Shown here: in pieces, positions 1 to 64,000 of the stretch
Position numbering within the stretch: the first letter of the stretch is position 1
Layout of the letters: the number at the start of each line of letters is the position of its first letter
Source: Tubulanus polymorphus
Lineage: Eukaryota; Animalia; Nemertea
Length of the DNA stretch: 64,000 nucleotides
Direction: 5' to 3'
NCBI RefSeq assembly: GCF_964204645.1
Contig: NC_134035.1
Span: 10,696,451 to 10,760,450, forward strand
The notes under the pieces: generated by a model
Databases searched by the model: none
What the model was told of the DNA's origin: nothing
What the model saw: the letters and a program-made list of their open reading frames with translations, nothing else
Made by a program: the position numbers and the translations under genes

Positions 1-1985
1 CCGGTCGGGTCAACTTTTAAGCTCAGCTGAAATTGAAAACTCAAGCTATCAAATTCTTTAGCCTAAACATGTTTCCGAGCGTTTTCCTGTAACTTGAGAA
101 ACAATGGTTTCAGGATCAATGTTTCCCAGATTAATTATTTTGTTTCAGTGTTTCCACGCGTCGTGTGCGTCGGGCTTAAACACGCGCCTCCCACTAGTCG
201 CTGTCATGTGTTATCGTTTGATTTCAGTGAAACGAACAAATTCGAAAAGTGATCTCCTCCCTCCATTTGGATGACAACAACGTGATTTCGAGGAACGACA
301 CAACATGACCTCTCTCACACTCTCAACCTCTAGCATTGATCATCATACTTCGAATTACCAGCAGCGCCACTCAGCGGGAGAGTTCGAAATCATACAGGGG
401 ACAGAATGGCGGTCGATGCGCAACGTTGTACGTCGAACCCTCCTTGAATGGATCTCGCAATCTTGTTGAAATATTTGAGAAATTCTTGAAACTTATGTCG
501 AACTGGAATTACAAAAATGGAATTACAAACTTTACAAGGTTAAAAACGTAATGTCTTCGGAAATCAGTAGAGGAGCCGTGTTGACCTGGCGTTGAAATAC
601 CTCATAGGTTGACTCGTTTGACTGAGCTTTCGGCTACTAATACAATGGACGTATAAACTAGATCTAGTTTAAACGTCCATGCTAATGCCTGTAGTAGCTT
701 CATCTCAGTTACCCGATGAAGGTACTGTTATGTATTATTAGCGAAAGCTCGTACTTCAAATGAACAAGTTAGCCCATAAAGTGCTATCCGCTTCACTACG
801 TTTTACTGATTCGAATATCTGTAAGAGATTCCAACTTCTTAACCTTGTGCACGATCGTCATTTTATGTTCTAGGAATATTACGATACAGTGATTGAGCAA
901 ACAATGACCAAACGACAAATTTTATTGTTTATATATATACATATATATATATATATATAATGTGTGATGTATTAACATTTTCTCAACCAAACTCTCTCAC
1001 TCAGAACATAACAGAAGCCTAAAAATCTATCCGAACATATTAGAGGATTCTTTTTTAACCGATATATAATTACCCTACCTGCAGTTTGTTTTTCAATTTC
1101 AAATTGATTTTATCGCCGGTCATTTCCTACTACGAATTCAGCTTACAATTGCTACTGCGCCCGATATTTCATCGATATCCCCCGTTATCTCAAGGCAGTA
1201 TCGTGCCGTGAGCTTGATGCAATCGAATTTATATCTATATTATAAATAGATAATAAACAACTATTTTAAGAAATTGCGGTTTTGTTTGTACGTTTTTATT
1301 CAATTTCGTCGCCGTTTTGCGGCCAAAGCATACACGAAGCATCCAGTACTATACAGCGATTACTGAAGCGATTCACAAACAACACGCGTGAATATAAATC
1401 GCCATATCCGTTATGCAATAAAAAGATGTGAGATCCCACAGTTGGAAATTGACTAAAATTATCGTAAATACTTTAGGTGGTTACTATGTGCAGTGATTCG
1501 GGTCATATTTCATATCTACTGTAGGTGGTTCAATTTGAGAAGAACTTTTCTTTTGTATATGCTGGATCTAAATATTAGAGTTTCGAGTTCTTTTTGGTTA
1601 AACTGATCTGGAATTGAGAGCGATCTTGAATTAAGAAATATCGAACTACATGTATTGATCTTGAAGGCAATTGAAGACAATTATCATATTGATAAGGAAT
1701 ACACGTCACCAAACATCTACTTCGTAGTTATTTGACGTATTGTTTTAAACTGAAGGAAGGTGGTAGTAAGCACTCAAGATATTTCTGATAACCTTTTGAT
1801 AAACTTTTTAGTCAATTTACAGAATATTGTGAGACTGTACATCCGCGTTACTAATGCAGTTGACGAAGCCACAATAATATACAGCACAGAGGAAACGAGA
1901 CATACGAGAATTGATGTCGGCTCGACAAAAATTGAATTTACAAAGTTCTCATTTTGGCAACAATAAAATAATAATGTATATTACT

Positions 1986-4900
1986 TTACTTATATGGTAT
2001 CAACCACATTCGGACCTTTTTTATTCCAATATTCCTAAGCGCTGGTAGCATGGTGTCCCAGGTCATGCGATTCCATAAACCGTGTAGACTAGCGTCAGTA
2101 CAGTCATTATACCACCAACCCCCACCCATCACTTGGGCGCAGCTTTTCCCCGGCGACGAATCGTGGTCTTTGTCGCGCGTACTAAATTGAGAACCATTTA
2201 TCGACGACATAGCGTCACCCCACTTCACGTTCGGCGCCATTTTGCTGTAAGTCATCGTGAAATTCCCGCTCGCTTCGCTGCCTACGTGGAAGTTCTCGAA
2301 GAAAAGGTTAGCTTTACTGTTGTTGTTCAGTAGGATATATATTTTCAGTTTGTAGACGCGTTTTAGACTCGGCTGATTCAACAGCGGATATAACGTATCG
2401 AAACCTATCCAATACGACGTAAGTTTAGGATTGCCGTTGTCGAAACCGGTTTTGTATTGGTCCCAGGATTTATCGAAGTCGCCGTCCACGACGCGATTAG
2501 AAATAATCGTGGTTCCGCCTTTAACCATCTGACAGAGAGTGACTCGTGGACGCTTCGCACCTTCTGGATAGATGTATTGAACGATCGTCTGTTTTTCGTC
2601 ATGCAGATGGGCGTCGTACACGTCGGAGCAATCTGAAACAAGAGACAAGAAAACAAAATCTTGAAAATTTCATCAAAGCCTCTAAGAAATAATATATATA
2701 TTGCTTGATAGTTTCGACGAGTAGTACTAAATAGGTTAACTATTTTATATTTATAGGCAAACTGACACAAATTACACTAATCTGCCTATAAATACTGTTG
2801 TTTCATCTGATGTGGCTACTACGCATTTAGTAGCGAAAGCTCGTGCATCAAATAAACTAGAACGATAACCACACTCAAACGTGGTGAACGGATAATAAGA
2901 TAAAATCCCACTATTTACAGATTAAAAGAATTCAAAAACAAGAATTTATTTATTAAATCTAAAATATTTAAAAGACACGACGTTTCGATCTCACCCTAGA
3001 GATCATCGTCAGGACCTGACGATGATCTCTAGGGTGAGATTTTATCTTATTATCAAATAAACTAGTTAACCTAAACTACTACTCGACGTCTCTTTATTCT
3101 ACACCCGCTTAATGCGGCTGCTCTACGAATCTTACGACAATCAACGAACTACAACCGACAGTAGTGAAGCAACAGCAATTCGCCACCACAAAGACATAAG
3201 AAGCAACTAATGGTAACAATGTTCAAATCCAAGAAATTTCACAAAATGGTGGATTTTCTCTCTCATTCAACTGGACTTAAGGAGTCTTTTTGCCAATCCA
3301 TCTAATCGGTACAGAACTGGAATAATATCGGATATTCAGTTGTTGTCCGCGATTTTTGGCATTCTGTTAAGACATAAATGAGGTATGTACTCCAAAAAGT
3401 AAGCAAAATATCCCAGAAAAACAGGTCTCATCCATTAATAAAAGACATTAGACAGAAAATATGAGTGACGATATTAAATTGAATAAAAATGTAAACACAC
3501 AACTGTAATTCTCGTTTTGAAACGCCAATATTGATGACGTAGCGCACATCGACCCGCACAGAACCCCATTTCATCGAACTTGGCATTTTTAAGAGATACA
3601 CTACAACATTCTTATGAAATGATTTTCTGTATGGAAATCATAATAAGCAATCTCATTGAACTTGGCATTTTTACCAGATACACTAGAACTACACTATTGA
3701 TATTTATAAATCGGTGTCTGCAGGAAGTAACGGTTCTCGTTTAAACAGACTTCTCCTGCGACCGACACGAATTTCGTCTGAAGCGCTTCAAGATCGTTCG
3801 GAAATCGAGCGTAAACACCGTCGCGACACGGGATACTTAAACAGTGAAAGTCAATTAACATCAGGAAGCGTCTCGGAGGGCATATCGACCGTGTTCTAAA
3901 CGAAACACGACTAACATCTCCTCATTAACGTACTAAACTATCGTTTGTATTTAGCTGATTGACGCTGCGTTAAAATATTGGTTCCGTTTTTGTTCGAAAG
4001 AAACTTCTTTTACGAGAAACTCTTTTTTTAAAAATCTATATTCTACAACGACAAGGAGGGAATTTTCTAAGAAATGTAAGCCTTTAGTGCATACGGCACG
4101 AAAGCATCTAAAAAACTATTTAAAAAAATATTTACTATATTTACTATATATATATACACGAAAAAAATGATAATATTATACCAACCGTAAGCCCTACGAT
4201 CGCACCGCTGTCCAGTGAAGCCTGTTGTCCCGCAGTGGCAAATCCGTGTATCGTAATCTAGCACTCCACCGCGTTTACAAAAGGGTTCCTGAAGGCGAAA
4301 AGAAGGGTCTAGAATTATATTCGAAATACATTTCCACATTTCTAGCTTTACCACTTCTATGAAAGTACGTTTGTGGTTGAAAACCTGACAAGTATAACAA
4401 ATATCTGAAACTCTCTCCTTATTTTAAGGACTCTTGGAGACGAGGCAATTTCATTCTATTTCCTAACGAAAGATTAGACTGTGATCGGTCAAACCATGGA
4501 CATAAACAAAGCCCACTGTCAAATTTTGGAGAAATTGTCCAGAAGATTCTTCAAGTTCAATCGTGGTTGTATCGAGTTTACCAGATACAAATGTCTTGTT
4601 CGTCAACTACAGCTATTACCTTTTTAACTAATGGCTACTACACTATAAAAGCGCGTAGCAACTACGGAAACGAATGTGATACGAGTAGAAAGCGACATTA
4701 TTCTATTATTCATTTACGTCATAGAGTGATATTAAATGAACTGCATCAATTAGCAATTTGACAGAGCTACGGAATGTCTTATTCAAGTGGAGTCGAGTCG
4801 AGTTGCCAATATCGACTTGTAACTGGACAAGATGAAGAGATTCGTGGATGAGCCGGTATGGGCCGGCATAAAAAATATGGCTTAGACTTAAGATCGGTCT

Positions 4901-7900
4901 GAGACCTTCTCGGTTGTATAGCCCATCTAACGAACTTAATATCAAGTTAAGACCGGACTTAAAATTGAAGAGAATTTCTTGGACTTAGGTCTCGACTTTG
5001 GAACCGGCTGTCGGCTTATTGTGTGGAATCAGTAAACGCGAAGACGAATGGCGAAGACTTCGAAGATAAATTTCATTTCATCAAAATACCTTCAACGTAT
5101 AAATAGCTAATCCGCCCGATGAAACTAGTATACACAAGTCAAGCGAAACTTCGCACTTTTAATATGATTAAGTCGCTAAGGGCTATCACTGAGCTGAGCG
5201 TAGTCTACACCAGTACATTCTTCGTCGATTACACTTTCGTACATTATAGATGATAATGCCGAAGAAGTTATGGTTGTTTATTGCAATTGCCTAAGCGAAA
5301 GATTGCGTGAGAAATAACAAATTGATGGTGCGTTAATTAAACCAAGATCTCACGTATGCGTAAATGTCCCGTAAAGGTCCTGTAGCTATGTGCGTACTTT
5401 TTGTACGAGACAACGTCATAAATGGTTGCGAAACGCAATAAGTGATTTACGCGCGATACTCGAAGTTTGTTAATCTCCTGGTTATCTTTTGTGGATGTGT
5501 GTACGGCAAGTCTCCAGCGCTGGTTGGCAAACCAACGATGACGTCACGCGCAAGGCCTCTATCCGTATCAAATATTATAGGCATGATCGAAACAATTTAT
5601 AAATCTCTTAAAACGCATTTGAAACTTTCTGTTATTGATGTTTAATAGACGGAAATTTACGGAAGCGTCTTGGGACATTGAAAGAAACAAATCCATTTTG
5701 ATAGAGTCTGCAATCAGGGCCAACTTCGGTTGAGTTAGACGACTATAGCCCAACTAAGCGAAACCGAATTTCAGTGAGTCGGAACTATATTCCGGAAATA
5801 GTTCGGAGATCAAGCGCATTCGGTTATTAGTAAACCGACCACTAGCCGACTTAAGATACGAAAACCGAATTCTGCCCAGTGTGCGGCGGGCTTAAAAAAC
5901 TAAAGCCATTCGCCGACGATATTTACTAAACAATGTGATAGGAAAAATAGACTACGACTACAACACCGCAAGTCCAACACAATCCGAGGTTTATCCCTGT
6001 TGAAATAAATCATCGAAATCCAATCGTAAATCATCCGGCGCCGTTGAAACAAGTCGCACGCGTCACAAACGAACATCAATCAAATAACGTGTTGTTTTTG
6101 ATTTTGAATTCTTTCCCGAACGTCGACCCAGGTAAAATTACATGAAAAATGCAGAGCTGTATTAAAAGCGTTTGTGTCATCACGATCGCGAATGAAATCC
6201 CTAATGCTTCGTGGCAATGTTGATGGATTATAGCTGTAAAAAGACAACGCATACGGCAAAAAACCGGCAGTTGTGGCGCTCGTGAATAAATCATTTTTTT
6301 CTATATGAAGTTGTTTATTGAAGGCTGATAGATGTTATAAGACTTTTTTAATTACTTTGATCCGCCTCCCAGAATTCTGCAAATATCATCAAATTCATTC
6401 CTGCTATCATTTTAATCAAATTCATCACAATTTTGACTCCTCTAAAATTTAGGATAGGATAGGATAGGATGGATAGGATGGATAGGATGGATAGGATGGA
6501 TAGGATAGGATAGGATAGGATAGGAAGTAGAACAGAATTGTAGTTTATTTCTCTTTACACATCATCAACATCGATTTTACGATTTCGCTAATCCAGCAAA
6601 GGATAGCTGTGGCACGTCAGGATAGCCGTGGCACGTCAGGATAGCTGTGGCACGCCGAACGCTAAGGGTATTTAATGCGACCCGGTGCTAATTACATTTA
6701 TAAACTCGAAGCGAGTCTATTGTGTGCAACACAAGTTTCCCACTGTTTGCTCGGGTACACTTGTCGACCGTCGAAATAGCATTTCATCAATTGAAAAACA
6801 CTTCTAATTCGATGCGTTAAACCACAATTTAATTACCGTTCCTTTTCAGTTCCTTTTCAGTAACGATCGATGAAATAGCACCGTATAGTTAATCCGCGAA
6901 TGTCAGGCTGAATAACGATGCTTTTTAATTCACAATGCCACCGAGGTGAATGGAAACAGAAAAGAAACTTGCCTAGACGATAATACAAAGCAAACACGCT
7001 CCACGCTCCCTCTCCCTCTCCCTCTCCCGCTCCCTCTCCCTCTCCCTCTCCCTCTCCCTCTCCACGCTCCCTCTCCCTCTCCCTCTCCCTCTCCCTCTCC
7101 CTCTCCCTCTCCCTCTCCCTCTCCCTCTCCCTCTCCCTCTCCCTCTCCACGCTCCCTCTCCCTCTCCCTCTCCCTCTCCCTCTCCCTCTCCCTCTCCCTC
7201 TCCACGCTCCCTCTCCACGCTCCCTCTCCACGCTCCCTCTCCACGCTCCCTCTCCACGCTCCCTCTCCACGCTCCCTCTCCACGCTCCCTCTCCACGCTC
7301 CCTCTCCACGCTCCCTCTCCACGCTCCCTCTCCACGCTCCCTCTCCACGCTCCCTCTCCACGCTCCCTCTCCACGCTCCCTCTCCACGCTCCCTCTCCAC
7401 GCTCCCTCTCCACGCTCCCTCTCCACGCTCCCTCTCCACGCTCCCTCTCCACGCTCCCTCTCCACGCTCCCTCTCCACGCTCCCTCTCCACGCTCCCTCT
7501 CCACGCTCCCGCTCCCTCTCCCTCTCCCTCTCCCTCTCCCTCTCCCTCTCCCTCTCCCTCTCCCTCTCCCTCTCCCTCTCCCTCTCCCTCTCCCAATATA
7601 TATATGTAGTATGTACAGTATTCCTATACTTGAAGTGTTCTAGAACTGCGGAAGTGTATGTTACATAAAACGATTCGATTTTTTCATCGTAATTCTAGTC
7701 GTCGAATTCAACTGACGTCTATCGTAGGAAATCGGGTGATTATAAAACAAATAAATGAAACGCACAGAAAAATTGAATAGAATGATTCGAGCTTTTTTCC
7801 TTTCGATGAGAAGACAATGATACGTGTTTGCGTACAAACAAATTGTTGCATACATGATTATCAACGTTGAAGCTGTTCTCGACGATGCGGCCTCTTCTTT

Positions 7901-10900
7901 ATTTGTGTAAAGAGCTCAATTCGACCCGTTTTAGGCTCGTTCAACCGCACGAACCTGGTCCACAAGTGCAGGGTTATGAGCCATCGTAGCGTGTGCGCGC
8001 GCCATTCATCATCGCATTCGCTTCCATACTTAAAACTGCACAATTTCATCTTAATTCATCGATTAACTTGTTTCTATTCAGACCGTTTTTATCGTTCTGA
8101 ACAATTTGAGAATATGCCGCGAATATGTAATCGACAAATCACCTCACAAAGGTAATACGAATGGAAACCATCGGTTTAAATGGATTGAATCGCGATGCTT
8201 TTTACAGGACTTTTTATTTAAACGACTCGTATCAACTCGTTTTACTCTGCGGAGTACTATCACGTGATACGAATCGAATAACTTTGAATAAGATAATTAC
8301 CCAAATGAAACTCTATTACAAATCCGGAGACGACCGGATGCCTCCAATTCTACTCTTTAATCGACCATGACCCGGATGACTCCGGACTCACCATTCAGGG
8401 CGATTCAGGTTCTCGTAGCTATTCGACTCTATAGTGGTCGGAACTAGTCGACTAGCTAGGAAAACTGAAATTCGCATTTGGCTGCGTTTAGGATTCGTGT
8501 CGGCACATCGATCAGATAGATGAACATTATGAACAAACCTTTCTGGGAACGTGGACGACTCATTCTGTGTTGGAACGAGTTGCTCGAATAAAAACACATC
8601 GACAAAATCGGAATTAGGGTCGTTCTGCTTTTAGTGAAGAACAAAAAAAAAATAAATATGTTCGTCGCCTAGTATTCATAATGTGAAAATTGTGTCTAGT
8701 TGATTGAGCGTGCACATTATTATCACCCGAATGTCACTTGATGTTTGCCGAGTTTTGAGCCGAAAAAATGCTTGAAAAATACTTGATATTGAAACGTAGA
8801 CGCAGCAGCTAGACGACACAGTTTACACAGAACACACGGCAATTACACTGATGTCGTGATGCTAAATATTTGATCGCCAAATGGAAGTTACACCATCGAC
8901 GATTATATCCGAATAGTCATATCAGGCTACACATATCGTCTGAGTTTTAACTCGCTTATTAATCGATTAAATTAATGCAGGTACTGCATGGATTAGATTT
9001 AGATTAAGTTCATTTTGCTCCTCGACAAAAATGCATTTACTTAGACCACAAAAAATTAATGAAAGGGCCTATGTGTACGTGTAGATACATGACTGTACGT
9101 TAGATAAGAGTTTTTACTTTATTTCGTCTTCACTTTTTTTCCTTTTGACGGATCTGTTTCATATGAGCTATTTCTCAGTTTCTCCAAACCCCTCCAAATC
9201 TAAACCACTCTATTTTATATTTTGCGCAAAGCATTCGATTCGATTAAATTAAATTAAATTCAATTCAATTCAATTCAATAGAAATTGATATTGATTACAA
9301 ATACTTTCTCGTTTTTGTCTTATGGTCACGACTGGTAGAGTAACAGCGTGAGCTTATACCTGTTTGCCTTTTTTTAATGAAAATAAACCAGGTTTATTAC
9401 GGATTTTCTATTAGGGTTGAAGAGGATAGCCGATTTACCAAACTCAAGAGCCGCAGAAAAATGAGTTATTTGCTAGCCTTATACACGGATATCGTTGCAG
9501 TCAAGCGTGCTTGAACGATATGAAGTTCTGATTATTCGTTTTTTTTTAAAGTTAAAAATTTTTTCTTGAGTCGTTTGTACTTTACATTACTCTGAATTAT
9601 TGACTCTAGCTAAAACCACGTTGTTCAGAATAAATAGTTGATATCGATTATCTGAAGCTTTCGATCGTGAAGTAAATAAGGCTCGGGATGGAATTGAAAA
9701 CCATTGTTTGATCTTTTGTTACAGCAGAGAACAGCAGTCTACACAGTAATCAAATATCCTGACGATTGTAGACATTGTTCTGCACCGGAGTACTCAAGTG
9801 CCCCTGTTGAAATCTAACCCAACTGTAACGTAGACAATAAGGGAATACGTATTGGGCGTGCTGAGGAGCTTAAAATGCGCAATACCAACAGCGGTATCAA
9901 AAACGAAAGGATTTCAATCATTGTAACGAGTAAAAACTTCGCAATTGGTCGCGACTGAAGAGTTAAATGTGAATCACACAGACGCAAAGCCGAAAAGCTT
10001 AAACTATGGTAAAGTGAAAATCTATTGAATTTATCAAATCATCAGAATTTCTTGATTTCCACTATACACACCGACCGTATTTAATCAACTTTTTGATATT
10101 CTAAGCTTCTCGGCTTTGTGATTGTGGGGTTTACATCATCATTAAAATTTTTGTTATAACTAAAACTAGTGCCCCCCCCCCAAGAAAAACCAAACACTTT
10201 CGTTTCGTTTGGGTAATTGCGGGTTACCCATTCATAGTAGCTTCATCGGGTGACTCATTATTGACATTAGTAGCGAAAGCTCATTTGTTCAATAAAATAG
10301 TTAAGCTTTAAAGTACTGCGGTACTCGTCGAGGCGAGACGAGAACCGCAGTACTTCAGGTCGTAAACATTCTACCCCCGGTTAACACGGCTCCTCTACGA
10401 ATCCGACTCAATCAAAAATGCCCCAACAGTCCACACTCTGATGAATAGATTATAAAAAGCACTTTTAATGACTATTCAATCCAAATCTAATTCTGGTTTT
10501 TATGTCGTCTAAAGTACAATCCTTTGAAAATAACGAATCAAACCGGTGTATCTAAAACTACTACAGCGGACAGACTATACTCCCATTTCGAGTTCCCATT
10601 TCATTCGCATCACTTTTCATTCTACTTAGATTTAATTAAATTTTGATGTTCTTTTTCTGGGTGCTTGGATCTCTACGGGACACAGCCTTTATTGGCTTGT
10701 ATGTAACTTGTTCGTAATTATATATCATTTATACTTTTTCATGGCGAAATGAATACTAATATTCTCATAAAACCATAATAAGTCTATAGTTTCCTACTAA
10801 GTTTCTTACTACCTATAGTTTAATGTATTAGAATGACATAGGTGTTTCAGTCTATCTTCACGGTGTTAAATTAACCCTCTACCGTCGTTAATGAGTTGAA

Positions 10901-12673
10901 AATATATCAGCTGAATTGTAACCGCGTCACCTCATCAGTGTCTCGATAATGAGTTAACCGAGGGAAATGTGTCAATAAATCTCTCAACATTTGTATACCG
11001 ATCTACATCGAAGGATTCAATTTAATGCATTGCTTGCGTCGCATGCTTACTACGATGCGAAATGAGACTATGTTACGTAACACTTTAAAGGCCTACTAGA
11101 AAATTATGTACGTAGTTTTGTCGATACTACGAGCAATGTTAGATAATTGCTCGTAGGTCGATACAAAATCCATTTATTACGTTCACAAGGTTATATTAGT
11201 GCCACTGATTTTGACCCGTAGCGAGATATAGGAGTGTACACCGTGGAATGTACACTTTTTTTCCGGCGAACAATCAATCGGTGCATATGGAATGGAGTAA
11301 AACGTTATCACGCAATTCATACGTATTCATCGATTTGTTTAAATGCATTTTCCTCATTCATTTTTTTCAGAAAATAAGACGCAGTTTGTTTGTGTCCCGG
11401 TATTCGATATTGCGACATGTTGTCACGCTCTCGATTTTAGTTCAGCGCGGTTGTTTATTCATGTTCGAATCGATGGAAATGAACTATTTTCAGCTCGATT
11501 GTTAGATCTAACACAGAGATCAGCGGAACCAATTGCATATCCGATGCCATTTCATGGCGTTATCTGATAACAGTAGTTTCATTTCGATAATGCTTAATAC
11601 GTTTCAGTGGCCATATATCTTACATTGAAACGAACTCCTTCAAAAAGAATCCGAAATAAAGTTATTAACATGGCAGTTTTACTTTGGACATAATAGGAGA
11701 CTAAACCTCATAACCGGCTTACGACTCGGCCATCTCGTCGTATCGTCGGGAGGCGAGTCTCCGATTTTTTTCATCGGGAACCTTTTCGAGTTTACTTTCC
11801 ATCGCGACGAATCGATCGCAGACCGCGAGCAGCAAAAAAACTAGTTTACGCTTAAGAATACGGATAATACTTGGTAGATAAACTTTTGGATAAATACAAG
11901 TTATTGTTAACAGTAAAAGCTTTCGCTACTCGTGTGTATACGTGGTAGCTTCATCGGATAAATGATAAAAACAACTCTTACATCTGAAATCACTTTTTAA
12001 CCTGATGAAGCTACTTGTAGCTAACTGGTAGCTCATTTTTAAATAAAAACTTGTTAGCCTACAGAATCTGCCTTCACGTTCACAGAATTGACACACAGGC
12101 CAGTCGCTCACAGTTGGTTAATGTTAATTAGTGGATAGTTGACTAAAAAGTTGTCAATTAAAAGTTCATTGTTAAGAAGGTATTCACCCGCTGGTTTATC
12201 TTTAACCAACCTTTGAGCAACCGAGTCCTACAACGGCTCCTCGACAACGCTTGGACAGACGATCACTTATTCAAAAATGCATTTCAAATCGCTTTAGAAA
12301 ACGCGATTCACTGTAAAATACGTACCCGGTACACGAATTTCCAACTGGGACGATCCACCAGATCGGAGCAATTCTGACTGAAAGGGGTCTCCGTTAACTG
12401 ACACGTTCGAGAAGATCGCTGACTTGTTGGCGCTGATTCGGTGTTATAACCGGTACAGTTAACGAGCCGCGTACACTCGCGGGCGCAGTCGATTTCGGCG
12501 TCCGCGTTGGCCACCGTAGTCGTCGGACCGGCGAGAATTTTTCCCGATCCACAATATACCGTTGACCGGAAGTCGTTCGTGTACGTCTGGATGTTCACGT
12601 GACCGAATGTCCGCGTCACCAGTTGGTCAAACGACGAAAAATACGCGACTAAAACCGCAGCAATTAGCACCAT
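1986..12673 (-). CDS. Secreted PAN/apple-EGF-fibrinogen-related domain (FReD) protein, 3 coding exons, about 365 aa
   Basis: Exons 12673-12326 (signal peptide MVLIAAVLVAYF plus PAN-type CARECTRLVNCTGYN...CQL; donor CGG|GTACGT, phase 0), 4288-4186 (EGF-like EPFCKRGG...CHCGTTGFTGQRC; acceptor TTCAG, donor G|GTTGGT, phase 1), 2632-1986 (FBG domain DCSDVY...W..YK.GF...YWIG...FSTRDKDHD...CAQVMGGGWWYNDC). Phases join cleanly. The FReD and EGF exons are secure; joining the PAN exon across an 8-kb intron is inferred. Confidence 0.8.
2975..3040 (-). ncRNA. Hammerhead ribozyme motif within a head-to-head palindrome (Penelope-like remnant)
   Basis: Minus strand CTGACGA-T-GATCTC-TAGGGT-GAGATC-GAAA-CGTCG. 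2988-3013 and 3015-3040 are perfect inverted arms, with outer inverted repeats at 2891-2906 and 3039-3054. Confidence 0.65.
6450..6524. repeat. (GGATA)n/(GGATGGATA)n microsatellite; a 19-bp x3 repeat follows at 6601-6655
   Basis: Direct reading. Confidence 0.9.
6996..7594. repeat. Compound polypyrimidine satellite, (CTCCCT)n plus 13-mer (CTCCACGCTCCCT)n
   Basis: Direct reading. It explains the low-complexity ORFs at 6857-7668. Confidence 0.97.
11918..12021 (-). mobile_element. Copy of dispersed hammerhead-bearing repeat family A (C[C/T]GATGAAGCTAC...GTAGCGAAAGCT)
   Basis: Minus strand CCGATGA-A-GCTAC...GTAGC-GAAA-GCTT with an inverted partial copy at 12002-12021. Related copies at about 691-760, 2806-2843, 5115-5143, 10235-10282, 44915-44980 and 53014-53040. 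Confidence 0.6.
12098..12229. mobile_element. MITE-like repeat (family C), second copy at about 14265-14391
   Basis: The two copies share CGCTCACAGTTGGTTA...GATAGTTGAC...CAATTAAAA.TTCAT...ACCAACCTTTGA.CAAC, with imperfect inverted termini. Confidence 0.55.
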
Positions 12674-13907
12674 CGCGAACGCGTATGGTTTATCGATGTA
12701 GTCAATTTATAACGGTTTCTAAACGACGTTGAGCAAAGCTTTTCATTTTGATATTCTACCAGTGCACCGTATATTCGAAATGATAATCTAAATCCACGTC
12801 ATTGCGATTTCAAACTGATCTATCCCGTTAGGTTGTGAACTGTTTTTTTCGTCCGTTCGCGCGCGTAAATTCATCGGCGACGATATACGCGGGCCGATAG
12901 TCGAATAATCGGTCGTCGTGAAAAGAAACAACCGAAAAGCACCGAACCGATGTCGACCGAAGAAAAGGCGAGAAAGTTTCTGGTTTACGGTCGAGGAGAC
13001 ATGAACTGCGTCGGGAAGCATCGATTAAGGCCGCGCAATATCGGTAGCAACCAAGCATCGACGTAGGCGCACAAACGATAGCAACGCATGGTGCGAAAAT
13101 ACAATCAACTTATGGTGACCTTAAACGTGATGCAGTATACATGAGCGTCCCGAAGAACCGGTCGCGGCGAGGTGGCGAGAAACGACTTTCGTTTTGGCCA
13201 AAGATGCCCTTTATAAAATGCTGAAAAGAAAATATACCTTACATCACAAATCATACAATTTATTTTTCCAAAAAAGTACATTTAACATAGCGGGACTACA
13301 TCAATAAAACAAGTATCATTTACATATTATAGTTTAGAAATTGAACTGTAGTTTGCCGCCTTGCGACGCGGTGATCGTGTCGTATCGCAAGGTTGACCAA
13401 GCCCAGCTTGCGTTATAGAATTTGAGAAATGTGCCTCTCCCTGAGAAGTTCCGGGGACGCCGATGATTATAAACGCACTGCCCTAGTCGATAGGATCGTA
13501 TTGCCAAGACAAAGGGCAACATTGCTGATGGGTAACATGATAAAAACATTATTTCATAATCTCCTCATTACCAGCGACTTTTATACTACTTTTACACTAT
13601 TAACTCAATATGATTGTTTTGAAACAGCTATCATTTTCGTCGAAATGAATCTATAATTTTTTGTATCATCACGTTGCGCGCCTATAAACACGGTCTATTG
13701 CTTAAAATTCATGTGTTAATGCTTCATCATTGTACACTTTCCATAAACTATTCATCATTTACGAAATAGGGTCGCCCATCACATTAAAATCACGATATGC
13801 CTACACGCTATGAAAATACGTATTTTCTATATCATGATATTGACATTAACATCAAAACGAATTCTAACAATTTTCAAAATATCAGATACAAGAGTTTATC
13901 AAAATTT

Positions 13908-16900
13908 CTATGTTGTCTTGTTCGACTTTTGACCGTTTTTCATGCATAAATCGTGGTCTCGAATATCGCCCCAGCCGCCATTGGGTTTCGCCGCTTTTCG
14001 AAATGACGCTCTTCCCTTCGTAACCATAAGTTCGCTGGGATAAAGCGACTTTTTCGACCGAGCGATAACGCGTTCAATTTCGATAACGCGTTGATCTGGG
14101 TTACAATTAGTGCCTTTATGATGTAGTCCCTCGCTGAAAGAAAAGACGACACGTATTTAGTTTATTTAGTCCGCGACAATCCACAGGGGTCTGTCTTGTC
14201 GCATATCTTTGAGAGTTCATTCTTCATAAACAAACGTCCTGTTTTTAGATATCCATACACACAGGGACTACTCGCTCACAGTTGGTTAGAGTTAACTGGT
14301 AGATAGTTGACATAGTGGCAATTAAAACTTCATCATCAGTGGTATTTATCAGCCGGTTATCGTTGACCAACCTTTGACCAACAGCCGGCCCCAGCAGATG
14401 ATCTGTAAACAGAGTATAAAACGTCGCGTGTTTTTGACTTTTTTTTAAATGTTTGAATCATACATTGCTTTCAAATCTGTTCATAGTGGTTTCGTATATT
14501 CACCTCGTTTGGGGGTCACTAATGTACTAATGTACTAATGATAATGAATGAATAAAAACGGTATCAATGACCAACCCCGGTAATATGTAATACAAGAAAA
14601 TCCTCTACGAAACAGCGATACTTGGGTTGGTCATCGATACTGGTGTCATCTGTTCGCTGTATAATGTATGTGAAAAGCCCACATGTGCCGCAATCTACTG
14701 TGGCAACCTTAGTTTATCCATTATACGTCCATGGTTTATCTATAGAATACTTTCCCTGAATCAATTCGATTATTTCAAAGTGAACTTGTCTTCAAGCGTA
14801 CTTGAATTAAATCATTAAACAGCCCCTATAGTAAACATCATTCAATAAACCATTATTTATGTACATGTGATTTATAAGATGTATCATTTTCGGTTTGTAT
14901 TTATTTATAAAGCTTCAATCGTCTGTTTTTATGCATGGCGAGCGAGTATGATTGAATGCATTATGGATGCTTCTGTCGGCTTCGACAGGCTGATTTAGTA
15001 TCTTCGTGTAGCCGCGTATTATTTTCCAAACATTTCCCTCCTCTACCATATACATTTTTAGGAACGTCCAATAACGTCACACTTTAATGGAAATGAATTC
15101 ATATTTCTATTGCTATCTTGGGACGAAATTTGCCAAATCATTGTTGGACACTGTCTCATACATGACACGTACATTCGTATTTGTCACGCGAAAACTGTTT
15201 GTGTAGATGTAATTCAAATCAAATCGACGACGAATTCCATGTTTTACTCTGCAAACCCCCTAAGCAGTATCATTCCCCGATGTAATTAGAATTATTGGAA
15301 TTATCAAAGCATCTATGCATTCATTAATTCGATGAATACAACATCCATTAATTTCTTATTAAGTGCATTGGAAAAGTTCTATGGCTGTGGGGAAAATTGT
15401 TTCTGGGAGTTACTTAGATGTTAAACGCTGCTTGTTGTAAGTGTCGAACGCCTACAGTTTGATCGATGGAAAATGTCTCTAAGTCTACAAGAATGGTAAT
15501 TCCATTATTATCATAATCACTGTTATTATTGATACTATGTACCTACCATTCCCCAATGTGGAAAACCCTAGGCGAACTTAAAGCGAGGCAGTTGAATTTT
15601 GGTGGTTTAAAGCACACGTTTCCAACATGTTGTAACGTCCAGTCCCAGTTATAATCATCGTAATGACAAAATTCGCTCAGACACGTCGAAAATCTATTCC
15701 AGAATGTCCGATTCATCACTATACCCATATTATGCGACGACGATATCCATTGAGTAATTTCCACCTGGAATAAACAGGCAGCGATTATCATTTATGACGC
15801 TCCGTTTAGTATATATATGCAGCATACGGATTTATTGCTAACTGTTAATTTTGATGGCAGTTCAGTGTCTGAATATATGTTCAAGTTTCAGTATTTATTG
15901 AATACAGAGTTGAATTCACAGTTTATTATACGGAATAGAGATTTTTAAGTTACCAGGCGCCATTTTGAGGTGGTCCCGCGGGTCCTGCATTGTTGGACAG
16001 ATTTTGACATTTTTTACAGTAAACTGTTTAGTACAATAAACCATTTTACAGTTGCTAGCCGCCATTTTGTTAGGGTACTTTTGTCCCGTATTGTTGGGTC
16101 ATTTTTTTCTCTTTTTTAAAAACTATCCGTGATGTGTATTGTATCATATTTCATCTGTCCATGGATGGATTTTGACAACTTCAGCAACATTCAAACCGCG
16201 TGAATCTCTAGTTTTCAGTTATGTTAAAATCATTTCTCAAATTTACAACAATGCGACATGAGAGCGATATAAAAATCGGTGGTCAGTTTTTGCCGTGCGC
16301 ATAGAAATCCAGGGTACTGAACTTTAGAGTTCGTTTTTTTCAGAAATAATTTTCTAAAAAATCCAAACATTTCAAGCACTGTGCGCATAAACGCCCCCTT
16401 TCAGGTGAACTTTGAAATTTTAAGATATCTTGCCTAGTTTTTTTCCTATGGCTCTTTAACTGCAGCGCGTGTATTGTCATTCCGAGATTTGGCGCTGTTT
16501 TCTTTGCGTGTATTTCAGTATATGGGTGTTATTTCTTCATTTTCACTACACTTATCTCTACGGAAAATGGTTTTAATTGTTGGTACGAGTATCAGGTTTA
16601 AATATTACGGCATTAATACTGTATTCCGTTCTCCGGCGCTAGTTCGTAATGGCTGTAATGGTAACCGCTTTTACGGCAGGCAGAGGCTTACGTACATGCA
16701 CCCAAGAAAACCCAAAATATCACTCTTTTGTTGTAAATGCAATCCACACACTTCTTGCGTTTTTGGTGATGGTAGATGTCACTTTTTACTTTTTATCACC
16801 TGCGTCTGACATTCGAAAAAAAGAAAACGTTTTCCTATATTTTTTTCCCAATCTAATCAATCTTGAGTGTACTTAATAGAAAGTATTCATAGAAAGTAGC

Positions 16901-19900
16901 TGAATATTTGCCCCACCCCATTTGTCCAGCTTTTTGACCACTTCTCCATCCATCTAATTTCAGTAGATTTTTATGTAAATTTATTGATAGACTACTGATT
17001 TAAATGGTCATCATACTCGATTTTGAGTGCTATATTTCATTTCTTCTTCCATCTCGATATAGGCCCATATATTCTCTTCCCGCGCGCAACTTCGAATGCG
17101 TGATCAAAATGCCGCTCAGTCTCGCTGCTAAAACTGGTCAGAAAAATCCCTTAAACCCCAACATCTCTAATGTCTCCGATCTATTATATTGCATAAACGA
17201 CGTGATATTTAAACCTGATACTCGTACCAACAATTAAAACCATTTTCCGTAGAGACAAGTGTAGTGAAAATGAAGAAATAACACCCATATACTGAAATAC
17301 ACGCAAAGAAAACAGCGCCGAATCTCGGAATGACAATACACGCGCTGCAGTTAAAGAGCCATAGGAAAAAAACTAGGCAAGATATCTTAAAATTTCAAAG
17401 TTCACCTAAAAGGGGGCATTTATGCGCACAGTGCTTGAAATGTTTGGATTTTTTAGAAAATTATTTCTGAAAATAACGAACTTCAAATTCAGTACCCTGG
17501 ATTTCTATGCGCACGGCAAAAACTGAGAACCGATTTTTATATCGCTCTCATGTCGCATTGTTGTAAATTTGAGGAATGATTTTAACATAACTGAAAACTA
17601 GAGATTCACGCGGTTTGAATGTTGCTGAAGTTGTCAAAATCCATCCATCGACAGATGAAATATGATACAATACACATCACGGATAGTTTTTAAAAAAGAG
17701 AAAAAAATGACCCAACAATACGGGACAAAAGTACCCTAACAAAATGGCGGCTAGCAACTGTAAAATGGTTTATTTATTGTCGTCCTATTGTGGAGACTTT
17801 CAGAACATATATCATTGGGCTTTCATAAATTATATAAACAAGCTTTTAGGGAACTTAGTAGGTTTCGGTTATCAGCGGTTAAACTATACCAACAAGTAAT
17901 GTACGGAAGCTGGAATTCATTACCAGTGTTGCAGTTACAAGACAACCTGCGTGGATGCGTACGTCATACATAAACATAGATAGAAGTAATATAAATAAAT
18001 AAGTCTGGAAGTGACGTATGTGTCTACGTAGGAAAACCTAATATGGTGCGGCCATGGACTCTGATGAGTGCAAAAAGATATTTTTAGATAATTGTGACGA
18101 GTGCAGATACATGATCACCCATACATGGATTGGAGAAATGTTGTGACGTAGGAATACGTCACAATCCACGAATTCCAAACCATGTGTGGAAGAGGGCCTG
18201 CACACGTTACTAAAGAGAAAATGATATAAAAAGGGAGCGTTTATTGTTGTTAAAGAAAGGTTTAAAAGGGGTTTAAGAAAGTTAGAAGTTTTTAGAGGTT
18301 GAGAGAGCAGAGCTCCAGGAAGAGATTATATACATCTAGTCGAGAGATAATAAACGAATTTATAATTTAAAAAGTCGTTTTAAGTTATATACGGGAGCCT
18401 TGGAAGAAAGTCAAAACCCAGGATTAAAACACGGAAACAGACCAAGTTTAATCTCCGAAACATTGTTCCCGAAACCACGCTTCCCGTCTCTCTCGTAAAC
18501 GCACAGGACGCAGGTTAACGCTCGGAAACATGTTATTTCACTAGTAGATAAAAACCCACAATAAAAAGAAAAACTATCTGGTAGCTTAACGTCTCAACTC
18601 AATTCTATGAGCCATTTTCAAAAACAGTTTTTGAAAATGGCTCATAGAATTGAGTTGAAACGTTAAGCTACCAGATAGTTTTTCTTTTTATTGTGGGTTT
18701 TTATCTACTATTGATATTGGACAGCCATTTGTCTATGGAAACCAAAATGTTATTTCACCCTGTTTCCGTGCTTCCTTGCGTCGTGGTCGTTGGGTTTGAA
18801 AAATCATTTTTTCCTTTTATTCGCAATATCCACATTTCTATGTCTATTCGTGTTTGCAGTCTATTGTCGGTTTATGCCTGAATAATTACCGTCCTCGTCA
18901 GATCTCCGATAGCGTTTAGCTTTCGATAATTTCCCAACGCACCGACATGACAATCACTGCACCACCTAAAACAACGGAATAAGATACATATACATTTCCT
19001 AGTTTGCCTGGTTCTGCTAAATCACGATCAGGCAGACACGCAAATTAAATAATAACACGTTGTAATGACCATTGAAGAGTCATTAGCAGCATTATTTTCC
19101 TTATTTGATAGTTTAATACAATCGGAAAATTTCCGTTCCGTGTTTTGTTCTCATTCGCCATAAATATTTCAATTACGGTACTGATGTCTAATTCACGATA
19201 CCGAACAACACTTGAAACAGTGCCCAGGCACGAGCCTGTATATATTGCTAATAGGTGTAAAATGCAATTTTCGAATCGTTGATATTACTGAGTTTGGATG
19301 TCAATTTCAATCTATGCAAACATTTGGATTGTAATGTGTTTACTTTCCTCAAAGCTGGATGAACGCATTAAAAAGATTCTACCAGTCTGCAACACGAGTA
19401 AGCGCTCAACGTATAGAAAAATCAGCCGCTGCCCACGAATCATCAAATTACCTAAAGCTTTCTTATACATAGCTGATTTAAGTATAGCTTTCTGTGTAGG
19501 GAAAAGATTGACATATGTTTATACATGTATGTCATATAAACACATATAATTAGATTGTTATATGTTTTAATGATTCAAAAAGCATATAAATAGGTGGTAT
19601 TGTGTTCTGCTTTAGTCTGTATAGATTGGTAAAGCTTTATAAATGTAGGGTATAAATTGGTATATCTACAATTAGTCTGCTGAGCTGATGCAGATTACTA
19701 AGTAGTTGGTATAGCTAGTTGTTTCACCAACAATATAAATTCTACAAACAGTTGTTATAACTTTTGTTCTATCTATCTATATATCCAGACTGAAAATAGC
19801 CTCAACTATCTACAGTTGGTATAGCTGTCTGATTATTTGGTTTAGATTGTGAACTGTCAACGTTGCCGGTACAGATGTGAGTGTTTACGTAGCTGATCAA

Positions 19901-22037
19901 GTTAGCTGACAGTATAGTTGCTAACCTAGGCGTAAAGCATAGAGACGAGGTTTACCTGCCCCACGATTCGGTCAGTTTTCCAACAACGTGAACGAAATCA
20001 TCGACGACGTAGTGATCTTCCTCGAGCAGAAGTACGGGTCCGTCGTATCGTCTTGTCGCTCTCAGTTCGTCGAAAACTCGACGCAGCTAGAAAGAAATAC
20101 ACGAATGTATGGCGTTTGCAAAACAACACGTTTCGACGTCGAAATAGGCAACTATTAAGCTTTGGTAGTCAATTAATTTGCTTCAGTCGCGATCTTCACA
20201 ACACTTATCTTCACTTCAAACAACTATCTACATTTCTAGGTGAGGTATACAACCATTTAGCCGAGTGGTCCAACGTAATTTACGTTCTACTGAACGATAA
20301 GCCGCGACCACAAGGAGACGATTTTGCATGGGCTATATTTCGCTCGGGCCTGGTCGAATGTTTTTGGTCGGGGGTTTGGTCCTTTCAACCTGATTTTGCA
20401 ACGGCCAAAAATGCTCGACGTGTGATCGCCACTGTAATGCCCACACAGAGAGTAATTCTGCGAGGAAATCTGCGAGGAAATCTGGAAGTAATTCTGCGTG
20501 TAATTCTACGAGTCATTCAACAATCAATATTCTTCTTCGAACAACATGTTCTTCTGCTCTCTGCGCGAACGTTATTTTTTGGAGCAATATTGTAATCGTT
20601 ATTTTCACAATCCACAAAACCTATTTCAAACACTATCATTTGTGCAACGACATCTTAGATCGATGATTCGGATGCATATAAAAGTACATTAAAAACCTAT
20701 CCTCCATTACCTTCCATATCCAATGGTGTTTCGTTTGTGTAATTTTCGCTTCCCTATAATGTCCGTACATATCCGGATATTTGGCGTTATTGCAATTCTT
20801 TTCTAAAGCTCTGTAAACGGAAAAATTTTTGATTAGGATGAAACGGTTAACAAGTAGAAAATATGTCTTGGAAATATGCCGATAACGATTAAGAAATAGT
20901 ATAGAAATATAAGGTTATGGATTTTTGGTTGTTACTTGTATCGATGACTTATATGGAAACACCATATGCGTCAATAGACCATATGGTACGCAATACCATA
21001 TGGTTCTTTACAGCAGATTTGAAAATACTTCAAAGAAAGAAAAACATCGATAGTTACATGAGCTAAGCCCGGAGCCCATGACTCGTTACAATGTAGTTTT
21101 CACCAGCATGCAAATGACTGCGTCGAACCAGTTGCTCGAATCTGCGATTCATAAGATACGACCTATTTCCAGTTGCGGCTACGTTACTTGGAATTATGAA
21201 TAGATTATTTCTTACTTCTGTTGTCCGATGTCTCGGGGGCAGTCATCGGGATCGGTACCGGGGAATACGTCAGGAAACTGTTGAATCGTAGTGGGATAGA
21301 ATATCTGCAACAGCTGGAAAATAAGGAAAGATTCCTTCGATTATCTAATCGACAATATGTGTTCCTGAAGATGTAACGTATTGACAATCATCGAGCAAAT
21401 CACATAAAAATATCCAATAATAGTTCTTTGAATATCTATATATTGTCCTGCCTGTCCTCCCTTTCGACCAAGAATATGATTGTGGATGTTCGATTCGCAT
21501 TCGAAGTCCCGTTGATCAGCAGCTATCGTTTATCGGTATTTTCAAAAATTCCATAAACGTTTCAACAAAGAAACCGTTGAAATATTAAGCGTTTTGACTT
21601 ACGGGGAAAACCGACTGTTTCCGGACGAACTCGTTGATTTCCGCCGAGTAGAAGTCGTGGCTGAGTATCACCAGCGTTTCGTCGATATGTCTCGACCGGC
21701 TCAAAGAAGCGAGCAGCTTTCGGAGATATTGTAGTCGCTTGTGAACTTGCACGATAATCACAATTCTAAAATCGGTGTCGTTCGACAGAAAATGTGCGTT
21801 GTTGATTTTTTGTTCGTCATTGATACGCGTGACGTCACTTTCCATGCGGCCGTCCGAGGAGATTCCGCGGTTCGCTACGATCCGTCGGGTTTTAACTGTC
21901 GTTACTATTTCCATTCGGTCATCACCAATCGGCAAACGTCCGTGTTTACACGCAGGGTATACCAGACACAGATAAGCGACGAATAAGCATCCGGCGATTT
22001 TCGCCAACTGCTTCTCCCGACGTTTCCAACGAAGCAT
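13908..22037 (-). CDS. MGAT2: Alpha-1,6-mannosyl-glycoprotein 2-beta-N-acetylglucosaminyltransferase (GnT-II), 7 exons, 427 aa
   Basis: Exons 22037-21603, 21313-21216, 20810-20711, 20086-19956, 18965-18890, 15764-15547 and 14133-13908, all GT-AG with matching phases (1284 nt total). Motifs: type II TM anchor, IVQVHKRLQYL, SHD, FPGTDPDDCPRD, CNNAKYPDMYGHYREAKITQTKHHWIWK, LLEEDHY, HNMG, FCHYDDYNWDWTL, PRVFHIGEC, NGGWGDIRDHDLC. Confidence 0.95.
16035..17774. mobile_element. Non-autonomous foldback/TIR element with about 570-bp near-perfect inverted repeats, in MGAT2 intron 5
   Basis: About 16035-16609 is the reverse complement of about 17201-17774 with few mismatches. The roughly 590-bp spacer has no transposase ORF. 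TSD not resolved. Confidence 0.85.
17927..18431 (+). mobile_element. Possible solo-LTR-like remnant
   Basis: TG...CA bounded segment with GATATAAAAAGGG (about 18223), a purine-rich tract and AATAAA (about 18349) near the 3' end. Left boundary and TSD not established. Confidence 0.3.
18542..18710. mobile_element. Penelope-like palindromic insertion with degenerate hammerhead motif
   Basis: Near-perfect 84-bp inverted arms centred at about 18626. Contains TTGAAAA-TGGCTCA-TAGAAT-TGAGTT-GAAA-CGTT. ATGTTATTTCAC is duplicated at 18530-18541 and 18747-18758. Confidence 0.65.
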
Positions 22038-22265
22038 TTTCAGTGCAATTCACCTTCTCTCGTTTCTTTCAAGCATCGAAAGTCAGGACAATGCATGGCG
22101 ATCGCTGAAATATAATGCTAAAAAAGTCGAATCACGAATAATGATATTGAGGCCTTTTAGTGCTGCGCAATTATAACAAGTGGTTCTGGCGGCGTAGTGA
22201 ACGAATTTCCAAGCGTTTTATTCCGGTGTGTGAAAAAGTTATCCACAAAAAAATTGTTATATATA

Positions 22266-22404
<139 letters not shown>

Positions 22405-22956
22405 TTTTTCATCTCTGGGAAACGTACAATCGATAATCGATAGGCTTTTAATTAACATATATACAAGAAATGATGTCCATTACTCGTACGAGCGGTTTCT
22501 TTATTGGAGGGCTTACACGAGTTATATCAGAATAAAAAAATCATACCGCAATTCGAACGAGTTTTACTTGTAGTTTTTATTAGTGTGTCGTTCATAAATT
22601 TTCTCCAAGTATTTTTCGAGAATCATTAGAAAACATTTGAATGTTCAATCGAAGCCGTTCAAAAAGAAATTCATTACTATATTTCGAAACCAATTTTTCT
22701 ACGGAATGTTATTTTTTTTTAATAGTAAATATAGTCCGAAATTTAGGTCGATCATTCTGTTGTATTGCATTGGCGAGCGAACCGTACAACGCGAACTCGT
22801 CAACATCGACAAACCGATGTCATGTCGTCGAAATTCGTAAATGAATCCGTATTGGTATTGGTTTCAGATAAACGAAGTTAATTGAAAATGACTGACATAT
22901 GTATATATATACACTGTATATACAGTTTTTATGGAGGCAGATATCTATGTATATAT

Positions 22957-23191
<235 letters not shown>

Positions 23192-24919
23192 CTAAAAGGT
23201 GATTTGTCCTATAACCAAAAATGATAAACCCCCGAAAGCGGTTTTGGGCGTGACGTCATAATTTGCTCGTTGCTTTTGTTGTTTGACCATCCTGTGTATG
23301 ACGTAACGAAGTCAAAGGGAAAAGAGCGTATGGCTGCTAGATCACTTTATGATATCATTTATGTTAGATATAATGGCAAAACCTATAAATGATGTAGATT
23401 GATAGCAGCACTGTTAGCTACGGATGACTTGGCAGGAAAGTACGTTTGGCGCTATATATGTGACTCGTCACCGTAATGTAGCTGGTAAATACACAAAAGA
23501 TGCGTCTCCTGTGTCCGACCGAGTTTCCAAATTAAACAACTACAGGTCTTCTCTTATGATAATAGCATAATTCAATGCTGCGTTGTCCGAAATTGCTACG
23601 TATATACGCATATTCGCTACTTTTCTTTCAAAACTTCGACAAAAAATTCCAAAACTTTTAACCAGAAGAACCCCGGACAATTAAACGAAGAGTCCAGATT
23701 TATCGCTCTATAAATTCGGATTCGCTGTAGCAATGATACCATACGGACTATTACCATCTTTCGATAAAAGTGTATATCAACTTACCCGTATAAATGTCTA
23801 TTTCAATAATGCGGTTAGCTTTTTATGTTTAAGTTTAAAATATAGAATCAAAATAGATGTAGAGAGAATCTCACAATAATAACGAAAACAGTTTGAATAT
23901 GTTACTTCGTAGTTTCCCGAGGATGACTTTTGAAATATAGTCGAATCGTTGGATAAACCTCTAGGCCCAGTGCCATTTTCGAACTGTACTTTGTGGGATT
24001 CACACTACATAATCGTAACAACACGGATATGTGTTTTATCAATCGTCGAATGGATGTCTACAAGTTTGTTATTTGATCGCTTCGTAATCATAGAAACATA
24101 AAAGCCTTACTTAACGTGGTGGCGTTGTGTCCATAAATCCGATTTATGATTGTCAGTTGTGTTTCTTTCCAATTGCGAGTCGAAACTGGAATATGGAGGC
24201 TCAATAGGAACACAAGCGACGATATCGATAATCTGAACAGACCACTCCGAACCCAGGATCCAGCTGTTCCAACGCGCCTAGTTCACCAGGCAATGAATGA
24301 TTCCAATCAGATGCGAAAATGTATATATCTGGTCATAATGAACTATAGCAGGATTCATAACGACACAATAGACCGAATCGACGCATATGCTACAACTTGG
24401 AAAAACGAACGTACTCCATTAGACCATGGACTCTAAAAACGGAGAGTCCATGATTAGATCCAATATCGGTTCAAAGAAACGAATAAATGAAGTTTATGTA
24501 CGAAACTAATATATCAACGTTGGATATTGTATTGTTTATTTAATCATAGTTTCATATATTTGATGCACACTAGACTTTAAGGCCCGTATTTGGGAGTTAG
24601 GGAGGTCGGAGGGGGCAGTTCAAATGAACCTACCGAACCTACCGACACTCGCCGACGCCTGAAGATGCTTTACAAATATTGAGCTTTGGTTATATATACT
24701 TTTTCGTTAGTTCTCGTCGTAAGTGTCTTTCAAACTTACACCATTCGAGGCTAAATTGCGGGCAAACTTTCTTCCTTCTTCACTCCAAATATGCTAGAAA
24801 GCCGTGGAATTGCTCGGTTTTGTATCTGATTTAAAAAAAAGTTTTCGGAGGAGCACTCCCACGACTTCCGACTTAAACAATGCAACTTAAACGTGTGAGC
24901 CTAAGACACGCCTAGCAGT

Positions 24920-24986
24920 ATCGGGATCGATACCGGGGAATACGTCAGGAAACAGTTTAATGGAAAAAGGATAACATATTGCACTG
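24920..24986 (-). pseudogene. Orphan degenerate copy of MGAT2 coding exon 2
   Basis: 24920-24953 matches 21245-21278 at 33/34 nt. It translates as ICYPFSIKLFPDVFPGIDPD versus IFYPTTIQQFPDVFPGTDPD in the intact exon. No donor site or other exons were found nearby. Confidence 0.75.
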
Positions 24987-25081
24987 ATGCGAATCGACGA
25001 TGTAATGTATTTGTTCTTGGAAATGTAAGAAATTGACATTCGCCCATCTGAAGGACAATGTATGGATAATGGGCCTGATTT

Positions 25082-27916
25082 TCAGTTAGCACTCAGGAGA
25101 CGGAGTTTCATCGAACCAGATAGTCCACTGGATGAGGAAACACTATGTCCGAGCGCTTTACCAGTGGTTCTTCCACTGGTTCCACTCCCAGCTGGTGCGA
25201 TGACAAATACTCCGCTCGAAGTTTCATTATGCGTAGAATGATTTGAATTCGATCGAACATTATCAGCGATATTTGATGTCAAACCCTGTAATCCGACCGT
25301 CCCATACATGCTACTGTTAGATGAAGATGAATTGTAAATGTTGTTGAAATTACTTGAATTCTTACTCCAATTTCCTGTGTTATCAATACTCATGTAGCCG
25401 CCATACCCGTTTAAACTTATGTTCGACGATCCACTGCTTTGGTTATGTTTTCCGTTTCGCATCGACGGAAATGTAGGGTCTGATGGGATGTTGTTACCCA
25501 CCAGGCCGGTAGACGCTTTGCTACTTTTCCGTGCAAGGTAATTTCCGAATATTGTTCTTGATTCATTTGAAGATATGCGATTCGAAATATCTAGTTGACC
25601 TAATCCAGCAAACAGCTTTCCTTTGCTTCCAGATGAATTCGAGCTTCGGCCCAAACTGTAGAAACGGTTTCTTCCAGCCAAACTTTCGCGACCATTACCT
25701 AATTCATTGACAACATTTGATCGCTTATCGTTAACGTATACATCGAGACTTCCACTCGCATTTCGACTTTGTGATATATTTTGAGAAGAGATTTTAAATT
25801 TAGATTTTATTCTCAAATCATTGTTCGTATTGGATTTAAAGAATTTCCCAAGTATGTGTGAGCCGGCCTCTTTGCTTGTTCTCGAGCCCCAAGAGCCGCC
25901 AAGACCTCCTATTGTTGATGATCCATTCGTCGCTGAACTCTTAGTGTCAACTGTAGGAAAACCACTCGGTAATGTTGGTTTTCCTGATATCATTTCAGAC
26001 TGATCTTGTATTGAAGAAGAAACAGTTAAACTACCTTTATCAGATGTCTCTGTAGCCGGGGAGATTGTGGTTGAGGTGAATATATCGGTTTTAGGCCGAG
26101 TCGTGATGGATGATATCAGCCCAACTATCTTTGACCGAGAAGTGGCTGTTGCTGTAACTAGACCGGTAGTTACGGAGCCAGTAGTACTGGTAGAGATTAT
26201 CTCTGCATCCTTCGAGACTGTATTCGATTGCACGGTGCTCGTTGAAGTCCAATCCTGCAACGTAGCTCTATTTGTAGGCCGATTAGATGTATCCGTATAT
26301 ACTGTACCGGTCGTCGTCCTAGTCTTTGAACTAGTTGGATTATTTGTTGACGTAAAGACATTCGCTTCGCTGGACGAACTGGCCGGAGATGCTGTATTTG
26401 ACACATATACTACAGACTTAGTCGTAATTGTTTCGGGTATACGAGGTGAAGTAACTAATTTAGCGTTGTACTTCGGAGACTCATGTGATTTAGTCGTGGA
26501 CACAGTCGTGGCACTGAGTGAGGTCTTGCGAGGCATTGCGGTCGTCGAAGTCCTATAGTTATTATGGGCAGTACTCTTCGATGATGCGGTAGTAGTAGTA
26601 AGCATTTCAGAGGATGTAGCTGCTCTGGATGAAAATAAATGAGGTTCAGTTAGTTTCAAAGGCGATGATTCGTAGGGCTTTGTTGTAGATTCCGACTGAA
26701 AATCGATTGGTGACGCGCTATAGGAAGAAGTCCAAGCTGTCGATGTCATGCGTGTTGAATGACCGCTTGATGAACTCGTCGGAGTAGCAGACGTGGAGGT
26801 GCGTGTCGTAGAATACGATTCAGTACTCGACGATCTAACCGTTATACCAGAAGTCGATGTTCTAGGTATTTTTGAAGTGCTTGTTGTGAAAATGATCGTT
26901 GGCTTCGATGGCTTATTGTCACTGGATTTTGTTTGAAATTCATTGACCTTTGTCAGTGTTGGTGTATCGGGAAAAGGTGTAGTTGTTTTAGCCATACGTG
27001 CACTAGATGCTGATGTAGGCTGGGTATTTCTTGGTCTCCAGGAAGACCAAGCTGCATTTGTCCGGTAACGATAAAAAGGAGACGTCGTTGCATCTGCTTT
27101 GGAACGATATTTCCGGCCGTTCAAAATGGACATGAAATCCACGTTTACGCCTACATAACTATTGCTACTGGTCATCCGACGGCTTAACTCACCGAGAATG
27201 CGCTTGCTAATTCTAATAGAAATGTAGTTCAACATATCTTCTATCATTAACTGTAAAGTCGCCATGAGTCGCTTTGCTTCGCCTTTTCTTCTACAGAATT
27301 TTCTCATCGGGAATCTAGAGCGCAAGTATTCTGTGTAACTGTCAGTCATCTGTAACAGATTGTCGACGGGTCGAATGGATACGAATTCATCTAGGTACGA
27401 ATACCGACTGGTCAGTAGATCACCGTTCCTCAGGAAAACGTTCAAATCGAAATGTTCAAATCCGTGATCTGTTTTGGGTTTATTCCTTTTTCCGTCAAAA
27501 TCGTTGCCGACATGGCCACCAGGAGAGAATTTCTTGTGGAGGCCTTTGGTAACATCAACGTTAGCGCTTTTGTATGAACCGAAATTGAATTTGTAACCTG
27601 TTTTCCATCTATGCCTGCTATCAGCCTTGCTGCCGGATTTGGCAATAAACCGAGCATAGTACGGATGATCGTTGGATGAATCATCATTTTTCAATTGCCA
27701 CTGAAACGGTTCTCCGTCATCGTTATCGCCTTCGGATTTCTTCACGACCGCCACGTCAAATCGTCCATGTCTAAAACCTCCGATTTTCTTCGCAAACTGT
27801 TGAAAGTAGTTCTGTCTCACCTTGAACAACTGATTTATGGATAGACCAAGTTCGAACGACGCGAATAACAACAAAAACGTCGTCTTAGTTACCAGCAATA
27901 TCGACGCCGACGCCAT
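25082..27916 (-). CDS. Single-exon 944-aa secreted Ser/Thr-rich mucin-like protein of unknown family
   Basis: Uninterrupted 2.8-kb ORF in AT-rich DNA. Hydrophobic N-terminus (ILLVTKTTFLLLFASFELGLS), central T/S/P-rich tract, G/S/N-rich C-terminus. A pyrimidine tract plus CAG acceptor lies 8 nt before the ATG. Confidence 0.8.
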   Translation of the reverse strand: MASASILLVTKTTFLLLFASFELGLSINQLFKVRQNYFQQFAKKIGGFRHGRFDVAVVKKSEGDNDDGEPFQWQLKNDDSSNDHPYYARFIAKSGSKADSRHRWKTGYKFNFGSYKSANVDVTKGLHKKFSPGGHVGNDFDGKRNKPKTDHGFEHFDLNVFLRNGDLLTSRYSYLDEFVSIRPVDNLLQMTDSYTEYLRSRFPMRKFCRRKGEAKRLMATLQLMIEDMLNYISIRISKRILGELSRRMTSSNSYVGVNVDFMSILNGRKYRSKADATTSPFYRYRTNAAWSSWRPRNTQPTSASSARMAKTTTPFPDTPTLTKVNEFQTKSSDNKPSKPTIIFTTSTSKIPRTSTSGITVRSSSTESYSTTRTSTSATPTSSSSGHSTRMTSTAWTSSYSASPIDFQSESTTKPYESSPLKLTEPHLFSSRAATSSEMLTTTTASSKSTAHNNYRTSTTAMPRKTSLSATTVSTTKSHESPKYNAKLVTSPRIPETITTKSVVYVSNTASPASSSSEANVFTSTNNPTSSKTRTTTGTVYTDTSNRPTNRATLQDWTSTSTVQSNTVSKDAEIISTSTTGSVTTGLVTATATSRSKIVGLISSITTRPKTDIFTSTTISPATETSDKGSLTVSSSIQDQSEMISGKPTLPSGFPTVDTKSSATNGSSTIGGLGGSWGSRTSKEAGSHILGKFFKSNTNNDLRIKSKFKISSQNISQSRNASGSLDVYVNDKRSNVVNELGNGRESLAGRNRFYSLGRSSNSSGSKGKLFAGLGQLDISNRISSNESRTIFGNYLARKSSKASTGLVGNNIPSDPTFPSMRNGKHNQSSGSSNISLNGYGGYMSIDNTGNWSKNSSNFNNIYNSSSSNSSMYGTVGLQGLTSNIADNVRSNSNHSTHNETSSGVFVIAPAGSGTSGRTTGKALGHSVSSSSGLSGSMKLRLLSAN

Positions 27917-29181
27917 TGAATAATCTGGAGATAAACGAAACGAAATAATATTAGGCTCAGGTTTGACTTCTTTAAAAATTTGTAAACTCGCAATTTCTTA
28001 CGCACGAATAACCGAAACGTGTGACAGAATAAATTTGAAAAACTAAGTATCGCGCGGATAAAAAGACAAAGAAACGACTGCATCGGCGAAAGCGCTGGAT
28101 TTACCGTCACTTATTCCCACAAAGTTGCTATAAATCTTCAACCACTGTACCAGCCCATTTTGAGAATACGTAATATTGTGAGCAAAACCTTAGAATTCAT
28201 TTGAACACGCGTAAAAACAAATATTCTTCGACGTGCGTTGTAAATTTGTGCATTGAAACGACTATTTCTGGTTATAGACGACCAGCCGCAACAAGTCGTT
28301 TTATCGCACGTTCAGAGATTTTACTGATGAGAAAACTGCAACATTGTGGATTATTTTCATACATATTTCGAAAAAACCACAATCGTATTTCGATTTGAAG
28401 CATTAGATTATGCTCTTCTTCTCAACTTACAGGTGATTATACATGTAAATAGCATCCAGATATTGAATACTCACATGTTTAAAGCCTTCCTTTTTGACTT
28501 CCAACTGTTTCAACTTTTATCTTGAACAGTCGACGGACGAATCAATTTCCTCTTCGTACCACCGGAAAAATGAGTCGGTCAAATTGACCCAGCTGCCTAC
28601 TCGAACAAAATAATTTCATATTCAATCGCAGTCAAGATTCAAGTCAAAAACTCAATCAAGATCTGGCAGCTGTAGAATCAAAAACATCAAAGCAGCGAAA
28701 CTAAAAAGGAATCCTGTTGACAAAAAAGAATCAACTAACGCAAAGGTTGCAGAAAGTATCATACAAAATTAGCAATCTCTATTTCACAATGATTCTCTAT
28801 TAACGATTTCAGGATTTAAACGTAGCAAATACCCGTTTGTAAATACAATATAAGTCCTTTATATCGCGACTGCTGGTACCGATGAAAGACATCGAGTCTT
28901 AATGATTTGGTGGTACAAAGAATAATCATATTTCCATTGAATTTGAGATAACTCTGAGCAATGTTGATATTAATGATGAATAATAACAATAAACATTTGT
29001 AGACCACACTACATTGCGTCTCAGTGCGGTTAAAAATAATAATTGGGCTACAAAAATACATTTAAACTGCTTAAATGTAGGCGTTTAAGTGAGCAACGGC
29101 TTTAAAGAAAGCACGGCGTATATCTGACTTTTGATGCACATAAAAAGAGGTATATAAATGTGTTCAAACCACGGACACCTT

Positions 29182-30597
29182 TCAGGTCACAATCGACGAC
29201 ATTGGTAACGATTCTTGCCTCGTCGAATGATTGTGTTGAACGAGCCAAAAATCGTCCAGAATCCGCGACGAAACACTTTCGACGCAAGTGTAACGTAGGT
29301 GCGTATCGTTGACCACTGCTAAACGCCCGAAGCTCTCAACACCGGCGACGGCGGATCTGAACGCCGACCATTCCGGTTTCGGGTTTACGGCGTCTTCGAA
29401 TACGTCCAAAAAGAACCACACAGCCGGTGAACCGTTGACGATATGAACGGGAGCTTTCGCGTCGACGTAGCTGTGACCGTACACGCTGAAATTGTAAACG
29501 GGCCACGATCGTTCGTACGAGTGCTCGTGACCGCTGACGATCAGGTCGACTCCCTGTTCGAAGAATAACCTCTCGACGCTCTCTCGAATGGCTGTTTGCA
29601 GACTGGAACAGTTCGTTTCGGGATTGATATAGTTCGAACAGTAGAGCGGTCGATGCCCGAATACTACTATCCACGGCCGCTGTTTGCGGTTCAGATTCGC
29701 TTTTTGTAAATCTTTGCGTAACCAGTCGTGCTGCTGTTTGATGTAGTGCGGTTGAAATTGGTACAGTTCCGTGTCGTAGAAAACAAAATGCGTTTTACCG
29801 AGATCGAAACTGTATCGCATTTCTCCCGTCGGAATCGGCCATTTCACGCCGGGCAAACTGAATCGATGTCGATAGTGTTTAAACAGCGATTGGTTTTCGT
29901 GATTGCCGGGAATCGTCAGGTATAACAGCTGGGACACGAGTGGCTCCATCTTGCGCATGAACGAGTCACCGTTCGGTTCGATATTATAGGCGATATCTCC
30001 CAGGTGTAGCACGGCGTCGTACGCTATCGATCGAAGTTGATATTCGTTCGTTAAAGCCTGCACGGTTTTTGAATGCACGCCGATGTCGCTGCCCACGAGT
30101 AAATTAACGATAGAATCGGCCGCGTTGTTAAACGTCCTGAACTGAAATACCGGCGAAGAATATCGATCCACGACCACTTTGTAGAAGTATATCGCGCCGG
30201 GAAGCAGTTTAGTCAATTCACATCTGTAAACATACGGAATGAAATACCCGGAATTGATCGAGTCTTCGATTTCTATCGTAACGGCTCGACATCTAGCTTC
30301 AAAACGCGCCGACTGCCTGCCGAACATAACGTATCCGCTACTGTCGATACGGCTCGTCCACATCACTACGACCTCGCTGTAATCAGAACCGGGTGAGATT
30401 CGGATTTGTTCCGGCCGCCCATCGACCAAACGTCGCAGAAGCTGTTTGCGATGTATCGCCGGCGCTAAATACCAGAGTAGAAACGTGCCGATTATAACGG
30501 CGATTATCACCAGTAACTTACGCGCGTACCTGCACGAGATGTAGTCATTGTTTTTAGTGTCCTGCCCGTCGGAAGAGATGACTTGATGTGGTGGCAT
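29182..30597 (-). CDS. ACP7: Purple acid phosphatase, ACP7/PAPL-like, intronless, with N-terminal membrane anchor (471 aa)
   Basis: All five purple acid phosphatase metal-ligand motifs in order: SDIG (DxG), GDIAY (GDxxY), GNHE, VFGH, GHEH. PEQI...V.W.T FN3-like N-domain and C-terminal APVHIVNG...WSAFR...FGRL.V.N.THL. TM segment LLVIIAVIIGTFLLWYL. Confidence 0.9.
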   Translation of the reverse strand: MPPHQVISSDGQDTKNNDYISCRYARKLLVIIAVIIGTFLLWYLAPAIHRKQLLRRLVDGRPEQIRISPGSDYSEVVVMWTSRIDSSGYVMFGRQSARFEARCRAVTIEIEDSINSGYFIPYVYRCELTKLLPGAIYFYKVVVDRYSSPVFQFRTFNNAADSIVNLLVGSDIGVHSKTVQALTNEYQLRSIAYDAVLHLGDIAYNIEPNGDSFMRKMEPLVSQLLYLTIPGNHENQSLFKHYRHRFSLPGVKWPIPTGEMRYSFDLGKTHFVFYDTELYQFQPHYIKQQHDWLRKDLQKANLNRKQRPWIVVFGHRPLYCSNYINPETNCSSLQTAIRESVERLFFEQGVDLIVSGHEHSYERSWPVYNFSVYGHSYVDAKAPVHIVNGSPAVWFFLDVFEDAVNPKPEWSAFRSAVAGVESFGRLAVVNDTHLRYTCVESVSSRILDDFWLVQHNHSTRQESLPMSSIVT

Positions 30598-30733
30598 CGT
30601 TTATACACTACTGTTTCCTATATGCACTGATATAGCGCCTGTTTCAGTCCTAGTGAATATAGTTGATGTGGTGGCATCGTTTATACACTACTGTTTCCTA
30701 TGCACTGATATAGCGCCTGTTTCAGTCCTAGTG
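30583..30733. repeat. Tandem duplication (80-bp period) spanning the ACP7 start codon
   Basis: TTGATGTGGTGGCATCGTTTATACACTACTGTTTCCTA(TA)TGCACTGATATAGCGCCTGTTTCAGTCCTAGTG occurs twice. Confidence 0.9.
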
Positions 30734-32278
30734 TTTAAAGTTGAATTGATCGATCAGTCTCGCCAGCCGCTGCGGGCGATTCATTCACAGATGTCGTCGC
30801 TTTTTACCGGGATAAACTAAAACATTTGTGTCAAGCAACATGCACGGTTATATGGCCTACATTCCATACTCAACAACGTGTTTCGGACCGTTGGGTTTGT
30901 TGGTTTGCTTCAGAGCTTTTGGATAATTATGTTTCTTTCCGCTTCTGTGATCCTGATTTCACGGTTTGAGTATTTCCGGGTTCAATGTACGTGCATTTCT
31001 GTTCAGTTGGGTTTGTGACTGCGTGGCGGTTTGGTCACTGCAGTGTTTCGTTACATAAAGGAGCGGAATAAATTGTAAGTTGGTTGGTTTCCTCTGTTTC
31101 CGTCCAATTTAATTGATTTTGATAATTACAACAATATTCTGTAAACCTTAATGTTTGTAATTTGTATTGCAGTTAACGGTTATATTCTAATAAACCAGTA
31201 AAAATTGTCCGCGTATTCCGTCGTTGGTTTTTGGATTCTTCCTCGGACACAACGTGCCAATTGCCATTCTATATATGCGGGTAAACACGGATTGTCTTCG
31301 CATGCAGTGACTGACTGCAGCGGTAGCTATATTTAGAAGTAACTGCGTTGTTTAACTACCGAATATGGAGCTTCTGTTTACTCAAGATAGCGCGCTATAT
31401 ATTGCAATGTAATCAATGATTATCAACTATCCAGAAATCAAACCGCTCCCTACTTCCCTATTGCAGTCTATGACCTCGTAAAATAAACATACAACATTTA
31501 GAGTTCATGAAATTGGAGGCCTATTTATATAAACTGTTTTTTTCTTATCATCCTTCTTTTTGTAAGGGACAACACTGCTCGTCTGCGCTGAGCCATAAGC
31601 GGTAAGAAATCGTAAGAATATTATTGTCAGTTACTACGTAATGTAAACTTCCTTTACACTTTTGAATCATATTGCACTAAACTATCAAGAATTGAATTAT
31701 TATGAATGATCACTGTCAATGACTATTTTGACTGTATTCAACATTATCCATCGATAAAGATGAAAAATCATAAACGCTACTTGCGCTTTTAAGCACAGAA
31801 CATTTCAAAAACATATTAATTTCCTAATCTTTACCTTAAGTTAATCATATATCAGCTGTAAAGCTTGTTCGTTTGTCGATAATGGAAGCACGAATTAGCA
31901 ATAGGTATCTTTGAATTAATTCGTTTTCTATATATTTGATTATATTGGTTGATCGATGTTTTCTACGATATATTTCAAGAAGACTTATTGATTGGTATTG
32001 CTTTTGTTTCAATACATATCGGTCTAAATATGTGTCAAGGCATTGAAAGACGTGCTTCGATACATCTTTGTAATCTCCAAGGCTGTCATCGAAGCCTGTT
32101 ACGACAAGTCAAAGGCCTCTGTAAACTGCTATTCTTTTAATTTTCGAATTCAGATACATGTAATAGATCTGTAACGAGTTGATTCTATTCGTCGTAAATC
32201 CAATCGATATCGTGCAGGAAACCTATAGTTTAGGTTCTAACTTATTTTCTGCAACGCAACGTGATAAAAAAATTTATT

Positions 32279-32324
32279 GTTCCTCTGAAGATGAGGTTTA
32301 GTTTGACCTCGAAACTGCAAGGAA
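32279..32324 (+). ncRNA. Hammerhead ribozyme-like motif (degenerate cleavage site)
   Basis: TTCCT-CTGAAGA-T-GAGGT-TTAGTTTG-ACCTC-GAAA-CTGCA-AGGAA followed by AATAAA. Stems I and II pair. Confidence 0.55.
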
Positions 32325-33242
32325 ATAAACCGTTTCTACAAATCTAATGTGGGTTTTTATTCGTTAACTGTACTATATATTTATATCAGTTCGCTACAGA
32401 CAGTTAACACTATTCTTCCCCGTCGCTAGGCTGATAAAGATTGCACTCATCACTGCTAGAAAATTGATTTTTACTCACGTTAGAGCAATGCAGCCAACAA
32501 AATTATAAATTTTGAGTTTAAAAAGTCGGCTTTTTGAACTCGAAATGTCGTCTTACTCAAAAGTCGTAAAGTCGATGTTGTTGGCCATATTGCTCTTCCG
32601 TATAATAGCAGACTGATTGAAACGATAAGATTTTATCATGATACGTACGTCTAGTTTATTATCAAATAAAAAGTATTTAGAACTACAATGACGTGATCTA
32701 TCTTATTAAAGAATATGGATTAATAAGTGTCTTTTGCATCCTACAGTTTTATTTACAAATCATATAATGGTCGCTGATAACGGCCACAAACGCATTTCAA
32801 ATTCGGAAGAAAATGCGGTTCAAAAGAAAATTTGAAAGAAAATTTTTCAGCACTCACATCTTCTATGTCCTGAAAACAACTTGAAGGATTCGAAAGCATT
32901 TTTCAGTTGTTTAGAGGGCCTGAAACTTGTATTCAGTGCGTCCTGAAAACAGCTTTTTCAAGACCTTCTGAAATCAACTTCTAGGCCCTGAAAAGAACTT
33001 TAGTTGTCTTCAGCACCTCTGAAAACAATGGCCCAAACAAGACTTGTAATCGTGCGCTTACTTGGAATGTCATTGTATCTTGGGGTTGTAATCACTAATA
33101 ATTTCATTTCAGGTTAAAGTTGTTTCCTTGACTAACAAATTGTTTTGTGGACCAGAAAATCTTATTACAACAACCAACATTATTCTTCAAATCAATTTGA
33201 GATTTTGTGGCCCAAATTAGCCACCATATCGACCGATAACGT

Positions 33243-36200
33243 TTAGTAGATCAAAAACGATAAATCAAAAACTACAACGACAAATAAGAAAATTACGAAC
33301 AACAGTCTTTCCAGAACGATATTAGCCGTATCGTAAAACGTGTCGTGCAATGTACTGGTGGGTGTCGTGGTCGGTGAACTGCTGGAGATTTCGCGGTCTT
33401 CGCCCAACTGATCGTCATCGTCCGCGCCGTCCGGAGCTAAACGACGAACTCGAATATCTGCCGTATCACGCCTGACCAACAACAACTTCTCCAAACACTC
33501 GGTAACCTATTTCAAAAAAGTACTATGAAAAACAACAACTACCTACACATTTATAGAGTTTATTGCGAATTAAAAGGCGGGCGTAGGTCGGCTTTACGAC
33601 TGCAAGCTACTCGTAATCGACCGACGCACCCTCACGACCATTACGAACACCAGCGATACCTTGTGCACTGCCATCATATTATACTTTCCGCGATGTTTGC
33701 GGCCGTCTTTCTGAGTCGCAACATATTCTCCTTTTGTAACTGAAGCCCAACGCACCCGACGCACGGAAACACGGAAGAATTCTTTCCCGAAACAATGTTA
33801 CCCGCGTTTCTCGTAGACGCACACGACTCCGGAAAACGCACGGAAACATTATGTCTGTCTCCAGCTCCAGTGTTTCCCTGCGTCGTGTGCGTTGGGCTCG
33901 ACAGCTGACGAACACGTCACAGTCGACCTACGCACCCGTATCGCGATGCAGCTTAGAAATAAAAAGAAGTTCATTACCTGCTGAAAAGATCTTGGCGGTG
34001 GCGATGTAAAGCTGATCCGCGCTGCCGATGACGTCAGGTGAGCAATCAAATAAGCAATCACAGTCAGCAACATCGAAGATACATAGTAAACATCTAGAAT
34101 TAAACATCATTTTATTTACTTGAAAACCACGAATGTAGACTATAAATTTTCTGACTGACACATCATCACTTTACGTCGTCACAATTAGTAGAAGATATGA
34201 ATGAATTCGAAGTGTCCAAAAACATCTTCATGAAAAAAAATATATGTATAAAATCTTAGAGGTGTTCGTGGAGCCTCGTTCGCCTTGGCTTTCTACGTTG
34301 ATCAATAAATGACACGATAAGCATAAACTCGATTTAGAAAAAGGTCTCATACGACAGTCCGATAATCACAGTCAAATCTAATTCAGCCTCGTAGTTAGGA
34401 GGATCGTTATGTCGATGATATAATGATGACTCATACTGCATTTAATATTTCCTTTGAAATGGTGTATTAATTAAGTTAATCAAGCAAGGGACTGCAGAGC
34501 TATTTGATATTCAATCAATACTTATGTTTTAAAAATGAGCGAAAATTATCGCAACAATGGGGACCTCGAGGGACCACCACAAAATGGCGCCTAGAAACTT
34601 TTTTATCAGTAAATTGGAAATACTACTTCGGACACACAGACCGGCTTCAATGATGCGACAACTCATCCCATGACGTGGGAGTTGAGACTGCACTCACGTA
34701 TAATCGGAGGTTCACCAGTCGCTGTTAGTTCTTTGTCCGCCCACCATCGAGTATCACGAGGAAACGACTTCATGCTCATCATAAACAGGAACAGGTAAAT
34801 GAGTATCATTCCGACAACTGTAACATGAACAGGTAAATGAGTATCATTCCAACAACTGTAACAGGAACAGGTAAATGAGTAGCATTCCAACAACTGTAAC
34901 ATGAACAGGTAAATGAGTATCATTCCAACAACTGTAACAGGAACAGGTAAATGAGTATCATTCCAACAACTGTAACAGGAACAGGTAAATGAGTATCATT
35001 CCAACATCTGTAACAGGAACAGGTAAATGAGTATCATTCCAACAACTGTAACAGGAACAGGTAAATGAGTATCATTCCAACAACTGTAACAGGAACAGGT
35101 AAATGAGTATCATTCCAACAACTGTAACAGGAACAGGTAAATGAGTATCATTCCAACAACTGTAACAGGAACAGGTAAATGAGTATCATTCCAACAACTG
35201 TAACAGGAACAGGTAAATGAGTATCATTCCAACAACTGTAACAGGAACAGGTAAATGAGTATCATTCCAACAACTGTAACAGGAACAGGTAAATGAGTAT
35301 CATTCCAACAACTGTAACAGGAACAGGTAAATGAGTATCATTCCAACATCTGTAACAGGAACAGGTAAATGAGTATCATTCCAACAACTGTAACAGGAAC
35401 AGGTAAATGAGTATCATTCCAACAACTGTAACAGGAACAGGTAAATGAGTATCATTCCAACAACTGTAACAGGAACAGGTAAATGAGTATCATTCCAACA
35501 ACTGTAACAGGAACAGGTAAATGAGTATCATTCCAACAACTGTAACAGGAACAGGTAAATGAGTATCATTCCAACAACTGTAACATGAACAGGTAAATGA
35601 GTATCATTCCAACAACTGTAACAGGAACAGGTAAATGAGTATCATTCCAACAACTGTAACAGGAACAGGTAAATGAGTATCATTCCAACAACTGTAACGA
35701 ATCATACACAATCAACAATATCAATTATTCGCCATAGTCGAATTTTTCTTCTGGATGAATTTGAGCGTGTATGTGATTGTGTGATTGTAGCAAAGTGTGT
35801 TGAGGTGACCCTTTTTACAAGCATTTTGTTTCGATTATTATTATACGATCATAACAGAATATTCAATCCATCGTCAACATCTGATATCTAAATAAATGCT
35901 AATGATCATTTTGATTTGTTATACGTGATGACAAACAACGATACGTTAATTTCATAAGAATGTTGCATTTAATCGATTAAAATCGCTCCTTAATCTTCCA
36001 AAAATCTTAATATTAATGCCAGAATTAGGTCGCCTCTGACCCAAACTCATCTCGGCGGTATCCTCCCTCGGCAGCCGTGGTTGATGCCATCAGGTTCGAA
36101 TCCTTGCCGAGGAAGGATGTTCGGTGGGCGACAAACAAACTCTCGGGCAAGTGAGGATGATACCTGTTATGTGACGAGCTGCAACACCGCGGCCACGAAA

Positions 36201-39200
36201 TAGAAAAAGCATCGGAATCATGAGATTCAGGCAGATCGCGGGCGCCACGAATACAAGAACTCCTCGCAGAAGAGATCTGCGTACGGTGAACTGGTACACG
36301 ATTGTCTCGGTCGTTTCACGGGTTTGCGTTGTTCGATTTCGCACCAGACGTTTGCCTTTTTCCAACAACCAGATGTCGGACGTTTTCTGAGGCAATTCTG
36401 GATACCGGGTGGCTATGATTCGCCAGGGTGACGCGTCCGACACGGCGTGTACGTTGTACTGAATTAGAAAATAGAAGATTTTTTCACTCATTTAGATTCA
36501 CAAACATATCAAAAATCTCTTCATCGGTAATTCAAAGCTTATCCGTTAAAATCACTGTCAATCAGAGGCCTGAAATATGCGACTGTACAAAAAGTCGTTT
36601 CTAGAAATAGACAAAGTAAAAATGAGCGTATGTAATGCTTGTATATGTTGGCGTACTACTTTGGCATTTCGGGGACGTAGTTGGGATTGTGACGTTGATA
36701 CCGATTTAGCTAACTTGGAAAAACCCAGGAAACTTTTAACTGAGAAAACTAGTTCATTTTGACTTAGCTAACTCTGAATAATCCTCAGAATTGAGGAAAT
36801 ATTTATTCCGAATTAAGAAACTTTGAATTTCGAAGATGAGTCACATTTAGAAATGATTCACTAGTTTTATTTCGAGTATCTAACTCTGTATAGACGTCAA
36901 CGTTTCTTCTTACGAAAACGACCGATGCAGGACGCTTCCGTATAATCATTCGAAATAGTTCACAAACGATAGAAACCTATACCTTTTGTTTAACGAGGTT
37001 ATCGTCGATCTCGACTGCTAGTTCACATTTGTGTACATCGAATGGAAATCGGTACTTGCTGATAGCGCAGTATATCGAATTCTGTAGCCAGTTGTTGAAA
37101 CGAACGACGCCGGACCGATCTACATGCGCGTACGAGTTCCCATAGCCGTACAGACTCGGTAGCCAGGAAAATCTATAACAAAGAAAAATGCAAAAGTATG
37201 ATATGATATGATTAATTTTCAAGTAAGATTTCTACAAAAAAAATTAATGAATAAGGAAATGCATTAAACGTGTATAATATTAAATGAGTTCCTGCTTTGA
37301 AGCAACATTTAGCTTATACAAGAAAGCAGCCCATGAAAGAGGACAAAATATACACGAGATGGAAATAAACGAAAGAAAACCGACATAATACGGATATGAT
37401 AACGACATACATGTACATAACAAATACACATACATCATACATATACATACATATACACATACAACCATACTTATACTTATAAATGTTTTTAAGTGATATT
37501 TCTTTATGATGCGTATTCACTATATATAGTAACTTGCATCCAATCCACGTGCAGTTGTAAATAGTCATGATTGGTTCATTTTTTATGTTTCCCCCAGTCG
37601 AAATACAGCTGAATCTGATTTTCTGGTTCGTATTTGAGGAGTCTTACTCACCCGTGTACTATCTGAAATTTGGGTTTCCAGATTTTTCCGATGGACAGCG
37701 AAACGGAGTCGATGGAGCCATACTTTTTTGGGTCCCACGAGAGTCTCGAATCTTTCCACACCTATTCGTACATGAAAATCGTACCCGCACGAATGAATAT
37801 GCGTTTTAGATATTTCAGCAGAAATGAAATGAGATGATGTTTCATTTGCTTGAACTTACTATCTCTACTTGACCTCTAGGCCAGACTAGACTGTAAGCAG
37901 GATTCTGGAATTCAGTACAATTTTCATAAGACACTCATTTAATCATATTTATCAGACTCTTATACTTTCAATTGAATCGCTCTTAATGTTTCGTTTTTGG
38001 TACGATACGTTAGGATATGATATCTGTTTTCTCCTATATCCAACTTAATACAAAACAAAAAGTCTTAACAGAATCATGGAGGGGACCACAGAGGAGCCTG
38101 GAGGCTGTAATCTATGGGACATAGACCTCTGTGAGAACAAATAAAACAATGACAAAAAGAAAAAACAAACTGACTTATGATAAATGAACAAATGAGTCAA
38201 GAGGTTGTGAAGTGAAAAATAAATAAAAGGAAAAGGTAGCACAAGACTGAATTATTTCAATACTTTAATACATCGATGTACTATCAATTCAAATGGTAGC
38301 ATAACGTATTATTTTTCAGAAGTAAGCATTATCATTTTTTTATACATAAGAAACTCGATAGCTGTTCTCGGTGAAATGCCTTACTTACCACTGCCGCTAT
38401 GGCCGCAATATCGATGCCCATTTTGATAGTGATTTTCTTGCCGAGGGGTTTATTCGGTTTAACGCCGATAGCTGGTCGTATGTTGGTCTCGTAGTCTTTC
38501 ATTAGATCCGTAATCAAACGATGTTTATCGTTGTAAAACTTTTTTTCTAAAGCACACAAGCGAAGAGTGCTAGAAGCATTTAGTACGTTCCAAAAAGAAT
38601 AATGAAGCGCGTCGATTAGATCAATCCAACTTAAGATTATTTTCTAATAGGGTAGGTGTGAGGAAAATATGGGAGGGTAAGTTTTTTTTGTTTTGTTGGA
38701 ACTGAACGGGGGTCTAGTAGCCCTCTCCGGAAAAAAATGATGCTCAGATATGGTTTTGATTCCCGTTGATATAACGAAGGTCTAAATAAATGAACAAAAT
38801 CTTATATATATATACTTGTATTAGATCGAGAAAGTTGTAAGAGGAAAACGTTTCTGTTTGATAATCTTTTAAAATAAAAAAAAACTATCGGAACTACGGT
38901 CCCGCATAGCTACAATACTACCCGAGTAACTTTCATGTACTTAAAAAATGTATGCGGAATTTTCTTACAACATTAAACATTTTCTGGAAGACCGTCTGTC
39001 ATGGGGTGAAGATTATATAATTCTAAAAAGTAAATATAGCTGCAAAGCAGCAATAATGGGTTTTTACTGGATAGCAGCATCACAAATATGCATATCTTTG
39101 GAAATTAAAAATTGAAATGTAAAAGAATGTTTATCGTCGGGGATTCGAACTTAATATGACTGATATAACTACGTCGTCAATGTAGTACATCACCTCAAAT

Positions 39201-41501
39201 ATATTGAACTTACAAATTACTTTCGATACGACAACGTGCGAACAAGCACTATGAGACTTTAAAAAAAACGGTTACTTAAATTGACCATATATAATAATTA
39301 ATATAAGATCAACGTCTGCAACAATTGGAAAGTCTTACGGGTTGCTGGGTTTGTTGTTGGTTCTGTTGTTTTCTGTGTAGGTGAAACTGTAGAACTTGGT
39401 TCCGTTGTAGTCTGTATAGACGGCGCTGACGTAGTTCTTGCCTTCGCGGCGACGTCTGGATAAAACAGTTTATGGTCTATTACCGAAACAACCGTCGAGC
39501 CGAGTGTCTATTGTTTTACTAAAGTTGAAATCGATTACACCTACCCGAACATAATGGTACGTTACAGTATTCCCAGCGTTTACCGGGATTCAGAGTATAA
39601 CACCACGGTCCTTCAGGTTCATTATCCGGGTTCCTACAGTAATTCTCCGCTGTTGTCTTATCGTCCAGCTTCGAATATAACCTGTGTTTATGCGGTGTTT
39701 GTCTATCCCAGCGCTGACATTTCCAACCGCTTCGTGTTTCGCTCGTTTCGCCGCGATATTCAGCGCCTTTTTTACTGGTTTTACATTCACAGAACTCTAT
39801 ATCGCAGTACTCCCAGCGTTTACCGGGATTCAGAGTATAACACCACGGTCCGTCCGGTTCATTATCCGGGTTCCTGCAGTAATTCTCCGCTGTTGTCTTA
39901 TCGACCAGCATCGAATATGCACTGTGATTATGCGGTGTTTGACTATCCCAGCGCTGACATTTCAAACCGCTTCGAGTCGTATTCGCTATGCCTTGATAAT
40001 CGCGACCTGTCCGTGTAGTTTTACATTCAGGAGCCATCCCCGGACAGAACCTTATATTACAGTACTCCCAGCGTGTATCGGGGTCCATCGTATAACACCA
40101 GGGTCCTAAAGGTTCATCATCAGGATTCCTGCAGTAATTGGAAGCTGTGCCCTGGTCGGAGAGCATATCGTAGCGGGTATGTTTATGAGGTGATTGAGAA
40201 TTCCAGGCTTGACACTTTTTACCAGATTTTGTTTGGCCCAAACGTCCTCTGTATTCTTTACCGGTTGTGGTAGTTTTACAAGTTTCACCTGATTAAAGTA
40301 AATGTATTATCTCTATAATCTGATTCTTTGAACTGCGAAGCAGCGATCATGGGTTTTCTGCCAATAATCGATCATTAAATTCTTCATTTTATTTTAGAAA
40401 TAAATCGATGCGTAAACTATTTTATCGTTCTGGACACTGATAACAACTTTGACGTACAGTAATTGAACTGGCTAACACAACGAAAAATATTTCGAAAACT
40501 ACGGTCGATCCAGAGTCTGACATTCTAAGACGTTTCCACGAAGCCATATCGCAGCGAAAACTGTCGATATGCTTTATGCTTTGATAAGAATGCTGACGAA
40601 CAGTGACCTACCGGCTCTAATACAAAACAGTTTCTACTCATTCTGCCTTAACTATTGACTATAAAATGATACTCGGGCTTTAATCCACATTCAAACCTCT
40701 TAGGAACAATATGTTCTTACGAGCAACGTTATACAACAAGAAACTTTCCAAGCCTATACATATCATTCAAAAGCCTTTAAAACCTATGCAAATGAATTTT
40801 AGACCCTCTGGGGGACGAACCGAGGAGTGAATCAAAATCAAGACACTCGGAATCTGTGGATATTGGGGTTAAAATCCTAGTAAATTCGGTAGATTTCCAA
40901 GAGCCATTGGCTTTAATTAACTTTTGGCGATTATCTGCTTCGAAAGGGGACGGAAAATGATGATTATATTAGTCCGGAGAAAAGCAATAGGGTTTTTGTT
41001 AAAAGTATATAGCCCATTTTAAAGTGTCTATTCTAAGACAATATGTCAGTCACGATAGACTCTGAAGCCTGTATGCGAAAGAAAGGGAAAATACAAAAGA
41101 TCGGTACCAAAATGAGTTCCGGGCTCGCTGTGGTTGCTGGGTTTCTTGCAACGTTGATGGAATAGGAATCTGATTATATTGGTGTACGCTAAGCGCAAAT
41201 CAATGACATAACTCCAAACATCGCCAATTCTAAACTGGCTTGAAGATGGGGTTGTGCGGCTCCAGTCGCTTCATATTGAAAGAAAGCAGGTTCACTTACT
41301 TGAAATTTAAGCCGAAAGCGGGGATTCAAAATTAACTATATTTTCCGTTTTCTTCGCATCCAGACGTTTTTAACCCCGCACAGAGCGCGTTGATGGCATC
41401 AAGTCTTTTCATCACAAACAACCTGTCAACTTACCTTCATCCTTGTCACATAAAGCATTAGTCAACAGCAACGTAAATGTAAACAGACATTGCAAAATCA
41501 T
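33243..41501 (-). CDS. Pentameric Cys-loop ligand-gated ion channel subunit (divergent nAChR-like) with three N-terminal kringle domains, 11 exons, 741 aa
   Basis: Exons 41501-41435 (signal peptide MILQCLFTFTLLLTNALC), 40288-39545 (3 kringles, NYCRNPD..P.GPWCYT), 39455-39339 (T/P/S linker), 38546-38389 (RLITDLMKDYETNIRP), 37904-37860 (45 nt), 37761-37652 (110 nt; VWKDSRLSWDPKKYGSI...IWKP), 37172-36983 (Cys-loop C-AISKYRFPFDVHK-C), 36458-36164 (YQFTVRR plus M1), 34817-34698 (M2), 34093-33978 (M3), 33506-33243 (M4, VLERLLFVIF). All junctions are GT-AG and in phase; total 2226 nt. Confidence 0.85.
33745..33897. mobile_element. MITE (family B) with about 27-bp TIRs GCCCAACGCAC[A/C]CGACGCA[C/G]GGAAACAC
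   Basis: Inverted termini are visible. Homologous pieces lie at 66-179 (ending GGGCTTAA) and 18427-18797 (interrupted by the Penelope-like palindrome). Confidence 0.65.
34537..34600 (+). repeat. Short interspersed repeat (family D)
   Basis: GAAAATTATCGCAACAATGGGGA.CTCGAGG.ACC.CC.CAAAATGG.GCCTAGAAACT recurs at 62676-62739 and, inverted and diverged, at about 15945-16004. Confidence 0.65.
34784..35698. repeat. Minisatellite of 24 x 38 bp (AACAGGAACAGGTAAATGAGTATCATTCCAACAACTGT) derived from the M2-exon acceptor of the ion channel gene
   Basis: 912 bp = 24 near-identical units. On the minus strand the unit reads GTTACAG|TTGTTGGAATGATACTCATTTACCTGTTCCT. Confidence 0.97.
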
Positions 41502-42052
41502 CTTCTTTTGTATGGACGTTTTTTTTAGAAAATCTCCTCGCGAACGCTCGACGCCTACTCGTCCAGCGCGATCAGCCACACTTCTACAGTTTGCCGAGTA
41601 TACGATTTTCTATGTCACAATCTATTAAGTGTATTACGGAAACAATATTCTATTGTTTGCGCTGGAATTTTATCATCCACTTTGAAACTGTGTAGGCCAA
41701 AGGGATCAGACATCTATATATAGTAAATAAGCAGCGTATATTCGAAATAAAAATCTCGCCCGATCGAGACATTAATGATTCTGAAGTTTTATAGTCTTAT
41801 GTCAGGAAATATTTTTTTTCTAGAATTAGAAAGTATTCATATATACAGCAATCTTCATCACCGTACCCGAGTCAGTGTATACACAAGTGATAAGGATGTA
41901 GCCCGTACAGAAAGTAAAACTAATGCGGTTGTTAGCGTTGATTGACTTCACGGTAGTAAAAGAGAAACGATGATCTTCGATAAGTCGGTAATTCGTATTC
42001 CTCGTTGGCGTCTTTGATTCGGTATCGGATACCGAATACTACACAGTACGTA

Positions 42053-42437
42053 CAGCGTAGGTGTTAACATACGTCAACTCGTCCTCCCTCTGCAGGGACT
42101 CGAACCTGATGGCATCGCTACACTCAGCCACGGCACGAACCCCTGCATCAGTAGACCGGGTGCGCAGGTACATGCGCAGCTTTCCGAACGAAAACTGGCG
42201 GCACCAATCAGATTGCTCGTTGTATAATCGTTGAGGCAAATTTCAAGGAAGAACTATAAATGGGAAAACCCGGGCTAAAATAAAACGGGATTTCTGATTG
42301 GCTAAAAATCGCATCATCTGAACTGCGCGTGTATCTGCGCACACGGTCGATTATGGCAGGGTTTCGTGCCGTGGCAATCTCGATGCCATCAGGTTCGAAT
42401 CCCTGCCGGGGGAGGATGACGTCAACTACGCTACACT
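42053..42437. mobile_element. Imperfect inverted-repeat element with a Pol III B-box-like motif in each arm
   Basis: About 42053-42181 is the diverged reverse complement of about 42321-42437. The arms contain GATGCCATCAGGTTCGA[A/G]TCCCTGC. A partial copy lies at about 36075-36120. Confidence 0.6.
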
Positions 42438-44082
42438 GACTGGAGCATTTCCCGAATCAAAACAACAACAACAAATAAAAAAAAAAACAAAATGGACAAC
42501 GCGCGCATTTTCTTTCGTATTAAAATCGTTTTATTCGTTTCAAAAATATCTTCCATCAGAATTCCGGCGCAAAAACATAAAACGAAACCCGAAACAAAAA
42601 ATTTGCCTGATTATTTCCTTCTCTCCTGGCGCCTTTGAAATATTGTCTTTTTTCGCGAATGGAATACGTGATAATCGAATAATAATCGGCGTTACTCGGC
42701 GTAAATTCTCTGAGGGTGAATCGGCAGAAACGAACGTTCGGCGGGGGGGGGGGGGGGGTATTAACGATATTAGCTACAGTTGAGGAGATAGACACAAAAA
42801 CAGTTCATGGTTACTAAATCCGTTTTAATAAATTGAATGCGGTTTCGGAATAAAACTAGGTTGCTATAGCTGTGATTATACATCATAGACATATTCGATC
42901 ATATTTTGCACATTCAATTTCAATATTATGCAGAGAACCCGTACTTTTATTGATAATTGCGTATAATCTAGCATAATTGAGATCGAATCCACGGTAAGGT
43001 AGCTCATTTTGTGGCCGATTCGGGCCGTGTTAAAGAAAAAAAAGTGACACCTCTACCGATTAGTAACACAAAAAAAATTTCTCTTCGACGCGGCTTACGT
43101 GGCGATAGGATAGATTTTCGTGTTAAGAATTGGTGGGGATCGAGTCTCGTATTCCTTGTTTCAATACGGCCCGAATCGGCGGCCATTTTGCGTACGCGGC
43201 TGGCGAACTTTTTTACTAATGATACGAAGCGATGAAGATGGCCGCCGTATCGTCTATTCATCAGCACCCTTTTGTTGTCGTCGTGGTTTACGAGGTTGAT
43301 GATAAAACCTCGAGGGAAATCACCGGACACCACTAGATGATTCGATAGCGTCGCCGCGGCCGCCGCTCATGTCTCACCGTGTATACCTGCGGGTTTATAT
43401 CGTTTTTTGCCGCTAGTCAACAAATCGCTAATCCCCTCGCTCAATTTATGATCGGTTGAACGCGCGCTAGGACTAATCATCGGAATGATTAGGATAGCTT
43501 TATCGTTGGAGAATATTTATGGGCGCTAACGGTATCCAAAACCTATTGTTGTTCTCGTCATTATTGGCGTATCGTATATGAGTGAAGATATTGTTGATGA
43601 ACCTCGGTGACTTTCGTTTTCCGCAATGATCCAGCATTTACAAAAAACCGTTCTCAGTAGAAGTAAACAAGATGATGGCGTTTGTCTCGATGAAGGTGCG
43701 GCCGATCGCAATAAAAACGCAATAAAAACGTGTTAAGTGCCAGTGGGAAGAAAGTATAATCAAAATAACCGGAATGAATATTGGGTGCATCGGAAAATGG
43801 GGCTTTGTTGATACTTTATTCAAATAAGAAGCTTCGAAATGCTGATGAACAGAATGATAAAATACGTTTGATAGTCCAAGCTCCACAGAGCAGCTAGAAG
43901 CCGGCATTGTCGGTTGTATCCCAATGACGACGTCACTGAATTAGTAACTATCCCGCCGCGAATCCCGTCAGCCGGAACGTCCGTATTTAACGATGACGTC
44001 ATCGCGACGCGTGTGGCAGTATCGATGACGTCACCAACGACGGACACGCCCAGAGGAAGGGCGGAGGTGATAAGCGGTCTGT

Positions 44083-45868
44083 TCAGGGTAAATTGTATTG
44101 TTTTTCCGACTCGCCGCGCGCGAGTAGACACAGTCGAAACGTGATCAGATCCCCGCGACGACATTTACTCGCTATGGCCGGTCCGAACGTCGCGCACCAG
44201 TCACAAGCTACCAGATATCTCTCCAACAGTTTGTGGTTTAATCTGGAAAATAAATTTCGACGCTTCGTTATTGTGTGTTACTTTTTTAACTGTCGACCTG
44301 ATAATGCAATTAATACAAATGAAAACAGATAGTACTCAGTAGGTTATATGATTTCATTTGGAATTATTGTTATTACTGTTATTGTATAAAAAGTTACAGA
44401 GCGCCATATTCCTAAAGTGCAAAATAAAATTCGGCAATACGACATAATCAACAGAGCAATTACGTAAAATGTTTTCTATAAAGTCTCCAATGACGACTTA
44501 TAAGCATTTAACGAGCTTGCCTACTTTATGTCGATAGGCAGCGCGTTCCACAGAAGAGGTGCCGATCGTGCCACGAGTTTTCGCTACTTGTGCACTTAAA
44601 GTATATAATGTACATGTATGTATCTATAACTTTGATACCTCAAAAAACTAACAATAAGGGCAGTGCTAAAAGCAAATGTTGTACAGGAAAATTTGATGTT
44701 TTGAATACTCCTCGGCCGCAAGTTGTTAACATCTATTGAAGCGGAGCTTGGAGATTTCTATGTTTCTTTATCCTGTAATTTCAATTGTTCCATTTTCTAA
44801 ACTGATCAGTCCCCCACCTGACTCCAGTGGGTGTGATTTAGTTTGTTACGGAGCTTTCTACAACCGGCCGCTCAGCTTTTACGGCAAATAATCTTAAGAT
44901 TTGAAAAAAAAATATAGCTTCATCGGGCAAATGAAAAAATGCACCCGATGATGTTACTACGGGTTAGTAGCGAAGGCTCGTAGTTTCAAATAGAATCGGT
45001 TTTACCTATATACACAGTACGACCCGTTTTCACGTGTATTGATTTGATATCACGGTAACAGTAAAACACGGCTTTCCTCTATACGACTCATCAGTTACAT
45101 GTTTAATTATCATTATCATTATCATCATTATTGTTATTGTTATTGATATTTACTATTATCTATTATTATTTCATGTTATTATTTATCATTATTATTAATT
45201 TTATTGTTACAACTCGTTGCTACTATCATTACCATTATCATTATCATTATCATCCTTTAGTGTAATTATCAGTTTATGTGCTTCTATTAATTTTTGATCA
45301 CCGTCAATGTCACTGTCATTTCAATAACAATTGTAATTGCTTGTAATGTCCTCTGGACCTTAGCATGTATTTATTTTGTATATACCATTGAGTTGTTTAA
45401 TAAGATTAATTTGTACTTCAAAGTAACATGTTTGATATATTGTTAATTAATGCCATTTTGCCTTACGGGCATGGGAACCTAACCAGGACATTACCCATAT
45501 CTTCTCTATCATTGTATAATGGTGTAATCTCGCCAATTTGTTCGTTTTCTCGATAAGGTCAAACGATCTTGAAGAAGTTTTTAGAAAGGTTTCAAATTGG
45601 AATTTATATCTTCTTTATAATTTCTTGATCTCACAGTCGGTAGTTCTATTGTAGACAACGTGCCTCGATTTCCATCTTGCAATTGCCTATACTTATCTTT
45701 GTAGTAGGATGTAAAATGTCTACAATTATTTCATTTTCTGTTTATTTCTCGTTATAACCAAACGTTTACTTACTCTCCAATGTCAACGGTTGTTCTCGAC
45801 TGGCCGTCCTCGATCATTATTAAGAGTAAGCCCAGCGTTATTATGCCTACGATTGTCAAGGTTTTCAT
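44083..45868 (-). CDS. 84-aa secreted cysteine-containing peptide precursor, CHH/ITP-family-like (4 Cys), 2 coding exons
   Basis: Exon 45868-45774 (ATG directly after a TTTCTAG acceptor; MKTLTIVGIITLGLLLIMIEDGQSRTTVDIG; donor GA|GTAAGT, phase 2) joins exon 44242-44083 (acceptor TTTTCCAG, phase 2): ELNHKLLERYLVACDWCATFGPAIASKCRRGDLITFRLCLLARGESEKQYNLP*. Family assignment is by motif resemblance only. Confidence 0.7.
44364..44585 (-). mobile_element. 5'-truncated L2/CR1-type LINE 3' remnant
   Basis: Minus strand translates RSAPLLWNALPIDIK*ASSLNAYKSSLETL (typical ORF2 C-terminus AP.LWN.LP), followed by ATGGCGCT and an (AAT/AAC)n tail. Confidence 0.65.
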
Positions 45869-47472
45869 CTAGAAATAAAAGAAAAACACACATGAACAAG
45901 AATGAGACGACATAGCGACAGTTTTAACGATTCAGTCGAAATGGAGAAAACAGAATGATCATAGATTTAGTTATGCTACAATACGATGTAATGATAAATT
46001 GTTTTTTTTTCTAATGCTATGATGTAACGAATTTCAACGCGTCGATATGATGACGAATATGATGATGGACGATAATTGCTCCATGAAACCAGCAATATTC
46101 ACTACAAACCTGAATTCCATCCCTTTTCTGGATCTGGTTCATGTTTGATATCGGTAGAACTAATTAAAACCTACTCGAATTCAACGACTGGTTTGCGTGT
46201 ACAAGTTGCCGAACGAACAAAACCACTTCATGTAAGCATTTTCAAAAAAAAGAGTGTTCGCAATACAGATCCGCTATCGGCGCAACCCTTCACTGAAAGT
46301 GCGTTCGAGGTGACAAGCTTGTCGCCGAATACCGTCGTAAAACTAGGTTCAATAAAATTAGATTTTAGAATCTCGTCATTTTGCGCAATAGCTCTTAGAA
46401 AAATACGCCGCACTTTGAAAATCGTATTACCTATTTCACTATCAGCCATCGAGGCGACATCAAAAGCATCCAAAAATCTACAGAAAAAATGGATTTTCGG
46501 TTTAGGGTTTGACCGGCGTACAAAACACGTGCACCGATCGAATTAACCGAGTTTGAGTTCATAAAAATCGTGGTGTAATTCGAATTCTCGGTATAGAATT
46601 CATATATGACGCGTATGAAATATTGACGGATTTGTAGAGGCACTTTTCACACCCGTCTGACGCGAAACTCAAGTACCTTTCAATATAACACATTAATCCG
46701 ACGAGTAGCTCAATTTTTTCCCACTGGAGTGGATGATAAAGCCTTACTCAGCATTCAAAATGTTCAAACAAAAAATTTTCAAAGTTTTTAAACTATTCGA
46801 AGTAATAAAACGTTATAATCAACATCGTCTAAATCGATACGTCGAGTTCCGACCGATCAAAAAATAGGCCAAATAAAAGACTAAGTCGACCTTCCTTTTT
46901 ACCATGACGCAACTTGTTAACGCGAAAGAAAAAAAAAGAAATTGGAAAAAGTATACACACATTATCGACGGGAAATGCCCGCACAAAGCGGCCTGTGAGG
47001 TCTATACTCGTGTATGTAATTACCGCGGGAGTGGACTTTTTGTTGCGAAATGATACTCGAAGGACCCGAAACACGACACCAGGCTTTTTATCATGCTTGT
47101 CGTGCGCAAAATCTGGTCAGATTCTGACCAGTCTTTTGATGAACGAGGAATATACGGTTGCGGTACGCCGACATAACCGACATCGTCGCCTATATACGGG
47201 TATAAATATTCATTCTTTGTGCAAGGCTTCAAAAAGAAACCCACCGTACCGTATCAAATCGACTGTATGTTGTATGTAGAAAATGCTGGGAAATCATGAA
47301 TTTATACATATATCTTTTTCACTGTCATAAGAACTGCTCGAGTTGCTCAAGTCAATCTTTGAATTCGTACTTATATTTTTTCATAGATCTTAGGAAGAGA
47401 GTTCAAATATCCGAATAACCATAGAAGCGATAACATTAAAAACCTCATTTTCTAATGAGTAAATACAGTTTA

Positions 47473-47516
47473 TTCACACGAACGTTTTCGGGATCATATC
47501 CCCTCATCAGGTGAAA
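47473..47516 (-). ncRNA. Minimal type I hammerhead ribozyme motif (Penelope-like), inside palindrome 47413-47636
   Basis: Minus strand TTTCAC-CTGATGA-G-GGGAT-ATG-ATCCC-GAAA-ACGT-TC-GTG: intact core, 5-bp stem II, palindromic stem III (AACGTT), NUH site UUC, stem I CAC/GTG. Confidence 0.7.
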
Positions 47517-47899
47517 TACAAGTGAAATACAAGTGAATTTGAAAAATAACGATGATCCCGAAAACGTTCGTGTGAATAAACTGTATTTACTCATTAGAAA
47601 ATGAGGTTTTTAATGTTATCGCTTCTATGGTTATTCCTATATTTTTTCAATACAGATGATTACACGAAACACGGCCAAAAACACAACTCACAAACGATCG
47701 AAATTGAGTGTCAGATTATAATATTGATATAGAGTTAGACTATATTGTCTTTTCTCAGTGCAAGTAATTCGAATGCCTCCCAAGTTCTAAATTGACCAGA
47801 TAAACTGATAATCCCATGTTTGACTATATCTAGTTACACAGTACAGCATGAGTACTGAATCGTGTGAGGTTGCTTGTTTTCGTTCTTAACTTACCAGGC

Positions 47900-48076
47900 G
47901 CCGGGGAGAGACTCAATTTAGAGAGGGAGAGAGGGAGAGAGGGAGAGAGGGAGAGAGGGAGAGAGGGAGAGAGGGAGAGAGGGAGAGAGGGAGAGAGGGA
48001 GAGAGGGAGAGAGGGAGAGAGGGAGAGGGAGAGGGAGAGGGAGAGGGAGAGGGAGAGGGAGAGGGAGAGGGAGAGA
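47900..48076. repeat. Polypurine (GAGAGG/GAGAGAGG)n repeat
   Basis: Direct reading. Confidence 0.95.
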
Positions 48077-51000
48077 AAGTTGGTGTAATTATATGACTGA
48101 TATGATCATATTAATCTTCACATTTAACAAGTATATATATATACATATACATGGCACTGATTCTCAGACATCTCAGTCGTGTCGGTTCATCGTTATCTCA
48201 TACGCCGTCGACGCTAATCTAATCCGACGATTCAGTCGGAGCGCAGTCGGAGCGACCGAGTGTTTCGGCAGCTTTCTTCTACAGTTTGAAAAATAACGAG
48301 ACAACTGACGTCACATAGTGACAAGCCCCGAATCGCGCCAGTACAAAAAAGCCGAGCTTTAACGGAGACACCATCGAAACGATTAGAGAAAGTGTCCTTA
48401 AACTGGGTGATGCGTATTTACAAATAAATCATGACAGTACATGTCATTTTCTATGAAGATGAAATACTTGTTGTAATGCTAGTTCTTCATCTGGAACAAA
48501 CAGACTGAGATAACTGATACCTGGTGCTTAGCTCGATAAAGATCATCTTTTGTGTTCATCTGTTGATACAGTTAATTACGGAAGCGTCCCGGGGACAATA
48601 TTTACGAGAAATGAGAATTTCATTTTTAGTTGAGATATATCTCAACATAAAATCATTTACGATTAATGAATAGTTTTGCCGATTTTATGTTGAGTTATTA
48701 TCTCAACATAAATTCATTTACGATTAATAAAAAGCTTTGCTGATTTTATGTCGACTAATTTCATAATAAAATTGTTCCTTTGAATATTATGAGAATTATA
48801 CATCAATATCATACTCGTACTATCATTCTACTAAAATAACCCGCTAAATACAGATTTAATTCGTGAACATTATAAAGATAATAAATTAAGAAACCCATAT
48901 TATAAGTATTTATTTGCTCTCAAGAATATTCAATATGACTGGTAATAAAACCTATAGAAAGTTCATTTAATAGACCGGTATTAACTTATCTTAACCTGGA
49001 CCCGGTTCCACAGTGAGTTATAGTTAACTCCCAGTTAAATTAAGCTCATTTTCAATGTTTCAACTCCAAGTCAAAACCTAATTGTGGACAAACTCAAGTG
49101 AGTTAACGGCTAGGTTAAAGTTAGTACTACAGCCTAACCGGCTCCGAGCCGTTGAAATTGGACCAGATATTTTCTGATAAGAACTGACATTTCTACGTAC
49201 ATCGAATAATCTCCTGCTTATTTCGAAAAGACGATTTAATACTTCGGAAGTAACAGAATCAAGCGTAGATCCAAACGCTTGTTTCGAAAACTGTTAATAC
49301 GATCTTACTTCGGAAGCAACAGAACCAAACGCGCGCACGATTTCATTTTGAATTAACGCCAATGAAATAATCGTTGTTATCAATCAATATTTCATCATTG
49401 CGTATACCGCATCTCAGGGGAGAATAACAGCGGTGTATACGCTCTTTATTAACGGCTAATATATGAAAACGAATCTAGTCTGTAAACTTCCAGCTTCCAG
49501 TTTCCAGCGCCTTCGGCAATTACAATTTTCAAATGTGTCATCGCAACGACCTAATCACGAGCGAACTATTTCGGCAGACGTGTCGACGGCAGAACCTGTA
49601 GGATCGGTACCCGTAATTCGGTTCACGTGTCGCTTGTCGTGTGAAATTAGGTTCCGGTTATGTGACTATGAATTACGCGACGGACGACGCCTGCGAGAAA
49701 TTCCGTATTAAGCATTCGATTTTGAAATTCAAATTAACGACTGCCCAGAAGGCAATTGCGTTGATATCCTCACCTGTTATGACTGTCGATAATATCTTTA
49801 GTTAACATTACGGTTTTTCGCTGAAGTGTGCTTCTAGTATCGTTAGCGAAGCCTCCGTTTAACGAGTATGTTCTCATCTTCGATGCATAAGGACACGCCG
49901 CTCTGAGCTGTGGTACTAAAGCATAATTACCTGCGCTTCCCCCCTAAACGTCAACGAATTCCAGAATGATATTCTATACACTTCGAGTTTACGTAAAAAA
50001 AATGCAATTCGCAGACGAAACAGATACTCGACTTCTGATCGAGACGCGATTTAGATTTTTAGTTCACTTTATTTTTCGTTCGCGTATCGTTTTCCAGACG
50101 GGGCTTGTCGTCACTGATTTTCCGACCGAGCGACCGACGGCGTATTGCAATATAGAAATAGGAGATCTTCCGTACGGCGAATTCTATGAATTCTATTCAT
50201 TTTTAAAACAGCGTTCACCGTTCGTTTCTGACTCGAAAAATCCGTATAATTAATCCGCGGGCAGCCTCACAACAGGAACAAATTCTGACCGCATGAATTT
50301 GCAGTCCCGCTCGCTGGCCGATTACTCAATCTTAAAAAAGGCAACGTTTCCTATAGCGCTTCTTTGCTAAGGCCCCGCTCATGCGCTGGATGCAACGTAG
50401 ACACGAAACGGGAAACACAAGCAAAACTGTTTTTACCTTTCTCGCGATTTTGTTTATCGCTACGAAACAAGAAACATCGTTAACGGAAACAATGTTGGAA
50501 ATAGTGTTTCTTGTTTCGGAGAAACGAACTAATTTGCGAAATAAGGTGAAATAAGTTAAAGTAGGTTTATTCATTTTAGAGAGTTCAATGGTGAACTAAG
50601 CGTGCACTGACACAAAATCCATTCATTGTTGAAAAGCTTGTAGAAATTGCTAGAAAGCGGTAATAACGTCACCGAGACACACAAAGATGTTATTTCTAAG
50701 GTTTTTCATCGAACATTGAGAAATTGTAACCACCTTAGGACATTCTACCCATATCCGGTCGTGTATTGCCATATTTGATGACTATAGGTGCCGTGGCTTG
50801 AGGAGAGTAGCATGACGAGCATCCTGACCACCGTCGAATCGATGCTAGTCTCGGTTTGTGCTTAAGCCGCACGCACACGACAGCAGATTTTTGTGTGTTT
50901 TTGTCTCATATGGTGCGCGTCAGTGCATTGGTCTCTTTTCTTGTTCCGAGCGAGAAAAATTAAGTTTCTTGTTCCGTGCCTCGGTGTAACTGACATCAGA

Positions 51001-54000
51001 TTAGCGCGCCTGATTTTTATTATATACAGACCGCTCTGAAGACCTGTAAGCACGAGGCAGTGGATGTGCGCAGTGAGGCATAGCGCCAGCATATTGTGAT
51101 CGAGACGCCAGACCTGGTAAAGACGCATCAAGTATTAACCAACATGATTGAATTTATCGCTTAGCGATATGAGGCTGGTTTGATAGTGATAACCGTTGTC
51201 ATAATCTGATAGGGTACATTTACCCGGGGTATTCTCGCTACCTTTAGTCTACATGAAAGAAAATGTTAATACACACGACAGGTTTGATGTGGTGGTTACG
51301 CGGTTAAATGGAAGGACGCACGAACACGTCGGATACGTACGCTGAAGTCGATCGAGATATTATAATCGGCGTGTTTTATGATTACAAAATCGCAACACGA
51401 GAGTCTAACATTGACCAGGGAATTGATTACAATTTCCGAAGGGCTTCTTCCTTATCGGCGCAAACACGCAATTACAAGAAAACTGATTCATATTAAATGT
51501 TGTGTATACGAGACGAAATTATCAGGATGCAGAACTGGAGTTCCGAGTCCGTTCGTGTTTACGATGGTTATACTGGGAAATTCGAGCGCGCGCCGCTCGG
51601 TCCATACTGCCGCTCTGGGATGGGCAAAAATCGACTCCAATCATCAGTAGATGACATGAACACAATGCCGATAGATCGTGTAGGACCACTTTTCGAAGCG
51701 AGCAGCCTGCAGCGCACTATCCCTGGCTAATAGCGCGCAAATTGTCCGCCGCACAAAAGCCTCCGGCAAACCTGAACTGGACGAGGTAGCGTCACAAAAA
51801 GCGGGACAAAAATAACCGCAAGTATATACTTCATAAATTATGCAGTATATAAAATATGATATGACATGCATAGAACTAACGTTACTGAGAGCTGCCCAAA
51901 ATGAGTTCAATTGTCCGTTCAAACCCTGCTCATATTTCAGCATAATGGACATCATCTCTGAGCTGATAAATCTTCTCGACCGTAAAGAACCACCCATCGC
52001 TTTTGCGCATATTAAAACGATGACGGCCACGCGTGGGCTATCGTTTTTCTTTTTTTAACGACAAGAGCAAGTTTGAAAATGGCGAGCGTAATAGATACGA
52101 CTTTTCTTCTCGATAAAAATCTATATTCGGTGAAAAACTTTCTTCGTGAAAAAGAGAAGAATCAGTGATAAAGTATATACAACAGTCGAGAACAGTTATT
52201 CTTTCTGGTAGATGAATTCACGACTTGTCCATCGTGAATTCCCGGAGCAATTCACATGTTGTTAAAAAGGTTCGACCGCGGACAGCCGTTACGCGACTGG
52301 TGTATTATACGCTGTCGTTTCCGAGCGCGGTGTTTTTAACCGCTCGACACATGTCGCGAAGCATTACCCGCCGACCGTTATACAGCTCACCGACTTAACC
52401 ATAACGACTAACGCCGAGATCCGGTCAAACGACAGTTTCCGCGCTCATTCACAGCTAGTTTTATTACTAGCGTCGAGAAACACGATTCGTGTTCATTTTG
52501 TGCGGAATTCGTCGCTATTTAGTCGCATGCAACCGACTAATGGCCTCCTGCGATGTCATACGATTCGCTAATCACCGCACCCTCGTCGAACTAAACGTAC
52601 GTATATTCTGTCGACGCTGTAAACGTAAAGACGAATTGTATTTCGAAAGTTTACTTGATTTCATTAAAACTACGAGACTTCGCTACTAATATGATTTGAA
52701 AGTTTAACAATATGTTTCCATGCCTACATACCATACTTCAGTTGGTAGGCATGGAGACATATTGTTAAACTTTGAAAACATGGAGTCTCTTTTCTCTCAT
52801 GTACCCCTTTCAATAAAGACTTTTTGGATATCCTTCAATACAGTTTAAAGTGGATTAAAAAACAATGTTTAAGGTCAGCTGCCAGTGCATTCTGGTCCTA
52901 CTAAGACCTTTATCAGGTATGTACTACCAAAAATGAGCGAGCTAGGCCACCCGGAATGCGCTCAAGTCAGGTTGAAATAGACATTAGTATACAGTAGCTG
53001 AGTCGCTCGTTTACCTGATAAAGCGACTAGCGAAAGCTTCTCTTTCTAATAAAATCAAGTTTACCTTCAAAGCTCTATTTGTCTCAAAACGTTTACAACA
53101 TCGACAGAATACATATGAGCTGCGCGTATTTTTCAAAGTAAAATTTTTCTTTTAAATATTTAGTTTCGACACCATTTACACCATTTACATTTTCTAAGCC
53201 TTTCCGGGACGACCAACAGGTCAGATATAATGATTATCACTACCGATGCTATTTTGATAAAAACTGTTACAAAATCAATACCAGAATAAACAGATGTAAA
53301 CACAATTAGGATCTTACCTTTAACATAATAATGATATCCATTCGTAAAATAAAACGTTAATGATTCAAGAATTCAGGAATTTTTAAGACCCGCTTTAAAA
53401 CGAAAAATCATTTAATACGTTTACATCTATACGTTGCATATAAAATTGTAGTTTTAATCATTTGATTCACTATTTCATCTGATGAGGGGATATCCACACA
53501 CCCGATGAGGGGGGATAGGATCCCGAAACATTTATTGAATTTACATCTTTATCGAACTCATTCTAAAATCCGGGTGCTATAATCGGACGCTACGTGTGTT
53601 TTAGCCGTGCCTTTCATCCAGAATTTTCAGTTTTCCAAGAATTTCTGCAAAAAAGTGAGAACTTTCCGAGTGCGGAAGAAAACAAATCGACGCATTTGAA
53701 TGGAATTTCTCAATTGAAACGACAGGTACTCATAAAACTAAAATCCATTAGCCCTTTTCTTAAACATTTCCCGTTTGAATGTTGTCTTTTTTTATTTCAC
53801 ATTTCATTTGTTTGTTTCCACTGATTTTTTTTATCGATGCATTAAGCATTTGAAAATTCCCTCAGCGCGCACGAAGCGCTACTTAAGTTTGAGAGAGGTT
53901 AAAATGTTTCCTTTAACGCCGACTAAATGACTGACATTACGCGCCCTGACCGGGGACCGAACCCGGTTTTCGTAAAGAGAAATTAACCACAAACATCAAA

Positions 54001-55814
54001 GGTGAGTGTGTGATAGCACATTTCCCATCAACTGCCATCAATAAGCTTCCACTAATTCTAGGAGTCAACAATCATTATGGTTGTCGGGGACAGAATATAT
54101 ATTCAGAATGGAACAGGCCCTATTCCCGACCACCTTGGTTGACTCGAAAAGGTGCGTAGGACATTAAAGAGTTAAGCGTGCTAACACGTAGACCAATAAA
54201 CTAAGCCTTATACTTTGCCAGTGGTTATACAGCTTGTCGGGCGTAAGACAGCCCTCTAAACAAATTAACCTCAAAACTGTGGAGCTCGGTCTGGAGGATG
54301 GCGCAAAGACCAGTGAAATCATAATTCATATCGCTTGATAAAAACTAACCTTAACTAAACTACGTAAATTAAACTCCTATTTTGGAAAGAGTAAAACCTA
54401 AATGAATTCGCTGAGCGTGGCTGAACCCATAGAAAGTTACTGAACGGTAACTGCGCTTAGAAAGGATACAGTTGAAACCGATTAGAGGGATAATGCTGAT
54501 GTAAAATATCACTTAATCAACAGCGAATGGTTGTCGGAAATGCGCATCACGGCTCATTTCATTTCAGCCACCGTTTCGTTGACTGATTTCGCCGCACTGG
54601 ATCGTGGCCGCGAATGAGCGCAGGCGTTCATTTCATCGGTCGCGAATTCATCATAATTTACGTCGTTGACAGGTCGGTCAAATTGTCGTGGCAGCAAGCG
54701 GTGCTACGATTATTTACTTACAAAGTAATTTGCCTTGCGTATTGCGAATAGAAGAACAGAAACCTTTTAGCACGGAACCCTCAACGCTACTGCGGTAATC
54801 GAGGATTCCAGTCGTGGCAAGCGAGGATCCGCCAGGTTCGCTAGTAGATATTCGATCTTCCTAATAGACGATCAGTTTGGGACGGACTCTTTCTTTAGAC
54901 TTGCGTAAACGTGGAAGCCGGAAATTATGGATATGTTCTAAAACTTTAGTAGGGAAGTTAATCAGGGGAACGAAGTCGTCATTCTAGGATTTAAAACTTT
55001 GTTTAACATTCCGGTCCCATGTAAATAATAGTAATAAACTTTTGTATTTGTCTTCGATGTAACATATTTGTACAGTTGTTGCTTTTTTCTCCGTCAAACA
55101 TTGTTTATTTCATATTTTATGTTATGATTTATAATTGTAAATACTTCTTGATGTCCCTATATATACCTCTCGTTCAGGTGGCGAGCGTGAATGAGTTTTG
55201 AAAAATTCCGTGCAAATATGAAACGTTTCGTTTCCGCGCGGTGCACAAACGAAAATGAGCGCGCATAAACGCGCCGAAACGAAGGTTCTTTCCTGCGCGT
55301 TCAATGCATATGAAGTCGGTCCTGTGATGATGTATGAATAAAGAATGCGGGAGATTCGGTAAGATTATGTTTAAAGTTGATCGATAGTGAACTAGTTTTG
55401 ACGACGACAAGAGTACTAGTCGCGACATCTGGCGCGATAGCCGGTTAATCGAAGCCAAAACGAATTTCGATCGATATTGTTGGAAGTATATTTTTCAATC
55501 GTACTTGCGACGACTGTGATCCCTCGTGAGAAAATGCGATACAATTTCCTTAAAACACATCTAAATATCAGTAATTAAGCTCTAACAAGCACTCCCCTTC
55601 CCCAGACACTACAAGGCCAGACGTTTGATTTTGAGTATATCGTTAGCGGTGTAAATTTTCTGCCATTTTTTCAACAAATGCGTTGAATAAATACATGAAC
55701 TGCGCGTGTGAAATAGCGAGAATTGTTCATTCCGTCAAATCATCTTAAAAATGTCGCAGATCCATATTGCGTTAACGTCTAGTTAAAGTGTTCTTGTTTA
55801 TTTTTCAATGGTTT

Positions 55815-55968
55815 ACCTCGTTGAGACCCTTGGTTCCTGTGAGACCGGGGGCCTCGGCGGGGTAGACCTTTCAAGCGTAACCCGCGTTATACCGTCAGCA
55901 GCCAGCAGGACTCGAACCCACTTGATAACTGCGCACTGATAGCGAATGCGATACCATTACGGCTTATC
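55815..55968 (-). mobile_element. tRNA-derived SINE head
   Basis: Minus strand A-box-like TAAGCCGTAATGGT and B-box GGTTCGAGTCC at tRNA-like spacing, without a complete cloverleaf. Confidence 0.5.
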
Positions 55969-57027
55969 TTACGAGCTACTGATCATAGTGTGCATGTTCG
56001 GTCTTCCTCATAGTTATATATTCCGAGGACGCTGCGAATTTTATGCCATCGTAAACCATTGGCACCTGCTGACCGTTGGTACTTAACGCGTGTGTGATAT
56101 GGTTATAGGAACTTTATATATAAGATATACATGTATATTATACACGTATACTTGTGCCGAGGCATCGGTATACTGCTGCGGTCAAAAGAATGGCGAAGAC
56201 CCTGAAAACTTGTCGAATTTGCCGTCAAGTGGTTGAAAGCCCGTCTTGCTGACCAAGCGATTATCCATATAAATCTCCAACCGATGGTCGCTATATAGCG
56301 GACAAGTCGGATGAAAGCAAAGAGGGCGATGTGCGCGGCGGGTTAACCGTATGTCTCTCCCGTTAGATGTGAGTGCTTTAATGGGAAAATGTGATCTTTG
56401 ATTCGTACCAGCGAACTGAGAATAGACTTGAAGAGGTCAGACGACAGCGAGCTCGGCGAGAAATACGTCGCAATTTTTTGCCCGAATCCTCGCGCAGACT
56501 ATCTAATCGGTCACACTTCTCTTCATCTCGATTCGGTTCCTCTTCGACTAGAGGCTGAAAAGAAGTATGTCATTGCGTAGCATCTCGATAAAAAACCGCC
56601 GTCAAAATATCATTTTTGCGACGAGCAAAACTGCGAAGTTTACCTAAAATGCGTGACGGTTTGTACCCGAGCAGAATGCGTGTTATTACGTAAATCGGCT
56701 ATAGACTGTCTACGGTTATTAGGTAAATGATGATGCAACGAATCCTAGTTTTTGCATCGCCTGCAGACACCGCCGAATGTGTGCTACATATTAACGACAT
56801 GTTTCTGTCATTCAATTCTCAGAATCTTGCTGTAATATCATATCAACCAGCAGCCTGTCTAGCTATACGTTGTTTGTCACCTCACGAATTTGCACACGGA
56901 ACAGACCGCTTTGCTATTGCATGACTTTGCGGCTTTTTGATTGCTTTAGGCGTCGAGAAGTTTGGGGTCATTTTCGTGCAACGCAAAAGTTATTTAAGCG
57001 TGCTAATATCAGCTGCCAAATGAACTA

Positions 57028-57310
57028 CAATGATAATGATAATTGATGATGATCTATTTTTTCATATCGCACTCCTACAAATTGTAATCAGTACGACCTG
57101 ATAAAATAGTTAACTAAAAAACACTTGGAATGAATAACAAAGATTAAGTTAAAATTGACAGGTGACTAAGATCAATTGTAGTTATAAATTTTCCCTAAAA
57201 AAGTAAGTTTTCTAATTCTTCTTAAAACATTGAACTGGTGGACTTTGTCTTATACTTAGGCTGTTGGTTCCACAAGACAGGTGCTATAAATATGATTATC
57301 CTGTCACCTT
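57028..57310 (-). mobile_element. 5'-truncated L2/CR1-type LINE 3' remnant
   Basis: Minus strand GDRIIIFIAPVLWNQQP, frameshift, SIRQSPPVQCFKKN*KTYFF, followed by an (ATC/ATT)n tail. Confidence 0.6.
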
Positions 57311-59660
57311 TGGACGTTTCAAACTTTGAGACTAGCGGTTTGGCTCGAAGTTTAGCGAGAGATAGCGAGAGAGAGAGAGAGTCTGTAGAAAACATGGACA
57401 CATTCTGTTGTAAATAAGCTTCTTACGTTGTGTATTTCGTAATTTAATTAGAAATTCATATGCGAGGTATAAATCGATTACCGGTGGCCGTGAAAAACGA
57501 CGACGCGCGTGTTCATCGTTGCAAACATTGCCGGCTTTGATGTCAACTCTGGCAAATTATTCATAATACCATCCGCAACTACGAAACTACCGGTTTCATT
57601 TACCAACAATCTCGTATACAGGTGCCGTCAAATTAATTGTAAAAAAGCGATAGACTAGCGATTCTACATCAACGTGAAGCGTCGAACGAATTCACAGTGT
57701 TTGTCAGGACGCACCTACTTTGCCGACACGTGCTATATACGGGGCCATTATATGAATAATTGAATCATCAGCATTTATCAGGGGTTTTCTGCTTTATTGA
57801 AAATGACAAGCGATAATAGCGACTTTATGGCCTGACGGATGTCCTACTGTACCGCTAGCTTTTAATCGTGTATATATGCTGAAAATTGTTTTGCGGAAAC
57901 AAAAGCGTTAAACGCCATGGATAAACAAAATAGATCTGACTGCTGTTTGAAGAGCCACAGTTCAAGAACGTGGTTGAATCGAATTTAAAGATCGAAATAT
58001 ACTGCAAAATGAATCTAGAATTATATCAAAGGAGCGTATGTCCTAGGTTCTTTTCGATTCTACAGCCAATCCGTGAAATCAAGACCATTTTCGAGATGAA
58101 AGACAATTTCGAACGAATCACAAATGGATGAGTACGGTGCAGGATTTAAGAAAAATGATTACACGCCGGCGCTTCGAATGGAAGCAAGGTGGTGCCACGA
58201 GCTGAGCTATACCCACGCTACTAGAAAGACCATGTCAACCGTCGCAAAAATGCTGATGGGCGAATGTTCAATTGGCACGTCTCTCTAGTTTTTCGGTTTT
58301 TTCTTCTTGTGGCGATGTCTCAGAAGGAGACCGACGCCGCTACGTGAAGTATGGCTATTTACGCGTTCATCGCGCAGTTCTCTTCTCTCGACCAAAGGCG
58401 CAATTTGCCTAATAAAACTATTCATCACGTCACGCCGCGGATTATTCAATAAGCGCTATGAAAATCTCCTCGAACATTTTGTTCCGCGGGGACAGATCAA
58501 TGTAACAGAATTTGGCGTGTCATCCTGAGATGTGTTCCGCTAATCGAGCGAATGAATGGGACGACTCTTTAACGCTGTTGTTGTCGTTTCGAATGAAAAT
58601 ACTCGGCATATCGACTCTATATGCCGGTCAGGTAATCTATCTGACCGTCTGGCCGCTTTCCAGTTTATGAAGAGGAACCGATTGTATACGGCTAGCCATT
58701 AATCAAAGACGGTACTCTTTAGCCAGGTCGTTCGCGTTGCGCACTCTGAATATCGACGATGAGTATGTACGGTGGTTGATAGGGACAAATTGAAAAAAAA
58801 AGATATGACACTCGAGCTCCACCATTTTTAAAACATTTTCACTTTTCGCTTTTAACGCTACGTTAAATCCGTACTTCGATTTTCGGTTTTAAAATCAAAC
58901 CCCCTGTTTCGCTCCCGGTAGGTGTGGCGGGTTTTGTAGCGAGGGACACCAAATGAAAAAAAAGTCAAACGAAATCTACGAATCAAATTCATAACAGGGT
59001 CAATCCCTACTTTAAGATGAAAAAAAAGAGTTTTTCGTTTCAACAAAAGTTGGGTTTAACGCGGCGATAAAACGAAAATTGTTAACTGTAAAAAAATTGG
59101 TGGAGATGGAGTATCTCAACCAATGTGGCTCGAATCAGCCGCCATTGATAAGTCCCGCACCCGAAATACTACCGCGTGCAACCTGTAGAGGGTTACTGCG
59201 CGGTCCAAATTAATCATCACCGAGACTGAAATGGCCGTTAAAACCACCGTGAGATGATGCGTTATGAACCCGCGGCTGTACCGCGTTGGTATCCGGTATA
59301 AAGCGATGATACGCCGCGTTGTGATCTTCCTCTAAAACCCCATAATCCACACGAGTCGCTTCCTTTCAGTTTTCGCTTTCAAAGACGCACTATCCTATAT
59401 TAATATCGCATTTCCTAACGAGGATATCAGCTAACTTAAAATCGCCACAATACAAAATACAACGCTTTCACGAATGTTCCAGTGTTCTTTAACGACGAAG
59501 CATCCATTGACCTGAGGGGGGGGGGCGAAACTGCGATCGCTATGACTATTACAGCCATTGATGAACGAATGACTGGTTCGTGTTGTGACTGACGATCATA
59601 AAGAAAAATGTTTAACTTTAAGAATGAAAAAGTCCGAACTATTTCCTTGAGCTAGTAGTT

Positions 59661-59701
59661 TTCCAACGTTTCAACTATATTCAAACAGCCCTTTTCAGGA
59701 A
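59661..59701 (-). ncRNA. Hammerhead-like motif, CUGAAAA variant
   Basis: Minus strand TTC-CTGAAAA-GGGCTGT-TTGAAT-ATAGTT-GAAA-CGTTGGAA. Confidence 0.45.
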
Positions 59702-62700
59702 TAAGGTATTCACAATTGAATGAAACTAACTACTAGCTTGAAGAATCATTTCGAAATGGGATTTTCTATACCGCGTTCGTTCCTTGGCTTCGACGTCTCA
59801 AACGCGATGTGTGCGCGGTCCATTCATACGAAAAATCACCACCATCGCTTCAGACTACTAATTGAATCGACGTCATCGGCGTTCGGACAAACACTGTAAA
59901 GGTCTCGAGGGCGATAAGTGGCTCAATTCGTCAGAACGCAGAGAGACGTTCATCAGCGGTGTTATTGTTTCCCGTCGGAAGACTAATGAACGTAAACACG
60001 ATCCCCCCGAAAAAACGCGACGACAAATTAGACGAATTCGGGGATTAACTCGTAAGACGCCGAATCGATAAAATTCACGATCATCTACGTCTTATAGAGA
60101 TCTTAAGCCCTTCCTTGTCCGAGGGAAAACGTAAATAACACGCCAAGACGCGCTACACGTTCGCGGACCTATCACGCGATATTGGCGCCGATCTGGTGTT
60201 TATAATTCGCGTTTGGTAACCATGGGCTCGGCTTATAAGACTGTATGGACACCGAACCTATCATACAAAAAAAAGATATTAGGAAGATACACGATAGATA
60301 AACATCTTCTTCTGAGATAACCGGAGACCGTATCAACGCGGGCTTATTCACGTCATTCATCCGAATCGCGATTGTTAATGTACATTTACACGAGATCATC
60401 TCGTAAACGAATAGCCGATCGACCTGCGGGGGAACAAGATTTCGCGTCGGCGTATCGCCCATTACGGCAATCCGAGGTCGTCTGTTTGTTTCTCTGGCGC
60501 GGTAATAATCCTGCTATAATAAGAGATACTGTTACTTATTTACGAGTTTACGCGGATTTCGTATAGGTTTGACTGCGGTAATGTCATGTCGCAGTAATGC
60601 ATTCGCACATGTAGATATATGTCCAAATTGGTACGAATGCTTTGTAAATCAAAACTGACTTCGTGCACGAAATAGTTACACAAAGATGCATTAGGCAAGA
60701 TAAGAAAGCCGCGTGAAAGATGGTATAAACGATTTTCAATGGGACTTCGTCTAATAATAGCCTTTTTATCGTATCGAGATGAAAAGAATATGTTCTCGTT
60801 TAAACCGATTTCACTTGTGATCCTCTGCAACAAAGATATCGACGTTGATTGAACCGCAGGGCTTTTCTGCGACCGATTACCTTCATGTTACTGTTAATAC
60901 GTAAACACAAGGGAAAATACCGCTTCATTTTGAGCGGAGATGCGCATCTTCCAGATTATAGGCTTACGTGTGTGTGTAAGATCAATCTAAACTTATTTCT
61001 CCAAGGTGGACTGAATGTCAAATTCAAAAGTAGGGTATAACAACAAGTCATTGACTGGGGAGCTTGACTTAATAAGGTGTCAACACTGAAGATCGAACGC
61101 ACACCGGATACGTTATAAGATTGCCGTCTTATACTCCTGCCCTTTCCGATAAACGCGGTAATTCAGTTTGACACGTTTAACCCGATTACAGAAACGCGGT
61201 CGCATTCGTTTGTCCGCTGTAGTTACGCAATCTCCGCTCGGGCAGAGCCTATCGAAATATAGTTATTATCTACAAGACGATGATTAGATTATGGTCTGTA
61301 TCGAAGAGCGTCGAGTTGCCTGGTTGTTGAATTGGGATAATCAGGTTGAAGCGGTACATGCACTTAATGATAAATTAATTACTGGTGAATCGCGCCACGG
61401 GCGTTGATTAAATGATCTTTCGTAAGATTGAAGCGAGATCACTGAGATCAAATTCAGCTACGTCATCAACACATCTTGAAGATTGGACGTTAAATGATAT
61501 CCATACGCGATAATGATCAGGATTATATGAAGTTGAAATTTGATGTTATTTACCTTCTATCAATTTGACCTCACGATCTGTGCAAAGTGCAAAGTACAAC
61601 GGGCTCAGATGTCATGAAAAAGTTTAAAGCTGAAACGGTTAAGATTGAAGTGTTACATTCGTTGAAAGCATGTCGGAACCACAAGCTATACCTTTGATAA
61701 TCTAGAACTTCTATATATGCTTTTGATCTTTAAATAGTGAATCCGCCCTGTTATTTATTTGATTGATCGATTAATTCTGCTTTGATTTGAATTTTGTGTC
61801 CCTTTCGCAACCCCCATGCCTGCCGCAAGAACGAAACACGGGGTTTGATTTTGAAATCGGAAATCGAAGTACAGATATAGTTGTGTGATCGGTGGTCGTT
61901 TCTACAGAATTTTTGATTAAATCGATGTATATGATTGGAAATTTCGGTTTCAGTTCAGTGAAACAATCTTACAACCAGCTTGAACCGGCAAGCGACTGGT
62001 TGGGGTTAACTTTGTTGGCTGCCTAATTTGATACATCAAGATTTGGTAATAGCATTACTATTATATAAGTTTGATGATCATTTCGTCCATTTTTATATTA
62101 TGGTCGTGCTCGCTGCTTATATACTGCGCAAGCTAAATCTCAGAGTCGAGATTTCATCGCATTTAGTTCAATTTGTCGAAGCGTGGCTCGACGCCTTAAA
62201 ACTACAACCGGTCGACTTCGTGCGAGTACGTTTTTCGTCCCCGCGTGTTGAGATCGACTAGCCTCAGGCCGGGATACAGCTTTGCAAATTCACCGTCATT
62301 CCCTTGTGTCAATTTACATCTATCAAAGCCAACACGGCTTCGACGTGTCGTTTGTTGTGCGCGAGTTCGTTTCGACTGATCTTCACCAGAAGATATGATT
62401 TTCGGAAGATTTTGGATGAATTAACGCGTGAACCTGATCTGACAGGTGATAGAAGCGGCTGCATCGAAATTCGATGAATTTAGACGCTTGACCACGAAGA
62501 CAAAGGGATGATCTTGCTACCGCCGTGTTTTTGAACCGTCGCAAACCAATGCGAGCTAATTTCTTTCAACTTCTCGCGATTAACCCGTCAAGGGAAAAGC
62601 GTGCTTGTCACTTTTTTTTCTGAGTAACCCTGAAAAATACCCGTTCTTCATAAACTCTTATTGATGTTGAAGCACGAGTGAAAATTATCGCAACAATGGG

Positions 62701-63642
62701 GATCTCGAGGAACCGCCGCAAAATGGTGCCTAGAAACTGTTCCAGAAAAAAACTTCATCTTTTACCAATACTTTTGTTTCAGATCTAAGGACTTAAGTCC
62801 TTGTCAAGAATAACAACTATCCATTAACGAGGTTTTTATAAGTAAAATATCAAGCGACGTCTCTGTGGAGATAGATCCACAGATAGATAGACTCGCAGAA
62901 ATGCAGGTGGATGAAACATTAGTTCACGCAAACCGACAACACATCTTTTCAGTAGTACTTACCGAGAGAACAATAAACGACGCGTTAGTACTTAGTGATT
63001 TCATATAATCGGAGGTTCATGCACCGGGCATGGCGTACACTGATTTTTGCTAGTGCGATTCAAGACACACGGGTCTTATCTTTGATGTAAGGTGTTGCAT
63101 TATACAATGACCTTCAACTTTGTTTCATCATAATTCAAGTTTACCATTTTGATAATCGACCATTCCCGCGCTCGAGGGACTTTTGCGAACGAGTCTATAA
63201 AGCCAACGGAATCTCATCTATATTGTTTAAGGTTTGCTTTGGAAGAATGGAAAAGAAGAAGCAGCCACTGGCGGACGTTGCCTTTCCGGGCCCAGGGGAG
63301 TCGAGCTCAGTTTGTACTGGTATATTCTATTTGTTGGAAGAACGGGGTCCGATGTCGAGTCTTTGTGTCGGTTGCTTCACCGAAAATCAAAAGCTTTTTA
63401 TAGAAAAGGAAAGACGATATATCGTAAATCAGTCGTCAACGACATTCATTGGCAAGTTATCGTAGATATCATCTATCCGATATTTGCCGTAAGAGATACA
63501 TTTCATCTAATTGTGGAATTCACCAGTTCGCCTTAGTGTGTTCGCATAACCACCTGAGGGTCGCAATTCAATGGAGTAATAAATGTACGCTAACAAGTAA
63601 GACACTTCTTTCGAATGTAAACTGATACGTAGATGAGGTATG

Positions 63643-64000
63643 AGGGAGGGAGGGAGGGATAGAGGGAGAGAGGGAGAGAGGGAGAGAGGGAGAGAGGGAG
63701 AGAGGGAGAGAGGGAGAGAGGGAGAGAGGGAGAGAGGGAGAGAGGGAGAGAGAGGGAGAGGGGGAGAGGGGGAGAGGGGGAGAGAGGGAGAGAGGGAGAG
63801 AGGGAGAGAGGGAGAGAGGGGGAGAGGGAGAGAGGGAGAGAGGGAGAGAGGGAGAGAGGGAGAGAGGGAGAGAGGGAGAGAGGGAGAGAGGGAGAGAGGG
63901 AGAGAGGGAGAGAGGGAGAGAGGGAGAGAGGGAGAGAGGGAGAGAGGGAGAGAGGGAGAGAGGGAGAGAGGGAGAGAGGGAGAGAGGGAGAGAGGGAGAG
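63643..64000. repeat. (GAGAGAGG)n polypurine repeat running off the window end
   Basis: Direct reading. Confidence 0.97.

What the first reader, a model, noticed from the sequence alone, without database searches (positions are those of the whole stretch)
33243..41501. Kringle-Cys-loop receptor fusion: an ion channel subunit with three plasminogen-type kringles on a mucin-like stalk
Seen: eleven GT-AG exons join in phase into one 741-aa ORF of signal peptide, 3 kringles, a 39-aa T/P/S linker, a pLGIC ligand-binding domain with a canonical Cx13C loop (FPFD), and M1-M4. The kringle exon is flanked by phase-1 introns, the channel part has no signal peptide of its own, and the 45-nt and 110-nt exons match the conserved nAChR gene layout. 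Established: animal Cys-loop subunits normally begin at the LBD helix, while kringles occur in plasminogen/HGF/tPA, ROR/MuSK and Kremen and spread by phase-1 exon shuffling. Inference: exon shuffling produced a channel whose homopentamer would display 15 kringles, a protein-sensing or matrix-tethered receptor architecture that I do not recognise as described.
Basis: partly seen in the sequence, partly recalled or inferred. Interest (0 to 1): 0.92.

Follow-up and report, generated by a model that had tools for sequence, protein, structure and literature searches.

The report
Kringle exon cassette inside receptor gene
A ribbon-worm (Tubulanus polymorphus) acetylcholine-receptor-like ion channel gene has acquired, in its first intron, a copied two-exon module encoding three kringle domains and a mucin-like linker. 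The module could splice in frame to give a kringle-tipped channel subunit, but no transcript shows that it does, and the public gene model skips it.

Summary
Eleven GT-AG exons on the minus strand join in phase into a 741-aa ORF: signal peptide, 3 kringles, T/P/S linker, Cys-loop ligand-binding domain, M1-M4.

The "fusion" is a roughly 1-kb two-exon cassette (kringle exon, 89-nt intron, linker exon). It is 82% identical in DNA to an internal cassette of a mucin/TIL gene on contig C9 (XP_074657426.1). It lies in the phase-1 intron between the channel gene's signal-peptide exon and its first ligand-binding-domain exon.

RefSeq models this gene (XP_074660426.1, "acetylcholine receptor subunit gamma-like", 454 aa) by joining exon 1 directly to exon 4, which skips the cassette. 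No 741-aa isoform is in the protein databases, and the only sequencing runs I could reach were DNA.

The cassette is unlikely to be dead:
- No stop or indel in 741 nt, and all 18 cysteines kept.
- dN/dS against C9 is 0.26; sister copies on C7 carry stops.
- It has no start, poly(A) signal or alternative partner exons of its own.

Inclusion in some transcripts is therefore likely (about 0.5) but unproven.

The channel part is a very divergent orphan. It has a 24-copy decoy-acceptor minisatellite at M2, and one contig from a second individual carries a frameshift allele.

The scan holds a sister note on this stretch and unchecked notes on other kringle mosaics in this genome.

The parts
41435..41501 (-). 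Exon 1: ATG plus signal peptide (MILQCLFTFTLLLTNALC/DKDE), donor AAG|GTAAGT, phase 1
   Evidence: It is the first exon of RefSeq XP_074660426.1. It is not part of the homology with C9.
39325..40313 (-). Copied cassette: about 25 nt of intron, the kringle exon, an 89-nt intron, the linker exon and about 15 nt of intron
   Evidence: 82% nt identity to G000:C9:16323129-16324073. The borders of the homology were read.
39545..40288 (-). Kringle exon, 744 nt, phase 1-1, three kringles with 18 Cys
   Evidence: Pfam Kringle 1.7e-73; plasminogen K1-K3 2.6e-102. dN/dS 0.255 against C9 with no indel. All 18 Cys are shared with C9.
39339..39455 (-). Linker exon, 117 nt, phase 1-1, 39 aa, T/P/S-rich (22 of the 38 whole codons)
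   Evidence: It differs from the C9 linker by indels of 9 and 21 nt, while the intron between the two exons has indels of 2 and 14 nt.
38389..38546 (-). Exon 4: N-terminal helix and beta1 of the ligand-binding domain; starts in phase 1. No ATG in its upstream open frame.
37860..37904 (-). 45-nt exon (NPAYSLVWPRGQVEI)
   Evidence: It is used in XP_074660426.1 and aligns to Torpedo gamma.
37652..37761 (-). 110-nt exon (VWKDSRLSWDP...)
   Evidence: Pfam LBD 1.4e-8
36983..37172 (-). Cys-loop exon (C-AISKYRFPFDVHK-C)
36164..36458 (-). Exon for beta8-beta10 plus M1. Very divergent: its only hit among 1.84 billion representative proteins is itself.
   Evidence: A contig from a second individual has a net 5-nt loss at 36365-36371.
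34784..35698 (-). Minisatellite, 38 nt x 24.1 copies, 98% alike, made of the M2 acceptor plus the start of the M2 exon. Each copy is a decoy acceptor that leads to a stop after 16 codons.
   Evidence: the lead came from the scan's note s1-492909
34698..34817 (-). M2 exon
33978..34093 (-). M3 exon
33243..33506 (-). Last exon: short intracellular loop, M4 and the stop codon
38660..39285 (.). Two dispersed repeats (38660-38865 and 39019-39285) that fill much of the intron between the linker exon and exon 4
   Evidence: 260 first-look candidates in the genome; depth peak

Best explanation
This is a fast-evolving, nAChR-type (non-alpha, 'gamma-like') Cys-loop receptor gene of the palaeonemertean Tubulanus polymorphus. 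A roughly 1-kb two-exon cassette was copied by DNA-level duplication into its first intron, a phase-1 intron that follows the signal-peptide exon. The cassette encodes three plasminogen-type kringles and a T/P/S-rich linker, and both exons are phase 1-1. It came from the same family as an internal cassette of a mucin/TIL-type secreted protein gene on contig C9.

Because every border is phase 1, two in-frame mRNAs are possible. One is the conventional 454-aa subunit (exon 1 to exon 4, the RefSeq model). The other is a 741-aa subunit that carries the kringles on a probably O-glycosylated stalk, N-terminal to the alpha1 helix at the outer top of the extracellular domain.

I infer that the cassette is spliced in at least in some transcripts. 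It has been kept as intact coding sequence, and it has no start, no terminator and no other partner exons of its own.

Shown: the anatomy, the insertion, the source family, and coding constraint on the cassette. Inferred: inclusion in mRNA, and any role of the kringles such as protein or lysine binding, tethering or modulation.
For: Anatomy and phases:
- Exons, borders and phases.
- Domains.

The cassette is a copy:
- Homology with C9 covers only the cassette, including its internal intron, at 82% nt.
- On C9 the kringle exon is an internal exon of XP_074657426.1, a TIL + Kringle protein.
- Exon 1 belongs to the channel gene: XP_074660426.1 joins it to exon 4.

Coding constraint on the cassette:
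- 741 nt without a stop or indel at dS 0.43; dN/dS 0.255.
- All 18 Cys shared with C9.
- Under neutral drift at the lineage's own synonymous distance (about 0.12), P(no stop) is at most about 0.03, and below 0.001 with all Cys kept.
- Sister copies on C7, at similar distance, carry TGA/TAG stops and a lost Cys.
- The internal intron took indels of 2 and 14 nt, while the linker exon took only 9 and 21 nt.

No independent way to be expressed:
- The kringle exon starts in phase 1 without an ATG.
- There is no AATAAA or ATTAAA on this strand between the kringle exon and exon 4.
- There is no convincing alternative signal exon.

Splice sites of the cassette are good..TTTAATCAG|G, G|GTAGGT..TTTTATCCAG|A, C|GTAAGA.
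Against: - No RNA evidence. The three holder runs are DNA, with contigs running through introns and no splice joints. The one possible RNA run holds nothing of the locus.
- The only public model skips both cassette exons. No 741-aa isoform, and no 136-432-aa product with this kringle exon, is in the 5.8-billion-protein collection.
- Lineage-specific counts are weak: C11 has 11 synonymous and 21 non-synonymous changes, omega about 0.5, p = 0.05. They do not differ from the C7 stem lineage, which ended as pseudogenes.
- The insertion could be younger than the C9/C11 divergence if the true source copy has been lost.
- The phase compatibility is inherited from the source, so it is not evidence of selection here.
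- The channel part shows possible decay: a decoy-acceptor minisatellite at M2, and a net 5-nt deletion in the M1 exon in one contig of a second individual.
Confidence: 0.5

Rival explanations
1. Silent passenger. The cassette is never spliced in. It is an intronic copy of exons from another gene, and the only product is the conventional 454-aa subunit.
For: The RefSeq model XP_074660426.1 skips it. No product containing it is on record. Other copies of the same cassette on C7 are dead. The C7 stem lineage shows a similar omega of about 0.44 although it ended as pseudogenes.
Against: The ORF is intact, there is no indel in 741 nt, all 18 Cys and all four splice sites are kept at dS 0.43 from the nearest copy, and the neutral simulation gives P at most 0.03. 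To survive, this reading needs a recent insertion from a source copy that is no longer in the assembly (one search finds none closer than 82%).
Confidence: 0.2
2. Two products from one promoter. Exon 1, the kringle exon and the linker exon make a short secreted three-kringle protein that runs on past the linker donor (tail RKTFQLLQTLILY, then stop) or past the kringle donor (tail RCNRFQL, then stop). The channel is made only by skipping the cassette.
For: Read-through of either donor reaches a stop within 8-13 codons. Many stand-alone 'plasminogen-like' kringle proteins of 161-368 aa exist in this species. This reading would explain constraint on the cassette without a fusion.
Against: There is no canonical poly(A) signal on this strand in the 1 kb between the kringle exon and exon 4. 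No protein of 136-432 aa with this exon is annotated. Both donors are consensus-like.
Confidence: 0.15
3. Decaying locus. The channel gene is losing function in this species, whatever the splicing, so any fusion has no physiological meaning.
For: A contig of run X2 (second individual, word depth 26) lacks a net 5 nt inside the M1 exon at 36365-36371. That shifts the frame before M1. A 24-copy, 98%-alike array of decoy acceptors sits directly on the M2 acceptor. The M1 exon has no detectable relative among 1.84 billion representatives. Pfam Neur_chan_memb is not detected. There is no acidic -1' residue and no loop-B Trp.
Against: The reference haplotype keeps a 1365-nt ORF over nine exons with all GT-AG sites, although it is only 25-28% identical to any other receptor. 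Neutral decay would not leave that. The Cys-loop, the pre-M1 RR, the M1 Pro and four hydrophobic helices in the right order are all kept. Segregating null alleles are common in fast-evolving receptor families (my own knowledge). The deletion rests on one contig of one run.
Confidence: 0.15

Closest known systems
Nicotinic-type Cys-loop receptor subunits, non-alpha class (Torpedo/vertebrate muscle gamma, beta, epsilon)
   Same: The LBD plus M1-M2 align to Torpedo gamma at E 3.4e-12. C-x13-C with FPFD. Four transmembrane helices. Exon sizes of 45 and 110 nt are typical of nAChR genes (my own knowledge of vertebrate nAChR gene structure). RefSeq's name is 'gamma-like'.
   Different: Only 25-28% identity to any known subunit. 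Asp at the loop-B Trp position, no loop-C Cys pair, Ala rather than Glu/Gln at -1' of M2, and a 12-residue insertion in the M2-M3 loop. It also carries the kringle cassette in intron 1.
Orphan or re-purposed lophotrochozoan nAChR-like receptors: octopus chemotactile receptors (PDB 8EIS, 9E6B) and Alvinella Alpo4 (PDB 8BX5; PMC10338036)
   Same: These are among the best solved matches (E 4e-11 to 4e-8). They are divergent nAChR-family members from lophotrochozoans that have lost canonical ACh-site residues.
   Different: None of them carries an extra N-terminal domain. No ligand is known here.
Prokaryotic pLGICs with an accessory N-terminal domain (DeCLIC; PMC9897478, PMC12664993)
   Same: An extra folded module sits N-terminal to the ligand-binding domain of a pentameric channel. 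In DeCLIC the N-terminal domain modulates gating.
   Different: Those are bacterial, with unrelated N-terminal folds, and the domain is constitutive. Here it is an animal Cys-loop receptor, with kringle modules on a flexible mucin-like stalk, possibly as an optional cassette. Jaiteh et al. 2016 (PMC4795631) say that association of the pLGIC architecture with other domains had been evidenced only at genome level.
Kringle-bearing mosaic proteins spread by phase-1 exon shuffling (plasminogen, HGF, apolipoprotein(a), ROR, MuSK, Kremen)
   Same: Three kringles align to plasminogen K1-K3. The module is symmetric, phase 1-1. Insertion behind a signal-peptide exon is the classic shuffling site (established knowledge, Patthy).
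   Different: Three kringles lie in one exon here, with K2/K3 a recent tandem duplicate. There is no protease, PAN or kinase partner. The recipient is an ion-channel gene.
C9 gene LOC141910631 (XP_074657426.1, partial) of the same genome
   Same: Sister copy of the cassette: 81% aa and 82% nt identity, the same exon borders, the same short intron and the same type of linker.
   Different: On C9 the cassette is internal to a secreted protein of C8/TIL-like Cys-rich modules and long T/P-rich mucin exons. No channel exons are nearby.

Membership tests
Cys-loop receptor / pLGIC (Pfam Neur_chan_LBD + Neur_chan_memb) | Extracellular ligand-binding domain of the Neur_chan_LBD type | tested here: met
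   PF02931 at 1.7e-24, covering profile positions 2-215 of 216, on XP_074660426.1. Exon-wise hits.
Cys-loop receptor / pLGIC (Pfam Neur_chan_LBD + Neur_chan_memb) | Signature disulfide loop C-x13-C with the (F/Y)PFD core | tested here: met
   C-AISKYRFPFDVHK-C in exon 37172-36983.
Cys-loop receptor / pLGIC (Pfam Neur_chan_LBD + Neur_chan_memb) | Four transmembrane helices M1-M4 after the LBD, with M2 lining the pore | tested here: inconclusive
   Pfam PF02932 is not detected at E <= 0.01. M1-M2 do align to Torpedo gamma, and M1-M4 align to fish beta4. AlphaFold2 gives helices at 253-275, 282-306, 327-354 and 417-453 with pLDDT 67-79, but the whole model is poor (mean 41).
Cys-loop receptor / pLGIC (Pfam Neur_chan_LBD + Neur_chan_memb) | Forms a ligand-gated pentameric channel | not testable with these tools
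   Needs expression and electrophysiology. A pentamer exceeds the size limit of complex prediction.
Acetylcholine-binding (alpha-type) nAChR subunit | Loop-B Trp and the loop-C vicinal Cys pair | tested here: not met
   Asp stands at the loop-B Trp column, and there is no CC in loop C. It is therefore not filed as an ACh-binding alpha subunit.
Kringle domain (PF00051) | About 80-residue module with six Cys in the 1-6, 2-4, 3-5 pattern and the NYCRNPD...GPWC core | tested here: met
   Three domains, 243 bits in total against a cut-off of 34.3. 18 Cys. Alignment to plasminogen K1-K3.
The only runs found were DNA. The public model lacks the cassette.
Exon-shuffling insertion (symmetric module in an intron of matching phase) | The module has a sister copy elsewhere, homology is confined to the module with minimal intron flanks, and the recipient intron has the same phase | tested here: met

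The most novel reading that the evidence does not exclude
The 741-aa isoform is really made. That would be an animal Cys-loop receptor subunit displaying three plasminogen-like kringles on an O-glycosylated stalk above its ligand-binding domain. The kringles keep the NPDDE/NPDNE acidic motif, GPWCY and RWEYC; I recall these from plasminogen kringles as forming the lysine-binding pocket, which I did not test here. They could dock the channel to a protein or matrix partner, or pass protein binding on to gating. It would be a protein-sensing pLGIC born by an exon-shuffling event whose source copy is still identifiable in the same genome.
Probability: 0.3. Interest if true: 0.8.

Novelty: new variant of a known kind. 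Interest (0 to 1): 0.55.

Why it matters
Animal Cys-loop receptors are regarded as architecturally fixed: signal peptide, ligand-binding domain, four helices. Accessory N-terminal domains are known in bacterial relatives, and only one of those (DeCLIC) has been solved.

This locus shows, at DNA level, a module from a secreted mosaic protein dropped exactly where it could extend such a receptor. Both the source copy and decayed sister copies are still in the same genome. It is therefore a clean, datable example of Patthy-type phase-1 exon shuffling, caught between "inserted" and "proven functional".

If the long isoform exists, it would be the first animal pLGIC with a protein-binding ectodomain module. 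It would also be an easy system for testing how N-terminal appendages affect assembly and gating.

If it does not exist, the locus still shows how intact foreign exons can sit in a receptor gene's intron, and how easily a sequence-only reader can over-join them.

Tried and rejected
RNA evidence
- One search for sequencing runs with the kringle exon found three holders, all DNA-like, and one possible RNA run from 2015 with none of the words.
- Laying them on 35750-41650 gave no splice joint. This is no evidence against expression.

Relatives of the channel
- The M1 exon against 1.84 billion representatives returned only itself.
- XP_074660426.1 against 5.8 billion proteins gave only four fish beta4 subunits at E about 1e-4.
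- So there is no orthologue to date the insertion or to measure dN/dS on the channel part.

Paralogues
- There is no second copy of the channel exons in the genome.
- No other place has kringle and LBD hits within 20 kb of each other.

Other look-ups
- The look-up of encoding contigs on P0001: nothing on record.
- Literature: no paper holds 'kringle' with 'Cys-loop' or 'Neur_chan_LBD', and the 8 papers that hold 'kringle' with 'ligand-gated ion channel' are unrelated.
- AlphaFold2 of the 454-aa form with a 5-row alignment: mean pLDDT 41, extracellular domain unfolded. No fold search was run on it.
- tRNA scan of a high-copy element at about 35950-36140 whose sequence looks like a tRNA T-arm: no tRNA called.

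Rejected exon choices
- A rival 78-nt exon (38043-37966) in place of the 45-nt exon: rejected by the Torpedo alignment and by the RefSeq model.
- An alternative signal exon at 39080-38993 (MLLSSKNPLLLLC...): it lies inside a dispersed repeat and has a poor donor, GTCTTC.

Left out
- Any search, fold or complex prediction with the joined 741-aa model.

Full report
WHAT IS THERE

The window is G000:C11:10696451-10760450 of a 268-Mb animal genome. The only database protein that matches the locus names the species: XP_074660426.1, 'acetylcholine receptor subunit gamma-like [Tubulanus polymorphus]', a palaeonemertean.

Eleven exons, all with AG...GT borders, give 2226 nt, 741 codons and a single terminal stop.

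- Exon 1 (41501-41435) is an ATG plus a good signal peptide. It ends in phase 1 at AAG|GTAAGT.
- Exon 2 (40288-39545, 744 nt, phase 1-1) holds three kringles: Pfam 1.7e-73 and plasminogen K1-K3 at 2.6e-102.
- Exon 3 (39455-39339, 117 nt, phase 1-1) encodes a 39-aa T/P/S-rich linker.
- Exons 4-11 encode a complete Cys-loop subunit: the N-terminal helix, the 45-nt and 110-nt exons, C-x13-C with FPFD, and M1 to M4.

I computed the joined translation only locally, to check the frame. Following the operators' rule I searched the model exon by exon, by reference, and left out every search or fold of the joined 741-aa sequence.

HOW IT AROSE

The kringle exon has a close sister on contig C9 (81% aa). 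At DNA level the homology is 82% over about 950 nt. It runs from about 25 nt upstream of the kringle acceptor, through the exon, the 89-nt intron and the linker exon, to about 15 nt past the linker donor. Nothing else in the window matches C9. In particular, exon 1 and the channel exons do not.

On C9 the cassette is internal to a secreted mosaic gene, XP_074657426.1, which is partial and carries TIL + Kringle. Upstream of it lie C8/TIL-like Cys-rich exons. Downstream lie long T/P-rich mucin exons and further VWD/C8/TIL-like exons. The T/P linker therefore fits the C9 setting, which makes the C9 family the likely donor and the channel gene the recipient.

Further partial copies on C7 carry in-frame TGA/TAG stops and a Cys-to-Phe change.

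The genome has at least 125 kringle matches. Its annotated kringle proteins pair the domain with WSC, TIL and other modules. The scan's own unchecked notes list more kringle mosaics in this genome. Kringle exons are evidently mobile in this lineage.

WHOSE SIGNAL PEPTIDE

An exhaustive HMMER search with the M1 exon over 1.84 billion representatives returned one protein, P0001 = XP_074660426.1, 454 aa.

Since 741 - 248 - 39 = 454, skipping the cassette is also in frame. Together with the limits of the C9 homology, this means exon 1 is most simply the channel gene's own signal exon, and the cassette landed in its phase-1 first intron.

IS THE CASSETTE ALIVE

Against C9:
- The 741 nt of whole kringle codons show dS 0.425, dN 0.108 and omega 0.255, with no indel.
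- All 18 Cys are shared.
- The 89-nt intron inside the cassette took indels of 2 and 14 nt. The linker exon differs only by 9 and 21 nt. I cannot say on which lineage those indels fell.

A three-lineage count over K1-K2 gives the following.

| Lineage | Synonymous | Non-synonymous | omega | p |
|---|---|---|---|---|
| C11 (this window) | 11 | 21 | about 0.5 | 0.05 |
| C9 | 11 | 15 | about 0.36 | 0.01 |
| C7 stem | 10 | 17 | about 0.44 | 0.04 |

These counts alone do not separate C11 from a lineage that later died.

The stronger argument is that the sequence is intact. With the C11 lineage's own synonymous distance (about 0.12), a neutral simulation keeps the frame stop-free in at most about 3% of runs, and keeps all Cys as well in fewer than 0.1%. 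The two C7 copies differ from each other at omega 0.82.

The caveat is that the insertion could be younger than the divergence if the true source was lost. No copy closer than 82% exists in the assembly.

IS IT JOINED TO THE CHANNEL

Points in favour:
- The kringle exon begins in phase 1 and has no ATG of its own.
- The only upstream exon with a start and a phase-1 donor is exon 1.
- Downstream there is no AATAAA or ATTAAA on this strand before exon 4, and no convincing alternative signal exon for the channel.
- The intron between the linker exon and exon 4 is largely two dispersed repeats.
- All four cassette splice sites are consensus-like.

Points against:
- There is no transcript evidence of any kind. 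The three holder runs cover introns evenly and show no splice joints, so they are DNA. A possible RNA run from 2015 holds nothing of the locus.
- The RefSeq model omits the cassette.
- The protein collections hold no 741-aa isoform (query window 250-795 aa), and no 136-432-aa product with this exon.

I put inclusion in at least some transcripts at about 0.5. The rivals are never-included at about 0.2, and a separate short secreted kringle product at about 0.15. The view that the locus is decaying, at about 0.15, overlaps with the others.

THE CHANNEL PART

It is an orphan. It is 25-28% identical to its best database relatives and has no paralogue in the genome. Its best solved matches are Torpedo gamma and beta subunits, octopus chemotactile receptors and Alvinella Alpo4.

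- It is of the non-alpha type, with Asp at the loop-B Trp column and no loop-C Cys pair.
- M2 has Ala rather than Glu/Gln at -1', and a hydrophobic 9' that is Ile or Leu depending on the register.
- The M2-M3 loop has a 12-residue insertion.
- Its ligand, ion selectivity and ability to form homopentamers are unknown.

Two features caution against assuming full function:
- A 38-nt x 24.1-copy, 98%-alike array repeats the M2 acceptor and the first 31 nt of the M2 exon (lead from note s1-492909). Each decoy acceptor would give ...VVGMILIYLFLLQLLE-stop.
- One contig of run X2, from a second individual at word depth 26, lacks a net 5 nt at 36365-36371 inside the M1 exon. That shifts the frame before M1.

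On the other side, a 1365-nt ORF kept over nine exons at this degree of divergence is not what neutral decay leaves behind.

COMPARISON AND NOVELTY

By LBD and Cys-loop it is a member of the Cys-loop receptor family. The transmembrane domain is supported by alignment and predicted helices but not by Pfam. It is not an ACh-binding alpha subunit.

Accessory N-terminal domains are known in bacterial pLGICs (DeCLIC; PMC9897478, PMC12664993). In 2016 Jaiteh et al. (PMC4795631) noted that such associations had been evidenced only at genome level. I found no paper linking kringles with pLGICs. I could not query domain-architecture databases.

I rate it a new variant of a known kind. It is a well-documented exon-shuffling insertion whose protein-level outcome is open.

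Noticed in passing
window 34784-35698 (minus-strand gene, intron 8 / start of the M2 exon): A 38-nt minisatellite, 24.1 copies at 98% identity, made of the M2 acceptor plus the first 31 nt of the M2 exon. Each copy offers a decoy 3' splice site that would lead to a stop after 16 codons.
   Followed up: partly
window 36365-36371 (M1 exon): In run X2 (second individual, sample S2) the only contig over this place lacks 4 + 1 nt and has C>T at 36369. That is a net 5-nt loss, which would shift the frame before M1. It rests on one contig of one run. The cassette exons showed no differences in the parts that were covered.
   Followed up: no
G000:C7:6623755-6657233 (loci L003-L006): An inverted pair, plus fragments, of kringle K1-K2 copies from the same cassette family. 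They are 83-86% nt identical to the window, with in-frame TGA/TAG stops and a lost Cys. The two long copies differ from each other at dS 0.036 and omega 0.82, as pseudogenes would.
   Followed up: partly
G000:C9:16315500-16331000 (L001, L002): A large secreted mosaic gene (XP_074657426.1 is a partial model of it): C8/TIL-like Cys-rich exons, a T/P linker, three kringles, about 200 aa of TTEP-type mucin repeats, then further VWD/C8/TIL-like exons. It appears to be under-annotated.
   Followed up: partly
window 39565-40029: Kringles 2 and 3 form a 240-nt tandem duplicate, 85% alike. C9 shares it, so the triplication predates the cassette's spread.
   Followed up: no
window 35947-36143, 37129-37325, 38660-38865, 39019-39285: High-copy dispersed repeats lie inside the gene's introns, with k-mer depth up to 2400 against about 34. 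The element at about 36100 contains a tRNA T-arm-like GGTTCGAATCC on the plus strand, but ARAGORN calls no tRNA. It may be a tRNA-derived SINE.
   Followed up: partly
window 25082-27916 (-) and 29182-30597 (-): Two long single-exon ORFs lie downstream on the same strand. One is a 944-aa secreted Ser/Thr-rich mucin-like protein. The other is a 471-aa protein with metallophosphoesterase / purple-acid-phosphatase-like motifs (GDIAY, GNHE, GHEHSYER).
   Followed up: no
window 6001-8000 and 62001-64000: Local composition outliers: GC 0.48 with GC skew -0.34, and GC 0.46 with GC skew +0.27. The window's background is GC about 0.39 with skew near 0.
   Followed up: no

What the first reader, a model, noticed from the sequence alone, without database searches (positions are those of the whole stretch)
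34698..35698. A 24-copy minisatellite made of the splice acceptor and first 31 nt of the pore-lining M2 exon
Seen: the 38-bp unit on the minus strand is GTTACAG|TTGTTGGAATGATACTCATTTACCTGTTCCT, i.e. acceptor plus VGMILIYLF of M2. The pre-mRNA therefore presents about 24 tandem acceptors. Because 38 is not a multiple of 3, splicing to an upstream copy shifts frame and in consensus units reaches TGA (TTG TTG GAA TGA) in the next unit. Only the last acceptor (exon start 34817, which uniquely reads GTC rather than GTT) gives a full channel. Inference: either the spliceosome skips 23 decoys, or acceptor choice or array length controls the ratio of full channel to NMD/truncated product (kringle-LBD-M1), or this allele was recently disabled by repeat expansion.
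Basis: partly seen in the sequence, partly recalled or inferred. Interest (0 to 1): 0.8.

Follow-up and report, generated by a model that had tools for sequence, protein, structure and literature searches.

The report
Splice-acceptor minisatellite in worm receptor gene
In a ribbon worm's divergent acetylcholine-receptor-like gene, a 38-base piece spanning an intron end and the start of the M2 exon has been copied 24 times in tandem; this is a real but already described kind of repeat (a "mirage" minisatellite) that most likely sits harmlessly in the intron while splicing uses the last, genuine copy.

Summary
Window 34784-35698 carries 24.1 head-to-tail copies of a 38-base unit at 98% identity, found nowhere else in the 268-Mb genome. 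On the minus strand each unit is gttacag plus the first 31 bases of the M2 exon of a Cys-loop receptor gene of the nemertean Tubulanus polymorphus (RefSeq XP_074660426.1).

- **One correction:** 22 of the 23 decoy acceptors reach TGA after 16 codons. The acceptor of copy 21 is in frame and open, because copy 22 carries a change that removes the TGA.
- **RNA evidence:** a 2014 run shows the M2, M3 and last exons spliced together and no array sequence. Its contig stops 49 bases short of the acceptor.
- **Public model:** the RefSeq model joins M1 to the last acceptor.

This kind of repeat is known: the "mirage" minisatellites of amphioxus and the human F7 intron 7 repeat, where the extra sites stay silent. 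The scan has already found at least eight such arrays on other DNA of this genome.

Most likely it is a tolerated intronic expansion spliced at the exon-proximal site. A regulatory role has no support. Interest is low to moderate.

The parts
34784..35698 (-). 38-base minisatellite, 24.1 copies. Each unit is 7 intron bases (gttacag) plus the first 31 exon bases.
   Evidence: TRF; per-copy listing; unique in the genome
34787..34824 (-). Copy 24, the genuine junction. Its acceptor AG is followed by exon start 34817, and it is the only copy with GTC.
   Evidence: The RefSeq protein P0001 reads ...ARHIT-V-VGMILIYLFLFMMSMK across this junction.
34698..34817 (-). M2 exon (120 bases), ending at donor TTATAC|gtgagt
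   Evidence: Its 3' end is fixed by an RNA joint 34093/34698 in run X5. Its translation aligns with M2 of Torpedo gamma.
34863..34938 (-). Copies 21 and 22. Acceptor 21 (exon start 34931) is in frame. Copy 22 has A>C at 34882, which turns the TGA into TGC, so this one decoy gives an open +38-codon reading.
   Evidence: also the 86-aa ORF 34663-34923
35699..36163 (-). Original, non-repeated part of the M1-M2 intron. The intron is 1346 bases now and would be 472 without the 23 extra copies.
36164..36458 (-). Exon coding the end of the ligand-binding domain, M1 and the M1-M2 loop. Its donor is TAACAG|gtatca, phase 1.
   Evidence: 100% match to residues 191-288 of P0001
33978..34093 (-). M3 exon
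   Evidence: RNA joints in X5; translation
33243..33506 (-). Last coding exon (short cytoplasmic loop, M4, stop)
   Evidence: RNA joint in X5; translation
34447..34599 (.). 153-base dispersed repeat inside the M2-M3 intron. It is not part of the array but lies 185 bases from it.
   Evidence: Depth of 180-190 per strand and loose ends at 34447 and 34599. 467 first-look candidates genome-wide, with scored copies 92-96% identical.

Best explanation
This is a 'mirage' minisatellite. A short tandem duplication that happened to span the 3' splice junction of the M2 exon was later expanded to 24 copies by slippage or unequal exchange. The founding duplication was probably seeded by the 3-base GTT found at both ends of the unit. 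Because the duplication spans the junction, all extra copies lie upstream of the genuine exon. They are removed as intron if splicing uses the last, exon-proximal acceptor, and the mRNA is then unchanged. The last acceptor most likely wins by position and not by sequence. It is the only one followed by the rest of the exon, including a purine-rich stretch (ATGATGAGCATGAAG) and a strong donor 120 bases downstream (exon definition). Any transcript spliced to a decoy meets TGA after 16 codons, with two exon junctions still downstream, and would be expected to be degraded. Shown here: the array, its uniqueness, the frames, transcription and correct splicing of the downstream exons, and the public model's use of the last acceptor. 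Inferred: which acceptor the cell uses, the exon-definition mechanism, and degradation of decoy products.
For: - **Array:** it is real and unique.
- **Support from another run:** in DNA run X1 the consensus-cycle contig has word depth 421.8 against 27-30 for single-copy flanks, about 14-16 fold. The assembly predicts 18.4. A long array is therefore supported outside the assembly itself.
- **RNA:** run X5 has one contig joining 34698-34768 | 33976-34093 | 33431-33504 with GT..AG ends on the minus strand. It has zero depth over the ten array copies laid.
- **Public model:** RefSeq XP_074660426.1 joins M1 to exon start 34817.
- **Downstream exons:** they are open. Differences between strains are synonymous in M3 and absent in M2.
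- **Variants:** the only variant in the genuine copy is synonymous, while the three variant types in decoys would all change an amino acid.
- **Precedent:** amphioxus mirages do not disturb splicing (PMC3087553, PMC3902484). The F7 IVS7 37-base repeat has functional but silent pseudo-sites (PMC1557585).
- **Same genome:** a 30-base x 34-copy array of acceptor plus exon start exists 3.17 Mb away. Earlier notes list at least eight such loci.
Against: - No read or contig crosses the M1-M2 junction. The X5 contig stops at 34768, 49 bases short of the acceptor.
- The RefSeq protein is a predicted model, and I could not see its evidence.
- Acceptors 2-24 are almost identical in sequence, with 14-15 pyrimidines in 20 and the same branch-point-like CTCAT and TTTAC. 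The last one follows a copy with the weaker CAT variant. Sequence alone therefore gives no reason for the last to win.
- The tool warns that absence of array words in RNA contigs proves nothing.
- The gene is a fast-evolving singleton. Its M1 exon has no relative in 1.84 billion representatives other than its own model, so selection against a leaky array may be weak.
Confidence: 0.68

Rival explanations
1. Leaky decoys act as a dosage knob. A sizeable share of transcripts is spliced to decoy acceptors and lost to a premature stop, so array length sets how much full-length receptor is made.
For: The decoy acceptors are complete modules with branch-point-like motifs, a pyrimidine tract of 14-15 in 20, and AG. 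They are richer in pyrimidines than the native first acceptor, which has 11 in 20. Copy number may vary. The Illumina DNA run X6, from another study, shows depth of about 4.4 over the ten copies laid against about 6.9 in the flanks, which fits roughly 5-10 copies and not 24. X1 gives about 15 against the expected 18.4. RNA depth of the gene is low, at 3-4.
Against: No decoy-spliced RNA was seen, and array words are absent from X5 contigs. Arrays of the same kind sit in many unrelated genes of this genome, including housekeeping ones (earlier notes, mostly untested by me), which argues for a by-product. In the documented cases the extra sites stay silent (PMC3087553, PMC1557585). The X6 copy estimate rests on about ten reads.
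Confidence: 0.17
2. Disabled allele or dying gene. The expansion makes the first acceptors win, every product is truncated after M1, and this lineage-specific receptor gene is on its way to becoming a pseudogene.
For: Under intron definition the acceptors nearest the donor would be favoured. The gene is very divergent: the transmembrane part fails Pfam PF02932 and no relatives were found for the M1 exon. The last exon carries three amino-acid differences between strains.
Against: All downstream exons are open and correctly spliced in RNA. The M2 and M3 exons show only synonymous or no differences between strains. The Cys-loop and the whole ligand-binding domain are intact (Pfam 1.7e-24). The array is young, 98% identical, so absence of decay says little either way.
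Confidence: 0.1
3. Assembly artefact: the copy number was inflated by the assembler.
For: Tandem arrays are error-prone in assemblies. X1 word depth gives about 15 against the expected 18.4, and X6 looks shorter.
Against: X1 word depth is still 14-16 times single copy, so an array of about 19-20 copies on average is present in reads. The ordered pattern of seven private variants, for example T8A in copies 10 and 19 and C37A in copies 3, 21 and 23, is not what a collapsed or inflated repeat looks like. X1 may be the source sample, so this support is not fully independent.
Confidence: 0.04

Closest known systems
'Mirage' minisatellites of amphioxus (Adh3, troponin C, globins BflGb6 and BflGb9, PGBD5)
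   Same: They are tandem repeats whose unit spans an exon-intron boundary and so copies a splice signal plus a piece of exon. Units of 10-160 bases are reported. The arrays vary in length between haplotypes, edge copies escape homogenisation, and the mRNA is reported as normal (PMC3087553, PMC3902484, citing Canestro et al. 2002, which I could not read). Here too the variants cluster at the edges, in copies 3 and 19-24.
   Different: The phylum differs (Nemertea, not Cephalochordata). There are 24 copies, against 3-6 in the globin case read. Normal splicing was not shown directly here. One decoy has become in frame and open.
Human F7 intron 7 37-base VNTR
   Same: It is a minisatellite of almost the same unit length whose terminal unit spans an exon-intron boundary, giving a row of identical splice sites. 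Only the exon-adjacent site is used, although the others are functional (PMC1557585).
   Different: In F7 the donors (5' sites) are repeated and the genuine one is the first. Here the acceptors (3' sites) are repeated and the genuine one is the last. The oriented-scanning mechanism shown for 5' sites cannot simply be carried over.
Other junction-spanning arrays in this same genome
   Same: They are in the same species, and the unit has the same build of intron end plus exon start. I confirmed the ITFG2 array myself (30 bases x 34 copies, unit tatttctgtgtag + GTACTGTGATATTACTG on the minus strand).
   Different: Those notes stress very short introns, for example 79 bases. Here the intron was already 472 bases long. 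The host gene here is a divergent singleton and not a housekeeping gene.
NAGNAG and other tandem-acceptor alternative splicing
   Same: Several acceptors in a row compete for one donor.
   Different: Those acceptors lie 3 bases apart and give in-frame isoforms. Here the spacing is 38 bases, 22 of the 23 alternatives are out of frame or stopped, and there is no evidence of use.

Membership tests
Mirage minisatellite (junction-spanning tandem repeat) | Head-to-tail repeat with a minisatellite-sized unit | tested here: met
   Period 38, 24.1 copies, 98% identity
Mirage minisatellite (junction-spanning tandem repeat) | Unit spans an exon-intron boundary and copies the splice signal | tested here: met
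   The unit is gttacag plus 31 exon bases. The boundary is placed by phase and frame and by the public protein, which reads across it. All 24 copies keep the AG.
Mirage minisatellite (junction-spanning tandem repeat) | Regular splicing is not disturbed | tested here: inconclusive
   Downstream exons are spliced normally and no array words occur in the RNA contigs. The RefSeq model uses the last acceptor. No read across the M1-M2 junction was obtained.
Mirage minisatellite (junction-spanning tandem repeat) | Length instability between alleles or individuals | tested here: inconclusive
   X6 depth over the array is about 0.6 of the flanks although only 10 of 24 copies were offered. X1 gives about 15 against the expected 18.4. 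The read numbers are small, and no spanning reads were obtained.
Cys-loop (pentameric) ligand-gated ion channel subunit (host gene) | Neurotransmitter-gated channel ligand-binding domain with a C-x13-C loop | tested here: met
   Pfam PF02931 at 1.7e-24 over positions 2-215 of 216. CAISKYRFPFDVHKC is present in P0001.
Cys-loop (pentameric) ligand-gated ion channel subunit (host gene) | Four-helix transmembrane domain (Pfam PF02932) | tested here: inconclusive
   There is no PF02932 match at E up to 0.1. However, four hydrophobic segments lie in the right places, and phmmer alignment to Torpedo gamma runs through M1 and M2 (E 3e-12).
NAGNAG-type tandem acceptor alternative splicing | Acceptors a few bases apart giving in-frame isoforms that are seen in RNA | tested here: not met
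   The spacing is 38 bases, 22 of 23 alternatives stop after 16 codons, and no isoform was seen.

The most novel reading that the evidence does not exclude
The array is not silent. Array length, which seems to differ between animals, sets the share of transcripts lost to decoy acceptors and so tunes the amount of this receptor. The one decoy that has become open (acceptor 21) may also yield a rare isoform with 38 extra residues before M2. More broadly, this worm's many 3' junction arrays would form a natural series for asking how a spliceosome picks the exon-proximal acceptor among dozens of identical ones. That would be the 3' counterpart of the F7 donor-scanning work.
Probability: 0.12. Interest if true: 0.55.

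Novelty: new member of a known kind. Interest (0 to 1): 0.25.

Why it matters
On its own it matters little. It is one more junction-spanning minisatellite of a kind described in amphioxus and in human F7, and the scan has already met several in this genome. Three things give it some value.

- The repeats seem common outside cephalochordates, in a nemertean, which I did not find reported in the papers searched.
- With 23 near-identical decoy acceptors, each carrying its own branch-point-like motif and pyrimidine tract, it is a clean natural test of position against sequence in 3' splice-site choice.
- Gene predictors can easily mis-model such loci, so the annotation should be checked against RNA.

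Tried and rejected
As the tool itself advised, I laid a part with ten copies.
- **Word-based protein search with the M1 exon** found nothing.
- **The exhaustive representative search** found only the gene's own RefSeq model, so no orthologue could be used to compare junctions.
- **The look-up of encoding contigs for P0001** returned nothing.
- **Searches of the own genome with the M1 and M2 exon translations** found no paralogue with which to compare the ancestral junction. The only other hit was a weak 45% match on contig 4.
- **Rfam** has nothing in 33000-37000.
- **A paper search for kringle plus Cys-loop** found no paper.
- **Canestro et al. 2002 (PMC117041)** is not held, so the original mirage description is cited second hand.
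- **A coding role for the array** is rejected. No frame stays open for more than about 35 codons on either strand, apart from the copy 21-24 reading.
- **A transposon origin for the unit** is rejected, because the unit occurs nowhere else in the genome.
- **A joined (spliced) model of my own** was not built or searched. Exons were searched one by one by reference, and the only full-length protein used was the public one returned by a tool (P0001).

Full report
**1. The observation**

Tandem Repeats Finder reports one array at window 34784-35698: period 38, 24.1 copies, 98% matches, no indels, score 1781. Read on the minus strand, the unit is GTTACAG followed by TTGTTGGAATGATACTCATTTACCTGTTCCT.

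A copy-by-copy listing shows:
- 17 copies are identical to the consensus.
- Seven copies carry one change each: C37A in copies 3, 21 and 23; T8A in copies 10 and 19; A19C in copy 22; T12C in copy 24.
- All 24 copies keep TTACAG.
- The variants cluster at the two edges of the array.
- The pair of T8A copies lies nine units apart, which suggests an internal block duplication.
- After the last full unit the sequence goes on with GTT, the first three bases of the unit. A 3-base microhomology therefore brackets the founding duplication.

A pattern search with up to three mismatches finds 24 matches in the whole assembly (267.8 Mb, 77 contigs), all at this place, and none for the reversed control. 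The array is real in the assembly, far beyond chance, and is not a dispersed element.

**2. The host gene**

On the minus strand, the exon ORFs at 38332-38559, 37648-37761 and 36977-37222 match Pfam Neur_chan_LBD. An ORF at 39519-40241 holds three kringles.

The exon 36164-36458 codes the end of the ligand-binding domain, M1 and the M1-M2 loop. Searched by reference against 1.84 billion representative proteins, this exon hits one protein only, at 100% identity. That protein is P0001, 454 aa, which is XP_074660426.1, 'acetylcholine receptor subunit gamma-like [Tubulanus polymorphus]'. The organism is therefore a palaeonemertean ribbon worm.

Evidence on P0001:
- It matches the ligand-binding domain over its full length (1.7e-24).
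- It does not match the Pfam transmembrane model.
- phmmer aligns it with Torpedo gamma subunit through M1 and M2, pairing ITVVGMILIYLFLFMMSMK with [20 protein letters not shown].
- The own genome holds no close paralogue of the M1 or M2 exon.

Exons were searched singly by reference, and the only full-length protein used is the public one that a tool returned.

**3. Frames**

The M1 exon ends in phase 1 (…ACA G|gt). One search gives these readings:
- From the last acceptor (exon start 34817) the reading is V-VGMILIYLFLFMMSMKSFPRDT…, exactly as in P0001.
- The acceptor of copy 21 (exon start 34931, 114 bases upstream) is in frame. The TGA it would meet in copy 22 has become TGC through the A>C change at 34882, so this reading stays open and adds 38 residues before M2.

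My rough estimate is that a random change would do this about 2% of the time. That estimate is post hoc, and I treat the change as a curiosity. The extra segment would add a hydrophobic stretch in front of M2 and would probably spoil the channel.

**4. Reads**

As the tool advised, I laid 32500-35166, which holds ten copies. That used the single call allowed.

- **Run X5 (2014, contigs)** is RNA.
  - One 263-base contig joins 34698-34768, 33976-34093 and 33431-33504, with GT..AG ends on the minus strand. The gene is therefore transcribed, and the M2, M3 and last exons are spliced as in P0001.
  - The contig stops at 34768, 49 bases short of the acceptor, so the acceptor used was not seen.
  - X5 has no depth at all over the array copies. 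If decoys were used, array words would be many times commoner in RNA than exon words. This absence points to the last acceptor or to rapid decay, but the tool warns that holes prove nothing.
- **Run X1 (DNA contigs, possibly the source sample)**
  - It has a 68-base consensus-cycle contig at word depth 421.8, against 27-30 for the flanks, about 14-16 fold.
  - The assembly predicts 18.4, so a long array is backed by reads.
- **Run X6 (raw Illumina DNA from another study, about 7x, about 2% divergent)**
  - Depth is about 4.4 over the ten copies offered, against about 6.9 in the flanks.
  - With 24 copies I would expect about 16, so this animal may carry only some 5-10 copies.
  - The estimate rests on about ten reads and is only a hint of length variation.

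**5. Is the gene alive?**

The M2, M3 and last exons are open. Between X6 and the window, the M3 exon has two synonymous differences, the M2 exon has none, and the cytoplasmic loop of the last exon has three amino-acid changes. The single change in the genuine copy is synonymous (GTT to GTC), while the three kinds of change in decoys would alter the protein. These are small numbers, but they all point to the last copy being the coding one.

**6. Why the last acceptor?**

Acceptors 2-24 have almost the same upstream 45 bases. Each has 14-15 pyrimidines in 20, with CTCAT and TTTAC as branch-point-like motifs at about -21 and -17. The native first acceptor has 11 in 20. Sequence therefore cannot single out the last copy; position must. 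Only the last copy is followed by the rest of the exon, with its purine-rich ATGATGAGCATGAAG, and by the strong donor TAC|gtgagt 120 bases on. This fits exon definition, but it is an inference.

A decoy-spliced transcript would carry a stop 48 bases into the exon, with two junctions still downstream. By established knowledge of nonsense-mediated decay it would be a target. That was not tested in this animal.

**7. What is known**

Earlier notes of this scan gave me the lead 'mirage', and I checked the papers.
[quoted passage not shown] They are also described in globin, troponin C and PGBD5 genes, with units of 10-160 bases, length differences between haplotypes, edge copies excluded from homogenisation, and normal mRNA (PMC3087553; PMC3902484). 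The original paper is not held.
- The human F7 gene has a 37-base repeat in intron 7 whose first unit spans the exon 7 donor. The pseudo-sites are functional but silent, and the exon-adjacent site is chosen (PMC1557585).
At 3.17 Mb beyond my window there is a 30-base x 34-copy array at 96% identity. On the minus strand its unit is an intron end (tatttctgtgtag) plus an exon start, and the last copy runs on into an open exon ending at a gtaag donor. That 8-kb stretch carries several further minisatellites.

The scan has thus found this kind of thing before, on other DNA of this genome, at least eight times.

**8. Verdict**

The best reading is a young, tolerated junction-spanning minisatellite that enlarged a 472-base intron to 1346 bases, with splicing at the exon-proximal acceptor (confidence about 0.68).

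| Rival reading | Confidence |
|---|---|
| Dosage role through decoy use | about 0.17 |
| Disabled allele | about 0.10 |
| Assembly artefact | about 0.04 |

It is a new member of a known kind. The decisive test is simply to count junction reads from donor 36164.

Noticed in passing
window 39519-40241 and 41412-41579 (minus strand): The public RefSeq model (P0001 = XP_074660426.1) joins the signal-peptide exon (MILQCLFTFTLLLTNALCDKDE, near 41500) straight to the first ligand-binding exon (38332-38559). It skips the 240-aa three-kringle ORF that lies between them. Whether a kringle-bearing isoform exists is open.
   Followed up: partly
window 34447-34599: A 153-base dispersed repeat sits in the M2-M3 intron. 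Read depth is 180-190 per strand in a 7x run, with sharp loose ends at both borders. There are 467 first-look candidates in the genome, and the scored copies are 92-96% identical. Some copies lie as nearby inverted pairs, which suggests ends of a DNA transposon or a MITE.
   Followed up: partly
window 34784-35698, plus strand: Read on the opposite strand, every unit holds ACAG|GTAAATGAGT, a near-consensus 5' splice site. An antisense transcript would therefore meet 24 tandem donors. No plus-strand gene or ORF was seen there.
   Followed up: no
window 36165-36458 (minus) and P0001: The receptor is extremely divergent. Its 98-aa M1 exon has no relative at E up to 0.001 among 1.84 billion representative proteins other than its own model. 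The transmembrane half also fails Pfam PF02932, although the ligand-binding half is a clear match.
   Followed up: partly
window 6999-7587; 47920-48076; 63642-64000: The window holds other tandem arrays: a 13-base unit (CTCCACGCTCCCT) x 46 copies, and two GA-rich 8-base arrays. The last of these runs off the window end.
   Followed up: no
L012 2561-6238 (G000:C11:13930560-13934237): Minisatellites are densely packed near the end of the same contig: 33 bases x 11, 30 bases x 34 (the ITFG2 junction array), 24 bases x 13.5, and 45 bases x 19.4.
   Followed up: partly
window 29182-30597 (minus): There is an intronless 471-aa ORF just downstream of the receptor gene. By eye it has metallophosphoesterase-like motifs (GDIAYN, GNHE, GHEHSYER). 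I did not scan it.
   Followed up: no
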